From an uncultured Acidobacteriota bacterium (lineage in GTDB: Bacteria; Acidobacteriota; Blastocatellia; RBC074), in contig CAWCKY010000001.1 of NCBI GenBank assembly GCA_963796275.1, positions 96,001 to 160,000 on the forward strand: a stretch of DNA of 64,000 bases, read 5' to 3'. Position 1 is the stretch's first letter, and every line of letters starts with the position of its first letter. This document shows positions 1 through 64,000 of this stretch, in pieces. The translations under genes were made by a program, and so were the position numbers. Below the pieces are notes generated by a model. It was not told the origin of the DNA and made no database searches. It worked only from the letters and a program-made list of their open reading frames with translations.

Positions 1-172
1 CTCGACAACGAGACCGAGTTGCCGCTCTTCACACACTCGACGGATACGGCCGGCTCCATAATTATGTGGACAAATCGAGTTTTCACTGCTTTTTTCACCC
101 AACAATCGATGAGTATGGGGGAGCAACCTTACCCGATTACAGTCCTCATAGATTAGTGTTCAATGACGCTCC

Positions 173-878
173 TCATGATGCCTCTAATAGATTGACCTTA
201 ATTTCCTCATCCTCAAGCACAAATTCATAGAGTGTTTTGTGGGTGGGCTCAATGGAACGGTCTGGATGGTAGATCAAACCGCCTCCCGAAGGAATGCCGA
301 TTGCCGGGAAGCCGGACTTGGTTATTTTGAGAACCCAACGAATATCATGCCATTCATTTTTTTCAGTCATGAACACCGACGATGAATGGGACCAACCCGA
401 ATGTCCTTATCAGTAGATCCTCAGACTGTGCGCCTTCAGGCCAGGCATACAAACCGATTTGCATCGCTCCCGCTGAAACTCCAATCAGAACAGTTCCGTC
501 CCAATATCTATCTCCGATGAGTTCTCGCAATCCATTTTCTTCAAATACTCGCCACCCTCTCACTGCATCACCTCCGGCAAGCAAGATGATGTCCGCATCA
601 CTGAGGAAAGAAAAATCCTCATCGGTTGGAGAGAAAGGCACCATGCGACATTGATGGATTCCGATCATCTCCATCGCGGCTTCGAAGATGCTGTAATACT
701 CAGGATCGTCTGCATTCGATGCTCCGATGTATGCCGCTTTCGGTGAAGAGACATCTATCACATCTCTCACAGAGTTGAGAAACGGGGTGTCGCCTCTATG
801 CCAAAATAAGAGTTGGCTGTCGGCCAGGAGGAACAAAGGTTTGACTATAGAATCCACAATCTTCCCCTTATACTTCAT
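173..878 (-). pseudogene. Peptidase S51 (peptidase E/cyanophycinase-like, class I GATase fold), frameshifted near 365
   Basis: LAGGD and GVSAGA nucleophile-elbow motifs in ORF 363..1019; the frame continues as 173..376 (HD-EKNEW...IGIPSGGG). Confidence 0.7.
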
Positions 879-1211
879 AGACTTCTTTTTACAGTACTCT
901 ATAAATTTCGTTCGGTAAAATCCCGACCTGACATCCGGGATCGTCATTAACCGTCTCCTTCCGCTGAAAAAGGCAACATCTGCACGATAAAGATTTGTCG
1001 GTCTGAAGAGGTTAAACATGAAACTCTCCGAGTTCTTTCAACAGTTGTTCAATCCGATTCACCGTGCAACGATAACGTTCAACTTCCTTGTCCCAACCTC
1101 TCTGTTGCGCATCTTCGATCAGAGCAAGTTCCTGTTTGCGTCGCCGCCGTAAACGTGGCGCATATTCGGGAGTGGTCACGAACTTCGCGCAGCTCAGACT
1201 ATGCTACTGCG

Positions 1212-1528
1212 CTAGTTCAACCAGTAGCTGGGTTGATTAAAATACTGATCAAGCAACATCTCGTATTCGTGCGAAATCAGCTTGCAGCGGTCGTATTCGG
1301 GGCTTCGTTTCACTCTCTTACGCGAGAGATTGACATACACTTTGCCTTGCGCCCAATACATCGCGGTGAGACGAGCACTTTCTTGCCGGGCAACCATTTG
1401 CGCGTGTCAATCACCAGGTAGCGAATCACCCAACTGTCATCATCCAGGATGAAGTCTTCGACGTGGCTGATCTCGCCGTCCGTCGCGAGGATGTCAAAGC
1501 CTTTCAGGTCATTCATACTGCGTAACAT
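1212..1528 (-). pseudogene. PRC-barrel domain protein, frameshifted near 1330
   Basis: MLRSMNDLKGFDILATDGEISHVEDFILDDDSWVIRYLVIDTRKWLPGKKVLVSP, continuing in another frame as GKVYVNLSRKRVKRSPEYD...YFNQPSYW. Confidence 0.8.
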
Positions 1529-1663
1529 TATTGTTTCCCCTTCTGATTGAGACTTGTACGATAGTTGTTGCCATCGAAACTGGGAAGGCTGGGGTGGCAT
1601 CATAAACCCGACTCCGGCTTATATTTTGATATTTGAATGATAGGCTGATTCGGGAGGTGTGGC

Positions 1664-1679
1664 TGTCCAGTATTGGACA
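1664..1679. promoter_or_regulatory. Palindromic TGTCC-N6-GGACA box (putative Crp/Fnr-family site), copy 1
   Basis: TGTCCAGTATTGGACA; minus-strand TATCAT at 1642-1637, 21 bp away. Confidence 0.65.
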
Positions 1680-2170
1680 AGGTTGGAAAGCAGGATGGTG
1701 GGATTAGCAGGAATGTTTGGGGTTGGACAATTTTGAGTATCTGTACGCGCGCCAGGCGACCGGTCGCTCGATTCAGTTGCCGAGCCCGAGCTATCGATTG
1801 AGCCTCTACTGCAGAACGCAGCCGCGCGAGGGGATCTGAGCAAGGTAATCAGCGAGCTTCCGTAATCTGATCATCGCGGAACTCAATCAGGCGCTTCATT
1901 CAGCGACAACCAAACCCTTCGCCCAGGATAGCAATGCCTGTGCAAGCACAAGAAAGCCTAGAAATCAGCATGGCGGCAACACTCAGCGCGCATTAGGATG
2001 CGATGCCCTGCCCGGGGTTTTAATGCCTCGGACAGAGCATGATACGCATTGAGTCCAGTGATAGGAATGACGGTCCTGGAGCCGCACTAGGTTGCTCCTC
2101 CATATGCTTTGCAATAGTGGCGCCCCGCCCCGCTCGGTTACACAATAAACCGCGCTAATCAATAAGAAGT

Positions 2171-2593
2171 CTAACGAAACAGCTCGCGTGCGAGAGTTGA
2201 CACTGCCCTCATAACTGGCTCCACCATGGGGCTGCGGCGGCTGCGGCGGCTGCGCGACTCGCTGAAATTGCTTACCAGCAGCACGCCAACACCAATGCCG
2301 ACGCCGAAAGCGATCAATGACGTTTTGCCGGGGTTCTCGCGACCATAATTAATCGTCTTCTCGTATTGTTCGCTCAGACTCTTGTTTGCTTGATCGTAAA
2401 CTTCACCGGCCTTCTGCTTCATCTGATCTATCATCTCTGCGCCGCGACCCTCAACCTGGTCACGCACGGCTGTATAGGCATTGCTCACTTTGTCAGTTAC
2501 TGTTTGACTGCCATCGGAAGTGGCGGGAGCCGTCGATGTCGCTTCCCCGTTCAGTTTTACTGGTTGCCGTTGGTCCTGAATATTTGGTTTCAT
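2171..2593 (-). CDS. ElaB/YqjD/DUF883-like tail-anchored stress protein
   Basis: Hydrophilic helical N-terminus, then YGRENPGKTSLIAFGVGIGVGVLL transmembrane segment; AAGGAG RBS. Confidence 0.65.
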   Translation of the reverse strand: MKPNIQDQRQPVKLNGEATSTAPATSDGSQTVTDKVSNAYTAVRDQVEGRGAEMIDQMKQKAGEVYDQANKSLSEQYEKTINYGRENPGKTSLIAFGVGIGVGVLLVSNFSESRSRRSRRSPMVEPVMRAVSTLARELFR

Positions 2594-2995
2594 ATTGCGC
2601 TCCTTTTATTTGATAGTTTATTGCCTTAAAAGATAAGTTAAGCATTGCGTCGGCCATCTGATGTACCGCTTTTCTCTGTGCGTTCATTCTCATTCTCTCC
2701 ATCGCGCCTCTCCATTCTTGCCGGCTTATTTGCGGCGAAAAATCGCGCCGAGAATCAGCCCGATAGCGCTAGCCATAAGCAGGCTCTTGCCCAGATTGCG
2801 CCGCACTTGTTCGGCAGTGCCATCACTACTGTGCTTGTGGTAACCGTCTCTCCCCCAGACCAGTCACCCATTTGTAGCATGACCGGCAGTTCATAGCGCG
2901 CGGAGGCTCGCTCCTTGCGCCGGTAAATAGCATAGCCATGAACATTTTAATCCTACCTTTCCAATAAGAAGCAGGAGTGAGCAGGCGCTACCTGG

Positions 2996-3920
2996 CTATC
3001 GTCTGAGCCTCCACTGCTGGTTAGTCTGGCTGACATAATCCCACAGCTGGATATTCGCCCCGTTCTGGTTGCCCTGCCCGGCCACGTCGAGACACTTGCC
3101 GTTGTTCACGCTCACGATCCGGTAGTAATTGTCGCCAACCTGTTCCAATCGCCAGCGCTGTTGCGCGTTATCATTCCAGCTCCGCTGGATGATATTCGCC
3201 CCGTTATTATCACGGCCGCCCTCCACGGTGAGCGCCTTGCCGCTGTGCCGGCCGATGATGGCAACCTCACCGTTGCTGAGATCTATCACGTCCCAGTTTT
3301 GATTGGGCTGATTGCCATACTCCCACTGTTGAATGTTGGCCCCCTCTTGCGTACTTCCGCCGGCTACGTCCAGTCCCTTATTACTGCCCCGGTTCATGAT
3401 CGAGCCAGAGTAGCTTACGCGCCCGCTCGGCCGGCCGCCGTAGCCATCACCGCCATCACGACCATTGCCGCGATCATTGCCACCTTCGGACCAACCGCCT
3501 CTCCAAATCGTAGTTGATGCCAAACACATTGCGGTTGTTGGTTACTGCTTCGTAGGAGAAGTTCCTCGACCGCCTGTCGCGGTTGCGTGAATTGTCGTTC
3601 CGCGGGTTGTTGCGCCAATCGTTGTTCCGCGAGAAAGTGCCCGTGCCACGAACACGAACCTCCCGATTCGATTTGAATTCGGTTTTGGTATCGCTGTTAA
3701 AAAGCACAGTCGGATCGCGCCCGCCCTCTCGACTAGTGATCCGTTCCCTGACAGCCTGCTGAGCCCGATCAATCGCCCACTCTCTCGAACCCGTACGATC
3801 CTTCGAGCCTTGTGCCAAGACCCCATCCAGGCTTTCTCTTGCCAGGATAACCACCAGCAAGGTGAAAGCCGAAAATAATGTCCTGCGGCTCACTAATGCA
3901 CTAACTCTAATGTTTTTCAT
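2996..3920 (-). pseudogene. Secreted ricin-B (QxW) lectin domain protein, split by a frameshift near 3525
   Basis: Signal peptide in 3474..3920; three ricin subrepeats (GANIQQW...NQNW, AQQRW, KCLDV...NQQW) in 2996..3529. Confidence 0.75.
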
Positions 3921-3930
3921 GATACTTTCC

Positions 3931-3966
3931 TCAGTAGCTTCAGTAGCTTCAGTAGCTTCAGTAGCT
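3931..3966. repeat. 9-bp tandem repeat (TCAGTAGCT)x4
   Basis: Read directly; lies immediately upstream of the RBS of the lectin gene. Confidence 0.95.
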
Positions 3967-4052
3967 ACAGATTAACTTCGAACCAAGCCGCAAAGACCCG
4001 GCTTAGCCACACAATTGCAAAAATAAAGCCCGATTAGTTGCTAAGGTAATGG

Positions 4053-4465
4053 GGGGAGAGGGGATCACTACGCTACTGACTCATTCCTGGGAAGGAGTGG
4101 GATACTATCTTTGGGAGATTGGATCCCACTCCTGTACGGAGTTGCACCGCTTCCTACATCAGCCTCTGGATATCTCCAGCATCCTATTCCTCCATACATA
4201 TCCCTGCACTGCTTAATACCTTTGGTTAGCGCGTTCAAGAGCAGACACCTGACATGCCAATGGGGCGGTCGCGTGCTCGCCTAGATCGCCGCCCGACGCC
4301 TGCTGAACAAGTTGTAGATCAACACCATCGCCGCAATCACAAGCAGCGCGTGAATCAACGAACCGCCGACGCCGCCGACCACGCCCAACAACCACAGAAC
4401 AAGAAAAACTACGAAGATTGTCCAAAGCATACTTCACCTCCAAATTCAGGCTCTCGCCCGCATCC
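4053..4465. repeat. Diverged segmental duplication A (partner ~61192-61599)
   Basis: Colinear near-identical stretches, e.g. GGATCACTACGCTA..CTCATTCCTGGGAAGGAGTGGGATAC, CAGCCTCTGGATATCTCCAGCATCCTATTCCTCC. Confidence 0.9.
4281..4430 (-). CDS. lmo0937-family (DUF5670-like) 49-aa membrane protein
   Basis: Translated by hand: MLWTIFVVFLVLWLLGVVGGVGGSLIHALLVIAAMVLIYNLFSRRRAAI; GGAGG RBS; too short for the ORF track. Confidence 0.85.
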   Translation of the reverse strand: MLWTIFVVFLVLWLLGVVGGVGGSLIHALLVIAAMVLIYNLFSRRRAAI

Positions 4466-4541
4466 TCCGGGTCAAGTGCGATAATCCTTTACCTTGACCC
4501 CGGATGATATTTGAATGATAGGCTGACTCGGGAGGGAGGTC

Positions 4542-4557
4542 CGTTCAATATTGGACC
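4542..4557. promoter_or_regulatory. TGTCC-N6-GGACA box, copy 2 (degenerate)
   Basis: CGTTCAATATTGGACC; minus-strand TATCAT at 4520-4515. Confidence 0.55.
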
Positions 4558-4604
4558 AGGTTGAAAAGAATTATTGCTAGGTCCACAGACAGGCGCAGCC
4601 CGCG

Positions 4605-5183
4605 CTAGGCAATCTGGGCCAGGTTGGCAGTAAGCTTCTTTTCTTTGATAATGAGAATGTGAAATCCTCAGTTCGTTGCGGATTCTCTGCGGTTCCTCCA
4701 GCCGAGTTTGCGGGCCAGTCGCAGCAGTGTCTTGCCCAGTCGTTGTTTGTTATCAACCATCACCAGATTGGCGATGACCTGCTGTTGGTCGGCAATCCGC
4801 ACCGCCAGGTACTGCGCGAAGCCCTCAAACAGCGCGTCCTGGCTTAACCACGCAAAGAACTTGGAACAAGGTATCTGTTTTAAGACCGTTTCTTCCATGG
4901 CGGTCGCTGTTTCCAGACGTGAGCTTAACCCGGACAGGCACTGCTCGCCGAAAATATCTCCCGCCGTATGAATGGCCAGCAGGCACTCTCTGCCTTCAGG
5001 CGAGAGCATCAGCAGTTTGATCTGTCCACTTTCAATGAAGTAGACCATCTCGTCCTGGTCTCCACAAGTGTAGACGTGATCATGTTTCGCGATCGTAATG
5101 GCGCACGAATTGAGGTTCTCGTGCCGCAATGAATCGCGCAATTGTTGTTTGAACAGTTCAGCTTGAGGAATCTCTTGGATCAT
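4605..5183 (-). pseudogene. Crp/Fnr family regulator paralog with the HTH deleted
   Basis: Near-identical to 8560..9240 over the cNMP domain; after ELRISH the sequence jumps to LIIKEKKLTANLAQIA, losing EELSEMVGTTRPRVS...; also frameshifted. Confidence 0.85.
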
Positions 5184-5346
5184 GATCGTGTCTCCGCGCT
5201 ACTGCTCCTTACTTATCCGCTGTCAATTTAATACCTCCAACAAAACTCCGCAGCATTTCACTTCGAAGAGGTGGGAGAGCTTGATCGAACATCAGCGTTG
5301 GCGTGGCGCCCTCAATGACCTTGCCTCGCCTCGGTTGTGTCGGACT

Positions 5347-5820
5347 TTATACAACCCCTCCTGACTTCAAAATTAGCGGCGAACTGTCCCGCCCTCCGTT
5401 TTCCCGCTCGCGCAGCTCTTCCCTCAACGCTTTGGCTTTGCGCGCAAGCGCTTTAAGCCTCTCACGATCTATGCTTGTCATAGCTCCTCTCTGTTGTCCG
5501 TCAGGCGGCCCATTATGATTGGTTTTCGCGTTCGTCTCCTCTCCTTTAAGCAGTATTTCGGACTGATAGAGAGACTTTTCGCTTGCATCGGACTTACGCC
5601 TAGACATCAAGAAGCCGCCGCCTATACTTACTATCAGCACTAGTGCGATAGCCAGGAAAAACCACGCGCTGCCAGCCAGCATTGGAATGCTCAGGTCGTA
5701 TCCGCCGATAATAAGCAACATGAGTGGCCCGACCACTATCAGGATGAACATAATGAGAAAGCGGGGAAATGACCCAACAGAAGTTACCCTGAGTCTTCGT
5801 ATGCTATTTTGAATAGACAT
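5347..5820 (-). CDS. Hypothetical membrane protein (2 TM)
   Basis: AGGAGG RBS, two hydrophobic helices, charged C-terminal tail. Confidence 0.6.
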   Translation of the reverse strand: MSIQNSIRRLRVTSVGSFPRFLIMFILIVVGPLMLLIIGGYDLSIPMLAGSAWFFLAIALVLIVSIGGGFLMSRRKSDASEKSLYQSEILLKGEETNAKTNHNGPPDGQQRGAMTSIDRERLKALARKAKALREELRERENGGRDSSPLILKSGGVV

Positions 5821-5935
5821 TGATTCCTCCTTATCAGGTGAGCTTTTTTCGGATTGTCAGAGTGATTCCAGAGGAGCTGACGAAGTTGAGGTCCTGCCTC
5901 TCTTGCTGCAACTTAGAAGGTACTTTTCTTTCAAA

Positions 5936-6274
5936 TCACGGGGTGAAGCTGGAAACCGCCGCCGGCTCGGAGTCGAACGTCTCAAATATAGAGGTGAGCT
6001 TCGTAATGGCCAGCAGAGTTTGCAAACGATCACTCAGATGGAGCAGCTTCAGATTACCGCTCACGCCTTGCAAAGTCCTATAACAGGAGATGAGCTCACC
6101 CAGCCCACTGATGTCCATGTATGGAACTCTTGCAAAGTTGACGATCAGTTTACGGGTCCCGGCATCGATAGCGGCATTGACCTTTTTTCTGAACTGTACA
6201 TTTCCTTCCAGAGCGAGGTTGCCATCGAGATCCAGAACTGTGATATCGTTTAGCGCGCGCTCGTTGATTTTCAT
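5936..6274 (-). CDS. STAS-domain anti-sigma factor antagonist
   Basis: LDLDGNL...VNFARVPYMDISGLGELIS...LKLLHLSDR...ITKL; typical RsbV/SpoIIAA pattern. Confidence 0.9.
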   Translation of the reverse strand: MKINERALNDITVLDLDGNLALEGNVQFRKKVNAAIDAGTRKLIVNFARVPYMDISGLGELISCYRTLQGVSGNLKLLHLSDRLQTLLAITKLTSIFETFDSEPAAVSSFTP

Positions 6275-6365
6275 CTCTATTCCTTAGTTTCACTCTACAG
6301 CTTTGCGCGAAGAGTAGTACCAAAGTGTAATCGGGAAAGCCCACACTGCAACGGGCGCAGTGACC

Positions 6366-7040
6366 TTATTCTTCGTCAACACATCTTTTGGCCGTCACGC
6401 CTTCGCCATACACGTCTCGCATATCATCTTTGTCCGGCTTAATAACCACGCCCTCGAGTTCAAGCCCAGCAAAAAGCCCTTTGCTGCGCGAGTAGGAGAG
6501 TATCTGCGCATTGAGCTTCAGGTCAGTCGCAGCCCCGGCCTGCCGACCGATCGGTCCGGCAGCCACTGAAATGTCTCTACCCATTGTGAACTGGTCTGAC
6601 AGAAGACTGTTCAACCCATCCTTATTCATGAAGAGCATCACAAAATCCGTTGATTGGGCGCCAGCCTGAGGATCGAAGCCGCTGCCACCCAAATTGAAAA
6701 AGGCCGGGGCGCTCCAAGCCTTCGCCGTGCGGCAACTAACCACACCGCGACCTCCACGTCCGCCAAAAACACCCCCTGCATTGAAGAACGAAGGGAAGAC
6801 CGCGACACACGCAGCGCCATCCAATAAATTTAGGGGAATCGATTTGTCTGCCATGTCCATAATCTCACGAAAGACGTGTGCCGCCTTTCCTGATTGCTTG
6901 GTCCCATCCTGGAGATTGTTCTCGACCTGCCCCCGCGCTACTGTGCTCACAGCCAGCGCCAAGCAAAATACTCCTACCATGTGCCTGATGCCAGCCGCTG
7001 ACCAGCGATCAAAACCTGAGTTTTCGGAGAATCTCATCAT
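6366..7040 (-). CDS. Lipid-binding SYLF/Ysc84 domain secreted protein (3' end possibly frameshifted)
   Basis: Signal peptide; GGRGGRGVVSCR, WSAPAF, AAGPIGR, SYSRSKGLFAG motifs. Confidence 0.85.
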   Translation of the reverse strand: MMRFSENSGFDRWSAAGIRHMVGVFCLALAVSTVARGQVENNLQDGTKQSGKAAHVFREIMDMADKSIPLNLLDGAACVAVFPSFFNAGGVFGGRGGRGVVSCRTAKAWSAPAFFNLGGSGFDPQAGAQSTDFVMLFMNKDGLNSLLSDQFTMGRDISVAAGPIGRQAGAATDLKLNAQILSYSRSKGLFAGLELEGVVIKPDKDDMRDVYGEGVTAKRCVDEE

Positions 7041-7725
7041 TATTGCTTCTCTCCTCGTCTGTTGCCCGAAGCAGTTCCCGGTAAACCTGATTAGTTGTTG
7101 CCGCCTCTTGCTTGAGGTCTTCTAAATGACCTTGGAGCTGGTCGTCTAGAGGGCAGATGATTTGAATCTGGTTATCTTTCACAATTGGCGATTGTAATGA
7201 GTATGTCTGCTCGCCGTGTTTTTCCCACACTCGATTGAAGGTCTCGATCCAGAGTCCGCTGGGACTGCTTGAGAGACTAAACGCAATAATGAATTGGTCT
7301 TTACCTTCTTTGTTGTTGCCTTCTCTGCGCGGTAATCTGGATATGCTATTGCCAACGATGGTGACGTCAGTGAAATGGGTTTCGGCCATTTTTTTGCCTT
7401 TCAAGAGATTGCGGGTGGAGCTGTAGTTAGATGGGAGCTCAGATACTGTATAACATTGATTATCAGCTACTTTCAGCATCTCAGGCTGAGCCTCGAACCG
7501 ATCCAATTCTTCTCGCTTGAAATTGAGCTTGAATCGAGCCCGCTCTAACTTCCCAGCAGCTCCAAAACCGAAATACTCACCTAGCTTCCGAATAAGAGCG
7601 GAAGAACGGAGATTCCTTTGCTCTAACTCGGCAAGTTGAGCTGCTAGAACTGCAACTTCCTCTTTTAGTTCTTCGCTCCTCCGGTGGAACCACGGAGGGT
7701 CTTGTTCAATCTTTGCGTTGGGCAC
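7009..7725 (-). CDS. Hypothetical protein (coiled-coil N-terminus)
   Basis: 238-aa ORF with AAGGAG RBS; 5' part duplicated at ~61677-61773. Confidence 0.5.
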   Translation of the reverse strand: MPNAKIEQDPPWFHRRSEELKEEVAVLAAQLAELEQRNLRSSALIRKLGEYFGFGAAGKLERARFKLNFKREELDRFEAQPEMLKVADNQCYTVSELPSNYSSTRNLLKGKKMAETHFTDVTIVGNSISRLPRREGNNKEGKDQFIIAFSLSSSPSGLWIETFNRVWEKHGEQTYSLQSPIVKDNQIQIICPLDDQLQGHLEDLKQEAATTNQVYRELLRATDEERSNNDEILRKLRF

Positions 7726-7789
7726 GTATCACGCTCCTTTTAAATTCTTAAATTCCACACTGATGATCGGCCAGCCCGGAATAAATTGC

Positions 7790-7805
7790 TGTCCAATATT
7801 GGACG
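7790..7805. promoter_or_regulatory. TGTCC-N6-GGACA box, copy 3
   Basis: TGTCCAATATTGGACG; minus-strand GATCAT at 7768-7763. Confidence 0.6.
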
Positions 7806-7855
7806 ATCTAAAAGAAAGTCGGTACACCCGATGCCGGCTATTCGTGGGTTTGCGG

Positions 7856-8335
7856 CTATTTATGAACGACAGTGGCCAAGGTTCGTGCTGTGTGTTCGGT
7901 GATGCTCGGCTTCGCTTCAAGATGACTTGCGGATGCCAATCCAGCCGGCTCCGGTTGTGGCGGTATCGCCGGTTGGGAGAGAGAAGTGCGATGATATCTC
8001 TTTGCCTGCCACATAGGGGGAAGCACTCCATAAGCCGCTATCAGGGTTCCGGCCAGTGATAACAGAACACTGACCAGGACAATCCAATTATGATGGAAGA
8101 ACATTCTATCCATGACCAGCAAGGCCATACCGATGATGAAGGAGACAATTCCTGAGAACAGCAGTGTAGGCATTCGGTGTAACTTACCTGCATCGCTCTC
8201 AACCGGCGGCAGAGTGGGATCAGTCGTGGAGAGATGTTTAGCAACCAGCTGAGAAATCACCTGCAACTCCATGCCACAAGATCGGCAGAAATTTTGCTTC
8301 GCTGAAGCCTTTGTTCCACAAGCAGGACAATGCAT
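7856..8335 (-). CDS. Zinc-ribbon domain membrane protein
   Basis: MHCPACG...NFCRSCG, two TM helices, C-terminal PSITEHTARTL motif. Confidence 0.85.
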   Translation of the reverse strand: MHCPACGTKASAKQNFCRSCGMELQVISQLVAKHLSTTDPTLPPVESDAGKLHRMPTLLFSGIVSFIIGMALLVMDRMFFHHNWIVLVSVLLSLAGTLIAAYGVLPPMWQAKRYHRTSLSQPAIPPQPEPAGLASASHLEAKPSITEHTARTLATVVHK

Positions 8336-8500
8336 GATGATCTCCCAAACTCATTCACATAATAAGGAGCGCGAAAAGCGCGATGAGACCCGTAAAGATC
8401 AGGCTAAGCGGAAAAGCTCCGATGCGTGTTTTCATAAAAGAGCCCGCACTTTTTGAATATGCCGCGTGTGATAAGAATCGGCTGGCCCGAGATAAACTGT

Positions 8501-8516
8501 TGTTCAGTATTGGACA
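8501..8516. promoter_or_regulatory. TGTCC-N6-GGACA box, copy 4
   Basis: TGTTCAGTATTGGACA; minus-strand GATTCT at 8479-8474. Confidence 0.55.
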
Positions 8517-8559
8517 AGGTTGATAATAAATATTGTGAGGTCGACAGACAGGCACAGCA

Positions 8560-9240
8560 CTAGGCGATCCGAGCCAGGTAAGCAGTGAGCTTCTTTTCCT
8601 TGATAATGAGAAAGTGCTCGGCGTTCGTCTCAATCAGTCCAAGGTTCCGAAATCGCTGCATAAACACGCTGACCCGCGGCCGCGTCGTGCCCACCATCTC
8701 CGACAGTTCTTCGTGCGAAATCTTCAGCTCGATGCGGATGCTCCGCGGGTCTTTCTTGCCGAGTTTGCGTGCCAGTTGCAGTAGCGTCTTGCCCAGTCGT
8801 TGTTCGCTATCAACCATCACCAGGTTGGCGATGACCTGCTGTTGGTCGGCAATCCGCACCGCCAGGTATTGCACGAAGCCCTCAAACAGCGCGTCACGGC
8901 TCAACCGTGCAAAGAACTTGGAACAAGGGACTTGTTTTAAAACCGTTTCTTCCATCGCGGTCGCTGTTTCCAGCCGTGTGCCTAACCCGGACAGGCACAG
9001 CTCGCCGAAAATATCTCCCGCCGTGTGAATGGCCAGCAGGCACTCTCTACCTTCAGGCGAGAGCATCAGCAGTTTGATCTGCCCGCTTTCAATGAAGTAG
9101 ACCATCTCGTCTTGCCCACCACACGTATAGACGTGATCGTGTTTCGCGATCGTAATAGCGCGCGAATTGAGGTTCTCGTTCACCAGCGAATCGCGCAATC
9201 GTTGTTTGAACCGTTCAGCTTGAGGGGTCTCTTGAATCAT
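8560..9240 (-). CDS. Crp/Fnr family transcriptional regulator (intact)
   Basis: cNMP-binding domain (VYFIESGQIKL, GDIFGE, RLETATA) plus HTH ISHEELSEMVGTTRPRVS; AAGGAG RBS before 9240. Confidence 0.92.
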   Translation of the reverse strand: MIQETPQAERFKQRLRDSLVNENLNSRAITIAKHDHVYTCGGQDEMVYFIESGQIKLLMLSPEGRECLLAIHTAGDIFGELCLSGLGTRLETATAMEETVLKQVPCSKFFARLSRDALFEGFVQYLAVRIADQQQVIANLVMVDSEQRLGKTLLQLARKLGKKDPRSIRIELKISHEELSEMVGTTRPRVSVFMQRFRNLGLIETNAEHFLIIKEKKLTAYLARIA

Positions 9241-9799
9241 GATTGTCTCTCCTTTCGATGCCCATGGTGATGAAGGCGTCGGCCTAATATCCAGGAGAGG
9301 AAGCTTCATCGATTCTCCTTGGCCGGTGCCGCACGAATGCTCGCGCAAGCGGTTCATTGCAGTTTCAGGTAGTTGATTATAAAAAAGTGGGGAGTGTATC
9401 GAGTGAGACAATGTAGGAATGCGCCAGTGCGTGTGCCGTGGGTGCAATACAACTATCAGGCAGATACACAGGTCGGCCCCTACGTTGTCACCTTCATCCT
9501 ACTTGATTGGTCCGGTACCCCCAGTGAAGATGTCTGGTTGACCTTCTCCGCTCTCAACTCAAGATTGGGGGATATTTAAGAAGCTAACGATATTATGTAA
9601 AACACCATAATAAGTGCCGCCAGGATATCCGTCTGTGTGCTGACTCGCTTATAGCCTGACTATTTTTAATGAGGCGCGGGAGAGATTCGAAGGCGGCGCT
9701 CCGGATGAGCGATGGTCACATCAGGCCGGCCACGGACACAGCTTGCCAGTTTGCCAATGGCGATGAGCGTCAGCTTCCGGATTCTATATGTATGCAAGC

Positions 9800-10610
9800 G
9801 GTTCTGGTGCAAATGTTCGAGAGAAGGCAGACTGAGCCTATTTCAACTTCTCCTTACGCGGCAAGCACTGCTTCCCATACTTGCAGGATCATGGCCCCCG
9901 GGCCGGTGATCTCCGATGTGTCGAACTGTCCTTTTTTGATTTTGTTTGCCAACTCGATTCCGCTTAATGTTACTTCCGCATTCCCGAATGTCTTAAACCC
10001 AAGCATCGGATAACACTCTGTTTCACCCTCCGATGATCCTGCTCGATCATGTTATTCAAGTACTTGTTGGTCCGGACGAGCGTTTGAGCGGGCAATACGC
10101 CTTCGGCCTTCAATTCGGCGACGGCTTGATGGGACGCTCTGACTGCCGTCGAGGGTGATCTTCTCCGGGACCTCATTATTACCGATCGCTTTCTTGAAGA
10201 AGCGTACGGCGGCCGCTTGATCCCGATTCTTACTCAGCAGGAAATCGACCGTCTGGCCTTGCTTATCGAACGCGCGGTAGAGATAGCGCCATTGACCCTT
10301 CACTTTGAGATAGGTTTCATCGACTCTCCAGGATGAGCCGACGGGACGCGCATAGTTCTTCCATTTTTTCTCGAAGACGGGAACGAAGCATTGGACCCAT
10401 CGCAAAACGGTGGTATGCACGACCGTGACGCCGCGCTCCGCCATCAGATCGCACACGTCGCGATAACTCAGTTTGTAAGTGACATACCATCGCACGGCCT
10501 GAATGATCAGAAGATGATTGAAATGGCGGCCTTTGAAGAGGGCGGGCTTCTCAGAAGGGAGTTGGGTCATGCCGACGATTATCCATAATTATCGGGTTTG
10601 CACCAGAACC
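9800..10610 (-). mobile_element. IS6-family insertion sequence (811 bp)
   Basis: Perfect 14-bp terminal IRs GGTTCTGGTGCAAA / TTTGCACCAGAACC around an IS6 transposase. Confidence 0.92.
9854..10570 (-). pseudogene. IS6 DDE transposase, frameshifted
   Basis: FKGRHF, WRVDETYLKVKGQWRYLYRA, KYLNNMIEQDHRRVK spread over several frames. Confidence 0.88.
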
Positions 10611-10665
10611 ATCGAAGTTATAGCTCGAGGCCGGTGTGATCGGAGGGGGCAGATGTGTCGCAGAG

Positions 10666-10829
10666 GTTGTGCGTGCTAATCGGTCATTTTTCTACACATT
10701 TCGTTGTCCCGTTACATCATCTAGTAAGCATAATACTCTGTGTGAATATTCATATGGCCGACGGTCATTTTTCCCGGTAAGAGAAGGATGGGATTTGTCG
10801 GTCTGTGAAAGCAGAGATATCATTAAGTT
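10666..10829. repeat. ~160-bp non-coding direct repeat, copy 1 (partner 14769-14929)
   Basis: Shared GTTGTGCGTG...GATGGGATTTGTCGGTCTGTGAAAGCAGAGATATCATT. Confidence 0.85.
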
Positions 10830-10891
10830 CGTAAAAGAGACTGGTACTAATCCGGTTGGCTAAGAATTCATGAGAGAAAGGAAAAGATCAT

Positions 10892-11239
10892 ATGTCGGCA
10901 GTTGGACAGTCGCTGATTGAAATTGATGAGCAGGTGTCGCTTGGATCAGTGATACAAAGGTCAAGGTCATTGAGGTCGCGCTTGACAAAACTGGTACACG
11001 GATCGAGTCCGGAAGAGATCCATTTTCAGTACCCACATCTGTCACTTGCCCAGGTTTACGCCGCACTCGCCTACTATTATGACCATCAGAATGAGCTTGA
11101 CTCCGAAATCCAGCGTCGTTTGCATGAGATCAATGAGATGGCCGCTCATGAAGCGACTAGGCCGCTCCAAGAAAGATTGCGCAAGTTCAGGCGTGGGCCG
11201 ATTATAGAGTCGCTGCTAGTTTCCATTCATCCACAATGA
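10892..11239 (+). CDS. DUF433-domain protein (putative antitoxin) with compensating frameshifts
   Basis: SPEEIHFQYPHLSLAQVYAALAYYYDH; the family-like GVAWISDTKVKVIEVALDK sits in a shifted frame at 10933-10989. Confidence 0.75.
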   Translation: MSAVGQSLIEIDEQVSLGSVIQRSRSLRSRLTKLVHGSSPEEIHFQYPHLSLAQVYAALAYYYDHQNELDSEIQRRLHEINEMAAHEATRPLQERLRKFRRGPIIESLLVSIHPQ

Positions 11240-11255
11240 GTACTGAGGAAAAAGA

Positions 11256-11480
11256 ATGACTCCGCTAAAGATTACAACAGTTGGAAATTCCGTCGGCATC
11301 ATTCTCCCCAAAGAGCTTTTGGAAAAGCTCAGAGTTGATCAAGGAGACACTCTCTTTGTGATAGAGACCCAAAACGGCATTGAGCTGATTCCCTATAACC
11401 CAGAGCTAGCAGCCCACATGGAGATTGCCGAGCGGGTCATGCAAGAGGATCGCGACGTTCTCCAGAGGCTGGCAGAATAG
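11256..11480 (+). CDS. AbrB/MazE-like antitoxin (putative addiction module antidote)
   Basis: LKITTVGNSVGIILPKELLEKLRVDQGDTL...LIPYNPE...VLQRLAE. Confidence 0.88.
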   Translation: MTPLKITTVGNSVGIILPKELLEKLRVDQGDTLFVIETQNGIELIPYNPELAAHMEIAERVMQEDRDVLQRLAE

Positions 11481-11878
11481 TGGGTGAATACGTTTGGCTA
11501 TTGCCGGAAGTGCTCCTGGCTATTCACGGGCGTCAGATTGCCGAACACGGCGGCGATCCCGGAGTGCGCGACGTGGGGCTTTTCGAGTCAGCTCTGGCAC
11601 GCCCGTAAAACCTGCTGGCCTATGGTGAGCCTGCGCCGGACATCGCCGCACTCGCCGCCGCCTATGCATATGGATTGAGTAAGAATCATCCTTTTATCGA
11701 TGGAAATAAGCGAGTGGCTTATGTGGCGGCGCGCACCTTCCTTCTGCTGAATGGTTGGGATATCTCGGCAGCTCCAGAAGAAAAATATCTGACGATGCTC
11801 TCACTGGCTGAAGGCAGTCTATCGGAAGAAGAGCTTGCCGACTGGTTTCGTACCCGGCTTATTGAACAGCCGAAATGA
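11480..11878 (+). pseudogene. doc: Doc/Fic family toxin with an in-frame premature stop
   Basis: GTG start; IHGRQIAEHGGDPGVRD...SALARP*NLLAY...HPFIDGNKR; TAA at 11606-11608. Confidence 0.85.
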
Positions 11879-11895
11879 CAATCGTAGCGATCCAT

Positions 11896-11917
11896 TCTTG
11901 TGACAATCTTGTGACAA
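11896..11917. repeat. Tandem 11-bp repeat TCTTGTGACAA x2 (possible integrase arm-type sites)
   Basis: Read directly; ~120 bp upstream of the tRNA fragment. Confidence 0.55.
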
Positions 11918-12034
11918 CAATACCTGGAAATAGCCTGAAATCCACGTCAACACCTGCACTGACCAGTGGCTGCAACTCATTGAAAATGTTGATAGATGTT
12001 GTTAAATGTGATTTCTTGATATGACCGTCGACGC

Positions 12035-12079
<45 letters not shown>

Positions 12080-12098
12080 AATAGAATCAACGATTTAG

Positions 12099-12122
12099 AG
12101 GCTGCCACCCGCAGCCTTTTTT
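12099..12122 (+). terminator. Rho-independent terminator
   Basis: AGGCTGC-CACCC-GCAGCCT followed by a T-run. Confidence 0.75.
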
Positions 12123-12624
12123 GCATGGTGCCACACTCAGGTTTACTCATTGCGCTGATTTATTGCAATCGCACGCGAGACCGACGACCGCAGACGCGAA
12201 GGACAAACGCTCAACAACCTGGGCAAGAAGGGCAGGCATAGACCGCAAGCGTGAAGATAACCCAGCAGAACAGGCCGACGCCAAAGATGCTGAGGATGAT
12301 TCCGATGACGAGCATGGTGGTGCCTCTGTGACAATATCTGGCTGCGCCCACCACCACCGCGCGCCGGCCGGAGATATTGACAGCACATTGTCAATTATTC
12401 AATCATCGCTGGATACCACATCCGAGGTGCAGCGCGTCAGCCGGATGGGTGGCGTTGAGCCCGATCGGCGCGCTGGCGCTGGCGCGTCGCCCTGGAAAAG
12501 CTCGCGCGGGACCATGCCGCTGACCGCCACGCGCACCGCCGCCGACGCTTTGCTACCGCCCTGTGTGCCAACGACGCGGTGATCACCAATGTCGATTTCA
12601 GTCGAACGAAGTAGGAGATATTTA

Positions 12625-13035
12625 ATGTCGCTCGAACTCATCAACCCAGATGATCTGCCAATTCCAGAGATGTACACCCAGGTTGTCGTCGCGACGGGAT
12701 CCAAGCTGGTATTCGTCTCAGGTCAGCAGCCCGAAGACATACACGGCAAGCTCGTTGGGCATGGTGATTTTGCGGCGCAAGCGCGCCTGGCATTCGGCAA
12801 TCTCGGCCGAGCGCTCAATGCGGCAGGTGCACGGCCTGAGCAAGTTTGCAAGATCACAATCTACATTGTCGATTATAAGCGCGATGAACACGTTCCGATC
12901 ATCGAAGAAGCGCAGATTTCGCTGTTTGGAGATCACAAACCAGCGAATGTGGTGGTCGGGGTAGCGATAATGTCCCCAGGCTACCTCATAGAGGTCGACG
13001 CGATAGCGGTCATTGACGAGGCCATCAGAAGCTAG
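12625..13035 (+). CDS. RidA/YjgF family protein
   Basis: YTQVVV...LVFVSGQ...QARLAFGNL...LIEVDAIAV; AGGAG RBS. Confidence 0.9.
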   Translation: MSLELINPDDLPIPEMYTQVVVATGSKLVFVSGQQPEDIHGKLVGHGDFAAQARLAFGNLGRALNAAGARPEQVCKITIYIVDYKRDEHVPIIEEAQISLFGDHKPANVVVGVAIMSPGYLIEVDAIAVIDEAIRS

Positions 13036-13305
13036 CGTCGCCACAATGCGACCCGCGTCTTAATCAGAAACGAGCCGTGACAGCTCTGAATTGAACATGA
13101 TAAAAAAATCGGCCCAAGCCACTGGTTCATCGATAGCCAAATCCAATCACTTAGTATGACCAATGAACGAACGCTGGAACAGCCCCCAGATATTGTCGGA
13201 ACATTTCTAGGCCGATGGTGTCTAACGTAATAGGCGATCAAAATGACCAAATCTTCACCGACATTGAAAGCTATCCTCAACTGCCCGCCTCTTAGTCGTT
13301 AAACG

Positions 13306-14163
13306 TTGTCAAGCAGCGCGGCAATGGGACAGGATAGATTACCTGCGATGAAATCCTTAGTAGTAAGAACAGTCCTCACGTTAATCTCACTCATCGTATG
13401 TGCAAGTCTCATCAAATTTTCGTATCGACATAATCAATCTCTGCCTTTTCCGAATTACGATACATTTACATGGCGTGTGCCCCAATATTTATCTTACTGG
13501 TGGGTGCGGCTGACGAATCCACCTGAGGATGGTTCACTCAGATGGAGGGTTCAGGAGGCGAAACGTAAAGGGGAAAGACATATTGAAAGAATAACTATTA
13601 GTTGCGGTACTGTGTTAACGAACCCTCAAGAAGCCTTGAAAGAAGCTCTCTCTTATTTTGCCGTAATTGTGGCAGAGCCGATCGAGAAGAAATCCTACGA
13701 AGGTAAGGACTACGTCATTACTTGCTATAGATTTAGAATAATCGAGACTCTCAACCCCAGGCCATTGGCCCCCTGTCCTCACTGCATCGGTTCATTTGAT
13801 CCTCCAAGCGACATGTCTCCAGTAGGTAATGATGAAATATTGATTCTACAACTTGGCGGCACAAAAATCATCGACGACGTCGAGGTTATTGATTCCGTTT
13901 CCAACCGGCCACACTACTCATTGTCTCAGAAGTATCTGCTCTTCCTGATACCAAATTCCCCAAGTTGGAAAAGTTTTCAAGGCCTGGGATCAGCCGGAGT
14001 ATTTGAAGTTGATAGCAAAGGCATTCTTAAACCTACCACTTCACACCATAGCGCGCTCAGCATATACATCCTTAAACACCACCATAATTCATTAGACCGG
14101 TTGAAATCGGATATTCAGCGGTTGGAGAGAGAATTCAGCAGTTCATCGAAAACTAGGCGATGA
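13306..14163 (+). CDS. Hypothetical membrane-anchored/secreted protein
   Basis: 285-aa AT-rich ORF with an N-terminal hydrophobic segment; GG...QKYLLFL motif. Confidence 0.6.
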   Translation: MSSSAAMGQDRLPAMKSLVVRTVLTLISLIVCASLIKFSYRHNQSLPFPNYDTFTWRVPQYLSYWWVRLTNPPEDGSLRWRVQEAKRKGERHIERITISCGTVLTNPQEALKEALSYFAVIVAEPIEKKSYEGKDYVITCYRFRIIETLNPRPLAPCPHCIGSFDPPSDMSPVGNDEILILQLGGTKIIDDVEVIDSVSNRPHYSLSQKYLLFLIPNSPSWKSFQGLGSAGVFEVDSKGILKPTTSHHSALSIYILKHHHNSLDRLKSDIQRLEREFSSSSKTRR

Positions 14164-14544
14164 GCGATCAGCCGATGGTAGATATCGAACAAAGATTGAA
14201 TGCGTTGGTGGGTCTCGGTCATTTGAGCAGTAACGTCCGTGAGATTGGAGTCAAAGTAATTGCCGGACCGTTGTGTGTCGGTTTGGAATCTACTTCTACT
14301 TGGTTCACAACCACGGCCTAATAGCCAAGAAATTATGTCTTGGTTACTGGGCTTCTTTGCTCGCTAACTTCGTCCCTCTGGGTGACTGGCGGGTCAAACT
14401 TGCGGTGTATATGGTCAATTTGCTCGTACTGGCCGTGCTTCAACTCCAGACGTATTATGGAAGGAGTGCGGCAGTCGTCAGCGAGCGAATTCAATAGATC
14501 GAGATCTTCGGTGCGTTGGCACCCATTGTCGTACCGGCGCACCG

Positions 14545-14761
14545 AAAGCTCACGATTATCGCTGATCCCCAGCGCCTCGGCGATTGAGCGCAATGTTTGC
14601 CCATTGCGAATCATCGGCCGCGCCTGCTGTTTGAATTCTTCGTCACACTTACGGCGCGTGAGTGGCCTCTGCAGAGTCGATGAATTTTGTACTCTTTTTT
14701 TCATAGTCGTGTTGCTTATTTTTCAAGCAACACTCGTTTCCATCGAACCGGAGCCATCTCA
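14545..14761 (-). mobile_element. Truncated IS3-family element (left end plus OrfA N-terminus)
   Basis: 5'-TGAGATGGCTCCGG terminus; RRKCDEEFKQQA..MIRNGQTLRSIAEALGIS HTH. Confidence 0.65.
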
Positions 14762-14768
14762 CACATAA

Positions 14769-14929
14769 GTTGTGCGTGATATAGGTCGTTTTTAAACATT
14801 TTGTTGTCCCATTAAATCAACCACTAAACGTAATATTCTCTCTGAATACTCGTATGGTTGACGGTCAATTTTCCCTGTAAGAGAAAGATGGGATTTGTCG
14901 GTCTGTGAAAGCAGAGATATCATTGAGTT
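14769..14929. repeat. ~160-bp non-coding direct repeat, copy 2
   Basis: Matches 10666-10829. Confidence 0.85.
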
Positions 14930-14937
14930 GGTCAAAT

Positions 14938-15117
14938 TGTTCTGCGCCAAAGTGTAGAGCGTGCTAAGGCGATGTTGCGTGCTCCCGATGGGCGAGTATT
15001 GGACGTGGCCGTGGCCTGTGGCTTCAAGACCCAGCAGCACTTTGCGCAGGTCTTCCGTGATGTCTGTGGAGTTAGCGCGACCAAGTACCCGCCAGGATTT
15101 CTGCTCCGAAGTGACTA
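14938..15117 (+). pseudogene. AraC-family regulator C-terminal HTH fragment
   Basis: Hand translation: VERAKAMLRAPDGRVLDVAVACGFKTQQHFAQVFRDVCGVS; 5' part missing. Confidence 0.75.
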
Positions 15118-15523
15118 GCGCAAGACAGCACGCAATTCAGCAAGATTCCGACCATCCGAGCAGAAACTCGCCCAGTTCCGTATCCGATGTGTGGTTTACT
15201 CACAGTTGTGAGCATATCTACGACGTCAGAGAAAGTGGTGAGCGAAAGGAACCGAAGCAGGTTTCTCCTTGCCGCGATTTTGGGGACAGCGAATGTACCC
15301 GTCCCTTTGCGTACTGTCTAAACTGCATAATGAAGAAGTCGAAATTACTAAATTGAGAAGAGCAATGAATCACGCCTAAAGAGAACACGATGCAAGTTAA
15401 GGAAAAGACAATGAGTGTACTTCAAGTCAAGACGGTTCAAAGGCCTTTTACACCGGCACAACAATACATTGATGCAAAACATGGATTAAGCGGCGATATT
15501 TACTGCCGCGACGCGGGGGTAAA

Positions 15524-16564
15524 ATGATCCGCACAAAACTTACCGAGCGTTATGGTATCGAGCTGCCTTTTGTCTCCGCCGGTATGGGCTTCATTGCCAT
15601 ACCACCTTTGGCAGCAGCCGTTTCAAATGCCGGCGGATTGGGTCAGTTGGCCACTGGCGCCGCTCCGCCTGAGATCTTACGCAAGTTGATCAGCTCGACG
15701 CGCGCCCTAACAAGCCGCCCCTTTGCTGTCAACTTCATCATTGAAACTACAGCCTTCGGTCCGCTGGCCACCGACGCCCATCTTAGAGTGTGCATCGAGG
15801 AGCGTGTACCGGCAGTCGTGTTCCACTGGGCTCCGCCACCGGTTGAGTGGGTCCGAATGCTGAAAGAAGCGGCATGCGACGTATGGCTGCAGACGAGTTC
15901 GATTGCAACCGCGCAGGCAGCCACCGCCTCCGGCGTCGATATCATCATTGCTCAAGGTAGTGAAGCGGGCGGACACAATAGGAGTACGACAGGTCTATTC
16001 ACCCTGTTGCCACGGATGGTAGATGCTGTGAATCCCGCGCCGGTAATCGCGGCCGGCGGAATCGCCGATGGCAGAGGTATGGCCGCGGCCTTGTGCTTAG
16101 GCGCTGCCGGAGTATGTGTCGGAACACGGCTGGTAGCGACTGTCGAATCAAACGCACACGATGAATACAAGCGCCGGATTACGGAGGCTACAGAGGAGGA
16201 TATTGCGAGGACTTGCATTTTCGGTCCCGAGTGGCCGAACGCTCCGATGCGCGTGATACGCAACCGGGTAGTACGTGAGTGGGCAGGCAACGACGCGCAG
16301 ACGCCGCCACAGCCCGATCCTCCGCAGACCATCGGGAAAACGATACTTGGCGGCCGAGAATATTTGATGCCAAAGTTTGCTGCCATCCTTCCGACTCCGG
16401 AAACGACTGGTGACTTTGAAGAAATGTGCCTGGCCGCAGGCGAAAGCGCAGCGCTCGTGAACACAATCGGCTCGGCACCGGCCATTGTGCAGACGATAGC
16501 GAAAGAAGCGGAGCAGATTCTGGAACAGCAAAGGACAGCGGTCGCTTCGATGCATCCAAAGTGA
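15524..16564 (+). CDS. Nitronate monooxygenase / FabK-like flavin oxidoreductase
   Basis: AAVSNAGGLG, AQGSEAGGH, PVIAAGGIADGRG, GTRLVATVES. Confidence 0.92.
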   Translation: MIRTKLTERYGIELPFVSAGMGFIAIPPLAAAVSNAGGLGQLATGAAPPEILRKLISSTRALTSRPFAVNFIIETTAFGPLATDAHLRVCIEERVPAVVFHWAPPPVEWVRMLKEAACDVWLQTSSIATAQAATASGVDIIIAQGSEAGGHNRSTTGLFTLLPRMVDAVNPAPVIAAGGIADGRGMAAALCLGAAGVCVGTRLVATVESNAHDEYKRRITEATEEDIARTCIFGPEWPNAPMRVIRNRVVREWAGNDAQTPPQPDPPQTIGKTILGGREYLMPKFAAILPTPETTGDFEEMCLAAGESAALVNTIGSAPAIVQTIAKEAEQILEQQRTAVASMHPK

Positions 16565-16715
16565 TTTGCTGCAGATATAGTAGTAGCTTGGATAGCCATC
16601 AAAGCTCCTCATCGGAGCTCGTTCGCTTTTCTGACACATGATTAATGCCGACTAAAATGGTGCCGGCTTCAGGACGGATCCTAACCGCGGCTGGTGCTCC
16701 ATCTAAATTTGGTAT

Positions 16716-17738
16716 ATGGAGAAAGTACAAATGACTGTGATACCTGATCGAGTTATCCAATTGGGCTTGGGATTTTGGGGTTCTAAGACTCTCTTGAGCG
16801 CGATTGAGCTTGGCGTATTTACTATGCTTGCGAATGGACCGATGGATTTGCATAACCTGACGGTCAGTCTCGGGCTACACCCACGAAGTAGCCGAGATTT
16901 CTTCGACGCCCTGGTAGCTCTCGGAATGCTCGAGCGAGAGGACCTGCAGTATCGGAACACACCAGAGACGGATAATTTCCTGGATCGAAACAAACGCACC
17001 TACATCGGCGGCATGCTCGAGATGGCCAACGAGCGGCTCTACGCGTACTGGGGCACGTTGACCGAGGGCCTACGAACAGGACAGCCGCAAAACGAAACGA
17101 AGACCGGCGCTCCCGGTCTGTTCGAAAACCTCTACGGAGACCCCGAACGGTTGAGGCTTTTCCTGGGGGCAATGACAGGTCTTAGCGCCGGGGCAGCCAG
17201 AGCCATCGCCGAAAAATTTCCCTGGCGGAATTACAAGACAGTCGTTGATGTTGGCGGGGCTCAGGGTGGCCTGCTGGTCCAGGTGGCGTTGGCCCACGAG
17301 CACCTCAAAGGCACGAACTTCGACCTTGAAGTCGTTGGGCCAGTGTTTTCCGAATACGTTGCAAAACATGGCCTAAGCCAACGGCTCTCGTTTTCGCCCG
17401 GCAACTTCTTTGAAGACCCGTTGCCTGAGGCTGATGTGATTACCATGGGTCATATTCTCCACGACTGGGATATTGATCAAAAGGGCATGTTGCTGCAAAA
17501 GGCTTATGAGGCCCTACCGAGTGGAGGCGCTTTAATTGTCTTCGAAGCGCTGATCGATGACGAGCGGCGGACGAATGCGTTTGGTTTGTTGATGAGCCTG
17601 AACATGTTGATTGAGACGCCCGGAGGCTTTGATTTCACCGGCAGAGATTGCAGCGGCTGGATGAAAGAAGTGGGCTTCACGAGCACCAGAGTTGAGCATT
17701 TGATTGGCCCGGATTCGATGGTCGTGGGTATCAAATAG
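16716..17738 (+). CDS. SAM-dependent O-methyltransferase (dimerisation + Methyltransf_2)
   Basis: [26 protein letters not shown]. Confidence 0.92.
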
Positions 17739-17800
17739 AGTCGCGTTTAGCGTCGTTTGCGGGCAGGCTTGGCGGTTCCGGAACGGCTGAACTGAGCATA

Positions 17801-18131
17801 GGGCAAAGGCGGGAAATACCTGATCACCCCGCCCGATTACAAGGACAAGGTTCCAGAGGGCTATATCCATTTACCCTCATTTACCTATCAGGGCTATGCG
17901 CTGCTGCGTTCGATTCTGAAGAGCCGCAGCGCTGAGGATATCAGCAAAGCGGTGTAGTACGGCAAGCGGATCAAACTCTACCAGCTCTCGCAAGCGGCTA
18001 ATCCCCCCGAGACAAAATTTATTGACGCGATAGACACGGTGGTGGACGGAGTCATTCCATACGATGTCCGTTTCTTCGAATCTCTCGATCGGATGGTGCA
18101 GGCCGAGCCCTGGCTGGAGCGCGACCGCGCG
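17801..18131 (+). pseudogene. DUF1254/DUF1214 protein internal fragment
   Basis: GKGGKYLITPPDYKDKVPEGYI...IPYDVRFFESLDRMVQAEPWLERDR with an in-frame stop. Confidence 0.65.
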
Positions 18132-18620
18132 TCCTTGCCCAGCTTCTGCTCACGGATCTCGAGAGCGCGCCGGTTGAATGGTTCGGCCTCCTGGAACTGG
18201 CCCCCTGGTAGAGAAGAATCTGGCGAGTTCGTCGAGGCTTCGGGCAATGGCTGGGTGATCCGTACCCAGCGCCTTCTCCTGAATTTTGATGGCGCGCCTC
18301 AAGAGAAGTTCAACCTCTCCATACTTGCCTTGATACTGATAGACGGCGGTGAGAGCTTGGAGGGTGGCAGCCAGCGATAGATGATCTTTGCCCAATCTCT
18401 TCTCGCTGATATCGAGCGCGCGGTCTAGGAGTGGTCCTGCCTCTGCGGGCTTATTCTGCGCATAGTAGAGGTCTGCCAGGTTGATGAGGCTGGTAGCGGT
18501 GGACAGATGATTCTCGCCCAGTTCCTTTTCGCGAATCTTGAGCGCGCGCTCGAGAAGCGTTCCGCCTCCGCATACTCCGTTATTCTCTGCAGACTTATCC
18601 CAAGCCAGTTCAAAACGTCT
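18130..18620 (-). pseudogene. Degraded TPR-repeat protein fragments
   Basis: YQGKYGEVELLLRRAIKIQEKALGTDHPAIARSL and EAEPFNRRALEIREQKLGKD in different frames. Confidence 0.65.
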
Positions 18621-18905
18621 GGATCGTCTTCTCTCAGTAAAACGACTTCTTGAAAGGTGTCCGCGGCTGCGCTGTACTTCTCCTGTCCGTATAGAGATTG
18701 CCCAAGGAAGAAGGCGGCGTCTGCCAGGTCCGTCCCGGTCTTCTGACTCGCCCCTTTTCGCCTTTAATAGGCTTGCGTCAGCAATTTGGTCGCCGTCTGG
18801 AAGTTCTTCTCATAGAGAGCCGCCAGCCCTTGCGGCATGCGTTGAACGCGGATTAGGGTGCGAGGCGGTGAGTATGCAGATCGTTGCCACGCCTAAAACT
18901 AGGGC

Positions 18906-19469
18906 CTATGCTGATTTGAAACGGTAACGATGGAGCGTCGCCCCCGATCCGAAATCATGGCTATCGATCAAATCAAGAACGCGCCGTTTTCCATTCTTCG
19001 TAAACAGCGGCGTTCCTCCGCCCAGCAAGATTGGATATTCGATCAAGTGCACTTCATCCACCAATCCTCGGTCGAGGATGGCCTGCGTTGCGCTGGCTCC
19101 TGCGAAAAGCGCGATCGGGCGTCGGGCCTGTCTTTTTAGCTGTGGAATGTCGTCGAGCCTGATCGCGTGTGAATTCGCCCATCCGGTTCGTTCTGCCTGA
19201 TGAGTGAGGACATATTTGGGCAAGGCGTTCATCAGCCTCGCCTGCTCGATCAGATCTTCGGAGGCGCCGTTGTTTGAGCCGGCGTCGGGCCAAAATTTGG
19301 CCAGCAGTTCGTGCGCCCTTCGCCCGAAAATCATGCCGTCGACCGATCGGAGCGTCTCCGTCGCAAAGCGATCCATTGATAGATCGCTCGTCATCCATTC
19401 GATGTCTCGTCCGGCGTCTTCGATATATCCGTCCAATGAGATACCGATTTGGAGAAACAAATCCGCCAT
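18906..19469 (-). CDS. Dihydrofolate reductase-like (RibD C-terminal) protein
   Basis: ISLDGYI, MIFGRR, PKYVLT, LVDEVHLIEYPILLGGGTPLF. Confidence 0.9.
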   Translation of the reverse strand: MADLFLQIGISLDGYIEDAGRDIEWMTSDLSMDRFATETLRSVDGMIFGRRAHELLAKFWPDAGSNNGASEDLIEQARLMNALPKYVLTHQAERTGWANSHAIRLDDIPQLKRQARRPIALFAGASATQAILDRGLVDEVHLIEYPILLGGGTPLFTKNGKRRVLDLIDSHDFGSGATLHRYRFKSA

Positions 19470-19702
19470 ATCTTTCTCCTCCTTCCAGTTAGAGTGTCCT
19501 GCGGCGTAATGCTAATCGACCGGCGAAAAAGAAAAATGCCGAGTTGAAGGACGCCTGTCCCTGCCGAAAACCTCATCCTGCCTTGAAATACTTGCGGTTA
19601 GAGGGATCATCAGCCATTCTGCTCGATCGTCCGGCTAATCCTTTTGAGGAAGAGACAATTCTTCGATCTGAGCGAAGCGAACTCCTTTTGTCCCATTCGG
19701 TG

Positions 19703-20344
19703 TCATTCACGCTTGGCTACTTCGATTCTGATAAACTCTGGAAGGTACGACGGCGTACAGTTTTTGGCAACATGCTCGTCCTTGTAGAGCCCCAATGCTT
19801 CCCCAAGTTTGATACACCTGGATCGAAATTCAGGCTCGTGAACACCAATTTGGCCAGCGCAGAAGTTCATCGCCCATTGAACTTCGGGTTCAGCATTAGC
19901 CATATTGTTTTCCAGGGAATCAAGCAGGTCTGCACTATTACCGGGAGGAGCTTGCCCGACCCAGCGCAAGCGAGCTTGGTGATACCAGAACAAGCGACGC
20001 AGAATCGGGGAAGGATTCTTCTCCCATGTCGCGATCAGGGAGACAAGTTTCTTGTCTTTGGCTAGCTGGTTTGCCAACAGCCAGTCAGCCAATTGGTTGC
20101 GTTCCTCCGCGTCATGCCGAAGCATATCCGATGCAAGCTGATCGATGACATTTTCTGCGAGGAGCTTCTTATCGAAGATGAGGGTCGCGAGAAGACGAGG
20201 GTAGTATTCGCCCGTTGACCAAAGCTCCATTGCCAGATCGTGGTCTTTCTTGATCTCGTTGCCACGCTTTTTTAGGTCGCCCAGCTTCACGTTTCCGTTA
20301 GTGATCTCGGCGACAAGTTTCTTTGCTCTTGCCGATAAAGCCAT
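19703..20344 (-). CDS. DNA alkylation repair (AlkD-like) protein
   Basis: IKKDHDLAMELWSTG, VQWAMNFC, KNCTPSY. Confidence 0.85.
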   Translation of the reverse strand: MALSARAKKLVAEITNGNVKLGDLKKRGNEIKKDHDLAMELWSTGEYYPRLLATLIFDKKLLAENVIDQLASDMLRHDAEERNQLADWLLANQLAKDKKLVSLIATWEKNPSPILRRLFWYHQARLRWVGQAPPGNSADLLDSLENNMANAEPEVQWAMNFCAGQIGVHEPEFRSRCIKLGEALGLYKDEHVAKNCTPSYLPEFIRIEVAKRE

Positions 20345-20596
20345 TTTGTCTGTCTCCCCTCTACTTGCCAGATAACGTATTAAGAATTCGTGTGGCGCGG
20401 AGGCATTGTAGTCTTACACAAAGGCCAGGAAATAGCTGCCAAACGAAAGTTGTCATTGTGGACATTGGTGAGCTTTCGGTATGCCGGTAAGACAATGGGT
20501 CCCGGCGTACTGAAAGCCTACTATACTTCTTACTTTGATTGTCATGGCTTAAATAGTGATGGTCGCTTGACCTTCGCCAGATTTTTAAGAAATTCA

Positions 20597-21440
20597 GGCT
20601 CTGTTGCAAATAAACCAGGCGACCGGTCCTCAAAGCTGGTAGACTGACCCAATTCTATTATCACTGGGGGTTGCTCTGACCAAATCCAACCCGTTCAAAT
20701 GGCGACACTACGAGTCCGAAGTCATTCTTCTCTGCGTCCGCTGGTATCTGCGCTCTGCCCTCAGTTCTCGCGACCTCGAAGAAATGATGGAGGAGCGCAA
20801 CCTCACAGTCGATCATACGATGATCTACCGGTGGGTTCAGGCATATGCTCCAGAATTGGAGAAAAGATCACGCCCTCATCTGCGCTCAACCAATGACTCC
20901 TACCGCGTCGATGAAACCTACATCAAGATCAAAGGGAAATGGCATTACCTCTACCGCGCTGTGGATTCCACCGGCCAAACGATTGACTTTATGCTCAGCG
21001 CTAAAAGGGATACGAAGGCCGCCAAACGCTTCTTCCGCAAGATGCTGAAGGCCCCCGAAAATCAATCCCCACGGGTCATCAACGTCGATCAGAACAAAGC
21101 CTATCCGCCCGCCGTCGAAGAGTTGAAGGAGGAAGGAGTCCTGTCTATCGCCACTCGATTACGCCTATGCAAGTACCTCAATAACATCATCGAGCAGGAT
21201 CATCGATTCATAAAACGCCGAGTCAATCCCGGACTCGGATTCTTCAGCTTCAACACGGCGCGGCGGATCATCGGTGGTTATGAGGTCACAAATATGATCC
21301 GGAAGGGCCAGGTTGAAGGAATCGGGAAAGGCGACCTTCGCGGACAAGTTAGATTCGTGGAGAGCCTCTTCAAGGTGGCCGCCTGAACTGAAGTAACGTT
21401 CAGCATTTTTGTGTCCCAACTTATTTTTTGCAACACAACC
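20597..21440 (+). mobile_element. IS6-family insertion sequence (844 bp)
   Basis: Imperfect IRs GGCTCTGTTGCAAA / TTTGCAACACAACC around a transposase. Confidence 0.88.
20676..21386 (+). CDS. IS6 transposase (frame open from CTG at 20676; ATG possibly mutated)
   Basis: NPFKWRHYESEVILLCVRWY, YRVDETYIKIKGKWHYLYRAVD, KYLNNIIEQDHRFIKRR. Confidence 0.88.
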   Translation: MTKSNPFKWRHYESEVILLCVRWYLRSALSSRDLEEMMEERNLTVDHTMIYRWVQAYAPELEKRSRPHLRSTNDSYRVDETYIKIKGKWHYLYRAVDSTGQTIDFMLSAKRDTKAAKRFFRKMLKAPENQSPRVINVDQNKAYPPAVEELKEEGVLSIATRLRLCKYLNNIIEQDHRFIKRRVNPGLGFFSFNTARRIIGGYEVTNMIRKGQVEGIGKGDLRGQVRFVESLFKVAA

Positions 21441-21505
21441 GATTGAATAGATCAGCCAGCAGCAAACGGTTCTTTTCAATCGCATCGCCGGCATAGGAAG
21501 ACACT

Positions 21506-22794
21506 CTATTTAGCGCTCACAACCACAACTCCGCCTTTCATCACCCAGCGGATTTTGTTGATCACGACTTCAATGTCGGCCAGCGGGTCGCCTTCTACGG
21601 CAACGATGTCGGCGTAAAAGCCCGGAGAGATCGCGCCCAGACTCTTCTCCATGCCGAGCAGCGCCGCGCCGTTCGTGGTTGCGGAGCCGAGCGCCTCGGC
21701 TGGCGTCATCCCGGCTTTGACGAACCAGCCGAGCTCTCTCGTGTTTTGGCCGAACATCGTGAAAACCGCGTCCGAGCCCATCGCGAAACGCACGCCTGCT
21801 TTGTGGGCGCGTCGCGCCGTCTCCAGGTTGCGCCCGATGTAATCGTTCAGCCGGTCAGTTGAGCCAGTGGAGAAGCCGTACTTGTCGGCGTTGTCAACGT
21901 AATAACGGTTGTGATCAATCGTCGGCACGTAGAAAGTCCCGCGCCGAGCCATCTCACCGATCGTCTCGTCATCCATGTCAGTAGCATGCTCGATCGAATC
22001 GGCCCCGGCTCGGACGGCGTCTCGCGCGCCGCTCGGCCCGTAAGAATGAATCGAGATACGCTTTCCCACGCTGTGCGCGGCGTCAACCGCCGCCTTCATC
22101 TCCTCGAATGTGAATGTCTGGTTGCCGGTAACATCCTCGAAGCCTCCACTCGATCCGTACATCTTCACCCAATCGGCGCCGGCTTCGATTTGTTGCAGCG
22201 CCACGCGCATTACGGTCACTTTCCCGCTTGCCTGCCCGCCACTGGAATAAACTGAGCCGGGGCGTAGAGCGGTGCGGGCTTTTTGCAATCCGTAACCGGA
22301 GACGAACATGCGCGGCCCAATCATTGCGCCCTGATTGATCAAATCGCGCATGGCTATGTCCAGATACTCGGATGCGCCCAGGTCGCGCGCCGTCGTCACT
22401 CCGGTTTCCAAAGTTTTGCGCGCGTTCTCTTGCGCCAGGAAGGGGATGGTCGAAGCTGCGCGTGTTCCAGGCTGAGAACGCGGCTGCGTGCCTGGCGCTT
22501 GATCCCAGTAGTACGTCATGTGTGTGTGCGCGTCAATTAATCCCGGAATGGCGGTGTAACGCGTCAGATCAATTACTTCGACGCCGGGGGGATTGACGAG
22601 CCGTCGGCGCTCACGCTACGGATGCGATCGTTTTCGATCATGACCACAACGTTCGTGATCGCTTTCCCTGCGCCGTCAATGAGCTTGCCGAAACGCAGCG
22701 CTTTGATCGGAGCGGCTGATTTGGACCCAGGCCAAACGCCGAACAGGACGGCTAAGGACGAGAGAATGATCATCGAGATTCTGACATTGCGCAT
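21506..22794 (-). pseudogene. Secreted amidohydrolase (prolidase-like), frameshifted at the G-run near 22585
   Basis: Signal peptide and IENDRIRSV in 22573..22794; PGLIDAHTH upstream of 22519; SIEH, MGSDA, ADIVAVEGDPL. Confidence 0.82.
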
Positions 22795-23422
22795 AGGATT
22801 CCTCTGTTTAATAAGGGTTAAAAAAGGCGCCCTGCCGGTGGTACGGCGTCAAGGTTCCGAAAGGTCGGGGGTCATTTTCCGTAAACATCCGCACGTTTGC
22901 GGAGCAGGCTCGCCTGAATGTCTACCACAACACCGACGACCTCTCGCCACAGGAGGGACGCTGGCTTCCGGCCGTAGGGAAAACGCATACCCTTCATCAA
23001 AGGTTGGCTCTTCCGGCCCGTCCTGCGTGAGATTGAGAAAATTCTCGTTGCTTAAGCCCGGTTTCGTATTGATGAAGTTACCGTAACAATGCAATGCGTT
23101 ATTGATACCGTTATGACCGCCTGCCAGTGGGTTGAAGCCGATTACCTCGATGATTCAACGCCCAGTGCGTGTCGTCGCGAAAGGCATTGAGGCGAGTGGT
23201 AATAGGGTAGCTTCATGCGTCGGCGGGAGACGGCCGCCGTCTCCCCCGTAGTTCTCTATGCGGATTTCGTCTCGTCTTCCGGAACGCCGCTGCCCTTGTA
23301 GGAGCCGAGGTCTTTGATCAGGCCAAGGAGCTCGGGATCGTTTTCGAACCGGCTACGGTGGATCTCGCGTATTTTGTCGCCGATCGTGGGTCTGCAACCA
23401 TCACAGACATCGTTCCAATTAG

Positions 23423-24493
23423 CTACGGATTTCGAGAGAGCACAGAGCACGAAGGAGCCTGAGCATACGATGCCGTTCTTGTGGCCAGAAATCCATGAGT
23501 TACGCCAACGTTATCGGTGAACTCGCCCACGATTTGGCCGCTATCATTGATCCCATATGGCAGGGTAGCGGCCGCCTCAGGGAAATCGATTGGGGTATAG
23601 ACATGGTTGCTCAAGAGAAAGCCATGCGCTGTATCGAAATCTGCTCCGAAAACGCCAACAATCTCCCCAACATTATTAATCCCATAGGCTTGGGTATTCG
23701 GGGCCTTAGGGTAATCTATCGGTATGGGGACCCCATTGATCCTGTTCAATAGGAAGCCGTGTATTCGGCGGTTACCGGCCTCGTCGGCCTCTATGAAATA
23801 GCCAGTGACCTGGCCGCGATTGTTGATCCCTATGGCATCTGTATCCAAGGCGTTCGGGTAATCTATCGGGGTGAAGGCGCCATGGGCATAGAGAAAGCCA
23901 CGAAGTGTGTCATTGGGCAGGAGGCCGACGTGTCCCACGATTTGGCCAAAATCATTGATGTCAATGGGACTGGTATTACCGCCCGGTAAATCGATCGGAG
24001 TGAAAGTCCCATCATTGTCGCGGAGAAAGCCGTGCTGTTCGGGTTTACCATCTATTATGGTTATGGAACCGCCCACGATCTGACCGTAGTCATTAATTCC
24101 TAAGGCCCCGGTATTGATGCCGACCGGGGAATCGATCTGAGTGAAAGCCCCATTGGCTAAAAGAAATCCGTGCTGTTCGCCAGTTTTCTTATCAATGTAG
24201 TATCCAACGATTTGACCATAATTATTGATCCCCCTGAGTTCTGTATGACTGGCGCCCTCGACATCGAAACAGGAATAGCCGAGTACAGCGACGCCTGATT
24301 CCTGTAAGTTGACGGCCAACGACCTGTCGCCCAGCCAGGCACCAACGAACGCGCATAAAATAACCCCTGCGCAGACCATCGAACGCATGTTCATAATCAT
24401 ATGTTTCCTCCTTTTATTTCCCAACTGGTTCGTTGTATTTCCTATTGTTAGTTTCCGGCAAACTCGCTCAATTTTGGATCGGAGCGGCGTCAT
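23423..24493 (-). CDS. Secreted beta-propeller protein with HAF-like extracellular repeats
   Basis: Six GINxxGQIVG...HGFL repeats; signal-like segment after M at ~24402. Confidence 0.85.
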   Translation of the reverse strand: MTPLRSKIERVCRKLTIGNTTNQLGNKRRKHMIMNMRSMVCAGVILCAFVGAWLGDRSLAVNLQESGVAVLGYSCFDVEGASHTELRGINNYGQIVGYYIDKKTGEQHGFLLANGAFTQIDSPVGINTGALGINDYGQIVGGSITIIDGKPEQHGFLRDNDGTFTPIDLPGGNTSPIDINDFGQIVGHVGLLPNDTLRGFLYAHGAFTPIDYPNALDTDAIGINNRGQVTGYFIEADEAGNRRIHGFLLNRINGVPIPIDYPKAPNTQAYGINNVGEIVGVFGADFDTAHGFLLSNHVYTPIDFPEAAATLPYGINDSGQIVGEFTDNVGVTHGFLATRTASYAQAPSCSVLSRNP

Positions 24494-25045
24494 TTAAATT
24501 TTATACTTTGGCTGACGTGGTGCAGGACTTGAACACACCTCGACCCTTTACCGTCCGCAGTAGTTCATCCAGCCCTATATCACAGGGTTAATAAGCTGGG
24601 CCGAATTCCACAAGCTTTGATTGTTCTTCCTGGTGAAGGCCAATCGGCATTCGCGGTTGATTTGCGCGGATTTTACTCGGCGCTTCTCTCACTGGAAATG
24701 AGTTCACCGGATTGCCAAATTTAACCTTCTCTCTTTGTTCTACTTTTACGTCGTATTCACTATATTAAGAGCTCAGTACGTGAGGTGGAGAGGGGAGTGG
24801 TACTGTTTCTCACTAATATAAGACGTGGAATTTTGCCTCTCGTACCACTGTAGCAAAAATTAATTCACATTCGCTCATAAGCAATAGATGCGGAACTGAG
24901 GCAAATGTGTCCAAGGCTTCAAATCTGCTAAGATATGATTCTGCCAAGATCATGGAAGGGTTGACAGCACAAGATGTTGTGGTTCGACGTCGCTTTGCTC
25001 TCTCTCGAAATCTAATCCGCCAAATATGCCAACGATGTCTTTAGC

Positions 25046-25190
25046 GGGTGCACGACAGAAGACCAAATTGCAGGTCTCGAAGCCCGGCTTGGCCATAGTC
25101 TAACTCCGTCGTATCGCGCTTTTCTTAAGGTCACGGACGGGTTTCGGCTGCCGGGCATGAGTATCGAACGCCTACTTTCCCTCAATATCT
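25046..25190 (+). pseudogene. SMI1/KNR4 family fragment
   Basis: Hand translation: GCTTEDQIAGLEARLGHSLTPSYRAFLKVTDG. Confidence 0.55.
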
Positions 25191-25215
25191 CAGGCGCCAT
25201 TTCGATCTCACACTG

Positions 25216-25650
25216 TCAATTCAATTCCACGAGCCGCCTCGCGAGAAAACGGCGCTCCGGTTCCTGCCGCGCCAGGGCGAGGGCCTTCTCATACGAAGCA
25301 CGTGCCTCCGGAATCCGCCCTAATCTCCGACACATATCCGCACGGGCAGAGTGCGCGAAGTGATAGTGGGAGAGGTGCTCGCGCGCCAGCAAGTCATCGA
25401 TAAGACAAAGACCTTGCTCCGGACCTTCGCACATGGCGATAGCCACTGCACGGTTAAGCTCGACAACCGAGGATGGCTGAATCCGAAGCAACCGGTCGTA
25501 GAGCAGCGTAATCTGGCGCCAGTCCGTGGATGCCGCAGAGGAACTCTCGGCGTGAACGGCCGCAAGGGGCGCCTGCAGAGTGTAGGCACCGAAGCGGCGA
25601 GATCGAAGAGCGCTTTCGGTGAGCGAGATGCCTTCGGCGATCTGGTCCCT
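25216..25650 (-). pseudogene. C-terminal fragment of a TPR-extended (ECF42-like) sigma factor
   Basis: TDWRQITLLYDRL, VVELNRAVAIAM, ARASYEKALALARQEPERRFLARRL. Confidence 0.75.
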
Positions 25651-25909
25651 GTAAAGCCTTCAAGGCTGGTCTATCCCTTCATCCTTCTTGCGTATGCCTC
25701 TCCACCTATAAACGCTTCGTTTGGGTGGAGAGGCATGCGCTGACACTTTCGCATATAAACATTTGTCTCGGGTAAAACACTTGCGGCGCATTAAACAGAT
25801 GGATGTTCATCAGCTCGACTGCAATCACAGGGCCATCGCTGAGCTAGCGAAGGCCGTTGCGCAGCTCTCGAAGCACGTTGGATATCAAACTAATTGTAAT
25901 CAGGATATC

Positions 25910-26219
25910 TAAGTACTCTGTAACTTAAGATTTTTGATATATTGCTGTAGCCCGCGAAGCGGGCAATAGGATAAAGCCCAGGGTGGAGGCGAAGCCGGAA
26001 CCCTGGGTATCTCGTCACCATGTCGCGGGAGCCCACGAAGTGGGCGATAGACCTTAAAATTGCGTGGTTGATCCCAAACTCTGTCGCCCATTTCATGGGC
26101 TTGAATCAATTTATCATGACTCACCCAGGGTTCCGGCTTCGCCTCCACCCTGGGCTTTATCCTATCGCCCGCTTCGCGGGCTACAGCAATATCAAAAATC
26201 TTAAGTTACGGAGTACTTA
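25910..26219. mobile_element. 310-bp palindromic MITE-like element with IS630-type ends enclosing REP-like hairpins
   Basis: ~97-99-bp inverted arms (25910-26008 / 26123-26219); termini TACTCTGTAACTTAAG match the adjacent IS630 IR. Confidence 0.75.
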
Positions 26220-27418
26220 ATACTCTGTAACTTAAGTTGTCTTGTATTCTAGATTATCAGCAAAAACATGCTGATAATGCTTATGCATCTTGCTTCTGGC
26301 AGTTTCGATGGAGAACTGCCAATTGATTTTGATCTGCTTTTCGCTGCGTTCTTTGACAAGCGCTAAAACTTGTTTCTCTAATTGCTGGATGGTCGGAATC
26401 CGCCGATCCAAACACTGGCGCGCCAGCGCCGAGAATTCACATTCGATCATGTTCAACCAACTAGCTGACTTGGGCGTGTAGTGAAACTCGAAGCGTTGCG
26501 AAAGGGCGAAGGCTTGGGCCGCCGGAAAATGTTGGTAAAAAGCACTCGTCGTGTGCGTACTTAAATTGTCCTGCACTAACCGAATCTTGATCGCCTCCGG
26601 ATAGTTGGTGGCCAGTTCTTTGAGAAACAGCGCATACTCTCGCATGGTGCGTCGTGGCTCCACGCGCGCCAGGCGTTGACCTGTTAAAGGCTCAATCCCG
26701 CAAGCAAACTGCACGATCCCTCTTTTTTATAGGCGTAATGCTCCTTGCTGACTTGACCACTTTGCATCCCAAGCGGCTCAACTACTTCCCCAATCAGGAA
26801 ACACGGCCGTTCATCGAAGCAAATGACTGGGTATTGCGGATCGTAAGGTTGACCATAGAGCCATAAGAGTTTTTCCATCCGTGCGATAAACTCGCCATTG
26901 ATTCGGCCAATGCACCAGGTCTGCTTGAGATGCGGCTTCAACTCGTTTTTTTGAGAATCCGGCCGACGTGGGTATGCGAAATCTCTTCGCAATATTCCGC
27001 CTCGACCACCTTCTCGGCGAGCAAGCGCAGGCTCCACTTGGCGTGTCCTTCTGGCGTCTCGCTACAGGCTAAAGCCGTGATTTTGGCTCGCAGCTTGCCG
27101 TCGATCTCCGGCGGGCGCCCCGACCGCGGGGCATCTTCCAGGCACTTCAAGCCTTGCTTTTTGTAGCCATCGCGCCAGGCCGCGACCGTTACGTAGCTAA
27201 CTCCTAAGGTCTCTGCCACGGCGGTTAGCGTTTTGCCGCGATCAAGTTCGAGTAACCCGGTGGCCCGCTTGAACGTTTTGGCCGGTAGTTTTCCCTTGGA
27301 GATCAGAGACTCCAAGTAGGCTCGGTCCTTGGCGCTTAATTTAACGTGCCGTTTTTTCATCTCCTCATTATCAGGGAGATGCGTTAGATTATCAAACAAC
27401 TTAAGTTACAGACTACTA
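26218..27418 (-). mobile_element. IS630-family insertion sequence
   Basis: IRs TA(C/G)TCTGTAACTTAAGTTGT bounded by TA dinucleotides; HTH + DDE transposase. Confidence 0.88.
26232..27360 (-). pseudogene. IS630 transposase in three frames (one likely programmed -1 shift at A7C 26945-26952, one disabling shift near 26700)
   Basis: LEDAPRSGRP, WSLRLLA, PVICFDE, LVQDNLSTH, HYTPKSASWLNMIE. Confidence 0.85.
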
Positions 27419-27658
27419 AGAAGGAGAATGTATTTGTCAGCGATCACGGTCAAGCGGGATTTTCGTTACCAGTAGCAGTCATGCAAATCTCATACGACGT
27501 TTCGCCAAGGCAGAAGAAGTAGTGCATATGGCGCGTATCTGTGCAGTGAACTGGCCTCTGCAACCACGAGAGCTCCATCCGTGCAGACGGCGGTACGCTT
27601 CGTAGCCCATTTTAACTATTTCCTCACTTGTATTAGTTGCCAGACCGGACAAACTTCC

Positions 27659-27694
27659 GTGAGGGGTCGGCAAGCCGGCTTGCCGACCCCTCAC
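27659..27694. repeat. Perfect 36-bp palindrome
   Basis: GTGAGGGGTCGGCAAGCC|GGCTTGCCGACCCCTCAC. Confidence 0.9.
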
Positions 27695-27744
27695 AAATCA
27701 ACCATCGAGTTCAAATGGATTTACGATATAGAGGAGAAAACCAA

Positions 27745-28056
27745 ATGATTTCTGTCAGTGTGATTTATCCGAACGAGGCTGGAAAGAAATTCGACTTTGA
27801 CTACTACTTAAACGAGCACATCCCGATGGCGCAACAAAAATTAGGCTCTGCATGTAAGCGCATCGCAGTCGAACACGGCCTGGCTGGAGCGACACCCGGA
27901 GCGTCAGCGGCATTTATAGCGATAGTCCATCTCTATTTTGATTCCACCGAGGCGTTTCAAACTGCGTTTAGCCCTAACGCTGAAGAGATTATGGGCGACA
28001 TCCCCAATTACACAGACATTCAACCTATTATTCAGATTAGCGAAGTAAAGATTTAG
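27745..28056 (+). CDS. EthD family reductase
   Basis: MISVSVIYP...FDFDYYLNEHIPM...DIPNYTDIQPIIQISEV; GAGGAG RBS. Confidence 0.9.
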   Translation: MISVSVIYPNEAGKKFDFDYYLNEHIPMAQQKLGSACKRIAVEHGLAGATPGASAAFIAIVHLYFDSTEAFQTAFSPNAEEIMGDIPNYTDIQPIIQISEVKI

Positions 28057-28241
28057 GGCGCAACGTCCAGCTTCATGTCCAACAGATGAAAGGATTATTC
28101 GATTCGTTTAGGATTTGCATTTCCGCCAGTCGGACCAACTCACGCAGCAAATCCGCATTGACTGGATCATCCGTGTCCTTGTGCCGCCACGGCGCCGCAA
28201 GGACACGGAGGGAGCATCGGTGCTTCGCGGCAAACGCCGGA

Positions 28242-28484
28242 CCATGATGTACTAGTGTTGATTGGGGATTTCGGAGGCGGAACCAGCGACTTTCATTGAT
28301 CAGGTTGGGTCAGGTAGCGAAACAGGAGCAGGACAACCGTATCTTAGGGAACGACGGCGTCGGGATCACCGGTGATGCATTAGACAGCGAAGTCGCATGT
28401 CGGCTTATACCGGGGTTGGGGTCGCAGTTCAGATACTTGAAAGGTACTGCCCATGCCTTCATGGTTATATCAGAAGCTGAGTAG
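28242..28484 (+). pseudogene. Hsp70-like (YegD) internal fragment
   Basis: VLIGDFGGGTSDFSLIRL...GVGITGDALD. Confidence 0.65.
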
Positions 28485-28980
28485 CTGGCACCACGTTCCT
28501 CCTTAAAGATCAGCAGATAACCGGTATGCTGCCAGAGATCAGGACGCAATCGCTGGAGCCAGATAAAGACCGACGCGCTTTTGCATATTATCAAGAACGA
28601 TCTCGTGTACAAACGATACCAGTCGATAGGGCGCGCCAAAACAGAGCGCTCAGCTAATGAGCTGAGTCTCTTCTTTTAAAGGACCTCCCGGTTGAGATCA
28701 GAGAAGGTTCGCAGCCTCGATTTCGAAACCTGGATTCAGATGGATACGATGCCCGCGAATACGACGTCGCCTGATGAGGGCATGGCGTCCCGGTGGGAGG
28801 GGGTGTCGGCTCAGTGTGCTGCCTCGCTTCCCCCAGATCATTTCCTTTGCCATCTTCTGCCAATCTGCCTAAAATGGAACCCGATAGCGGTCTCATCCGC
28901 GCTGTCGGATCGTGGTTCAGCTTGACTTAGGGGTGAGATAGTTACGGCAGACTTTGGAGAGCAAAATGTTGGAGAGTAAA

Positions 28981-29085
28981 ATGACGAACGGCGAACAAAA
29001 AGTGCTTTGGCGCGGAGTAGCTGCTGGCACGATTATGGGTATGGCCATCGGCCTCATAATAGGATTGTTCATCGTGATATCGTGA
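28981..29085 (+). CDS. Putative 34-aa single-TM small protein
   Basis: MTNGEQKVLWRGVAAGTIMGMAIGLIIGLFIVIS; GGAG RBS. Confidence 0.4.
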   Translation: MTNGEQKVLWRGVAAGTIMGMAIGLIIGLFIVIS

Positions 29086-29706
29086 AGAAACCGGGGCTCT
29101 TAGCGTCGCTGGCCCGGTAATTAGGATGCTTTTGCAGCCTCGACCAGCTTCACGATATCGCCGCTATCCCAAAGGCGCCGATTCAACGTCAGCGGCTATG
29201 GCAAGAGCGCTTCTCAGCGCATCCTACCTGCGATCTGCTCAACTATTTACGAGGCTCCTGGCAACTGATGAGTCGCACACACTCCTACCACTGATACGAA
29301 CCAAATCAAGCATCTCACCAACCGCGTCAAACAGTGCGAACCAACCGGACGTCGCGACCCCGAGGAGGCGGTCCGCGTCCGAGTCCGTCTCTTGCGGGAG
29401 CTGGCGGCTAGCCGCGAGTTGCTGGTGGCCGCTCACCTGCCGTTCCCGTCCGTCGGCCGGGTGGCGGTCGCCGGCGATGTGTTTCGTTTTGTACCGGCCA
29501 TCTGGGAGTACTGACCGCTTTGTATATCGGCGGCGGGAGCGCGGGCGTCCTGTCACATTACGTGCAAATAAAAGGCCGATAAAGAAGCGGTTTCAACACA
29601 AAGGGTCAAAGGTCAAAGGAGAAGTATCGATCTTTCGGCTGTAGGCGGTGGGTCGCTAGGCGCTGGCGGTGGCTCTAGGTAAGGAATCGCGGTGGCGATG
29701 GGGGCC

Positions 29707-30786
29707 TTACGGAATCGGAGTGGACGATGGCGCATGGCTGGTGGCCTCTTCGTATTTCTGCTTCGCTTTAAGCGCCAGTTGCTTGGCTTCGGCGAAGTCT
29801 CCGTTGGTAAGCGCTGTGTGGGCGGCGAGACGCGCTTGCTCAGCTTCCCGCCATAGTTGCTGCGCGACCTGCGAAGCCTGGGCGTTGCGCGCATAGGCGC
29901 GGTCGCTTTGGATTTTGTCGAGCAGTTTCAGGGCCTCATTACGGTCGTTCTGCCGGACGACCAGTTCATCCCAGATTTGCGACACGCGCTGATAACCCTG
30001 CTCGGCGTCCTTGAATCGTTGTTGATGAAAGGCAATCTCAGCTTCGCGCCACGCGCCCTGCGCTTCGACGACTTTTGCCGCGAATCCTTGCCGCTTGTCG
30101 AATTGCTGTATTCGCTTGATGGCCGCGTCGGCCTCTTTGCGGCGGATGGTGGCGTCGGCCTTTGTCCCGAAGAACTTCTCCTGCCCAAACTGCCATATCG
30201 TTTTGCCGTAAACCAAGAGAAGTGCGCCTACGACTAGCACCGCCACCCAACGCTCCGGATGCCTGGGACGCAATGACTGCAGCCATCCGGCTGACCGAGC
30301 TACAACGGGTTTCGGTGTCGGTCGAACGTTGAGAGATTTCCTCTGCTTTTTGCGCGGAAAGTTGGGCGATGATGGCGTTTGATATTTCGGCGCCGCCGCG
30401 CGGGGCGCGGCAGTTCGAAATACATCTCGCTTGACGTCAGCGGGTATGCGCTTATGATCGCGGATTTCGTAGATGGCGTTTCGTAGATGCTTGGCCGCAC
30501 GTTTAATCTCCGCTTCGGTGTGAGACTTTTCGCAATTTTCAGGATGCACGATGCAGTTGCGCACGCCGATGGCAAAGAAGATGTCAGGCACATTTCTGAA
30601 AAGGCGTCTGTTGGCGTTGACCCTCTCACCAAAACCGACATTCTTCCCATCTTTCGGCATGACATTCGGGTTGATAAGACTCAATAGATAGCCAAGTAAA
30701 GATACTAACTTCGTAACCTGGGTATCAGCGGCATACTCTTGTTCAATTTTTGAAATTGGGTAAATGCCTTGCGGAAGCATCTTCAT
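29707..30786 (-). CDS. Hypothetical membrane-anchored protein with helical C-terminal domain
   Basis: 359 aa, GGAGG RBS, central TM; N-terminal RNCIVH (RX4H-like). Confidence 0.65.
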   Translation of the reverse strand: MKMLPQGIYPISKIEQEYAADTQVTKLVSLLGYLLSLINPNVMPKDGKNVGFGERVNANRRLFRNVPDIFFAIGVRNCIVHPENCEKSHTEAEIKRAAKHLRNAIYEIRDHKRIPADVKRDVFRTAAPRAAAPKYQTPSSPNFPRKKQRKSLNVRPTPKPVVARSAGWLQSLRPRHPERWVAVLVVGALLLVYGKTIWQFGQEKFFGTKADATIRRKEADAAIKRIQQFDKRQGFAAKVVEAQGAWREAEIAFHQQRFKDAEQGYQRVSQIWDELVVRQNDRNEALKLLDKIQSDRAYARNAQASQVAQQLWREAEQARLAAHTALTNGDFAEAKQLALKAKQKYEEATSHAPSSTPIP

Positions 30787-30815
30787 TACCTCCGTATACC
30801 TTATATACTCATAGC

Positions 30816-30956
30816 CTACCGTGCAGGCAATAGCTTGATGGCGACATCGCGCTCGACCCGTGTGTCACGCGCGCGCCAGACTTCGCCCATCCCGCCGGCG
30901 CCGAGTGAAGCGAGGATTTCGTAGTGATCGAAATTAGCTCCAGAAACTATATTCAT
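30816..30956 (-). pseudogene. Ser/Thr protein kinase N-terminal fragment
   Basis: Hand translation: [34 protein letters not shown] then stop. Confidence 0.8.
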
Positions 30957-31670
30957 AAATTGCCACCTGATTAGCGTCCACCGTTCTCATCGCTCGGGAC
31001 CGGAATAAGAAGTAACTCCTGATAGTCGAAGTTGAAATCGGTCAGTAGCGAGACGGGAACCATCTGACCGTGACTGCGCGATGCTTCAGCATTTGATCTG
31101 AAAACTACAGCAGCCGCCTTCTCTGGCCGTGGCCTGAAACCGGGATACCTTAGGCGCGGATGGCGGCTGCACGCCCTCGGAATCTAACGCTCCCATGACA
31201 GCCATTTCTCTTATGACGCGACAAATTGTCACGTTTCGAGCCGTCGTCCGAATTGATTGTTCGTCACTCTCCTTGTATAATCAGCAGCATAGCAGAAGGC
31301 AGGCGTCCGGCACCCATGTTGCCGGGCAATTATGTCGGTCTGCTCCGATTCGACGCATAAAGCAATTGTTGACACGACCTCACCGATAATAAGAAACGCC
31401 ACTGTGTCAATCCGATCCTTGATGTAACGATACAACCCCACTCGAGCATAAGCTTTTCCCCCTTAATATGTTGGCTGAAGACTGACCTTATCGACGTGCG
31501 CCAGTATTCAGCCGAATCCATTATAGAAATCATCAGCGGAGTAAGGAGTGATAGATCCCCTCGCAAGCCCGTAAACATTGGCCAATCGCGCAGGTTATCT
31601 TCCTATTCAACTGAAAACCGCTTTAACGAATTCGCCCACACAGCTTTGAACATCGAAAGGGAAATTCTGG

Positions 31671-33740
31671 ATGCATAAGTCTGTGCGAGGCTGCTATATA
31701 TTTCTTGCGACCTTATTTGTGATTTTTTTCATTTGCGAAGCGCCGGGCTTGGCTAATGTTATCGTCCAACAAAAACAGGGCGATTCAACAGGTGAGATAG
31801 CCGATCAGATGGCCGAGAATCTGCGGCGTTTGCCGCAAAAACTCTCCGAGGCTTTGGCCGGACAATCGTCACAGAAAGCGAAGGGGGAATCAGGTCAACC
31901 ATCGCTCCAGGCCTCCGTATCTGAAGCGGTTCCCCAATCATCAAGGCATCAGTCCTCATCGGGGCAGAATACACAGGGGACCGGACAGGATCAGGGCGAT
32001 GGCTCGATACTTCAACTTCCAAAGGACAAGCCGCTCGGCGCTGCCGGCCCTAACCGTAACAGAAAACTCAGCCCTGATGAAGACGCTGATTTCCTCATCA
32101 TCAAGGACCGCTGGCGCATCGGCATTCCTGACGACCCGCGCTTCCGCAAGGGCAGCATATTCGATCCGTATAATCTGAACTTCCTGAAAGGCGATTACCC
32201 GATCATTGGCAACGACATTTTCATGGAACTCAATTTCGCAAGCGAGAGTTTCTTCAACCTCCGCCAACTCCCCACGCTGTCGGGCAAAAACGCCAACCTT
32301 CCCAGCAATTACGCGGCTTTCAACGGCGGGCGGCAGCAGTTCTTAAATCAAAACATCATATACTCGTTCGACTTGTTCAAAGGCGACGCCTCGTACAAAC
32401 CCGTCGATTGGCGCGTCAAGTTTACCGGCACAACCAACCTGAGTCTCCTGCGGGTGCGCGATAACGGAGTCGACAGTCAGGATCCGCGAAAGGGCAAATC
32501 GCGTTCTGACGGTTTCAACTCTATCGAGGAAGCCTTCGTCGAATGGCGGTTGGGCGACACGCCCAAACTGCTCCCATTCCTGCGCGGCAAAAAGAGCAAG
32601 GGCGGGCGCTCTCCCGAATTCGATACAACATCGATGCGCGTGGGCATCCAGGAATTCACCAGCGATTTCCGCGGTTTCGTTTTCAGCGACACGAACCTCG
32701 GCGCGAGAATGTACGGCAATTTCGAGTCGAACAGGTATCAGTACAACATTGTCTATTTCAACATGCTGGAAAAAGACACCAACAGCCAGCTTAACCAGAT
32801 CAATTTCGCCGAAATCGGGTTTCGCAACCAGAGGGTCTACATCGCCAACCTCTACCGCCAGGATACGTTCGTCGAAGGTTACACGCTGCAGTTCAGCACG
32901 CTCTATAACGACGACCAGGGGGGCATACTTCAGGATCAAAACAAATTGCAGGTGCGCCCCTCGCTGCTCGGCACTCCCGTTCCGCACCGAGTTCAGGCGG
33001 GTTATTTCGGCGTTAACGGCGACGGTCATTTCGGCCGTTTGAACCTCACGAACTCATTCTACCAGGTGATCGGACGCGACACGTTCAACGGGCTGTCTAA
33101 CGGCTATCAACGCATCAACGCCCAGATGGGAGCGGTTGAATTCTCGTTGGATTACGACTTTATTCGTTACCGCCTGGCCGGCTTCTACTCTTCGGGCGAC
33201 TCAAATCCGAAGGACGGGACGGCGAAAGGCTTCGACTCGATTGTAGACCAACCGAATTTCGCCGGCGGCGAATTCAGTTTCTGGAATTCCCAGGAGATCC
33301 GGTTGTCTCAAACCGGCGCGGAGTTGGTCGGGCCGAAAAGCCTGGTCCCCGCCTTGCGCAGCACCAAGCTTCAAGGGCAAGCAAATTTCGTCAACCCCGG
33401 CCTGATGCTTTTCAACGCGGGCATCGACGTCAACGTGACGCCGAAATTGCGATCGTTCATCAACTACAATTACCTGCGGTTCGTACGCACCGAGCCACTT
33501 GAACTCGCTTTGTTACAAAACAACATCCGTCACGAAATCGGCCACGATCTGGGAATCGGGTTCACTTATCGTCCGCTGTTGAGCGAGAATATCGTCCTGA
33601 CCGCCGGAGCCTCCGGGCTCAGAAGCGGTCGCGGCTTCACCGACATCTTTTCGTCGAATTGCGGTGGCATTGGGCAAGGATGCGGGGCGACTACCCCCAC
33701 GCTCTTCTCGACATTCATGAAGGTGAAGTTTCGATATTGA
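31671..33740 (+). CDS. Putative outer-membrane beta-barrel protein
   Basis: Signal peptide, alternating aromatic/Gly strands, C-terminal FRY; GIQEFTSDFRGF motif. Confidence 0.75.
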   Translation: MHKSVRGCYIFLATLFVIFFICEAPGLANVIVQQKQGDSTGEIADQMAENLRRLPQKLSEALAGQSSQKAKGESGQPSLQASVSEAVPQSSRHQSSSGQNTQGTGQDQGDGSILQLPKDKPLGAAGPNRNRKLSPDEDADFLIIKDRWRIGIPDDPRFRKGSIFDPYNLNFLKGDYPIIGNDIFMELNFASESFFNLRQLPTLSGKNANLPSNYAAFNGGRQQFLNQNIIYSFDLFKGDASYKPVDWRVKFTGTTNLSLLRVRDNGVDSQDPRKGKSRSDGFNSIEEAFVEWRLGDTPKLLPFLRGKKSKGGRSPEFDTTSMRVGIQEFTSDFRGFVFSDTNLGARMYGNFESNRYQYNIVYFNMLEKDTNSQLNQINFAEIGFRNQRVYIANLYRQDTFVEGYTLQFSTLYNDDQGGILQDQNKLQVRPSLLGTPVPHRVQAGYFGVNGDGHFGRLNLTNSFYQVIGRDTFNGLSNGYQRINAQMGAVEFSLDYDFIRYRLAGFYSSGDSNPKDGTAKGFDSIVDQPNFAGGEFSFWNSQEIRLSQTGAELVGPKSLVPALRSTKLQGQANFVNPGLMLFNAGIDVNVTPKLRSFINYNYLRFVRTEPLELALLQNNIRHEIGHDLGIGFTYRPLLSENIVLTAGASGLRSGRGFTDIFSSNCGGIGQGCGATTPTLFSTFMKVKFRY

Positions 33741-34403
33741 GAGATTGATCGCATGCAGGTTCAACGTATCGTTTGGGAGACGATCAAAATCTGATTGCTG
33801 GTCTGGCCCTCAATAGTGGCAGTCTCTTCCCTGACAATTTCAGACAGCCTTCCATATGCGCTCAAATTCCGGCTACCTGCACGCCACGCGCGGCTTTTTG
33901 TGTCTGTACATTGCAGCGCCCCTCAAGCTCCCGTATATCCTATGAGGGGAGACGCCTCGCCAGTCTCCGCCCGGTGGGGGAGGTTTTTCATCCAACTCCC
34001 ACGCGTCACACATCTTCCCACTTCGTTGTGTACGCCGGGGACCTCATAAGAATGCCGCGTATTGGCACGAGTGGATCCGCAACCTTGCGCTCGAGATACG
34101 CCCCCCATCACCGCAAATCGCACCACAAATCGTTCCGCCGTCGCGGATTCGGTAGTCTTTTTGTCGTTTGTTAGCCAATGCCTATTCATATTCTCCCTTT
34201 TGAAGGTAATTAATTACCTTGACCATTTTTGTGTGCTTCCGGTTTTCGTTCGTGGGTCATAAGGCCGGAATCCAGCCCCACATATTGCTGTAACAATTTT
34301 ATGGCATTTCGATAGATCGTGTTTCCAGAGACCCAATAAAGTCAGAGGGAAAGTTAATAACAACATCTATTGCCCCCATAATTACTGTTCAGCCTTGTTC
34401 CGC

Positions 34404-35342
34404 CTAGAAATTGATTGAGCCTGAAATCTGAAGTGAGAACCCCTGAAATGTTGACCTGTTCGAGAATTCCTTAAAATACTTAACGCCCAGGGTCACGTTC
34501 CGCTCCGGCAATATCACGTTCGACGCAAATCCAATGGCATTGACCTGATAATGAGCCTTTGCCTGCTCCGATGTTATGGTTGGCCCGCTTTTATCTGTGG
34601 TTTGCCACTGACCGTAGCCGACTAGCCCGACTTGCAGGCTAATATCATCACGCAGCGGAATAGTCTGCGTCAGCGAATAGTCGAGACTCAAGGTTTGGCC
34701 CGGATGTATATTGGTGCCTTTCTGAGTGCTATGGAATTCGTACATCTGGAAGGCAGAAACGGCTGTCGCCCTATTCTTTGTCAGGTAGAACGTTTGGCCC
34801 GAAGACAAGGCATGGGTCCAATAACCCGAACCGACGTTATTGTCCGCCCCAGCCTTGAACCTTCCGGTTGGGGCCAGGAAGCCGTAAACCGCCCGGATGG
34901 CGATGCGTTTCTTTTGCCAGCCCAGGATGAACGGCTGATAATAAGAGTCAGCGAATCCGCCGCCGCCGCTGATGGCACCCACAGCATCTGAAGTAAGAGA
35001 GTTATTGGCGACCGGCAGAGTGGCCGAAAGCGAAAATCTTGCGCCGCCCAATATCTCCTTCTTGCTGACCCAAATGAGGGAGTTCATATCCATCAAAACC
35101 GATTGACCCCCAGTGGCCAGGATCTCGCCATCAGGCCCCTTCAGTTGGTTGCGCGAGTAGAACAGAAATTGGTTTGAGTAGGTGAATCCGGATTCGGGCG
35201 TGATTCCGGAGTTGGTAGCGTTCATGCCGAGTGGATATACGCCTCTGACCTGCGCCTCTGCTGGAACATAGCCAATAAAAGCGTATGTCATCACGAGCAG
35301 CCCAGCCGAAATAATCCATCCTGGGCTAAGATTTTTTGTCAC
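34404..35342 (-). CDS. SphA / phenol MetA-pathway-type outer-membrane channel
   Basis: Signal peptide, D.Y.QPFILGW, APTGRF, NVGSGYWT, C-terminal F. Confidence 0.82.
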   Translation of the reverse strand: MTKNLSPGWIISAGLLVMTYAFIGYVPAEAQVRGVYPLGMNATNSGITPESGFTYSNQFLFYSRNQLKGPDGEILATGGQSVLMDMNSLIWVSKKEILGGARFSLSATLPVANNSLTSDAVGAISGGGGFADSYYQPFILGWQKKRIAIRAVYGFLAPTGRFKAGADNNVGSGYWTHALSSGQTFYLTKNRATAVSAFQMYEFHSTQKGTNIHPGQTLSLDYSLTQTIPLRDDISLQVGLVGYGQWQTTDKSGPTITSEQAKAHYQVNAIGFASNVILPERNVTLGVKYFKEFSNRSTFQGFSLQISGSINF

Positions 35343-36760
35343 GAGATATCGTTCGCCTCCATCTCCGCTTGCCAGCGCAATTTCAGATTGAGCTGGCGAG
35401 CCGCGCTTGCCGCCACGCGACCGAGGATCCCGGCGTAGGTAGGAAATGAAAGTGGAACTTGAGCCAGCTCATCCACTCGCATCCCGGCGGCAATGGCGAT
35501 GGTTGCCACCTGGGTGATATCGACCGCACGCTCGCCAACGACGTGGCAGCCCAAGATTTTGTATGTCGCGCGGTCGGCGATCAGCTTGCAGAAACCGGCC
35601 GTCCGCCCATCGATGATCGTGCGTGTAGTCGAATCGAAGGGCACAACCGCCGTCACGACATCGTGTGTTTCTCGGGCCTTCGCCTCGGTCAGGCCCACCT
35701 GTGCATACTCCGGATCGGTGAAGCTGCCGATCGGACTCACCTGATCCCCAAGCGTCATCGTCGCGCCTCGCACTGCATTGGTGGCAGCCACAAAGCCATC
35801 CTGTATCGCCTGTGGGACCAGCAACAGACGCCCGGTGATGTCCCCGGCGGCGAAGATATGTGGCGCAGATGTACGTAAGTAAGCGTCAACCTGCACGAAG
35901 CCCCGATGATCGATATCGACGCCTGCCGTCGCGAGGTTCACCCCGGCGGTATTGGCAACCCAGCCCACCGTCACGACCGCGAGAGCAGCCTCTGCGCTGT
36001 CCCGTGCGCCGTCTTTCGAGAAGATCATGCGCACGCCGCTCGGCATCTTCTCGAAAGACTCGATATCGCCGAAGTCCTCGCGCACAACTATTCCTGAACC
36101 GCGAAACGCCGCCGCGACTGCCGCCGATACGTCCTCGTCCTCAGTAGGCAGAATGCGCGGGCCTGCCTGGAAGAGTTGGACTCGCGAACCGAAGGCGTTG
36201 AAAATTGAGGCGACCTGCGCTCCAGTCGCACCCCCGCCAATGACCAGCATAGACGGCGGGACGGAAGTCAGACCCCAGGCGTCGCTGTGTGTGGCAGTCA
36301 ACTCGAAGCCGGGGACGGAGAGTCGCCGGCTCACGCCGCCCGTGCAAATGATGATCTTTTCAGCCCGCAGCCGCAGCCCGCTCTCGGTTTCGATAGTGTG
36401 CAGATCGGCAAAGCGCGCGGCGCCGGCCTGCTCGTAGACGGTCACTCCCAGTGAATCGATCTGCCCGCGGAATGCAGAATGGGCACGCACATCGTTGACG
36501 ACCGCACGCACGCGCGCAAGCAGACTGGGATAGTCCAGCACCGGCTCGCTCACAGCGATGCCGTACTGACCGAGTTGGCGGGCTTCTCGGATCAGCCGGG
36601 CGGCATGAGCCAGTGTCCGCACCGGAACCGGACCGTCGTTCGCCGCCATTCCGCCAAATTCGTCACGGGTTATGAGTGCTGTCTTGGCGCCCAGGTCTGC
36701 GGCGCGCAGCGCGGCGACCATACCTGCAGGTCCGGCGCCAATAACGATGACGTCTAACAT
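35339..36760 (-). CDS. Dihydrolipoamide dehydrogenase-like flavoprotein lacking the redox cysteines
   Basis: VIGAGPAG, IGGGATG, IFAAGD, FTDPE; GGMAANDGPVP replaces GGxCxxxGCxP. Confidence 0.88.
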   Translation of the reverse strand: MLDVIVIGAGPAGMVAALRAADLGAKTALITRDEFGGMAANDGPVPVRTLAHAARLIREARQLGQYGIAVSEPVLDYPSLLARVRAVVNDVRAHSAFRGQIDSLGVTVYEQAGAARFADLHTIETESGLRLRAEKIIICTGGVSRRLSVPGFELTATHSDAWGLTSVPPSMLVIGGGATGAQVASIFNAFGSRVQLFQAGPRILPTEDEDVSAAVAAAFRGSGIVVREDFGDIESFEKMPSGVRMIFSKDGARDSAEAALAVVTVGWVANTAGVNLATAGVDIDHRGFVQVDAYLRTSAPHIFAAGDITGRLLLVPQAIQDGFVAATNAVRGATMTLGDQVSPIGSFTDPEYAQVGLTEAKARETHDVVTAVVPFDSTTRTIIDGRTAGFCKLIADRATYKILGCHVVGERAVDITQVATIAIAAGMRVDELAQVPLSFPTYAGILGRVAASAARQLNLKLRWQAEMEANDIS

Positions 36761-36774
36761 CTACGACTCTCCTT

Positions 36775-38109
36775 CTATGTTTGGAGGTCGGCCAGCCATC
36801 GCAGTGCTCGCAGTCCGGGCATAAAGCAATATTCACCACCCCGCGTGACGACAAACCGCGGGAGGCCCTGAAGGCGCCTGCGAACCGGTCGCCGTGGGAC
36901 TGTAAAGCTGGTGCCCTCTTCGTTCGATCCGACAATGGGATCCTTGGCATCCTCTCCCCCGAAGAAAACACCATCATTTATCCATTGAGACTGGACGAAC
37001 TCGAACTGCCGCCCCAGATGCGCTCCGACAAACGCGAACATCAACCCTCGATCGGCGCCATCGTCCTCCAGAACTCCTTCCGGGAGTGGCGGGCCATAAG
37101 CAGTTCCGCGCCGGATCATGCGGTGTATCCTGGCTACGCCGGCTACGGACGCGTCTCGCGGGTTTGTCCGCCTGATGTGCGAGCCGCCGGGAGTCTTGAA
37201 TCCTGCCGGGTCGTCCTCTTCATAGAGGAAATCGTTGTTGCGTCGCCTATCGGCGCCCAGTTCGGGATCGTCGTGGAACGGGCAGAGCGCCAGGGGCGCG
37301 CCGCTGCGCCAGCGCCCCATCGTCTTGGCCGCCAGTAGTTCTTCATCCTCAGGGCCGGTAGAGTTCGCCTTCAGGTATTCGCGAAATGCCGCCACACGCT
37401 GGTGTAGCTTGCGGAATACGACATAGGTCCCGTTGCGGCCCAGAACCTCGGGCTGAGTTATCTGAATGCCGCTTATCTCGTCTCTATAGCCAAGAACGAA
37501 TTCGCCCGCCTTAAGAGGTTGTTCCTTGGGATTGGTTCCAGGAATGCCGCTCCCTTCGATCGCCGGGTGGCTGATGCCGTCTCTGAATCCGAAGGGCTCC
37601 TTTTCGCTTGGCAGCGCATGGCAGTCCTGTCGCCAGATCGCAGTTATCCCCGGCAGTTCCTGGTACGCCTTCCGAGCGCGATCGAGTACCACCTTAAGTT
37701 GCTGAGCATCCGGGGAGACTGCGACGAGCACTACATGGACGTCCGGCGTCCCTAGCGGTTTTTCCCAGTTATCAGGACTGCTCTCGTTGGTATCTCCCAG
37801 CTCTTTCGCGCGCGCGGCCATTCCCTGCCGGAACTCCCAGGCGAAGCTGTCGAGCGAATCCTGCGGCACGCCGAGAGCCTTGAGACCCTGGTAGGTGAGC
37901 GCGACGCTCACCCAGGTATCGGCTAAAGGGCTGGTTGGATCAGCGGCCGAGGTCACGACTGCACTCACTCGCCGCATCAATTCCCGCCCCGCTTTGCGGT
38001 CGTCAATCCTGAACACAATGTAAGTTGCCGCATACGGAGTCGGCCGTGGGCGCAGGACTCCGCTTTGGATGTCGTCCAGTTCGAGCATGACGTTAGCTTC
38101 TCCGGTCAT
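36775..38109 (-). CDS. Dyp-type peroxidase
   Basis: EPFGFRDGISHP, SHIRRTNPRD, MIRRGTAYG, QFEFVQ, GGEYCFMP. Confidence 0.92.
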   Translation of the reverse strand: MTGEANVMLELDDIQSGVLRPRPTPYAATYIVFRIDDRKAGRELMRRVSAVVTSAADPTSPLADTWVSVALTYQGLKALGVPQDSLDSFAWEFRQGMAARAKELGDTNESSPDNWEKPLGTPDVHVVLVAVSPDAQQLKVVLDRARKAYQELPGITAIWRQDCHALPSEKEPFGFRDGISHPAIEGSGIPGTNPKEQPLKAGEFVLGYRDEISGIQITQPEVLGRNGTYVVFRKLHQRVAAFREYLKANSTGPEDEELLAAKTMGRWRSGAPLALCPFHDDPELGADRRRNNDFLYEEDDPAGFKTPGGSHIRRTNPRDASVAGVARIHRMIRRGTAYGPPLPEGVLEDDGADRGLMFAFVGAHLGRQFEFVQSQWINDGVFFGGEDAKDPIVGSNEEGTSFTVPRRPVRRRLQGLPRFVVTRGGEYCFMPGLRALRWLADLQT

Positions 38110-38130
38110 ATATCCTTTCTTTCCGAATAG

Positions 38131-38198
38131 CCTCACTTTGCCGTGGCGATATTCTTCCAGAAGTTTTCCAGGCTCTCGTCACGAACAGTGTGGTGAAG
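38131..38198. repeat. Diverged copy of the 3' end of the 38654 gene
   Basis: Encodes ..DESLENFWKNIATAK* versus DKSLENFWKNIATAK* at 38654-38701. Confidence 0.85.
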
Positions 38199-38212
38199 TG
38201 TCATCTCGCAAG

Positions 38213-38617
38213 TCACTTGCTAGTTCCTTTCGTCCACGCCCAGGCTGTTATGCGCCACCCTTCGGCGAGTTTGCGAAGCGCCACCGTAAGGATCGCGCCA
38301 GTTTGCGTAACCTGTTGGCCGTGTACTTTGAACGTCATGGTCGCGGGAACAACCACATACGCGCTATCGCCGGTGACGTTGTTATGCAACGGCTCGCCCA
38401 GCGTGACGAAATAGTTTGAAGCACCGTGTTGCTCACCTTCAATCAGCACATCTCGGTACCAATCCTGAGAGACTGTTGGTCCTTGCCACACGTGCGGCGC
38501 CATGCCGTCAAGAATCGAGCCCGGGATAGCGAAAGTCGCAGCCATCGCCTTTCCGTCACCTTTGTTAAAGTTTTCGATGTATTGGTGTACTGTCGCCATC
38601 GGATCTGTCGTAGCCAT
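38213..38617 (-). CDS. SnoaL/NTF2-like protein
   Basis: VHQYIENFNKGD, VTGDSAYVVVP, GWRITAWAW. Confidence 0.85.
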   Translation of the reverse strand: MATTDPMATVHQYIENFNKGDGKAMAATFAIPGSILDGMAPHVWQGPTVSQDWYRDVLIEGEQHGASNYFVTLGEPLHNNVTGDSAYVVVPATMTFKVHGQQVTQTGAILTVALRKLAEGWRITAWAWTKGTSK

Positions 38618-38653
38618 TTCATTCTCCTTTTTGGATTGCGCTGAGTGATGTCC

Positions 38654-39674
38654 TCACTTCGCTGTTGCAATATTCTTCCAGAAGTTTTCCAGGCTCTTAT
38701 CCAGACCGAAAAGCGTGCTGAAGATCGTGGAATCCGCCAACAGCACATCGCCGGCCCGGTCGCCGCTCGGGGGCATCCAGAGAAACATGTTGAATTCCCG
38801 ATTTCCTGCTTCCGTGAACGGATGTGGCTTGGACATGTCGATCGGCTGTCTGGCGAGAACATGAATGGACTTGGTGTCATCAGTTGTCAGCGCATAGTGC
38901 GGCAGGTGCGAATGGAAGTTGAAGGTTGTAACCCCCTGGAGCCAGCCTCTGGTATCCAGATCCCTCGCAATGGACAAGGGAGCGAGCGTTTTGGTTCCCG
39001 GGACCAGCGCGGGACGCAGACCATAGCGATTCTCGATGGGTACTCCGATTCCCCTCATCAGGGATCGCGTGTACTTGCCGAAGCGTTGCTGGCGGGGCAC
39101 CAGAGCGTCGCCGTGGTGGTAGTACTCCATGTCGCGCACTTTCGGATCGTCTGAAACTCCGACCTCGTGATGTGGACCCAGGATCAGACAGGTTCCCTCG
39201 CGCTTGAGAAACTGCCGAAGGGCTTCGATCTCTTCCGGCGCGGCCTCCTGCTCCGTAACCATATGGTCCAAACCAAACACCAGCAGGGTGTCTGCGTCTG
39301 CCAGAACCCGCTCGTCGAGAGGAAGTTTGAACCCTGCCTGGTCGATCCGCTGAAACACCGGGACTACATGCCCGGTAGTATCACCGACGAACTGCTGGAA
39401 CGGCACCCAGGCCCAGAAGAACAATTCCAGGGCTCCCGTAATTCCTTGCTGGAACTGTAACCGATCAGACCACTCAGGCGCTTCATAGGCGGGCCATGCC
39501 ACCCGCCGAACCTCGGTCATCGTTGAGAATCGGTTATCCAGCTCGGCCGGATTCCTGTTAGCCTCAGCCGGGTAACTCCATGCAGATGTAGATACTCACT
39601 CGTCGCCGGCTCGGAGTATATTTCCGCGGCACATGGTTTTGGTTATATGTCCGTGCAGTTGTCGGTTGGCTCAT
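38654..39674 (-). CDS. Conserved hypothetical protein of the Dyp operon (frameshift near 39584 detaches the N-terminus)
   Basis: AAGG RBS and ATG at 39674 give MSQPTTARTYNQNHVPR; the shifted frame continues AWSYPAE...RFSTMTEVRR. Confidence 0.65.
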
Positions 39675-39690
39675 TTCCTTCTCCTTCTAG

Positions 39691-40224
39691 TCACTGCATC
39701 TGATCGAGCATCTCAGACATGGCGTTCTTGATCCTCAAGGCCTTCTTAATCTCGTCGGCAGAGAAAAACGGATACTCCCCGTATTCTATAAAGCTCGGGC
39801 ACTGGTGGTCCCGGACGAATCTGATGAACGCTTCAGGGTTTGTTTTCCAGTCCGTCGGAAACCCCTCGAGATTCTCGAAGACCGTGTCGACGCCGCCCTT
39901 TGTGAAGAGAGCTATCGCGTCCTCGGTGTATTTGTCGAAATCGGTGTCGAAGATTCCCTGGTACATAAACCGTGTGTCGTCATCGAAGAGCACCCAGCGC
40001 AGGTAGTGGAGCTTGAGCGGCGCGAGCAGGTAAGGGTCAGCTTCCAACGCATTTGCCAGCTTGTACCCGTAGTTGCGGATTATCTCTGCTCTACCAGGCT
40101 TGATTTTCGCGATGATCGTAAACCCATGACACGCCGGCGTCTTGGGATAGATCGGACCGTATTTCCCCTTTTCCAGCTTGTCGGTCTCCTTTGGTATGAC
40201 GACTGCTTGTGGCTTGATCTCCAT
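39691..40224 (-). CDS. Hypothetical protein, first gene of the Dyp operon
   Basis: AAGGAG RBS; LHYLRWVLFDDDTRFMYQGIFDTDFDKY, FENLEGFP. Confidence 0.75.
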   Translation of the reverse strand: MEIKPQAVVIPKETDKLEKGKYGPIYPKTPACHGFTIIAKIKPGRAEIIRNYGYKLANALEADPYLLAPLKLHYLRWVLFDDDTRFMYQGIFDTDFDKYTEDAIALFTKGGVDTVFENLEGFPTDWKTNPEAFIRFVRDHQCPSFIEYGEYPFFSADEIKKALRIKNAMSEMLDQMQ

Positions 40225-40785
40225 GTAGATTCTCCTTTTCTTTGTTGGCTCATATCCACCGTGCCTGTGGTTAAATTGAGGGTTAAATTATCTGGAGGTG
40301 GGTTGCTGTGCAGGAGTCGAGTATTGCCGATACATAGGATCACGGGTCTAGGACCCCAGCTACCCGGATTGTTAGCTGGGGTTCTCACCCGGGTGCTGCA
40401 GCGAGCCTACCTGATTCCAGCCGCATTTTCAAACTTCTGCCAGTTTCCGCTATCGCCGCGCTTGTATACGTTCCCATCCCGCTCCCGCGTACAGATAGAT
40501 TCTCCACGCTCGACCCAACAAACCCGCCGCCTTCGGGCCCGCGCCGGCTTATCATCCCACTTCATCGGTACGTGTCACGCGCCGACTTCTTCGGAGGCAA
40601 CATTGTGAGCAACCCACACGCCGGCCGCCTGGGCACGGTGTCATGTTGGAAATCCATTGGCTGACGGCTCGGGACTGTTCGAATCTGATCCTTGGGTCGG
40701 CGCGCTTGCCGAGATCACACGGCTGAAGCCAGCAACGTGGACGTGCCGCTTGCTATCGTCATGAGGCGAGTCCTACAATGATGAT

Positions 40786-41367
40786 ATGAGAATATTTTTA
40801 GCTGGCGCCTCCGGCGTTATTGGGCAGCGGTTGATTCCCAGGTTGGTTCAGGCTGGGCACGTAGTCGGCGGCATGACGCGCTCGCCCACCAAAACGGAGT
40901 TGCTGAGGCACCTCGGTGCCGAACCGATTCTTTGTGATGTCTTCGATCGGGAGGCACTTATCCAGGCGGTTCATGACTTCAAACCGGACGTCCTGCTGAA
41001 CGAGCTGACCGATCTGCCGGATGATGCGGCGCTGATCAGTGGACTCGCAGATATGAACGCTCGCATCCGAACCGAGGGAACCCGGAATCTGATCGAGGCT
41101 GCGCGACAGAGCGGGTCGCCGAAAATCCTGGCTCAAAGCGTCGCCTGGCAATTATCAGATGGACCAGATGCCCAGGCTGTTGCGGAACTGGAGCGTTCCG
41201 TTCTCGCCGTGGGCGGCGTTGTGCTTCGCTATGGCCAGTTTTACGGGCCTGGCACCTATAACGAGCAGCATCCACCCGAGGAACCTCGGGTTCACATCGA
41301 CCGAGCTGCGGAACGAACGGTGGAGGCGCTGGCCGAGCCATCGGGCGTCGTCGTCATTATCGACTGA
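40786..41367 (+). CDS. NAD-dependent epimerase/dehydratase family protein
   Basis: MRIFLAGASGVIG, VLRYGQFYGPGT. Confidence 0.88.
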   Translation: MRIFLAGASGVIGQRLIPRLVQAGHVVGGMTRSPTKTELLRHLGAEPILCDVFDREALIQAVHDFKPDVLLNELTDLPDDAALISGLADMNARIRTEGTRNLIEAARQSGSPKILAQSVAWQLSDGPDAQAVAELERSVLAVGGVVLRYGQFYGPGTYNEQHPPEEPRVHIDRAAERTVEALAEPSGVVVIID

Positions 41368-41435
41368 GCGAGTGACCGCAAAGCCGACCGGCAGGTTCGA
41401 AATGCCTCGGTCGAAACGGAAAGGAAAGGACAACC

Positions 41436-41834
41436 ATGAAAAAAGTAGTAATCGGTGGTAATGGACTGTTGGCGCTGGCCTTTCTCATAACCAGCACCCT
41501 GATGGCGCAGGAGACTATTACGCGGCTCATGTCGAATGATCTGTCAGGAGATTCCGGCAAGGAAGTTCTGATGTACACCGTGGACTTCCCGGCGGGGTTT
41601 TCGAGCCCTGTACACCGCCACAATGCGCAGGTGTCTCTTTACGTGCTGGAGGGCTCCGTCGTGATGCAGGTGAAAGGGGGAAAGGAAATCACACTGACGC
41701 CAGGCCAGACCTTTTCTGAAGGTCCCAATGATATTCACGTCGTTAGCCGGAACGCGAGTAGTACAAAGCCAGCAAAATTCATTGTGTTCATGATTAAGGA
41801 GAAAGGTGCTCCGCTGGTGGTACCAGAAAAGTAA
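41436..41834 (+). CDS. Secreted cupin domain protein
   Basis: PVHRH, YVLEG, PGQTFSEGPNDIH. Confidence 0.9.
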   Translation: MKKVVIGGNGLLALAFLITSTLMAQETITRLMSNDLSGDSGKEVLMYTVDFPAGFSSPVHRHNAQVSLYVLEGSVVMQVKGGKEITLTPGQTFSEGPNDIHVVSRNASSTKPAKFIVFMIKEKGAPLVVPEK

Positions 41835-42247
41835 ACCAATAATTGCGAGCAGTTCTCTTTTTTTTCTTCTGTTAGTTTTCGTAATTTGATCGCTATCGAC
41901 AGTCTCCTAAATCGTTGCAGATTATTTATGAAACTTGCCGGATGCACCACTTAGGTCGCCGGATCAATTCATTTTCCACGCACCGTGGCCCGATCACGAG
42001 TGCCTCGAGGTGGCTCGGCTGGTCGCGGCCCGCGAGAGGCGCGTACGGATCGTTAACCTTTGAGACAAGTCTCCCTCAAGGGCTGCCTTATGAAAGGCGA
42101 CCTAACGGCGTATCGCACTGAGCAAGATCGGCCCCTCTTTCGTTTGAGCCAATCGATCGGGACACAGCCACCTTTATCGCCGCATGAATGCTCTCGGAAT
42201 TAATCTCGGGTAGGCAAAAGATAACTTGAAAGTGTATCTTTATGTAG

Positions 42248-42631
42248 ATGACACAGACGATATATGACTCCATCGGTGGCGAGCAAACTCTTCGCGCGCT
42301 GGTTGATCGGTTTTACGACTTAATGGATATACTGCCCGAAGCAACTGGCATCCGCGCCCTGCATCCTGAAACGCTGGATCATTCCCGTGAGAAGTTGTTT
42401 ATGTTTTTATCGGGTTGGATGGGCGGCCCGCAGCTTTACGTTGAGCGCTTCGGCCACCCGCGACTGCGCGCCCGCCATCTCCCTTTCCCAATCGGCGAAT
42501 CTGAACGAGATCAATGGCTTTTGTGCATGAATCGTGCGTTGGACGATGTAGTCGAGAATGGGCTGACACGAGTTCAGATCGCTCGTTCGTTCGCACAGCT
42601 TGCCGATTTCATGCGCAATAAGGAGGACTGA
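42248..42631 (+). CDS. glbO: Group II truncated hemoglobin
   Basis: YDSIGG, LVDRFY, FLSGWMGGPQLY, GHPRLRARHLPF, RDQWLLCM. Confidence 0.92.
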   Translation: MTQTIYDSIGGEQTLRALVDRFYDLMDILPEATGIRALHPETLDHSREKLFMFLSGWMGGPQLYVERFGHPRLRARHLPFPIGESERDQWLLCMNRALDDVVENGLTRVQIARSFAQLADFMRNKED

Positions 42632-42639
42632 TTCATCCA

Positions 42640-42800
42640 ACGGCAACTGTTGGTGGCGGGGAAGATAAATAAAGATATCCCCGATGTGATCGGGATATCG
42701 GTCCGTACGGTGGAGGACGCATCGAACTAATATCATTCACAAGCTGAGGTTAACTCCATAGTCGAATTGGTCCTCTACGCTGTTCACAACAACAAGTCCA
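42640..42800 (+). pseudogene. LuxR/NarL HTH fragment
   Basis: NKDIPDVIGISVRTVE..HRTNIIHKL..SIVELVLYAV with frameshifts. Confidence 0.6.
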
Positions 42801-43510
42801 GCCTTACGAACCGTATCTAAATCTGATACGTATCCAACTCAAACTTGAATTGAATCAACAACTTGGCACTTGGGGTCGACGAAGCTTTTGGAGTAGTACG
42901 TAAATCCCACACGCCGGAATACGTAATAAAAACTGGCCTATATACCGAACTTACGGGATATACGCGGACAACCCTGCCCGCATATGCTGGGATTCTCCCA
43001 ACAAAAGATAAGGGAAATCTTTTGACGGATCACGGCTATGAAGGGTAGGTCTTTGTCGGCTCCGTAATTCAAGACCTCGCGGCAGTGTGAATCCATTTAT
43101 TCCGCCCTAGTCTTCCATTCCCTGCTCTGCAAGATTCAAGCCCGGCGGTAACCCCATTAAGAACTGGATGAACCGCGACAAAGGTTGAGGATGAGACGCA
43201 TGAGCAAACTACTGGTGATCCCATTCAGAGACAAGTATCACGCTTTTGAAGTCCTTAATGATTTACAGCGGCGTGCGCGGAGACCTCGAGAAGGCAGCCG
43301 CAGCGGCGTTCGCCCTCGAATAGACGCCTGGCGACTGTCGAGCAGCGCGGCGGCCATGGGACGCCAAGGCTATTTTCGGATTCGAGGAAAAGATGTTTTG
43401 GTGTCCTATGTGACTGCCGGTAATGGAGCGATGAACATTATTCGCAGCGGTAGCTAGATTATCGGTTAATACTTACGCTGGTGAACGCGTTTGTGAGAGG
43501 AGGTTATGTT

Positions 43511-44383
43511 ATGGACCTGGCAACACTGATACCGCTCGTTCTGAAAACGAGCATCGTTCTGACAGTTTTTGGTCTCGCGCTTAACGCTACCATTGATGAC
43601 GCTTTGTATCTGTTCCGGCGGCGGTCGGAACTCGTCAGGTCGCTGGTCTCGATGAATGTCGTCATGCCGGTCTTCGCGGCCGCGCTTGCGGTCGCCTTCA
43701 ATCTTCACCCGGCAGTGGAGATTGCCCTCATCACTCTGGCCGTATCGCCTGTCCCACCCATCCTTCCGAAGAAAGAGCTCAAGGCGGGCGGACACGCCTC
43801 CTATGCGATCGGACTTCTTATCGCGGCTGCAGTACTCGCGATCGTCTTCGTGCCCGTAGGAGTGGAGCTACTCGGAAGAGTATTAGGCAGGTCCATGCAC
43901 ATGTCGGTCTCCAACATCGCTCAACTCGTTTTATTAACCGTGCTCCTGCCTCTCGCCGCCGGCATAGCGGTGCGCAATTTTGCGCCCCGATTGGCTGACC
44001 GGATAGCGAGGCCTATATCGCTGGTGGCGGCGGTGCTGCTCATCGCCAGCGCACTTCCCCTCGTGTTTACCGCGTGGCCGGCAATCACCTCTCTGATCGG
44101 CAACGGGACAATCATTGCGATTGCGGCGTTTGTCATCATTGGGTTAACAGCCGGCCATCTGCTCGGAGGGCCAGAGGAGGATGATCGAACCGTCCTCGCG
44201 CTCTCCACCGCGTCGCGGCATCCTGGCATAGCAATGGCGATCGCGAGCGCCAACTTCCCGGGACAAAAGCTCGTCTTCGGTGCGGTGCTTTTATATATGA
44301 TCGTGAACGCCATCGTGTCGCTCCCATACCTTAACTGGCGCAGACGGCATCACGCCGGAATCGCCGGTGCAGTGGGTACATAA
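43511..44383 (+). CDS. Bile acid:Na+ symporter family transporter
   Basis: Multi-TM; SMNVVMP, SPVPP, STASRHPGIA. Confidence 0.85.
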   Translation: MDLATLIPLVLKTSIVLTVFGLALNATIDDALYLFRRRSELVRSLVSMNVVMPVFAAALAVAFNLHPAVEIALITLAVSPVPPILPKKELKAGGHASYAIGLLIAAAVLAIVFVPVGVELLGRVLGRSMHMSVSNIAQLVLLTVLLPLAAGIAVRNFAPRLADRIARPISLVAAVLLIASALPLVFTAWPAITSLIGNGTIIAIAAFVIIGLTAGHLLGGPEEDDRTVLALSTASRHPGIAMAIASANFPGQKLVFGAVLLYMIVNAIVSLPYLNWRRRHHAGIAGAVGT

Positions 44384-44444
44384 GAGGCGTCGCGTTGATG
44401 AAGTTAGAAAGGTTCGTCAAGTCACGAGTTACTGTGGAAATGCC

Positions 44445-44897
44445 ATGAACCCAAATCAAACGACAAGTGAACACAAGGTGAAGCCGAGCGTTCTTCCTCA
44501 GATAGGGGACCATTACTCTTGGCTGCGCACGCGCCTGAGCGTCGAGCGAACGCTCATGTCCTGGGTGCGAACGGCCGCGGCCTTCATCGGGTTCGGCTTC
44601 ACTATCTTCCAGTTCTTTGAACGGCTCAACCAGATGCCGGGCGTCGACCCGCCGGTCAGTCCAATCACCCCTCGCCTTGTTAGCCTGTCGCTCATCGCGA
44701 TCGGCACTTTCGCCTTGTTGGTGGCGATCAAAGAATACAAGAATTTAGTGCGTTACTTGTGGAGTGATGAATTCAAGGACATCGCCGGGATAGGGGACCG
44801 CGCGAGTTGGACTCCCTTGGGTATGATAGCCATCATGCTGGCAATAGTTGGACTAGGAATATTCGGAACCATCTTGCTGCGAACGATCTCATCGTAG
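44445..44897 (+). CDS. YidH/DUF202 membrane protein
   Basis: RTRLSVERTLMSWVRTA. Confidence 0.88.
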   Translation: MNPNQTTSEHKVKPSVLPQIGDHYSWLRTRLSVERTLMSWVRTAAAFIGFGFTIFQFFERLNQMPGVDPPVSPITPRLVSLSLIAIGTFALLVAIKEYKNLVRYLWSDEFKDIAGIGDRASWTPLGMIAIMLAIVGLGIFGTILLRTISS

Positions 44898-45192
44898 CGC
44901 GAGCTTAAGGGCAAACGGCCAATCAGCTGGAACCGAAATGGCTCGACATCCTGTGACATTATCAAGGAACGTAATAGCCCAAGATAAAGGAACAATATGA
45001 ACGCTGCCGTCAATATCAAGGCTGCAAAACTGAAGTCCAAAAGGGCATCAATCCTCATCTCCTCCGACTGATCCACCATTCGAGACGATGGTCTGGATAC
45101 TGGGCGGCACTTTCTTATGGATTCGAACAAACACTACCCGGAACTAAATTACCGCCTTACCTGATTTCCCAGTTCGTGATCGAGGTCTGACC

Positions 45193-45597
45193 ATGGAAGC
45201 TCTTAGTATTGAAGATATCTTTAAAAACTTCGCTAGCTACGTCGCACTGGCTATGGAGATCATCGCGGTAGTGATCATCGCAATCGGCGCCGTTGAGTCT
45301 GTCATCAAATTGATGCGGCCTAATTACGATCAGCTCAGACCATTCGCCTGGAAGAAGGAGATATTTATCCGATTAGGTTCGTGGCTCCTGCTTGGACTTG
45401 AGTTTGCGCTGGCGGCCGACATCGTGCGGACTGCTATCTCGCCGACATGGGCACAGCTCGGACAACTGGCCACGATCGCCGCCATCAGGACATTTCTGAA
45501 CTTCTTCCTGGAGAGAGACGTGGAGAAGTTTTCAGAGAATGGGACAGTTGCGGAAGAGGCTGCGATAGCCAGGCGCGCACTCGAAGCGAAGGCATAA
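45193..45597 (+). CDS. DUF1622 membrane protein
   Basis: LLLGLEFALAADIVRT, IAAIRTFLNFFL. Confidence 0.9.
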   Translation: MEALSIEDIFKNFASYVALAMEIIAVVIIAIGAVESVIKLMRPNYDQLRPFAWKKEIFIRLGSWLLLGLEFALAADIVRTAISPTWAQLGQLATIAAIRTFLNFFLERDVEKFSENGTVAEEAAIARRALEAKA

Positions 45598-46207
45598 CCG
45601 AGAACAAGTTGATAGCTAGAGGCTTTTCAATGAATTCAACGAAGATTGAAGAGATCGAGGACAAACATATCAACCATTTGCACTTGTCCGAACATATTGA
45701 GAGAAATTGACGGGGAGAAGATAACTTGTCAGGGACGGTTCGCATTGATTACTCGGAAGGATCCTAGGCTCCTGCCAATCCCACAATAACTCCAAAAAGA
45801 CACCACCCCACGATCCGCCATTCGATGGCCGGGCCGAGTTGTGTTTACCCGGGATCGACTCTACCACCATGATCCATTGCGCCAGCGGATCGACAGGGTT
45901 TTCGACTTCTCATTTCATCCATAATACCTAATGCTGGGCATGAAGCTTAAACAATGCTTTCTCAGAGGCTTGAGAGCTGGATAGAGGAGTAATGGAGCAT
46001 AATTTCGTTAAAAATAGAGAGCTAATAGAGGACATCTCAAGAATCTCGAAGATAGTATTCAGCCGTGAATAAGCCGAGGCAGCAGTCAAGTCTCGTCTTC
46101 GGTCTCATTCAATACACCAACGGATGAACAGAAGCTTATTCAATGGAAAAAGCTACTGGTTGCCGATGCAATTACAACTCTGGATTTGATTTTATAAGGA
46201 GAGTCTC

Positions 46208-47170
46208 ATGACAAAGGATATGAGGATCGATGCGATCGTGACATCGACTGGTAATGTAATTGATATGTTTGTGGAGGGCGCGCCTATTCTCAGATCGGAT
46301 CAGGACGAATCACTGGTCAGTGACTCGGTCGATTTGGGCTACGAAGATATGGAGGAAGTGATCGCCCCATATATCTCTTTCAACCATAACGAAGTTATCA
46401 TCAGTGACGAGGTTGATTTGGAAGCTGAGGAGTTGGAGGACGTGATCGCTCCCCTTATCAGTTTCAACCATAACGAAACTATCGTCTGCGACGAGGTTGA
46501 GTTGGACGCTGAGGAGCTGGAGGACGTGATCGCCCCGTATGTCTCTTTGAACCATAACGAAACTATGGTCTGCGACGAGATTGAATTGGACACTGAGGAG
46601 CTGGAGGACGTGATCGCTCCATTTATCACTCTCAACCATAACGAATCTATGGTCTGCGACGAGGTTGAGTTGGACGCCGAGGAGCTGGAGGACGTGATCG
46701 CTCCCGTTATCTCTTTCAACCATAACGAAACTATGGTCTGCGATGAGGTTGAATTGGACACTGAGGAGCTGGAGGATGTGATCGCCCCGTATATCTCTGT
46801 CAACCATAACGAGGTTATCGTCAGTGACGAGATTGAATTGGACGCTGAGGAACTGGAGGACGTGATCGCTCCGCATATCTCCGTCAACCACAACGAAGTT
46901 ATGGTCTCCGACGAGATTGAATTGGACGCAGAGGAGCTGGAGAACGTGATCGCTCCATTTATCACTTTCAACCATAATGAAACGATTGTCTGCGATGAGG
47001 TTGAATTGGACGCAGAGGAGCTGGAGGACGTAATCGCTCCCTATATCACTTACAACCATAACGAATCTATGGTCTGCGACGAGGTTGATTTGAACGCCGA
47101 GGAGCTTGAAGATCTGATCGCGCCCATGACCATGGATTACCAGGGGTCGCCAGTGATCACTTATAGCTAG
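46208..47170 (+). CDS. Multi-cassette acidic repeat protein, putative multi-core peptide precursor (9 x XXXX-NHNE cores)
   Basis: AAGGAG RBS at 46196-46201; 28-aa period; invariant NHNE and IAP with synonymous codon variation; first gene of an operon with a TPR protein and an M50-HlyD fusion. Confidence 0.85.
   Translation: MTKDMRIDAIVTSTGNVIDMFVEGAPILRSDQDESLVSDSVDLGYEDMEEVIAPYISFNHNEVIISDEVDLEAEELEDVIAPLISFNHNETIVCDEVELDAEELEDVIAPYVSLNHNETMVCDEIELDTEELEDVIAPFITLNHNESMVCDEVELDAEELEDVIAPVISFNHNETMVCDEVELDTEELEDVIAPYISVNHNEVIVSDEIELDAEELEDVIAPHISVNHNEVMVSDEIELDAEELENVIAPFITFNHNETIVCDEVELDAEELEDVIAPYITYNHNESMVCDEVDLNAEELEDLIAPMTMDYQGSPVITYS
46370..47125 (+). repeat. Nine tandem 84-bp coding repeats (plus a degenerate in-register unit at 46286-46369)
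   Basis: Exact 84-bp period with no indels. Confidence 0.95.
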
Positions 47171-47182
47171 CCCGGGCCTAAC

Positions 47183-48082
47183 ATGCAGAATTTCAGAAGG
47201 CATGTGGCGACAGATCCACCGAAGGCACAGGAATCTCTGCAAGTGCAGATTCGCGCTATTTGCGGCACGGCCGAAGCTTGGCGCATCGAGGGGCGTTACA
47301 GCGAGGCCGAGCCGCTCTACCGATGGGCGCTGGAGCTGGCGGAACAGAATTTTGGCCATGATCACCCGGAAGTCGCGATTATCAGCAACAATCTGGCCGT
47401 GCTCTGTAAATACACAGGTAAGTTCGATGAAGCTGAACGACTCTATCGGCGCGCATTCGCTTTGATGGAGCAAACGATGGGAACGGATGCCCGCCATATC
47501 GCCACGCTCTATCACAACCTCGGCGGATTGGAACACGCGCGTGGCCGATTCGCCGCCGGTGAACTTGCGGCACGCCGCTCTGTCGAGATTCGTGAACGCG
47601 CCCTCGGTCCTGATCATCTCTATGTAGCTGCCGATATCGCCGCACTGGCGGCCATTCTGGATGGGCAGGGGAAATATGCCGAATCAGAGCCGCTCTATCG
47701 AAGAGCATTGGCGATCTTTGAGCGAGAGTTAGGTCCTGAACATTACGAGATCGCCGTCAACCTCAACAATCTGGCCGCGCTTAAACAATCGCAGGGCTAC
47801 CAGCAGGAAGCTGAACGACTCTATCGCCGGGCTCTTCTGATAAAAGAAAAATTGCTGGGATCGAATCATCCGGACGTGGCGATGACGCTAAACAACCTGG
47901 CCGTCCTCTGCAAAACGCAATGCCGGTATGTCGAAGCGGAAGCCATGTACCGGCGCGCCCTGGCTATCTTCACGCAATCGTTAGGACCTGAGCATCCGAA
48001 GGTCGTGACCTGCCGCCGAAACTATGCGGGCCTGATGCTAAAGATGAGGCGGCAGAATTCTCAACTGAGTAGCGATCAATGA
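47183..48082 (+). CDS. Tetratricopeptide repeat protein (42-aa kinesin-light-chain-like repeats)
   Basis: About six NNLA...G.Y.EAE.LYRRAL...LG..HP repeats; 12 bp after the precursor stop. Confidence 0.92.
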   Translation: MQNFRRHVATDPPKAQESLQVQIRAICGTAEAWRIEGRYSEAEPLYRWALELAEQNFGHDHPEVAIISNNLAVLCKYTGKFDEAERLYRRAFALMEQTMGTDARHIATLYHNLGGLEHARGRFAAGELAARRSVEIRERALGPDHLYVAADIAALAAILDGQGKYAESEPLYRRALAIFERELGPEHYEIAVNLNNLAALKQSQGYQQEAERLYRRALLIKEKLLGSNHPDVAMTLNNLAVLCKTQCRYVEAEAMYRRALAIFTQSLGPEHPKVVTCRRNYAGLMLKMRRQNSQLSSDQ

Positions 48083-50688
48083 AGACCGATTACTGCGCCT
48101 ACCCGCCACTGATCGCCCCTGACGTGGAAATCTCGGAACAACACGAAGGCGACTGCACGGCTTTCATCGTCGGCTCCGCCTCGACAAGCCGTTATCTGTT
48201 GATACGTGACGCGGAATATCGAGTGCTGCAGATGCTCGGCGAAGGGCGCGCCCCCGCGGAAATCTGCCGGCAATTCAAACAGAGGTACGGCGGGACGCTT
48301 GCGCTCGCAACCCTCACGAAGTTTCTCTCCCGGCTCGATGATTACGGCATTCTCGCAGGCGATCGCGCAGCTGGACGTCAATCGCCGGGACAGCAGTTGA
48401 GCACGCAGTTTTACCTGCGCTTCAGCCTGTTCAACCCCGATCCGCTCTTCACGCGCGTGGTCGGTGTGTTGCGCTGGGTGTGGACGGCCCAGTTCTTTGC
48501 CGGCTCCCTCCTTCTGATGCTGATCGCGGCGGCATTGGCATTGATCAACCGAACCGAAGTCGCACAATACGGCAGTTACATTCTGCGTGAACATTATCTC
48601 GCGGTTATCTTAGCCGGATTACTGGTGGGTGTAACTCACGAATTCGCGCATGGGCTGACGTGCAAGGCTTTCGGCGGGCGGGCGACCGAAGTCGGCGGCT
48701 TGTTGATCTATTACTGCCTGCCGGCGCTCTACTGCAATGTTTCAGGTCTCCACCTGATCCCGCATCGCAGCCGGAGACTGTGGGTGATCGCCGCGGGGGT
48801 CTATTGGCAGCTTCTGGTCGGAACATTCGCGCTGCTGGCATGGTTGATGCTCGCACCATTTACGATCTTCTCGGACCTCGCCTTCATCTTCTTATGCGGC
48901 AGCGTGCTGAATGTCGCTTTCAACGGAAACCCGCTGATCAAGCTCGACGGATATTACTTCCTGAGTCAGTGGCTGCGAATGCCGAATCTCATGGATCGCG
49001 GACGCGCCTGGTGGCGCGATCTTTTGCGATCCATTTTTTTCGGTGCTCCGAGTGAGGATGAAAAACGTTACAGCCGGCGCGAGCAGGCGATTCTTGCGTC
49101 ATTCAGTTCGCTCTCGTTTACTTACACGCTGGGTCTGCGAGTGTTCATAGTGATCTTCGTCGGTTCATATCTGACTGACTGGTTTCACCTGCCGGGATTG
49201 TTGCTCACTGCCGTCCTGGCTCTCACCTATATGCGGCGGCCGTTCGAGGAGTTGATGACCGCGGCGGTCTCCGCTTTGCGGCCACTCGGTGCAAATTTCA
49301 ATCAGTTTTGGAAAGCAAAAATGTCAACTCAGAAGCAAACTTCAACGATCGATCCGGGACAGAACGAAAGCCCTGCGCGCCGGCTTCGGCGCAGGCTCAT
49401 ACCGCTGGCGATCGCCTCGTTACTTACCTTGATCTTCTGTCTCCCCTGGAACGCCTCGGTCGGTGCTAACGGCGTCCTCGTCGCCATTCCGGGACAGGAG
49501 ACGATTATTCGCGCCCCGGAGAGCGCGATACTATCCGAACTGCGCGTGCGCCCGGGCGACCTGACGGAGGAGGGCGCGGTCCTGGGCCGGATGAGCAACG
49601 TCGAACTCGATGAGCAGCTGGCGCACGTACAGATAGAGCTCGATCGGGCGATTACCGAATATGAGCGTTATATCGGGGAATTGCGGCTCCGCGAGGAATC
49701 GATTACTCGGGCCGAAGTGAACCTGCGGCAGCGCCAGAGAGATTACGAAGAGAGTGATTCCGAGAGGCGACAGATCGAAGAGAGGCGGCGCGCCGAGCCG
49801 GACCGGGCGAAGTATCTGGTTGCATATGGCGGTTCGTTCTCGTTACCTGCCGCCGATCATCAAATGGAAAACAGTGTCTCGACTTATCCGGCAGCCATCG
49901 CAGTCTTGCACTCGGATGCGGAGATGCGCCACGCGAGATTGGCAGAGGCCAGTCTCCAGCGCGACCGGACACGGATGCTTTATGCACAGGGCATCGCGCC
50001 GCGGAGCGAGCTGGATGGAGCTGAAACACGAGCTTCGACTCTGGCCATCGAACTCACAGCGGCGCGCCAGCGGCTCGATTCCGCTCTGGTCGAACACCGG
50101 CATCGCCATCTCGGTCTGACGACCGAATTGCTGCGGGCGCGCTCGGACGTTACGTCTGAGCGATTACAGACCGGGAATCTCCATAACCTGGTCCGAGCAG
50201 CGAGCGATCTCATCTCCACTCTCACCGCTCGCCGTGACCTGTTACGGGGCAGGCTGGCGCAGCTTTCACTCGTAACGCCGCGTGCCGGCGCTGTATTCGG
50301 TGAAGAGTTACCGCGTATGGTCGGACAATATTTCCCCAAAGGCTCGGAAATCTGCCGCGTGGCCGAAACGCGGCAACTGCTGGCGCGCATTCAGGTATCC
50401 GAGCGTGAGATCGGAGACATTCGCCCGGGCAATCCGGTCCGGCTCAAGGTGCGGGCGCACCCCGACCGCGTCTTTCGTGGCAGCGTCGCCAAGATCGGCA
50501 GCGAAAGCGAACTCGATCCGGGCGGGCAGGTAATCTATCGGGTGGAATTGATCATTGAAAATACGGACGATCTTTTGCGATCCGGAATGACCGCATTCGC
50601 TCGCGTCGATTTTGACCGCCGGATGATCGGGGGCATCCTGATCTACAAACTGAAGCAGGCACTGCGACCTGAATTATGGATGTTGTAA
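48079..50688 (+). CDS. PqqD/RRE-like + M50 site-2 zinc metalloprotease + HlyD membrane-fusion protein
   Basis: THEFAH (HExxH) and NGNPLIKLDGY motifs in the TM region; N-terminal winged-helix-like segment; IIRAP...LRVRPGD, coiled coil, VSEREIGDIRPG...LRSGMTAFARV; ATGA overlap with the TPR gene. Confidence 0.88.
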   Translation: MKTDYCAYPPLIAPDVEISEQHEGDCTAFIVGSASTSRYLLIRDAEYRVLQMLGEGRAPAEICRQFKQRYGGTLALATLTKFLSRLDDYGILAGDRAAGRQSPGQQLSTQFYLRFSLFNPDPLFTRVVGVLRWVWTAQFFAGSLLLMLIAAALALINRTEVAQYGSYILREHYLAVILAGLLVGVTHEFAHGLTCKAFGGRATEVGGLLIYYCLPALYCNVSGLHLIPHRSRRLWVIAAGVYWQLLVGTFALLAWLMLAPFTIFSDLAFIFLCGSVLNVAFNGNPLIKLDGYYFLSQWLRMPNLMDRGRAWWRDLLRSIFFGAPSEDEKRYSRREQAILASFSSLSFTYTLGLRVFIVIFVGSYLTDWFHLPGLLLTAVLALTYMRRPFEELMTAAVSALRPLGANFNQFWKAKMSTQKQTSTIDPGQNESPARRLRRRLIPLAIASLLTLIFCLPWNASVGANGVLVAIPGQETIIRAPESAILSELRVRPGDLTEEGAVLGRMSNVELDEQLAHVQIELDRAITEYERYIGELRLREESITRAEVNLRQRQRDYEESDSERRQIEERRRAEPDRAKYLVAYGGSFSLPAADHQMENSVSTYPAAIAVLHSDAEMRHARLAEASLQRDRTRMLYAQGIAPRSELDGAETRASTLAIELTAARQRLDSALVEHRHRHLGLTTELLRARSDVTSERLQTGNLHNLVRAASDLISTLTARRDLLRGRLAQLSLVTPRAGAVFGEELPRMVGQYFPKGSEICRVAETRQLLARIQVSEREIGDIRPGNPVRLKVRAHPDRVFRGSVAKIGSESELDPGGQVIYRVELIIENTDDLLRSGMTAFARVDFDRRMIGGILIYKLKQALRPELWML

Positions 50689-50699
50689 AGGTCGAAATA

Positions 50700-51095
50700 T
50701 CATTGTTTTACGAGAGGCGAGATGTAGAGGCGTTCCTGTATGACCTCATACACCGCAGGCACTAGCTCTCGGCTAGCGGCCAGCTTAAAGACATAGCCCT
50801 TTGCTCCCGCGGAAATTCCTTCTTCTAACATACTCCGATCGTTATGCATGGTGAGTAATATGATCTTCGCCTCGAAGTCTTCCTCGACTATTCTCATGGT
50901 CGCTTCGATGCCGCTCATTTCGGGCATATTGATGTCGGCTATGATTACGTCAGGTTTGAAATTCTTGACCGCTTGGAGCAAATCTCGCCCGTTCTGGACT
51001 ATTGCTACAACTTCGAACTCTGGCTGCAGTACATCCTTGATGAGGCTAAGCATCTCCGCGTGGTCATCGGCCACTACTATTCTGATTTTACTCAT
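50700..51095 (-). CDS. Stand-alone NarL-type response regulator receiver
   Basis: IVVADDH, IIADINMP, LTMH, GYVFK; no HTH. Confidence 0.88.
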   Translation of the reverse strand: MSKIRIVVADDHAEMLSLIKDVLQPEFEVVAIVQNGRDLLQAVKNFKPDVIIADINMPEMSGIEATMRIVEEDFEAKIILLTMHNDRSMLEEGISAGAKGYVFKLAASRELVPAVYEVIQERLYISPLVKQ

Positions 51096-51194
51096 TGGGA
51101 CCATCCGAAGTAGGTGGAATCCTTGCATCTGCCATTTGACATAAAATCTTGCAGGCAATGCACTATGCCATCCTCGACCGGGTATCCGATGTCA

Positions 51195-51480
51195 CTCACC
51201 TATGCTCTTGCTCCGATCCCATACCAGGCTGGCAATTAACATCATCAGTTCGGCAGGTTCGACTGGCTTGGTAACATGCATGTGGAAGCCTGCACTGAGT
51301 GCGCGCAACTAACCTTCTACTCGCCATCGCCGTGAGTGTTATCGTCGGCGTCTGCTACGACATCTTGACTCTTCGCTCTGCCTCGAGTCTCCTAACACTT
51401 TTCATCATCTCGCAACCATCTTTACCCAGCACATATGAGCACATCAAGTTGTTCGCTGCAAGATCGATCCATACTCTATG
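51195..51480 (-). pseudogene. Degraded receiver domain of a hybrid kinase
   Basis: TLTAMAS, AGFHMHVTKPVEPAEL fragments with stops and frameshifts. Confidence 0.5.
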
Positions 51481-52079
51481 CCTTCACTCGCCGCCTCGAT
51501 CGTGCCGCCTTGCAATTCGCCCAGATACTTTGCCACCGCTGCGTATAGAGCATGCGCATAGCAACTGCCACATCTGAAGACTTCTACCATTCCTATCGCG
51601 TGTGATATTATGAATTTGGGGAAAATTAAATCTTAATTGCGAGCAGTTTTTCTGTCCTATCTCAAGGCTATTTTGACCTTGCTGGTCCAGTTTTAGTCTG
51701 CGTATTACGGTCAGATATCATTCCTTTATTTAGGACACTTTTCTCGATCTTTTCCCTTTTTCCAATAGATAACTTCATCGGGAGCGATCTTAATGCTCTT
51801 GCCCATTAGGAGTAAGTTTAGATAAAAACCCAGCGCCTACTTCGTGTGGAGGGTGTTCATTGTTGTATGTAATTGGATTGATACCCTAGAGGCATGCTTA
51901 ACCTCGTGGAAGAAGTGATTATAACAACGGCTTCATTCAATCAGCATAGCATCATTGGATTTACCCCTCCTCCCGGTTCAGATAAAGGCAAGCGCCAGCC
52001 AGTGTGACTGACGTTCGCTACATTGTTGGACCTGCTCATGCGCTTAGATTAGGCATTACCTCACAGAAAGGACCCTCTG

Positions 52080-55000
52080 ATGACCCACTCAATTTTGGAG
52101 GCGAATCCGGGAGATTTGAGGAATTTGCAAATCAAGATAGAGAGTCGTTTCGGCGTTCTACCGAACTTCTTCCGGCTGGCTCCTAAAAGCCCGGAGGTCA
52201 CGGCGAACCTCTGGGAGTTTGCGCAGTTCGCTTACCTGGATAATCCACTTCCATCGCTATTCAAGGAACGGTTATTCGTCTATCTCTCTCGCTTTTGCAA
52301 AGCGCGCTATAGCGTCGCGCGGCACGTCGGCTTCCTAGTCGGGCTGGGGCATCCCTCAGGCGACAACCAGTGTCCGATCCAGACCATCGAAGAAATCATG
52401 CGACTTCTCCGGCGTCCGTTCCCACGGGCCGAGCGCCTGAAACCGCACGTTTCTGGTCTCGCCGCCCGTAAGGCACCTCTGGCTAAATTGCCGAAGCCTG
52501 ATTCCGCCCTTGAAGAGACTATCTTTGCGTGCGCCGCTCATGTCTTCTTGCAGACACCAGACGCGCCCCGATGCCTCGACGCGATCAATCGCGCCTTTGG
52601 CGAATCGCGGTTCGAATACCTGATGACGTTTCTCGCATTCGTCCATACCGCCCATTACTGGACCTCGGTTCATACGGAATTGGAAGTTGAAGAGGACATC
52701 CAGCGGCTTTTGGCGACCTACGAAGCACTAGCCGAATGTCTGCTGAACGACCCGGAGTCCGGGACTTGTGAAATCAGTCAGAAGCTGCTCGACGAGTTGG
52801 CGTCACTGCGGGAGACCAGGGAGCGCCACAATGAATTATTGCAAGCGCATCAGACAGTACGCGAGAGCGAGGTGCAGGGCCGACGAACCAATGCGGAACT
52901 CGCCGGGCGTGTGGCTGAACTTCAAGAGCTCACTGTTGAACTACAGAATGCGCGCCGAGCCGCGCTCAATCTGATGGAAGACGCGATCCAGGCGAAAGCT
53001 GCGTTGGCGGAGTCCGAGGAGCGTTATCGCTCGCTGGTCTCTGTCATCACTGACGTCTCCTGGACGACCGATGTGGCAGGCCGGTTCGCCACGCCGCAGC
53101 CCGCGTGGACGGCTTACACAGGTCAGATCTGGAATGAATTGCGGGACTTCGGCTGGGTCGACGCCCTGCATCCCGAAGACCGAGAGAACGTCGGGGTCAC
53201 ATGGCTGCACGCCGTCAAATCACGATCCCTTTACAAATCACATGGACGGCTCTGGCACGCGCCGAGCCAGCAGTACCGCTACTTCGAGGCGCGGGCGACG
53301 CCGTTGTTCGACCCCGACGGCGGCGTGCGAGAATGGGTCGGCTCCTGCACGGATATTCACGACCGCAAAATGGCCGAAACGGCGTTGAGTGAAAGCGAGG
53401 AACGGTATCGGCGCCTGCTGGACAAACTGCCGGTTGGGGCCTATACCTGCGATGCCGATGGATCGATAACATATTTCAATCAGCGTGCGGTCGAAGTGTG
53501 GGGGCGCACCCCGAAATTGAATGACCCCGTGGAACGTTTCTGCGGCTCATATAGGCTTTATTCGCCTGACGGAGCGCTGATTCCCCACGATCGATGTTGG
53601 ATGGCGGTCGCGATTAAGGAGAAAAAGGTATACGAGGGACATGAGATCGTGATCGAGCGTCCGGACGGCTCCCGGCTGACAGTCCTGGTCCATGTCAACC
53701 CGTTTTACAATGAGGCTGGGAAATTGCTCGGAGCGATTAACATATTGGTGGACATCACCGACCGCAAGCGAGCCGAAGCAGCGATGGCTCAAATGGCGGC
53801 CATCGTCGAATCGTCAGATGACGCCATCATTAGCAAGGATTTGAATGGAATCATTGCGAGCTGGAACAAAGGTGCGGAAAAGCTGTTTGGTTACACGGCG
53901 GCGGAAGTCATCGGCAAACCGGTGACAATTCTTATTCCTCAGGATCGGGTGGACGAAGAGCCGCGAATTCTCGAACGGCTCACGCGCGGCGAGCAGGTTG
54001 ATCAGTACGAAACCGTGCGACGGCGCAAAGATGATAGCGAGGTTGACATTTCGCTGACGATCTCACCCATTAGAGACAAGACAGGAAAAGTTATCGCCGC
54101 GTCGAAAATTGCGCGCGACATCACCGAACGCAAGCGCAGCGAGATCGAAAGAGAAGAACTGTTGCTCAAGGAATCGGCGGCCCGCGCCGAGGCGGAAGCC
54201 GCAAATCGCAGTAAAGATGAATTCCTGGCCGTCGTCTCGCATGAGTTACGCTCGCCCCTGGGCGCGATCCTCGGTTACAACAGTATGCTGCGCGAGAAAC
54301 CGTCCGACAAGACGCAACTGAATTCATACTGCGACATCATTGAGCGCAACGCCAAAACGCAACTGCAATTGATCGAAGACCTGCTCGATACTGCCCGCAT
54401 CGTCAGCGGCAAGCTGCGGCTGGAATTGCGCCCCCTGGACATCACCCCCCTGCTCGCCGACGCGCTCGATGTGGTGCGCCCGGCGATAGAGGTCAAAGGT
54501 GTCAAATTGCGGATTCGGGAGGGCGGAGTAGAGAATGAAAATGGCGCGACGCGGGAAGAACCCGCAATCTTGTTGGGTGATGCCGCCCGGTTACAGCAGA
54601 TCATCTGGAACCTGCTCTCGAATGCGATTAAGTTCACGCCCGCCGGCGGGTTTGTCGAATTGCGTGCCGAACGCGGCGAAGGACATATCCGCATCATCGT
54701 CAGCGACACCGGCAAAGGCATACAGCCGGAAGTCCTGCCTCATGTATTCGACCGCTTCCGACAGGCCGATTCATCAAGCTCGCGGCGGTACGACGGCCTT
54801 GGTCTGGGTCTCGCGCTGGTGAAGGACTTGGTCGAACTGCATGGCGGTAAGGTCGAGGCGGCGAGCGAAGGCGCAGGACGTGGCTCGAGGTTCACCGTCA
54901 CACTGCCGTTGGCGGCACCAAGCGAATTGGGCGCTGTGGAGCCTAAGGCCCTGGCATTGGCCGTTGGCGCAAATGGCGAGGCGCAGATCCGAGGCGGGAT

Positions 55001-55457
55001 CCCATTGCCTGATGGGGTAACGATCGCGGGCTTGCGCGTGCTGATGGTAGATGATCAGGAAGAGGCGCGCGTCATGGTCGCCGATTTTCTGAGCCGGTAC
55101 GGCGCCGTCGTGACGACTGCATCGTCCGGCGCTGAAGCATTGTCGGTTCTCTCGAATATGACGGATGACGCGCGACCGGACGTCCTTGTGTGCGACATCG
55201 CCATGCCAATGGAAGACGGCTACACGGCGCTGCGCCGGTTGCGGGCGCTCGAAGATGCTCGCGGCGTCGCGGCGTCACAGCATATTCCGGCGATTGCGCT
55301 GACTGCGTTGGCAGGGAAGGAAGAGCGGTTGCGCGTGCTGAGCGCGGGCTTCCAATGCCACATCGCCAAGCCGGTTGATCCGGTCGATTTGATAGTAAGA
55401 ATCGCGAACATCGCGGGCCTATGGCGGCGGAAAAGAAATATTAGCCGCGGCAGTTGA
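52080..55457 (+). CDS. Hybrid sensor histidine kinase: AhpD/CMD-like N-domain, 3 PAS, HisKA, HATPase, receiver
   Basis: SHELRSPL, NLLSNAIKFT, DTGKGI, GLGLGL, VCDIAMP. Confidence 0.93.
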   Translation: MTHSILEANPGDLRNLQIKIESRFGVLPNFFRLAPKSPEVTANLWEFAQFAYLDNPLPSLFKERLFVYLSRFCKARYSVARHVGFLVGLGHPSGDNQCPIQTIEEIMRLLRRPFPRAERLKPHVSGLAARKAPLAKLPKPDSALEETIFACAAHVFLQTPDAPRCLDAINRAFGESRFEYLMTFLAFVHTAHYWTSVHTELEVEEDIQRLLATYEALAECLLNDPESGTCEISQKLLDELASLRETRERHNELLQAHQTVRESEVQGRRTNAELAGRVAELQELTVELQNARRAALNLMEDAIQAKAALAESEERYRSLVSVITDVSWTTDVAGRFATPQPAWTAYTGQIWNELRDFGWVDALHPEDRENVGVTWLHAVKSRSLYKSHGRLWHAPSQQYRYFEARATPLFDPDGGVREWVGSCTDIHDRKMAETALSESEERYRRLLDKLPVGAYTCDADGSITYFNQRAVEVWGRTPKLNDPVERFCGSYRLYSPDGALIPHDRCWMAVAIKEKKVYEGHEIVIERPDGSRLTVLVHVNPFYNEAGKLLGAINILVDITDRKRAEAAMAQMAAIVESSDDAIISKDLNGIIASWNKGAEKLFGYTAAEVIGKPVTILIPQDRVDEEPRILERLTRGEQVDQYETVRRRKDDSEVDISLTISPIRDKTGKVIAASKIARDITERKRSEIEREELLLKESAARAEAEAANRSKDEFLAVVSHELRSPLGAILGYNSMLREKPSDKTQLNSYCDIIERNAKTQLQLIEDLLDTARIVSGKLRLELRPLDITPLLADALDVVRPAIEVKGVKLRIREGGVENENGATREEPAILLGDAARLQQIIWNLLSNAIKFTPAGGFVELRAERGEGHIRIIVSDTGKGIQPEVLPHVFDRFRQADSSSSRRYDGLGLGLALVKDLVELHGGKVEAASEGAGRGSRFTVTLPLAAPSELGAVEPKALALAVGANGEAQIRGGIPLPDGVTIAGLRVLMVDDQEEARVMVADFLSRYGAVVTTASSGAEALSVLSNMTDDARPDVLVCDIAMPMEDGYTALRRLRALEDARGVAASQHIPAIALTALAGKEERLRVLSAGFQCHIAKPVDPVDLIVRIANIAGLWRRKRNISRGS

Positions 55458-55549
55458 TGCCGTTGATCAGTGAATGGAACCAAACTTGGCAGGCGATCAC
55501 GTTCGCTTTCAGATTTGAGCATTACCAAAAATAATTGGGCATTGTGTCT

Positions 55550-56070
55550 ATGGTGGAACGACCATAAGAGAAGGGCTGACCAAAACTGATGGTTTGGTGA
55601 AGGTAAGTTGGGACCCGATTACCCGAATCATCGGCAGCCTGGGCATCTATACCAAGATCGATTTTAAGAACAAACGGGTCGCCGAGTATTACACCACATC
55701 TTCAATTTTCCGCGGCTATAGCGTCTTCATGAGTAACGAAGACCCGTGCGCCGCCACTTCATCACCCGCGGCACCTGGGCGACAAGCACGCGACTTGCTC
55801 CTTCTACGCGCAGAACATGGCTCTTGGAGTGATACTGCCCGATCTGGGAGGTCGGATTATCAACCTCGGCGTGCTGGATAAAGCTGAGAAGACAATGATC
55901 CGGGCGGCAAAGTCCACGTTTACCGCACGATCGCCTACATTATGCGCACGCTCAACCCGTTCAGGGGGGAATTTTATCGCGAGGCACTGGAAATGAGCCG
56001 GCTGACTCGTGAGATGTACTGTCTGATGGAAACCCGGCACGCGCCCCCCTTCGACCCTATATCCGGCGAC
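55550..56070 (+). pseudogene. hhyL: Remnant of a group 1h [NiFe]-hydrogenase large subunit
   Basis: VSWDPITRIIGSLGIYTKIDF...TSSIFRGYSVFM and IMRTLNPFRGEFYREALEMSRLTREMYCLME; internal deletion and frameshifts. Confidence 0.75.
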
Positions 56071-56238
56071 GTATGGCAGATAAAGAAGCCTGTCGAATTA
56101 GAGAAACTAATCGTCGTCTTCGCAAAATCTCGCTAGCCGAACCGAGAAGGATTGAGTGGGGGTAACCAAGCTACGGTAAGAATTTGAATAGAATCATTTC
56201 TCAAACCTCTCTATAACGGAGATCCATTAATCTGATGG

Positions 56239-56266
56239 GCCTTTCAGCGTGATTGCGCTGAAAGGC
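56239..56266. other. 11-bp stem hairpin upstream of the CheB/CheR gene
   Basis: GCCTTTCAGCG-TGATTG-CGCTGAAAGGC. Confidence 0.5.
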
Positions 56267-56335
56267 TTGACTCGCGAATACAAGTTACCCAAAACGCTAA
56301 AGAATGCTCTATCAAAGCTAGAGTAGAGGAACGAC

Positions 56336-59300
56336 ATGTCCCGCAAGAAATCAACTCCAGTCACACCTCCCGCGGCAGCAACTAAACGCGCTAGTCAGGC
56401 AAAGGCGGATTCGCCTATTGAAGAAAAGAGCGATCAGGTGAACGCAGATCCCAGGAAATCAGCTCGCCGGCGCAAACCTGACTCCATCGTCGTGGAAAAG
56501 CGTGACGAGGAACGACAGGCTGACTACAAATCTTTCCCGGTAGTCGGGATTGGCGCTTCCGCCGGCGGCCTCGAAGCCTTCAGACAGTTACTCAAGCATC
56601 TTCCCGTCGATACTGGAATGGCTTTCGTGCTGGTGCAACACCTCGACCCGACACATGAAAGTATTCTGACAGAACTGCTTTCCCGATGTACCCGGATGGC
56701 TGTGAGCGAAGTCAGGGACGGCATGGGTGTCGAGCCCGATCATCTTTATATCATTCCGCCCAATACCAACATGGCAATTGCCGAGGGCGTGTTGCGCCTT
56801 CTGCCCCGCGAAGAAGCGCGTTTGCGACATCGTCCGATCGATTATTTCCTGCGCACGCTAGCCGAAGACCAAGGCCATCGAGCCATCGGAGTAATTTTAT
56901 CCGGGACGGCTTCCGATGGCACCCCAGGCTTGGAAGCGATCAAAGCCGAGGGCGGGATCACCTTCGCGCAGGATCCCAAATCGGCCGGGTACGACGGCAT
57001 GCCGCATAGCGCCATCGCAGCCGGTCACGTGGATTTCATTCTTACTCCCGAAGGCATTGCCACAGAGCTGGCGCGGATCAGCCGTCACCCTTATGTAGTT
57101 CCTACGGCCACCATTACATCCGTTGGAGAAGAAATTCCACCCACAGGCCAGAATGGCTTCCGAAAAATACTGACCTTGCTACGGAGGACTAAAGGAGTTG
57201 ACTTCACCGATTACAAAGCCAACACCCTGCACCGGCGCATCACGCGACGTATGGTGTTAAATAAGCTGGATAGCATGGAGGATTATGCCCGTTTCCTGCG
57301 CGAGAACGTGGCGGAAGTCGAAGCGCTCTATCACGACATCCTGATCAACGTGACCTCTTTTTTTCGCAACCCGGAAACCTTCGAAGTCTTGAAAGAAAGA
57401 ATCTTTCCGCACATCGTCAAGTATCAAGTTCCGAATGAGCCGGTCAGAATCTGGTCGCTGGGGTGCTCGACCGGCGAGGAAGCCTATTCCATCGCCATGT
57501 CATTCGTAGAATTTGCGGGAGATCAGACGGAGCACATTCCTATCCAGATTTTCGCCACCGACCTCAACGACAGAAGTATCGATAAAGCGCGCGCGGGTCT
57601 CTACTCGAAGGAGATCGCGGAGCATGTCTCGCCGGAGCGCTTGCGGCGTTTCTTCATGGAAGCGGAAGGCGGCTACCGGATCAGCAAGCCGATCCGTGAC
57701 ATGGTGGTATTCGCGTGGCAGAACGTTCTCGCCGACCCGCCTTTCTCGCACTTGGATTTAATCAGTTGCCGCAATCTGCTGATCTACCTTGAGCCGGTAT
57801 TGCAAAAGCGGGTGCTGCCGACACTTCACTACGCCCTCAAGCCGACTGGCATTCTCTGGCTCGGCTCCTCGGAGACAGTGGGTTCGGCCTCCGATTTGTT
57901 TACTCCAGAGGACAAGAAGCACCGTTTCTACGTCAAGAAATTAACATCGTCCCGCATGCGCTTTCGCCCCGCGCCAGGCGATATCAGGCCTGACAGGGCC
58001 GACTTTGGCCAGAAAAAGCTAAACCCTATGACCGAGCCTGCTCTGGGTGGGCGCGACGCGGAGAAGGAGGCAGACCGGATTCTACTGGCTCGCTACTCTC
58101 CTCCAAGCGTCCTCATCAACGCCGATATGGATATCCTACAATTTCGCGGTTCGACCGGACCCTATCTCGAGGCTCCGGCCGGCAAGCCGACACTCAACCT
58201 TCTGAAGATGACCCGCGAGGGGTTAATGCTGCCATTGCGTGCGGCAATCCAAAAGGCAAAGAAGGATGATACGATCGTCAAAAAGGAGGGCGTACGGATC
58301 AAGTATGGCGCCGAATTCCATCAGATCAATCTGGAAGTGATTCCGACCAAGGGCCTCCCGGCGAATGAACGCTGCTTTCTCGTGTTGTTCGAGCAGACCC
58401 CGACCCCGAATCTGGGACAAGAGGCTAAGCCACCCGAAGCGAAAGCCGGCCGGGCAAACCGCGAGACAGATCGTCAGTCGGCGCGCTTACAGGAGGAGCT
58501 GGCTGCCACACGCGAATATATACAATCGCTCGACGAGCAGCATGAGGCCGCCAATGAAGAGCTCCAATCCGCCAACGAGGAAATCCAGTCGAGCAACGAG
58601 GAATTGCAGAGCATCAATGAAGAACTGGAGACCGCCAAAGAAGAGCTTGAATCCAGTAACGAAGAGCTGGCGACAGTCAACGACGAGCTGCGCAACCGGA
58701 ATCTGGAATTGACTGCGCTCAATGACGACCTGAACAATCTGCTCGGCAGCGTCAACATACCCATTCTGATGCTGGGCAGTGACCTGCGCATTCGGCGCTT
58801 CACGCCGCAGGCGGAAAAAGTTCTGACCCTGATCTCGACCGATTTGGGGCGGTCCATTGGGGACATCAAGCTCAAGATCAATATCCCTGATTTGGATGCG
58901 TTGATTGTCGAGGCGATCTCGACCGTGAGCGCACAGGAGCGAGAGATTCAGGACACGCAGGGACATTGGTATGCGATGCGCGTGCGGCCCTACAAGACCC
59001 TGAACAATAAGATTGACGGCGCGGTTATCGTGCTGATAGACATCGACGCACTCAAACGAGACGAGGTGGAGATCAAAGAATCGCGCGATTACGCCGAAGC
59101 GATCATCGGCACTACGCCCATCCCGCTTGTGGTTATGAACGCCGACCTGCGCATTCGCACGGCCAATGACGCCTTCTATAACACTTTCAAAGTCTCTCCG
59201 AGAGAATCGGAAAGCCGCCTGATTTATGATTTAGGCAATGGCCAATGGAATATCCCCAGGCTGCGTGAACTGCTCAATGATATTCTTCCCGGAAATACTT

Positions 59301-60019
59301 TCTTCAACGACTTCGAAGTCACGCACGACTTTGAAGTAATCGGCCGCCGCACTATGCTGCTCAACGCTCGCGTGCTAAACGGTCCTAACGGGGAGCCCCT
59401 TAGGATTCTCCTGGGTATTCAAGATATCACCGAACTGTTACGCTCCCAATCGGCAGTGCGGCGCTCGGAGATTCGCTACCGGCGACTCTTCGAAGCAGCC
59501 CAGGACGGCGTGTTACTTATCGACCCGAAAACGCGAACAATTCTCGACGCCAATCCCTTCATGACCGAGTTGCTGGGTTACACGCTCGACGAGTTGCCGG
59601 GCAAGGAACTGTTTGAGATCGGACTCTTGAAAGATGAAACGGCTAGCCGCCTCGCATTCCGGGAATTGCAGGAAGGGGGCTTCCTTCGCTACGACGATTT
59701 GACGATGCAAACCAAAACGGGCCAGCGCCGCGATGTCGAGATGATCTGCAATCTTTACGATGAGGTCGGAGAAAAAATCATCCAGTGCAACATCCGCGAC
59801 ATCACCGAACGGAAGCGGGCCGAGGAAGCGTTGCGGGAGAACCACGCCCAACTTCAGTCGCATGCGGAGGAGTTGGCTCGTTTCAATAGCGCCGCGGTCG
59901 GGCGCGAGTTGCGCATGATTGAATTGAAGAAAGAGATCAACGAACTTTACCGACAACTAGGGCATGCCGCGCGATACCCACTCGAATTCGAGGAGGAGGA
60001 AAAGGACACCCATGGCTAG
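56336..60019 (+). CDS. CheB methylesterase-CheR methyltransferase-PAS fusion protein (no kinase domain)
   Basis: GIGASAGG, VQHLDP, LSGTASDG; INVTSFFR, GCSTGEEAYS, CRNLLIY; EELQS coiled coil; three PAS domains. Confidence 0.93.
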   Translation: MSRKKSTPVTPPAAATKRASQAKADSPIEEKSDQVNADPRKSARRRKPDSIVVEKRDEERQADYKSFPVVGIGASAGGLEAFRQLLKHLPVDTGMAFVLVQHLDPTHESILTELLSRCTRMAVSEVRDGMGVEPDHLYIIPPNTNMAIAEGVLRLLPREEARLRHRPIDYFLRTLAEDQGHRAIGVILSGTASDGTPGLEAIKAEGGITFAQDPKSAGYDGMPHSAIAAGHVDFILTPEGIATELARISRHPYVVPTATITSVGEEIPPTGQNGFRKILTLLRRTKGVDFTDYKANTLHRRITRRMVLNKLDSMEDYARFLRENVAEVEALYHDILINVTSFFRNPETFEVLKERIFPHIVKYQVPNEPVRIWSLGCSTGEEAYSIAMSFVEFAGDQTEHIPIQIFATDLNDRSIDKARAGLYSKEIAEHVSPERLRRFFMEAEGGYRISKPIRDMVVFAWQNVLADPPFSHLDLISCRNLLIYLEPVLQKRVLPTLHYALKPTGILWLGSSETVGSASDLFTPEDKKHRFYVKKLTSSRMRFRPAPGDIRPDRADFGQKKLNPMTEPALGGRDAEKEADRILLARYSPPSVLINADMDILQFRGSTGPYLEAPAGKPTLNLLKMTREGLMLPLRAAIQKAKKDDTIVKKEGVRIKYGAEFHQINLEVIPTKGLPANERCFLVLFEQTPTPNLGQEAKPPEAKAGRANRETDRQSARLQEELAATREYIQSLDEQHEAANEELQSANEEIQSSNEELQSINEELETAKEELESSNEELATVNDELRNRNLELTALNDDLNNLLGSVNIPILMLGSDLRIRRFTPQAEKVLTLISTDLGRSIGDIKLKINIPDLDALIVEAISTVSAQEREIQDTQGHWYAMRVRPYKTLNNKIDGAVIVLIDIDALKRDEVEIKESRDYAEAIIGTTPIPLVVMNADLRIRTANDAFYNTFKVSPRESESRLIYDLGNGQWNIPRLRELLNDILPGNTFFNDFEVTHDFEVIGRRTMLLNARVLNGPNGEPLRILLGIQDITELLRSQSAVRRSEIRYRRLFEAAQDGVLLIDPKTRTILDANPFMTELLGYTLDELPGKELFEIGLLKDETASRLAFRELQEGGFLRYDDLTMQTKTGQRRDVEMICNLYDEVGEKIIQCNIRDITERKRAEEALRENHAQLQSHAEELARFNSAAVGRELRMIELKKEINELYRQLGHAARYPLEFEEEEKDTHG

Positions 60020-60289
60020 AAAACGCTCAACTGCACAGGGAAAGTGAGCCCGGCACACGCGAGACACGCGTAATGATATGGCCTTTTGAGCAGATTCTTT
60101 TCTGTTATTCGCTACTGAGAACTGTCGGTAGAGAGAGTATGAGAGTCCTCGATGCCCAACAAGCGGAAACCACCCGGAAGGCGGTCAGGCTGTTGCCTAA
60201 TCGAATCCCTGAAGGTGGGTCCTTGAGTTTTTAGCGTTCCCACTGCCAAGCACAAGACTATCTGCCAGGAACTGCGGAGATGAAAAGGC

Positions 60290-60464
60290 TCAACAATGCG
60301 GATGGCTGAAAGACAATTACGGTCTTTCCTGGCAGATCGTTCCCGCGGAGCTGGACGAACTGTTGGGCGATTATAAATCCGAAAAATCGCAGCGGGCTTT
60401 TAAGGCGATGCTTCAGATGAAGAAACTCGACATAGCGAAAATCAAACAGGCTTATAACGGATAG
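60290..60464 (+). pseudogene. VOC/PhnB-family C-terminal fragment
   Basis: QQCGWLKDNYGLSWQIVP...AMLQMKKLDIAKIKQAY. Confidence 0.75.
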
Positions 60465-60608
60465 CTTGTTGCGAGCCGATCCTGGCTAAATCGAATCACA
60501 GAAGATTGGGACAGATGAATCACGGATTGTCATGGATAAAAATCCGTGATAATCCGTTGTGTCCAGCTGTGGTCACTCAGGCCAGCGGCTTGCGCTGGCG
60601 TCTTGCCC

Positions 60609-60821
60609 TCAATTTGCCGTTCCCGACACAAATTGTAATAGGTTCGCAATGGTCAGGGCCTCCTCTCGGAGCCTGACGTCATCGTGGTGGCGCCGCAAGA
60701 GAAGATCAACCAACACGCCCCCGACAGTCAATGCGGCGATCGCTTCCGCGTTTGGCACAAGCCTGGCGGCACAACCCGACACCGCCACAAATTCGCCGCT
60801 GCCGATCTCGCTCGATGGCAT
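60609..60821 (-). CDS. Small hypothetical membrane protein or fragment
   Basis: ORF 4 bp after the GlsB-like gene, one hydrophobic segment. Confidence 0.3.
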   Translation of the reverse strand: MPSSEIGSGEFVAVSGCAARLVPNAEAIAALTVGGVLVDLLLRRHHDDVRLREEALTIANLLQFVSGTAN

Positions 60822-60824
60822 GAC

Positions 60825-61109
60825 CTAAACATATGGCGCCTGTTTATCAGTTCCCAGGATTGCGACGAATAATGCCGCTCCGATAATTGCCCAGAAAATC
60901 GGGAAGTTTGTGCGACCGCTTAGCAATGTGTAGATTTCAGGTAAGTTGAATTGTTTAGCGACCCAGGTTCCAAGAGAGGCGCCGATGAAGCCGAGCGTCA
61001 TTGAGGTTATCAACCCTTCGCGCGAATATCCTGCCAGCCACTGTCCGATTGCACCCATATAGCAGGCGACGATCAGTAGCAGGATTAAACTTTCCAAGGT
61101 GATGTTCAT
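60825..61109 (-). CDS. GlsB/YeaQ/YmgE stress-response membrane protein
   Basis: GAIGQWLAG, LGFIGASLG, FPIFWAIIGAALFV. Confidence 0.85.
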   Translation of the reverse strand: MNITLESLILLLIVACYMGAIGQWLAGYSREGLITSMTLGFIGASLGTWVAKQFNLPEIYTLLSGRTNFPIFWAIIGAALFVAILGTDKQAPYV

Positions 61110-61416
61110 GATTATCCCACGTCCATACTGCTCTTCCAGGTTAATGTTTTGCCAACATTTGATTCAACTGTAAGTATGTCCGTGTTTACTGGGGAAGAGG
61201 ATCACTACGCTAACTCATTCCTGGGAAGGAGTGGGATACCATCTTTGATAGATTGGATCCCACTCCTATGTACGGGGTTGCACCACTTCCCACACCAGCC
61301 TCTGGATATCTCCAGCATCCTATTCCTCCGTACATTATCTCTGTGTTGCTTAATACCTTTGGTTACCGTGCTAAGAGCAGACTCCTGACATGCTAATGGG
61401 ACCGCCACGTGCCCGC

Positions 61417-61566
61417 TTAACTCGCCTCTCGACGATTGGTGATCAACTTGTAGATCAACACCACCGCTGCAATCACAAGCAGCCCCTGAACCAATGAGCC
61501 CCCGACGCCGCCGACCACACTCAACAACCAAAGAGCGAGAAAAATAAGGAAGATTGTCCAAACCAT
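61417..61566 (-). CDS. lmo0937-family small membrane protein, paralog 2
   Basis: MVWTIFLIFLALWLLSVVGGVGGSLVQGLLVIAAVVLIYKLITNRREAS. Confidence 0.8.
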   Translation of the reverse strand: MVWTIFLIFLALWLLSVVGGVGGSLVQGLLVIAAVVLIYKLITNRREAS

Positions 61567-61600
61567 ACTTTCCCACCAATTTAGGCGCTCACCCGCATCA

Positions 61601-61673
61601 TTAATCAATGAGCTTCGTTTCTTTGATGATAAGAAAATGCTCTTCGCTCGTCTCAATCAGCCCCAGGTTCCGA
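61601..61673 (-). pseudogene. 3' end of another Crp/Fnr paralog
   Basis: RNLGLIETSEEHFLIIKETKLID*. Confidence 0.7.
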
Positions 61674-61837
61674 TAACGGCAAGTTGAGCTTCTAGAACTG
61701 CAACATTCTCATTTAGTTCTCCGCCCCTGCGGTGGGGCGATAGCGGGTTTTGCTCAATCTCATCGTTGGGCACTTATCACGCTCCTTCTAAATTCTTAAA
61801 TCTCACACTGATGATCAGACAGCCCAGAATAAATTGC

Positions 61838-61853
61838 TGTCCAATAATGGACA
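61838..61853. promoter_or_regulatory. TGTCC-N6-GGACA box, copy 5
   Basis: TGTCCAATAATGGACA; minus-strand GATCAT at 61816-61811. Confidence 0.6.
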
Positions 61854-61885
61854 AAATAAAAGAAAGTCGGTACACCCGAGGCCGA

Positions 61886-62380
61886 CTATTCGTGGGTTTG
61901 CGGCTCTTTATGAACGGCAGGGGCCAAGGTTCGTGTCGTGTGATCGACGCTCGGCTTTGCTTCAAGATGACTTGCGGAGGCCAATGCAGCCGGCTCCGGT
62001 TGTGGCAGTATCGCCGGTTGAGAGATAGAAGAGCGATGATATCTCTTTGCCTGCCACATAGGTGAAATCACTCCATAGGCCGTTATCAGGATTCCGGCCA
62101 GTATTAACAGACCACCGACCAGGACGATCCAATCATGATGGAAGAACATGTTATCCGTGACCAGCAGGGCCATACCGATGATGAAGGAGACAATCCCTGA
62201 GAACAGCACCATAGGCATTCGGTGTAACTTATTTGCAGCGCTCTCAACCGGCAATAGAGTGGGATCAATCGCGGAGAGATGTTTAGCGGCCAGCTGAGAA
62301 ATCCCCTGCAACTCCATGCCACAAAATCGGCAGAAATTTTGATTCATTGAAGCTTTTGTTCCACAAGCAGGACAATGCAT
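61886..62380 (-). CDS. Zinc-ribbon domain membrane protein, paralog 2
   Basis: MHCPACG...FCRFCG; close paralog of 7856..8335. Confidence 0.85.
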   Translation of the reverse strand: MHCPACGTKASMNQNFCRFCGMELQGISQLAAKHLSAIDPTLLPVESAANKLHRMPMVLFSGIVSFIIGMALLVTDNMFFHHDWIVLVGGLLILAGILITAYGVISPMWQAKRYHRSSISQPAILPQPEPAALASASHLEAKPSVDHTTRTLAPAVHKEPQTHE

Positions 62381-62547
62381 GACGATCTCCCAAACTCATT
62401 CACATAATAATAAGGAGCGCGAGAACAGCGATGAGGCCCGTAAAGATAAGGCTAAACTGAAAAGTTCCGACGCGTGTTTTCATAAAGAGCCTGTACTTTT
62501 TGTATATGCCGCGTGTGATAAGAATCGGCTAGCCCGAGATAAATTGT

Positions 62548-62563
62548 TGTTCAGTATTGGACA
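62548..62563. promoter_or_regulatory. TGTCC-N6-GGACA box, copy 6
   Basis: TGTTCAGTATTGGACA; minus-strand GATTCT at 62526-62521. Confidence 0.55.
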
Positions 62564-62623
62564 AGGTTGAGAATAAATATTGTGAGGCTGGTAGATATGC
62601 ACAGCAGCACCATGCGATCTGAG

Positions 62624-62698
62624 CGCCAGGGCCTGGAAGCAGCAAGCTGCGAGTGTTATCAAGTGGCCAAAACCGAATTCGATCGATTGCTCGGCTAG
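62624..62698 (+). pseudogene. C-terminal fragment of a CECY-type Crp/Fnr regulator
   Basis: RQGLEAASCECYQVAKTEFDRLLG*. Confidence 0.6.
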
Positions 62699-62970
62699 GG
62701 ACTCTATCTGCGCTCAGACTTCCATCTTGCACCTGCGGCGAGCAATACTCGCGCAAGCGTTTCATTTGCGTGCCTGCTTAAGGGCGAAAGGGCGCCTTGT
62801 TATCTCGCCTGGCCTTCTCCTGCCTGACAGGCTCTCCCCAACCTTCTTCTTTTGACGTTCGCTTTCTCTTTGGGGCCTTCTTGCTTATCCAGCCGGATGG
62901 CTTCGACGATGGCAGCCTGGGCCAAAGCATCAAGCCGTTTCGAAGACGTGACCAGGCCAAAACCTCCGGT

Positions 62971-62986
62971 GAGCCAATATTGGACA
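62971..62986. promoter_or_regulatory. TGTCC-N6-GGACA box, copy 7 (left half degenerate)
   Basis: GAGCCAATATTGGACA followed by AGG as in several other copies. Confidence 0.4.
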
Positions 62987-63052
62987 AGGGTGAAAGAGAT
63001 ATCACAAGGGCTTGATGAGAGCCTCGGAAAAGACGGCTTAACACCATTCCAA

Positions 63053-64000
63053 TTAAGCCCTGTCTTGCCCACCGAGAATCACGCGTACGTAGTGTAGTTG
63101 CGCGTCGTCAGATAAGTCGATTTCGGATGATTGCTGAATCTTTCCGTCGATTTCCAATTGGGCAACACCGCGACAGATGCCGTGCGGATTTTCGACCTTG
63201 ATGTGATAGCGCGTGGCGCCTCGGCGCCCATGCTTATAGAGAATCTCGAATTCACGCCAGCCGCGCGGAATGGATGGGTCAATTCGCAAGCGGTCGCCGT
63301 TGAGTTGAAAGCCGAGAATTGATTCGAGTCCGGCACGATACATCCAGGCTGCCGAACCTGTGTACCAGGTCCATCCGCCGCGTCCGGTGTGTGGCGGCAT
63401 GGCGTAGATGTCGCCTGCCACTACATACGGCTCGACGCGATATTTATGCAGCCCGGCGCGCGTCGAGGAATGGTTGATCGGATTAAGCAGTGCGAAAAGT
63501 TCACCAGCACGGTCGCCGTCTCCGAGCATGGCGTAAGCAATCAACGTCCACAACGCCGCGTGCGTGTACTGCCCGCCATTTTCTCGCACGCCCGGCACAT
63601 ACCCTTTGATATAGCCAGGGTTCAGCGTTCCACGGTCGAAAGGCGGCGAAAAGAGGATCACGATCCCGTCGCCGCGACGTATCAGATATTCTTCGACGGC
63701 CGCCATCGCACGGCGTCACGCGCTGCTTGTCCGCCGCGCCGGAGATCACGCCCCAGGACTGCGCGATCGAATCGATGCGACATTCATCGTTCTGCGCCGA
63801 GCCGAGCGGCGTGCCATCATCGAAATAAGCGCGACGGTACCAGTCCCCATCCCAGGCCTGCTCCTCGAGCGCGGTCTTCAAGTTCATCGATGTGCGCCCG
63901 ATACTGCGCTGCGCGCTCCCGATCCTCGCGTCCATCGCAGAACGGCGACAAAGTCTTCGAGCGTGGCGTAGAGAAACCAACCGAGCCAGACGCTCTCACC
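63053..64000 (-). pseudogene. GH94 glycoside phosphorylase C-terminus (cyclic beta-1,2-glucan synthase NdvB/Cgs-like), frameshifted, runs off the window
   Basis: WDGDWYRRAYFDDG, IDSIAQSW, GVRENGGQYTHAA, GRGGWTWYTGSA. Confidence 0.85.

What the first reader, a model, noticed from the sequence alone, without database searches (positions are those of the whole stretch)
46208..50688. Candidate new multi-core peptide system: 9-cassette NHNE precursor + TPR protein + RRE-M50-HlyD fusion
Seen: three tightly coupled genes (12-bp gap, then ATGA overlap), all intact in a window full of pseudogenes. Gene 1 repeats a 28-aa cassette: an acidic DE(V/I)(E/D)LxxEELEDVIAP, then XXXX-NHNE. Gene 2 is TPR only. 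Gene 3 has HExxH and NxxPxxxLDG M50 motifs, an N-terminal PqqD-like segment and a C-terminal HlyD adaptor. Established: RREs bind RiPP leaders; M50 membrane proteases process peptide precursors (e.g. YydH of the B. subtilis epipeptide locus); from memory, daptide leaders end in a similar ELExMEAP motif and use an RRE-peptidase fusion. Inference: the polyprotein is cut after each IAP to release a family of short NHNE peptides for export. I do not recognise this as a described class.
Basis: partly seen in the sequence, partly recalled or inferred. Interest (0 to 1): 0.92.

Follow-up and report, generated by a model that had tools for sequence, protein, structure and literature searches.

The report
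Multi-core short-peptide operon in Acidobacteria
A soil acidobacterium carries a three-gene operon in which one very acidic protein repeats a daptide-like leader and a short variable peptide nine times, next to a peptide-binding-type TPR protein and a leader-recognising membrane protease fused to an export adaptor, which looks like an undescribed way of making families of very short secreted peptides.

Summary
Window 46208-50688 holds three coupled, intact genes. The first is a 320-aa protein with a 54-aa leader, nine 28-aa cassettes and a short tail. The second is a TPR-only protein. The third is an 869-aa fusion of an RRE-like domain, an M50/site-2 protease and a HlyD adaptor.

The protease half is a full-length homologue of the daptide leader peptidase, but scores below the NCBIfam cut-off. 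The repeated ELEDVIAP reads in register with the published daptide leader motif ELExMEAP.

Searching with the cassette alone found 40 loci, labelled mostly Blastocatellia. In 24 of them, TPR and RRE-M50(-HlyD) genes follow in the same order. In the window's family, 29 of 34 cassette-positive genomes have the protease. No tailoring enzyme or ABC transporter is conserved.

Codon patterns show purifying selection on NHNE and ELE..IAP, and hypervariability at core positions 1 and 4.

Most likely the protease cuts after each AP and short peptides (about 5-9 aa) are exported. Cleavage, the C-terminal end of the products and their function are all untested. Structure and complex predictions could not be obtained.

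In relatives, but not here, an ECF sigma / Ser-Thr kinase pair and a conserved upstream element flank the precursors. I rate this a new variant of a known kind.

The parts
46196..46201 (+). AAGGAG ribosome-binding-like box before the precursor gene
   Evidence: Read from the sequence printed; function inferred.
46208..47170 (+). Multi-core precursor gene: 320 aa, 93 D+E and 3 K+R
   Evidence: ORF; composition. Homologues in metagenomes and genomes. No Pfam or NCBIfam family apart from spurious low-complexity hits.
46208..46369 (+). N-terminal leader, residues 1-54, ending in the first ...EDMEEVIAP site
46370..47125 (+). Nine 84-nt (28-aa) cassettes. Each is a variable tetrapeptide, then NHNE, a spacer, and DE(V/I)ELxxEELEDVIAP.
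   Evidence: Differences in NHNE and ELE..IAP are synonymous only; core positions 1 and 4 are hypervariable.
47126..47170 (+). Atypical 14-aa tail after the tenth IAP (MTMDYQGSPVITYS) plus the stop codon
   Evidence: No relative shows this tail among the 60 terminal pieces listed.
47183..48082 (+). Cytoplasmic TPR_12/TPR_10 protein, 299 aa, with no signal peptide visible
   Evidence: Pfam TPR_12 at 214.8 bits. Nearest solved relatives are kinesin light chain TPR domains, E 2e-42. An orthologue sits between precursor and protease in 24 of 40 loci.
48079..50688 (+). 869-aa fusion: RRE-like domain, M50/site-2 protease, transmembrane anchor and HlyD-type periplasmic adaptor
48079..48378 (+). RRE/PqqD-like N-terminal domain, about residues 1-100
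   Evidence: hhalign against PqqD-domain proteins gives 93.3% probability, E 2.8e-7. TbiB1 (5v1u) scores E 0.0014. Pfam PqqD matches 15 of 30 homologues at E<1. The domain is part of the NF041824 match.
48406..49278 (+). M50/site-2 protease membrane core, about residues 110-400. HEFAH lies at 48637-48651 and NPLIKLDG at 48928-48951.
   Evidence: NF041824 daptide_HExxH scores E 4.6e-50, 170.8 bits, covering model positions 3-372 of 379. Motif residues are invariant. Hydrophobic segments are listed.
49396..50685 (+). Transmembrane anchor (residues 440-458) and HlyD-type adaptor with a long coiled-coil region (to residue 869)
   Evidence: TIGR01843 type_I_hlyD matches residues 438-849, E 1.8e-17 (below its cut-off). 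HlyD_D23 and HlyD_3 score above their cut-offs at 728-839. Anchor.

Best explanation
The operon encodes a leader-guided 'cut and export' system for very short ribosomal peptides.

**Proposed mechanism**
1. The 320-aa acidic protein is a multi-core precursor. Each of its ten ELE(D)VIAP elements acts as a daptide-type leader.
2. The cytoplasmic RRE-like domain of the 869-aa fusion binds each leader element.
3. The M50/site-2 protease active site (HEFAH, NPLIKLDG) cuts after the Pro. This frees N-termini that begin with the variable tetrapeptide.
4. NHNE plus a few residues belongs to the preceding core, either as part of the product or as a C-terminal recognition/trimming signal. The final products are therefore about 5-9 residues, such as YISFN(HNE..).
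5. The fused HlyD-type adaptor passes the peptides towards an outer-membrane channel.
6. The kinesin-light-chain-like TPR protein, which occurs only with NHNE-type precursors, probably holds the long acidic substrate or reads the NHNE element.
7. No tailoring enzyme is conserved, so the peptides are probably unmodified apart from proteolysis.

**Shown here:** gene structure, selection pattern, homology, linkage and distribution.

**Inferred:** binding, the cleavage site, C-terminal processing, export and biological role.
For: **1. Protease homology.**
- NF041824 (daptide intramembrane metalloprotease) matches residues 12-392 over model positions 3-372 of 379, E 4.6e-50.
- The HExxH and NxxPxxxxDG residues are invariant in 30 homologues.

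**2. RRE-like domain.**

**3. Leader similarity.**
- The daptide paper gives ELExMEAP. It numbers Leu(-7), Met(-4) and Pro(-1), and calls Leu(-7) and Met(-4) essential (passages).
- Here the motif is ELEDVIAP with L(-7), V(-4), A(-2) and P(-1).
- L, A and P show only synonymous differences among the nine cassettes.

**4. Linkage.**
- 24 of 40 cassette-found loci show precursor, TPR and fusion in that order.
- In 87 genomes of the family: both present 29, cassette only 5, protease only 18, neither 35 (my tally at E<=1e-5 and E<=1e-100).
- The 20 cassette-linked proteases form one clade, SH-aLRT 99 (quick tree).

**5. Only three gene clusters are conserved across 41 loci:** precursor, TPR and fusion.

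**6. Cassette design across 59 precursor ORFs.**
- 147 of 153 internal cassettes carry (N/Q)HN(E/Q).
- In 112 of those 147 it lies 5 residues after AP.
- Terminal cassettes keep NHNE plus 3-7 residues without a following IAP.

**7. Related fusions (35% identity) sit next to single-core precursors** ending ...EEVVAP followed by 6 residues.

**8. Precedents.**
- The M50 protease EpeP is thought to both cleave and export its peptide (review PMC10885120, passage).
- The TPR protein's nearest solved relatives are kinesin light chain TPR domains. From my own knowledge, these bind short acidic peptides.
Against: **No direct evidence of expression, cleavage or export.**
- No RNA data were available.
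- Structure and complex predictions could not be run.

**Weak family matches.**
- The NF041824 score of 170.8 bits is below the curated cut-off of 300.
- Pfam Peptidase_M50 (14.5 bits) and PqqD (14.6 bits) are both below their gathering scores.

**Linkage is incomplete.**
- 10 of 40 loci have precursors with no fusion nearby.
- 5 of 34 cassette-positive genomes show no orthologous protease. One of these is a complete chromosome (G029).
- 18 genomes have the protease but no detectable cassette.

**Gaps in the mechanism.**
- No energising transporter (ABC or other) is linked, so the export route is incomplete.
- No enzyme for the C-terminal cut is identified.
- NHNE is almost invariant, which is unusual for a mere spacer. 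It could instead mark a modification made by unlinked enzymes.
- The window's last piece (MTMDYQGSPVITYS) fits no cassette.

**Counts across kin are not independent.**
Confidence: 0.6

Rival explanations
1. It is a tailored RiPP. The invariant NHNE(T) is the site of a chemical modification made by enzymes encoded elsewhere in the genome. The operon holds only the precursor, a chaperone-like TPR and the leader peptidase/exporter.
For: - NHNE is present in 147 of 153 internal cassettes and differs only synonymously within the window. That level of constraint is typical of modified core motifs.
- The protease's nearest named family serves a heavily tailored class, the daptides.
- Two loci carry an FAD oxidoreductase and a methyltransferase-like gene downstream (L044, L061).
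- One precursor is fused in frame to a methyltransferase (L069).
Against: - No enzyme family is conserved across the 41 loci.
- The oxidoreductase and methyltransferase-like genes occur in only 2 loci.
- Cores without NHNE occur at the ends of some precursors and in the single-core relatives.
- The residue after NHNE varies: T 103, A 28, V 5, S 5.
Confidence: 0.15
2. The acidic repeat protein works as a whole protein or as long fragments. It could be an exported metal-binding or matrix protein, or a decoy or regulator that occupies the protease. Short peptides are not the product.
For: - The composition is extreme: 93 acidic residues of 320, with His/Asn/Glu in every repeat.
- If the protease cuts only after AP, the products would be 28-aa acidic peptides.
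- One relative has the cassettes fused to a 750-aa secreted protein (L076).
Against: - Many relatives have precursors of only 60-115 aa with 2-4 cassettes, and several genes per locus. This fits peptide libraries better than a structural protein.
- Hypervariability is confined to 2 of the 4 core positions.
- There is no signal peptide.
- The daptide-type leader motif is repeated before every core.
Confidence: 0.1
3. The M50 domain is a regulatory site-2 protease. It acts in intramembrane proteolysis of a signalling protein, as in anti-sigma factor cleavage, and its adjacency to the repeat protein is incidental.
For: - Site-2 proteases classically act in sigma-factor pathways (established knowledge).
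- ECF sigma genes lie next to the precursors in 26 of 40 loci.
Against: - The sigma genes are of the PF07638 type, paired with Ser/Thr kinases rather than anti-sigma factors.
- The protease carries an RRE-like domain and matches the daptide leader peptidase along its full length.
- The order precursor-TPR-protease is conserved, with overlapping or near-touching genes.
Confidence: 0.04

Closest known systems
Daptide system (precursors MpaA/DapA with the RRE-site-2-protease MpaP/DapP)
   Same: - The protease matches over its full length, RRE-like N-terminus included: NF041824, E 4.6e-50.
- The leader ends in a similar motif in the same register: ELExMEAP against ELEDVIAP, with cleavage expected after Pro(-1) (passages).
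   Different: - The score is below the family cut-off (170.8 against 300 bits).
- No DapB/C/D/M-type genes are conserved nearby.
- Cores are repeated up to ten times per gene rather than being single.
- Cores are 4-6 variable residues plus NHNE, not about 20 aliphatic residues ending in an invariant Thr.
- The protease is fused to a HlyD adaptor, and a TPR gene is inserted.
- The host is a diderm acidobacterium. Per the paper, the described daptide clusters are from Actinomycetota and Bacillota.
Epipeptide system (YydF/EpeX with the M50 protease YydH/EpeP/LiaK)
   Same: An M50 intramembrane protease is thought to both remove the leader and export a short peptide (review PMC10885120, passage).
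   Different: - The match to NF058609 is only weak: E 1.8e-8, 34.3 bits against a cut-off of 225.
- There is no radical-SAM epimerase and no ABC transporter in the conserved neighbourhood.
Multi-core precursors with flanking recognition sequences: cyanobactins, plant orbitides, fungal Kex2-processed repeat proteins
   Same: The logic matches: hypervariable short cores, each flanked by a conserved N-terminal cleavage signal and a conserved C-terminal element, and several products from one gene. This comparison rests on my own knowledge. The papers appeared only in search listings.
   Different: - The protease family is unrelated: RRE-M50 instead of subtilisin-like, prolyl-oligopeptidase or Kex2 enzymes.
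- No macrocyclase is linked.
- Each repeat carries a whole daptide-type leader.
HlyD-type periplasmic adaptors of type I secretion and tripartite efflux systems
   Same: The C-terminal half has the membrane anchor, a long coiled-coil region and a barrel-sandwich domain.
   Different: - It is fused to a protease instead of working beside an ABC, RND or MFS transporter gene.
- No such transporter is linked.
- TIGR01843 scores below its cut-off (63.4 against 208.65 bits).
Short peptide pheromones of Firmicutes cut by the M50 protease Eep and sensed by TPR receptors of the RRNPP family
   Same: Very short hydrophobic peptides, an M50 protease and a TPR protein are all involved. This resemblance is recalled, not tested.
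   Different: - The phylum is different and there is no sequence relationship to RRNPP receptors. The TPR protein here is kinesin-light-chain-like.
- The precursors are acidic repeat proteins, not signal-peptide-derived.

Membership tests
Daptide biosynthesis (NCBIfam NF041824 protease and daptide gene set) | Protease scores above the curated equivalog cut-off (300 bits) | tested here: not met
   170.8 bits, E 4.6e-50, covering model positions 3-372 of 379. It is a homologue, not an equivalog.
Daptide biosynthesis (NCBIfam NF041824 protease and daptide gene set) | Precursor leader carries the ELExMEAP-type motif directly before the core | tested here: met
   ELEDVIAP or EEVIAP occurs ten times in the window protein. 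The motif is as quoted in the paper.
Daptide biosynthesis (NCBIfam NF041824 protease and daptide gene set) | [quoted passage not shown] | tested here: not met
   No such genes lie at 43-56 kb of the window. No conserved enzyme cluster appears across 41 loci. I did not search the whole genome with their HMMs.
Daptide biosynthesis (NCBIfam NF041824 protease and daptide gene set) | Core ends in an invariant C-terminal Thr | tested here: not met
   The window protein ends ...VITYS. Relatives end in varied residues.
Peptidase M50 / site-2 protease | HExxH and NxxPxxxxDG motifs within hydrophobic segments | tested here: met
   HEFAH at residue 187 and NPLIKLDG at 284, inside hydrophobic segments. 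The residues are invariant in 30 homologues. The Pfam model itself is below gathering: 14.5 against 27.2 bits.
RiPP recognition element (PqqD-like winged helix) | Profile or fold similarity to PqqD/RRE domains | tested here: met
   hhalign gives 93.3% probability, E 2.8e-7 over 64 columns. TbiB1 scores E 0.0014. Pfam PqqD is below gathering.
RiPP recognition element (PqqD-like winged helix) | Binds the precursor's leader | not testable with these tools
   The complex prediction gave no result.
HlyD / membrane fusion protein | Pfam HlyD domains score above gathering | tested here: met
   HlyD_D23 scores 47.2 bits (cut-off 30) and HlyD_3 scores 45.1 bits (cut-off 22.2) at residues 728-839.
Epipeptide protease YydH/LiaK (NF058609) | Scores above the cut-off (225 bits), with a radical-SAM epimerase neighbour | tested here: not met
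   34.3 bits. No such neighbour is present.
TPR_12 (kinesin-light-chain-like TPR) | Pfam TPR_12 scores above gathering | tested here: met
   214.8 bits against a cut-off of 30.1. Kinesin light chain chains are the best PDB hits.
FxSxx-COOH system TPR protein (NF040586) | Scores above the cut-off (300 bits) | tested here: not met
   133 bits, matching the TPR region only.

The most novel reading that the evidence does not exclude
The cassettes encode a library of roughly pentapeptide signals (YISFN-type).

**Proposed circuit**
- The protease-adaptor fusion releases and exports the peptides.
- In the relatives, the neighbouring transmembrane Ser/Thr kinase senses them through its TPR ectodomain.
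- The kinase activates the adjacent ECF sigma factor.
- The sigma factor drives the precursor genes through the conserved upstream element.

This would be a peptide-pheromone quorum circuit in a Gram-negative soil phylum. The window's operon would be a variant that has lost the local sensor pair.
Probability: 0.15. Interest if true: 0.85.

Novelty: new variant of a known kind. Interest (0 to 1): 0.7.

Why it matters
**Extends the daptide-type leader/RRE-protease pair**
- The pair would reach a new phylum and a new design: a whole leader repeated before each of up to ten tiny cores.
- It would show that a site-2 protease fused to a periplasmic adaptor can stand in for the usual peptidase plus transporter.

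**Reach and novelty**
- RRE-M50 proteins with long C-terminal extensions are common in Acidobacteriota: 60 of 401 sampled genomes.
- 419 clusters at 50% identity match at E<=1e-30 in a 1.8-billion-protein library.
- None of my seven literature searches found a description of this system.

**Practical and biological interest**
- The system is small (three genes) and its variable positions are obvious. That makes it an easy test bed for leader-guided release of short peptides.
- Its link to ECF sigma / kinase pairs in relatives makes a long-open question testable: whether abundant soil Acidobacteria use peptide signals.

Tried and rejected

The one accepted job failed. There was therefore no fold and no fold search.
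- Complex prediction met a full queue, and gave no usable answer. No verdict was obtained.
- No RNA holder was listed for the operon.
- The ESM Atlas gave no usable hit for the precursor.

**Spurious or negative matches**
- I judged the Pfam 'Ovate' match and other matches to gene 1 to be artefacts of the acidic repeats. None has a matching stretch that passes on its own.
- NCBIfam found no family for eight small precursors, apart from low-complexity noise.
- The RRE-M50 profile found no solved M50 structure by sequence.
- Rfam has no family at gathering score for the conserved upstream element.
- The sigma-70 promoter and terminator scan of 45400-51300 gave no more sites than shuffled sequence.
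- A regular-expression scan for ELE..AP-type small ORFs within 1.5 kb of 26 distant fusions found nothing convincing. The rule 'leader ends in AP' is therefore not shown beyond the clades described.

**Ideas dropped**
- NET as an N-glycosylation sequon: the third position is V in 3 of the window's 9 cassettes and A in 28 of 147 overall.
- Intein-like Asn cyclisation at HN|E: I kept this only as an untested speculation.

**Literature**
- Searches found no prior description.
- The TMcin papers (abstracts only) describe a different, Gram-positive system.
- Supplementary files of the daptide papers were not seen. They may list related RRE-peptidase families.

Full report
**Observation**

- 46208-47170 (+), 320 aa
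- 47183-48082 (+), 299 aa
- 48079-50688 (+), 869 aa

The gap between genes 1 and 2 is 12 bp. Genes 2 and 3 overlap by ATGA. An AAGGAG box precedes gene 1.

Gene 1 consists of a 54-aa leader ending EEVIAP, nine exact 28-aa cassettes, and a 14-aa tail after the tenth IAP. Tandem Repeats Finder reports period 84, 9.2 copies and 84% matches. The protein has 93 acidic and 3 basic residues.

The repeat is a constrained coding sequence, not merely repeated DNA. Across the nine cassettes, NHNE, DE, L, EELE and IAP differ only synonymously. For example, the Pro codon shows 26 synonymous and 0 non-synonymous pairwise differences, and Ala shows 20 and 0. Core positions 1 and 4 differ almost only non-synonymously: 0 synonymous / 29 non-synonymous, and 1 / 28.

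**The proteins**

Gene 2 is TPR_12/TPR_10 only. Its nearest solved relatives are kinesin light chain TPR domains, E 2e-42. From my own knowledge, these bind short acidic peptides in their groove.

Gene 3 has three parts.

*Protease core.*
- Residues 12-392 match the NCBIfam model of the daptide intramembrane metalloprotease over nearly its whole length (positions 3-372 of 379), E 4.6e-50. The 170.8 bits are below the 300-bit equivalog cut-off.
- HEFAH (residue 187) and NPLIKLDG (residue 284) lie in hydrophobic segments. Their key residues are invariant in 30 homologues.

*RRE-like domain.* The first ~100 residues are RRE/PqqD-like at profile level.
- Best PDB hit is the lasso-peptide RRE TbiB1, E 0.0014.
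- Pfam PqqD matches 15 of 30 homologues at E<1, always below gathering.
- hhalign against 14 Pfam-defined PqqD proteins from related genomes gives 93.3% probability, E 2.8e-7, over 64 columns.

*Adaptor.* Residues 440-458 form a membrane anchor. The rest is a HlyD-type adaptor, with HlyD_D23 and HlyD_3 above their cut-offs.

A fold-level test could not be made.

**Link to daptides**

The daptide paper was read in passages (bioRxiv 10.1101/2023.03.08.531785, also Nat Commun 2023). It states three relevant things:
- The class was found through RRE domains fused N-terminally to an intramembrane site-2 protease.
- The precursors share the motif ELExMEAP before the core.
- Leu(-7) and Met(-4) are essential for recognition, with Pro at -1.

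The window's ELEDVIAP reads in the same register: L(-7), V(-4), A(-2), P(-1).

The system is nevertheless not a daptide system. No DUF-RRE, decarboxylase, aminotransferase or methyltransferase genes are nearby, and there is no invariant C-terminal Thr.

**Is the cassette linked to the protease?**

I aligned the window protein with 11 homologues (A1). I then used that alignment, without the protease, to scan one genome per prokaryote species. This found 40 loci, nearly all in MAGs labelled Blastocatellia, Blastocatellales or Acidobacteriota.

tblastn with the window's TPR and fusion proteins sorted the 40 loci as follows:
- 24 have TPR plus RRE-M50 directly downstream in the window's order. HlyD is also present in 22 of these; in the other 2 the contig ends first.
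- 6 are cut by a contig end within about 2 kb (L040, L047, L050, L051, L059, L073). Three of them show the TPR gene before the end.
- 10 have at least about 1.4 kb of downstream sequence and no fusion (L046, L049, L057, L062, L066, L067, L069, L074, L076, L077).

Clustering all ORFs of at least 80 aa from the 41 loci left only three conserved clusters: TPR-containing proteins, the fusion and the precursors. No tailoring enzyme and no ABC transporter is conserved.

Counts for the 87 genomes of the window's family are below. This is my tally.

| Feature | Genomes |
|---|---|
| Cassette present (E<=1e-5) | 34 |
| Orthologous protease present (E<=1e-100) | 47 |
| Both | 29 |
| Cassette only | 5 |
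| Protease only | 18 (11 in one genus) |
| Neither | 35 |

Wider sampling and caveats:
- In a phylum-wide sample, the cassette was found in 2 of 401 genomes, both from this family.
- The RRE-M50 profile was found in 60 of 401 genomes.
- These genomes are kin, so the counts are not independent. Several are incomplete.
- The counts include the unpublished genome G004. Those include the unpublished G083 and G202.
- A quick maximum-likelihood tree places all 20 cassette-linked proteases in one clade (SH-aLRT 99). A clade without adjacent cassettes is its sister, and a clade with single-core precursors lies outside both. The careful tree search did not finish.

**What the cassettes say about the product**

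Statistics come from 59 precursor ORFs in 39 loci:
- 147 of 153 internal cassettes carry (N/Q)HN(E/Q).
- In 112 of those 147, the motif lies five residues after AP.
- The first residue after AP is G in 58 cassettes and A in 32.
- The residue after HNE is T in 103 and A in 28.
- ORFs hold 1-10 cassettes, and loci often hold several precursor genes.

Three further observations bear on where the products end.
- Terminal cassettes usually keep NHNE plus 3-7 residues but lack a following IAP. The shortest cassettes run core-NHNE-AELEAEEAEEVIAP. NHNE therefore belongs to the preceding core rather than to the next leader.
- Some precursors end in 4-6 residues without NHNE: GIPLI, GLPLI, GIKVPD, GTIVHD, GVIIHD, GYAIGG.
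- Fusions about 35% identical sit next to single-core precursors ending ...EEVVAP followed by six residues: AVVVTA, GILIVN, GFLLSD.

Taken together, these point to very short products. Whether they end at the Asn, after NHNE(T), or at the next AP cannot be decided here.

**Mechanism proposed**

1. The RRE-like domain binds each ELE..IAP element (inferred).
2. The M50 site cuts after Pro (inferred from the daptide precedent).
3. An unknown step trims the C-terminus.
4. The fused adaptor leads the peptides towards an outer-membrane channel (inferred).

As a precedent, the M50 protease EpeP is thought to both cut and export its peptide (review PMC10885120, passage). The TPR protein occurs with NHNE-type precursors but not with the single-core ones. 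It may therefore hold the long acidic substrate or read NHNE.

The weak points are these:
- No linked energising transporter.
- No identified C-terminal peptidase.
- Orphan precursors, and proteases without cassettes.
- A complete lack of expression or biochemical data.

**Seen in relatives but not in the window**

*Regulatory gene pair.*
- An ECF sigma factor gene (Pfam Sigma70_ECF, E 1.7e-61) lies beside the precursors in 26 of 40 loci. A transmembrane Ser/Thr kinase with TPR repeats lies there in 27 of 40. In most cases they sit directly upstream and divergent.
- The genomic background is 118 such sigma genes in five genomes, about 43.7 Mb in total.
- Three loci instead carry a CHAT-TPR protein.
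- The 64-kb window has none of these at E<=1e-10.

*Conserved upstream element.*
- A non-coding element lies within 300 nt upstream of 29 of 56 precursor ORFs. It has an invariant ATGATAG followed by hairpins with compensatory changes; 8 of 13 predicted pairs change on both sides.
- It also precedes 12 other genes.
- It has no Rfam family.
- It was not found in the window's own genome, while three relatives have 8-11 copies each.

ECF43-type sigma factors are reported to be activated by Hanks-type kinases (FEBS J 2026, PMC13147305; search listing and start of the abstract only). This supports a signalling reading for the relatives, but it says nothing direct about this window.

**Novelty**

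Seven literature searches found no description of NHNE cassettes or of an RRE-M50-HlyD peptide system. NCBIfam and Pfam have no model for the precursors.

The fusion as a protein family is common in databases and generically named:
- A search with residues 1-420 gave 8802 hits at E<=1e-3 and 419 at E<=1e-30.
- Most of the best 150 hits are 700-950 aa.
- IMG names them 'putative peptide zinc metalloprotease protein'.

I file this as a new variant of a known kind, namely leader/RRE-guided peptide maturation with daptides as the nearest class. It is not a member of the daptide class.

Noticed in passing
L042:4362-7769(-), L046:1983-7181(-), L054:6985-7569(-) and 14074-16746(-); none in window 1-64000: An ECF sigma factor (Pfam PF07638) and a Ser/Thr kinase-TM-TPR gene pair lies beside the precursors, mostly divergent and directly upstream. 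The sigma gene is present in 26 of 40 cassette loci and the kinase in 27 of 40. The background is 118 such sigma genes in about 43.7 Mb. The window operon lacks the pair.
   Followed up: partly
e.g. L045:1812-1937(+), L065:7915-8041(+), L052:7842-7969(+): A conserved non-coding element has a T-run, an invariant ATGATAG and then hairpins with compensatory changes. It lies upstream of 29 of 56 precursor ORFs and of 12 other genes. It has no Rfam family. There are 8-11 copies in each of three relatives' genomes and none in the window's genome. It may be a promoter plus 5' leader of the sigma factor's regulon.
   Followed up: partly
L060:4173-7433(-), L059 (two copies), L039:2102-2740: CHAT (caspase-like) protease domains occur next to cassettes in the window's closest subclade (CHAT with TPR_12 repeats confirmed by Pfam in L060 only), in place of the sigma/kinase pair.
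   Followed up: no
L033:6467-6655(+), L034:6489-6749(+): More distant RRE-M50-HlyD fusions (about 33% identity) sit after small ORFs with ...LELE(L/Q)LEQRIAP followed by GG and long SK or GSKS low-complexity tails. A 344-396-aa gene lies between them, which I did not identify.
   Followed up: no
L069:8073-9131(+), L076:7770-10418(+): One precursor is fused in frame to a methyltransferase-like domain. Another is fused to a ~750-aa protein that starts with a signal-peptide-like segment. These could be real fusions or assembly or decay artefacts.
   Followed up: no
L030:525-1136(+): A 203-aa gene lies between a single-core precursor (...EEVVAP followed by GILIVN) and its fusion protease. It looked acetyltransferase-like to me by eye. 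I did not test it.
   Followed up: no
L046 (complete 9.5-Mb chromosome record), 7965-11667: Two sigma/kinase-precursor modules sit side by side. One has a fragmented kinase and sigma gene. The genome shows no fused protease at E<=1e-40. Precursors therefore persist without the protease.
   Followed up: partly
L041, L042, L048, L063, L065, L072 and others: MAG records labelled Heliomicrobium/Heliobacteriaceae, Acidimicrobiia or Actinomycetota carry proteases nested inside the Blastocatellia clade. The labels or the binning look doubtful.
   Followed up: no
window 1-31000: Few long ORFs occur here. ORFs of at least 100 aa cover about 59-77% of each 8-kb block, and most are under 360 aa.
   Followed up: no
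window 43481-45597 and 50700-55457: The operon's neighbours are unrelated to it. Upstream are a 300-aa membrane protein and DUF202 and DUF1622 proteins. Downstream are a convergent response-regulator receiver protein and a 1125-aa ORF that I did not scan against any family library; its translation looked to me, by eye, like a sensor kinase.
   Followed up: partly

Follow-up and report, generated by a model that had tools for sequence, protein, structure and literature searches.

What does a gene make when it repeats one 28-residue unit nine times in frame and fills a four-residue slot differently in every copy? An open reading frame (ORF) of this kind lies on the + strand at 46208–47170 of the window, by which we mean the whole 64,000-nucleotide stretch of DNA that was analysed. 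The first-pass annotation had interpreted the repeat as an encoded peptide library that is maintained by diversifying selection. In our follow-up analysis, the ORF looks like a string of ten small, different peptides, each of which stands behind its own cutting signal. The reading we prefer, and to which we assign a probability of roughly two in three, is that the product is a ribosomal multi-leader, multi-core precursor consisting of ten leader–core cassettes and processed after each IAP sequence.

The cassette array and its variable slots

The precursor gene (46208..47170, +), recognized from the ORF list and from its homologues, encodes 320 amino acids that comprise an N-terminal region, nine full cassettes, and a terminal one. 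A Shine–Dalgarno-like AAGGAG can be read from the sequence at 46196..46201 (+), 6 nt upstream of the ATG. Translation yields an N-terminal region of residues 1–54 (46208..46369, +) that ends in the first VIAP, and within it a decayed cassette is visible at residues 25–54, where DQDE stands in the place expected for NHNE. The nine 84-nt cassettes that follow (46370..47125, +) were delimited by Tandem Repeats Finder, which reports an 84-nt period at 46350–47121 with 9.2 copies and 84% matches, and by an alignment of the units. In the frame of the ORF, they translate to nine 28-residue units, each of which runs from a 4-residue slot through NHNE, a 4-residue follower, and a 12-residue acidic spacer to (V/L)IAP. 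The slots, 12 nt each, start at 46370 + 84n (n = 0–8), and the span 46370–47125 extends from the first slot through the (L)IAP of the tenth cassette. That last, terminal cassette has 14 residues and lacks NHNE (47126..47167, +). After LIAP it reads MTMDYQGSPVITYS, and the stop codon (47168–47170, +) follows directly, which leaves the precursor with a C-terminal end of ...ITYS.

A hydropathy scan of the precursor found no transmembrane (TM) segment, no signal-like or other hydrophobic segment, and no hydrophobic N-terminus, and no Gly-rich nonapeptide repeats were seen in the translation. The protein belongs to no family in Pfam or NCBIfam (release 20); the names that these collections returned (Ovate, RnlA, S17e, and others) were sub-threshold and were rejected as spurious. 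The ESM Atlas held no usable match. The layout is that of an operon, with the Shine–Dalgarno site ahead of the precursor gene, a 12-nt gap between its stop codon and the start of a gene for a tetratricopeptide repeat (TPR) protein, and a 4-nt overlap between the stop of the TPR gene and the start of a gene for a protease fusion. A scan of the + strand for promoters and terminators gave nothing exceeding shuffled sequences.

The translation confirms that all nine slots differ (YISF, LISF, YVSL, FITL, VISF, YISV, HISV, FITF, and YITY) and that every one of them is framed by an invariant VIAP before and NHNE after. Also as annotated, the invariant residues are written with synonymous codons: His as CAT eight times and CAC once, the second Asn as AAC eight times and AAT once, Glu as GAA eight times and GAG once, and Pro as CCA, CCC, and CCG three times each. 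The annotation had further described the follower as covarying. The split itself holds, with (T/S)xVC in six units and VxxS in three, but it follows the ancestry of the units. The VxxS units (1, 6, and 7) are mutual closest relatives at the DNA level (0.80–0.89 identity), and the apparent covariation is therefore most simply explained by two lineages of duplicated units.

Comparison of the nine units with one another separates the slot from its surroundings. The slot has a pN of 0.33 and a pS of 0.10 (ratio 3.2), the follower has values of 0.28 and 0.26 (ratio 1.1), and the other 20 codons have values of 0.04 and 0.41 (ratio 0.10). Counted as minimal codon changes, the slot carries 11 nonsynonymous and 1 synonymous, whereas the 20 codons that belong to neither slot nor follower carry 6 and 16, respectively (Fisher p = 0.0008). 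This contrast indicates that the protein frame is under purifying selection from which the slot is exempt. Set against the neutral expectation of about 3.4:1 that is derived from site counts, the 11:1 of the slot gives an estimated binomial p of only ~0.2. Because the slot has just four codons, and because constraint is seen at its second and third positions (I/V and S/T among the units of the window, L/I/V and S/T/A in the family as a whole), diversifying selection on the slot is suggested and no more. Thus, the substitution check that the annotation had called for returned a raised pN/pS in the slot, although one that comes from four codons and does not clearly exceed neutrality, and of the peptide-library proposal it is the different peptides in cassettes between conserved processing signals that stand.

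The same counts bear on whether the + strand holds a gene at all. The ORF list also contains antisense ORFs at 46310–47617 (435 aa) and 46339–46971 (210 aa), and one could argue that the repeat is non-coding or that one of these ORFs is real. We give this idea hardly any weight: changes among the units outside slot and follower are mostly synonymous in the + frame (16 to 6), the 188 database representatives described below match the product of that frame, and the antisense ORF runs into the TPR gene, which Pfam strongly supports.

An initial search returned 6 homologues of the precursor. Among 1.84 billion proteins, 188 representatives were found at E ≤0.001 and 58 at ≤1e-10, a few long matches among the 188 being unrelated repeat proteins. 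The relatives are labelled as Blastocatellia or Blastocatellales metagenome-assembled genomes. Of 36 genomes from the same GTDB family, 12 had matches, the unpublished G004 among them, as compared with 0 of 24 genomes from other families of the class; two genomes of the same genus (87% and 73% complete) gave no match with the precursor query. One relative, the orthologous and truncated metagenomic fragment P0007, is 75% identical to the precursor over 102 residues and keeps IAP, NHNE, and the spacer, and both of the slots that it covers differ from those of the window.

The loci that were fetched supplied a family set of 52 distinct precursor ORFs with 181 units. The family keeps (I/V)(I/V)AP and (N/Q)H(N/S)(E/Q), the latter as NHNE in 153 units, QHNE in 21, NHSE in 4, and NHNQ in 3, and Thr follows this motif directly in 133 of the 181. 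The same frame encloses 156 distinct slots with lengths of 3–12 residues (4 residues in 136 of the 181 units), which supports the view of the locus as a set of cassettes, and a slot is repeated within the same ORF in only 7 of the 44 ORFs that have more than one unit. Column entropy is 0–0.14 bits at P-1, A-2, E-6, E-8, E-9, L-12, and the H and E of the motif, and 2.5–3.6 bits in the slot. A single chain can contain as many as about 12 leader copies (locus L037), and tandem precursor genes are often found several to a locus, for example, four in L027 and L063. The last cassette lacks NHNE in nine family ORFs, and the C-terminal residues of the ORFs differ widely.

The annotation had set against its own interpretation a folded solenoid whose hydrophobic core would be built from the slot residues. 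If the product were a very acidic beta-solenoid or beta-repeat protein of this type, the variable slot would be structural, and the mostly hydrophobic slots of the window would be consistent with this. Moreover, among five AF2 models built from the single sequence, the top one consists of beta structure throughout, follows the period of the repeat (pLDDT 69.9, pTM 0.74), and forms a 5-residue strand from the slot and the N that follows it. However, the other four models have pLDDT values of 36–38, and comparison with the PDB gave no match at E 0.001, the best being beta-helix lyases with an E of 0.056 and a TM of ≤0.36. In the complex predictions discussed below, the precursor segment likewise has a pLDDT of 52–53. 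AF2 is described as giving confident yet unrealistic beta-solenoids for repeats (PMC11795689). The constant repeat length and sufficient number of coils that characterize a beta-solenoid are also not found in the family: slot length varies within 14 of the 44 multi-unit ORFs, and 36 of the 52 ORFs hold one to three units, with eight holding a single one. We consider a folded solenoid improbable.

The leader motif and the protease fusion

The third gene of the operon (48079..50688, +) encodes an 869-aa fusion of an RRE, a site-2 metalloprotease, and an HlyD adaptor, as judged from NCBIfam, Pfam, and an AF2 fold, and is the sole gene for such a fusion in the 9.46-Mb genome. Residues 12–392 match the NCBIfam model daptide_HExxH (NF041824) over model positions 3–372 of 379 (E 4.6e-50). 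The score of 170.8 bits (173.4 in the genome search) is below the cut-off of 300, and the model does not include an HlyD fusion. Given a score under the NCBIfam cut-off, we treat the protein as a homologue of the daptide protease and not as an equivalog.

An AF2 model of residues 1–400, built with a 27-sequence alignment (pLDDT 82.6), has an RRE fold that is followed by a helical membrane domain. The RRE-like domain (about residues 12–90; 48112..48348, +) consists of three strands and then three helices in the AF2 model, and Foldseek matched it to TbiB1 with its leader peptide (5v1u; TM 0.68 on the target, rmsd 3.5 over 88 columns, probability 1.00, E 0.015) as well as to 6jx3, ThcOx (5lq4), and PqqD (5sxy). 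The site-2 protease motifs HEFAH (residues 187–191) and NPLIKLDG (residues 284–291), which span 48637..48951 (+) and were located by alignment and Foldseek, are invariant or nearly so in 27 homologues. Structural matches to this part are the site-2 protease of M. jannaschii (3b4r; E 0.014, probability 1.00) and SpoIVFB (8vjl). The top Foldseek matches overall combine probabilities of 0.9–1.0 with E-values of only 0.014–0.5, and the N-terminus of the protease had 0 matches among PDB sequences at E ≤1. Hydropathy reveals four hydrophobic segments in the protease domain and a TM anchor at residues 440–458; the anchor and the HlyD-type periplasmic adaptor domain behind it occupy 49396..50685 (+), and the latter is recognized by HlyD_D23 and HlyD_3 of Pfam and by RND_mfp and type_I_hlyD of NCBIfam.

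The homology to the daptide protease has a counterpart in the repeat unit. The daptide preprint describes precursors with the leader motif ELExMEAP, in which L-7 and M-4 are critical and P is at position -1, and names an intramembrane site-2 protease fused to an RRE as the enzyme that removes this leader (bioRxiv 10.1101/2023.03.08.531785). The last eight residues of the unit examined here, ELEDVIAP, have the same register, with Pro at -1 and with I in place of E at -3. The family consensus, obtained from 100 distinct units, is E-8, (L/A/M/V)-7, E-6, x, (V/I)-4, (I/V)-3, A-2, P-1. Because ELEDVIAP is in the register of ELExMEAP, IAP most likely constitutes the end of the leader and the site of cleavage. 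The exact position of the cut, after the Pro of IAP, would be that of daptides by analogy, and since such a cut falls after Pro, the slot would form the N-terminus of each released peptide. Both the position of IAP at the close of a leader motif of the daptide type, which is cut after Pro, and the adjoining gene for a matching RRE-fused site-2 protease strengthen the view of the locus as a cassette set.

On grounds of homology and co-occurrence, we propose that a daptide-type leader closes each acidic spacer, that the N-terminal RRE of the fusion would bind each copy, and that its site-2 metalloprotease domain would then cut past the leader Pro. The fused HlyD-type adaptor points to passage of the peptides across the cell envelope. 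The outcome would be about ten different short peptides from one gene.

The distribution of loci agrees with a pairing of leader and protease. An alignment of the fusion protein was searched against 185,579 species genomes, which gave 302 relatives, of which 80 were kept. NHNE-type precursors lie upstream of the fusion gene in 27 of these 80 loci, and the gene order of precursor or precursors, all-TPR protein, and RRE/site-2/HlyD fusion is found in 28 of 28 loci. Another 14 of the 80 loci are distant (25–29% identity) and carry 1–4 small ORFs beside the protease gene, each with a single leader of the form ..EELE(Q/E/A)RIAP and a different core with a Gly/Asn/Pro/Ser-rich tail. These distant loci are labelled Eisenbacteria, Nitrospirae, Gemmatimonadales, Rokubacteria, Vicinamibacterales, and others. 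No recognizable precursor is present in 15 Blastocatellia-type loci with at least 3 kb of upstream sequence, and in these 15, which also lack the TPR gene, no other small leader-bearing ORF was seen within 1.6 kb upstream. The remaining 24 of the 80 are too truncated or otherwise blank. The single-leader and NHNE-type loci together show a leader that accompanies the protease from phylum to phylum, with the NHNE cassette and its multiplication as an innovation of the Blastocatellia type.

When all neighbours in the 28 loci were clustered, the only genes common to them proved to be those for the precursor, the TPR protein, and the fusion. This clustering revealed no second protease common to the loci, and the HlyD part has no conserved partner nearby, be it an ABC transporter or an outer-membrane protein. 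It also revealed no radical-SAM, YcaO, lanthipeptide, aminotransferase, or other tailoring enzyme, and Pfam found none of these among the ORFs at ~29.7–64 kb of the window. With no tailoring enzyme in the conserved set, the products are presumably unmodified or else modified by unlinked genes. Of the 27 loci of relatives, 17 have a Ser/Thr kinase gene at a distance of no more than 6 kb and 9 have an ECF sigma gene; in each of the four kinases that were checked, a single TM segment separates the kinase part from TPRs at the C-terminus. The window has other genes downstream of its locus instead, for a receiver protein and a hybrid histidine kinase.

Site-2 proteases classically cleave anti-sigma factors, and the ORF could accordingly encode a regulatory substrate that works as a decoy or in the manner of an anti-sigma factor: its cleavage would control nearby signalling by ECF sigma factors, kinases, or two-component systems, and no peptides would be exported. 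The frequent ECF sigma and kinase neighbours would suit this role, as would the receiver protein and hybrid histidine kinase that flank the locus in the window. We nevertheless judge it a poor candidate. The precursor has no TM segment, the protease is fused to an RRE, a domain that binds peptides, and to an HlyD adaptor of the periplasm, and multiple small hypervariable precursor genes per locus typify systems that make peptide products.

The NHNE motif and the TPR protein

If the leader accounts for the IAP side of each slot, the question becomes what NHNE does on the other side. The intervening gene (47183..48082, +) encodes a 299-aa protein composed essentially of TPRs of the TPR_12/TPR_10 type in Pfam, with no TM segment by hydropathy. 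Pfam and NCBIfam identify no DNA-binding or enzymatic domain in it and give a few weak, sub-cutoff matches to other helical-repeat models. All 27 NHNE-type loci of relatives have the TPR gene in this intervening place, whereas none of the 14 single-leader loci and none of the 15 precursor-less Blastocatellia-type loci has it; in four truncated loci, it sits at the edge of the contig. This pattern of presence and absence ties the TPR protein to the NHNE cassette and not to the leader.

We also predicted the complex of the TPR protein (22-sequence alignment) with precursor residues 95–146, which scored 0.50, the best of 3 controls reaching 0.01. The runs agree in at least 83% of contacts, and the precursor partner has a pLDDT of at least 52. 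Our mark for such predictions is reached by 58 of 80 solved complexes and by 2 of 110 mismatched pairs, counts that are approximate here, with an alignment of our own in use; scores that reach the mark but do not exceed 0.60 come from only 7 of the 80 solved complexes and from both of the mismatches. The model therefore gives weak support to a TPR–precursor complex. Taken together with the co-occurrence, it suggests that the TPR protein may bind the region of NHNE and the follower.

Under our preferred reading, NHNE and the follower would act as a second, C-terminal signal that is specific to this branch and tied to the cytoplasmic TPR protein, which most likely holds or presents the multi-cassette chain. 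Cutting solely after IAP leaves each core on the next leader and yields 24- to 28-mers. A second cut near NHNE is suggested by the conservation of NHNE(T) and by terminal cassettes that lack NHNE, and such a cut or trimming, by a further, putative activity, would free the short peptides from the leader that follows. Other roles that one may conceive for the motif, all of them purely speculative, are self-cleavage of the chain at its Asn, N-glycosylation of the N-E-T sequon, and the binding of a metal.

The mature peptide may include NHNE, because slot positions 2 and 3 are semi-conserved and NHNE-T is as conserved as the leader. This leads to an alternative in which processing is the same, but NHNE(T) is kept in the mature peptides as a pharmacophore or receptor-binding motif, the slot sets specificity, and the products are extracellular signals. 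The frequently adjacent Ser/Thr kinases, with their outward TPR domain, would sense them and, together with their ECF sigma factors, feed back on the locus. The near-invariance of NHNE and the Thr that so often comes next speak for it. So does the fact that 39 of the 52 ORFs end 4–39 residues past the last NHNE (35 of them within 11), which would make a last product that keeps NHNE natural, whereas the nine ORFs that finish in an NHNE-less cassette do not fit. P0125 and, in locus L030, an ORF of 73 aa with a hydrophobic N-terminus contain the sequence NHNET(L)V(S/R)D but no IAP leader, so that the motif may be part of the product or a portable tag. A signalling role would gain from the kinase and ECF sigma genes near so many of the relatives' loci and from the single TM segment in all four kinases, although the kinase adjacency may be overstated, because kin are non-independent and kinases are common in these genomes. 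The locus in the window, moreover, has no such Ser/Thr kinase or ECF sigma gene in 26–64 kb by Pfam. Signals are also usually amplified as identical copies, whereas few of the multi-unit ORFs repeat a slot. We regard retention of NHNE in a sensed signal as possible but doubtful.

Relationship to known systems

By descent, the leader and the protease are closest to those of daptides. Daptide systems (MpaA/DapA, MpaP/DapP) resemble the locus in the register and the A-P end of the leader motif, in a homologous RRE with site-2 protease, and in the several precursor genes per cluster. According to the daptide preprint, a precursor gene there encodes one leader and one core with an invariant C-terminal Thr, the clusters include the tailoring enzymes DapB/C/D(M), and daptides were reported from Actinomycetota and Bacillota (bioRxiv 10.1101/2023.03.08.531785). 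Unlike daptides, the system described here has a repeated leader, a protease fused to HlyD, an obligatory TPR protein, and a host from the Acidobacteriota. An invariant C-terminal Thr is not seen, either in the ORF of the window with its terminal Ser or at the varied ends of the family, and DapB, DapC, and DapD (oxidative decarboxylase, aminotransferase, and RRE-containing DUF) are found neither in the window at ~29.7–64 kb nor in the gene set that the 28 loci share. With these two defining features tested and lacking, the locus is not a daptide system; it belongs with the RRE- and site-2-protease-dependent leader peptides, as a variant.

Cyanobactin PatE-like precursors contain several different short cores between conserved N- and C-terminal recognition sequences, and Kex2-processed fungal precursors (alpha-factor and the ustiloxin-type dikaritins, which have tetrapeptide cores) contain short cores with conserved, cleavage-bearing spacers. 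The annotation had likened the repeat to cyanobactin cassettes and to alpha-factor. This likeness extends to architecture, namely the multi-core framing of cyanobactins and the last copy at or near the stop codon in Kex2 precursors, but not to a cyanobactin-type protease or any tailoring enzyme. No peptidase S8 of the PatA/PatG type was found at ~29.7–64 kb of the window or among 80 neighbour ORFs from the loci of 11 relatives, no heterocyclase or other cyanobactin gene was found in the window or in the relatives' loci, and no sequence relationship to cyanobactins emerged. Kex2 precursors differ in that they are processed in the eukaryotic secretory pathway by unrelated proteases and mostly hold identical copies.

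Double-glycine leaders are acidic and amphipathic and are removed at export by a C39-peptidase ABC transporter, with an HlyD-family partner in diderms. The loci studied here, in contrast, have no conserved C39 or ABC gene, and a site-2-type metalloprotease is fused to the adaptor. Of the features of type I secretion (HlyB–HlyD–TolC), the HlyD domain is present, whereas RTX repeats and an ABC gene conserved across the 28 loci are not. In the RRNPP systems of Firmicutes, the gene for a TPR receptor lies beside a propeptide gene, and the site-2 protease Eep matures some of the signals. A cytoplasmic TPR protein beside a precursor of short peptides, together with a site-2 protease, is reminiscent of this arrangement. 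Unlike in RRNPP systems, the precursor has no Sec signal peptide, one gene holds many different cores, and the host is a diderm; a TPR receptor with an HTH or phosphatase effector is likewise not found.

Neither the publications that we searched nor NCBIfam release 20 contained a description of such precursors or of the fused protease–adaptor system, and the daptide paper was the only work to turn up on RREs joined to site-2 proteases. To our knowledge, few secreted molecules have been described from the Acidobacteriota, which rank among the most abundant bacteria of soil. If our reading is true, the logic of daptide leader and protease would extend to diderm phyla, a leader before every core would represent a new precursor architecture, and the portable NHNE tag and the obligatory TPR partner would be two new parts. 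Because three genes suffice and almost any insert of 3–12 residues is tolerated, the locus would offer a natural, testable scaffold for encoded peptide libraries. Loci of this type also open a way into the competition or communication of these uncultured bacteria. More speculatively, there may exist a widespread and so far undescribed soil-bacterial system that couples an "IAP-leader" to an RRE/site-2 protease/HlyD machine. In Blastocatellia, "poly-leader" precursors would release libraries of unmodified, hypervariable tetra- to dodecapeptides, the TPR protein would read a portable NHNE-T-follower tag, and the peptides would act as signals or antagonists specific to kin or strain, sensed via outward-TPR Ser/Thr kinases and ECF sigma factors. 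We offer this broader picture as a tentative conjecture that is more likely to be wrong than right.

A search of sequencing runs for the stretch listed no RNA run. It found five soil-metagenome DNA runs, from 4 studies, that contain parts of the stretch, the best share being 0.21. Assembly of four soil runs produced short contigs only, none of which spans the cassette array. One soil run holds near-identical pieces at 46537–46687 and 46739–47084, and the other runs hold relatives at 90–95%.

Protease–HlyD fusions outside the TPR-containing loci

Small ORFs, one to four per locus, flank distant homologues of the protease–HlyD fusion at 14 loci from outside the phylum of the window (L093, L094, L097, L099–L102, L104, L105, L108, L110, L112, L113, and L115), for example at L105:4492–4704 and L094:3927–5181. 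Each small ORF carries one highly conserved leader, ..EELE(Q/E/A)RIAP, and a low-complexity tail that is rich in Gly, Asn, Pro, Ser, and Lys. No match was obtained when four of these ORFs were compared with NCBIfam models, and the single-leader ORFs look like a wider, undescribed peptide family.

A further 15 loci hold Blastocatellia-type paralogues of the fusion with 41–57% identity (L042, L043, L051, L065, L068, L070–L074, L076, L079, L083, L088, and L089), and neither the TPR gene nor a recognizable precursor was found in their fetched flanks. Both kinds of fusion are present in one MAG (L071 and L092).

Departures from the standard cassette

A variant of the last cassette recurs in L029, L034, L038, and L040 and in the proteins P0003 and P0004, wherein A-P is replaced by T-P and followed by a Pro-rich core (..PSIPIPPP..). 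Three endings are seen for this cassette: ..NH, ..LR, and NHNET plus a tail.

NHNET(L)V(S/R)D is also present without an IAP leader, and the NHNE tag may be portable. In the 431-aa protein P0125, whose N terminus resembles a signal peptide, the motif occurs approximately 12 times, each preceded by Cys-x4-Cys-Gly-x. It also ends a 73-aa ORF with a hydrophobic N terminus that adjoins ordinary precursors (L030:8997–9218, minus strand).

Neighboring genes and other features of the window

Ser/Thr kinases of 860–930 aa, composed of a kinase domain, one transmembrane segment, and TPR repeats, adjoin the peptide loci in L027, L028, L030–L033, and 17 of 27 loci among L037–L116. Often an ECF sigma factor (PF07638) accompanies them, and frequently a locus has such kinases on each side, transcribed convergently with the protease gene. 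The TPR gene is followed in two loci by a gene for a Kelch-repeat protein of approximately 600 aa (L034:11163–12941 and L036:3675–5537), which in L036 precedes the protease gene.

Within the window, two long minus-strand ORFs running through the repeat, one of 435 aa that continues into the TPR gene (46310–47617) and one of 210 aa (46339–46971), are by-products of repeat composition that could mislead gene callers. The window also encodes a 1125-aa PAS-rich hybrid histidine kinase (52080–55457), and downstream of it lies the gene (56336–60019, plus strand) for a 1227-aa protein in which CheB methylesterase and CheR methyltransferase are fused to several PAS domains.
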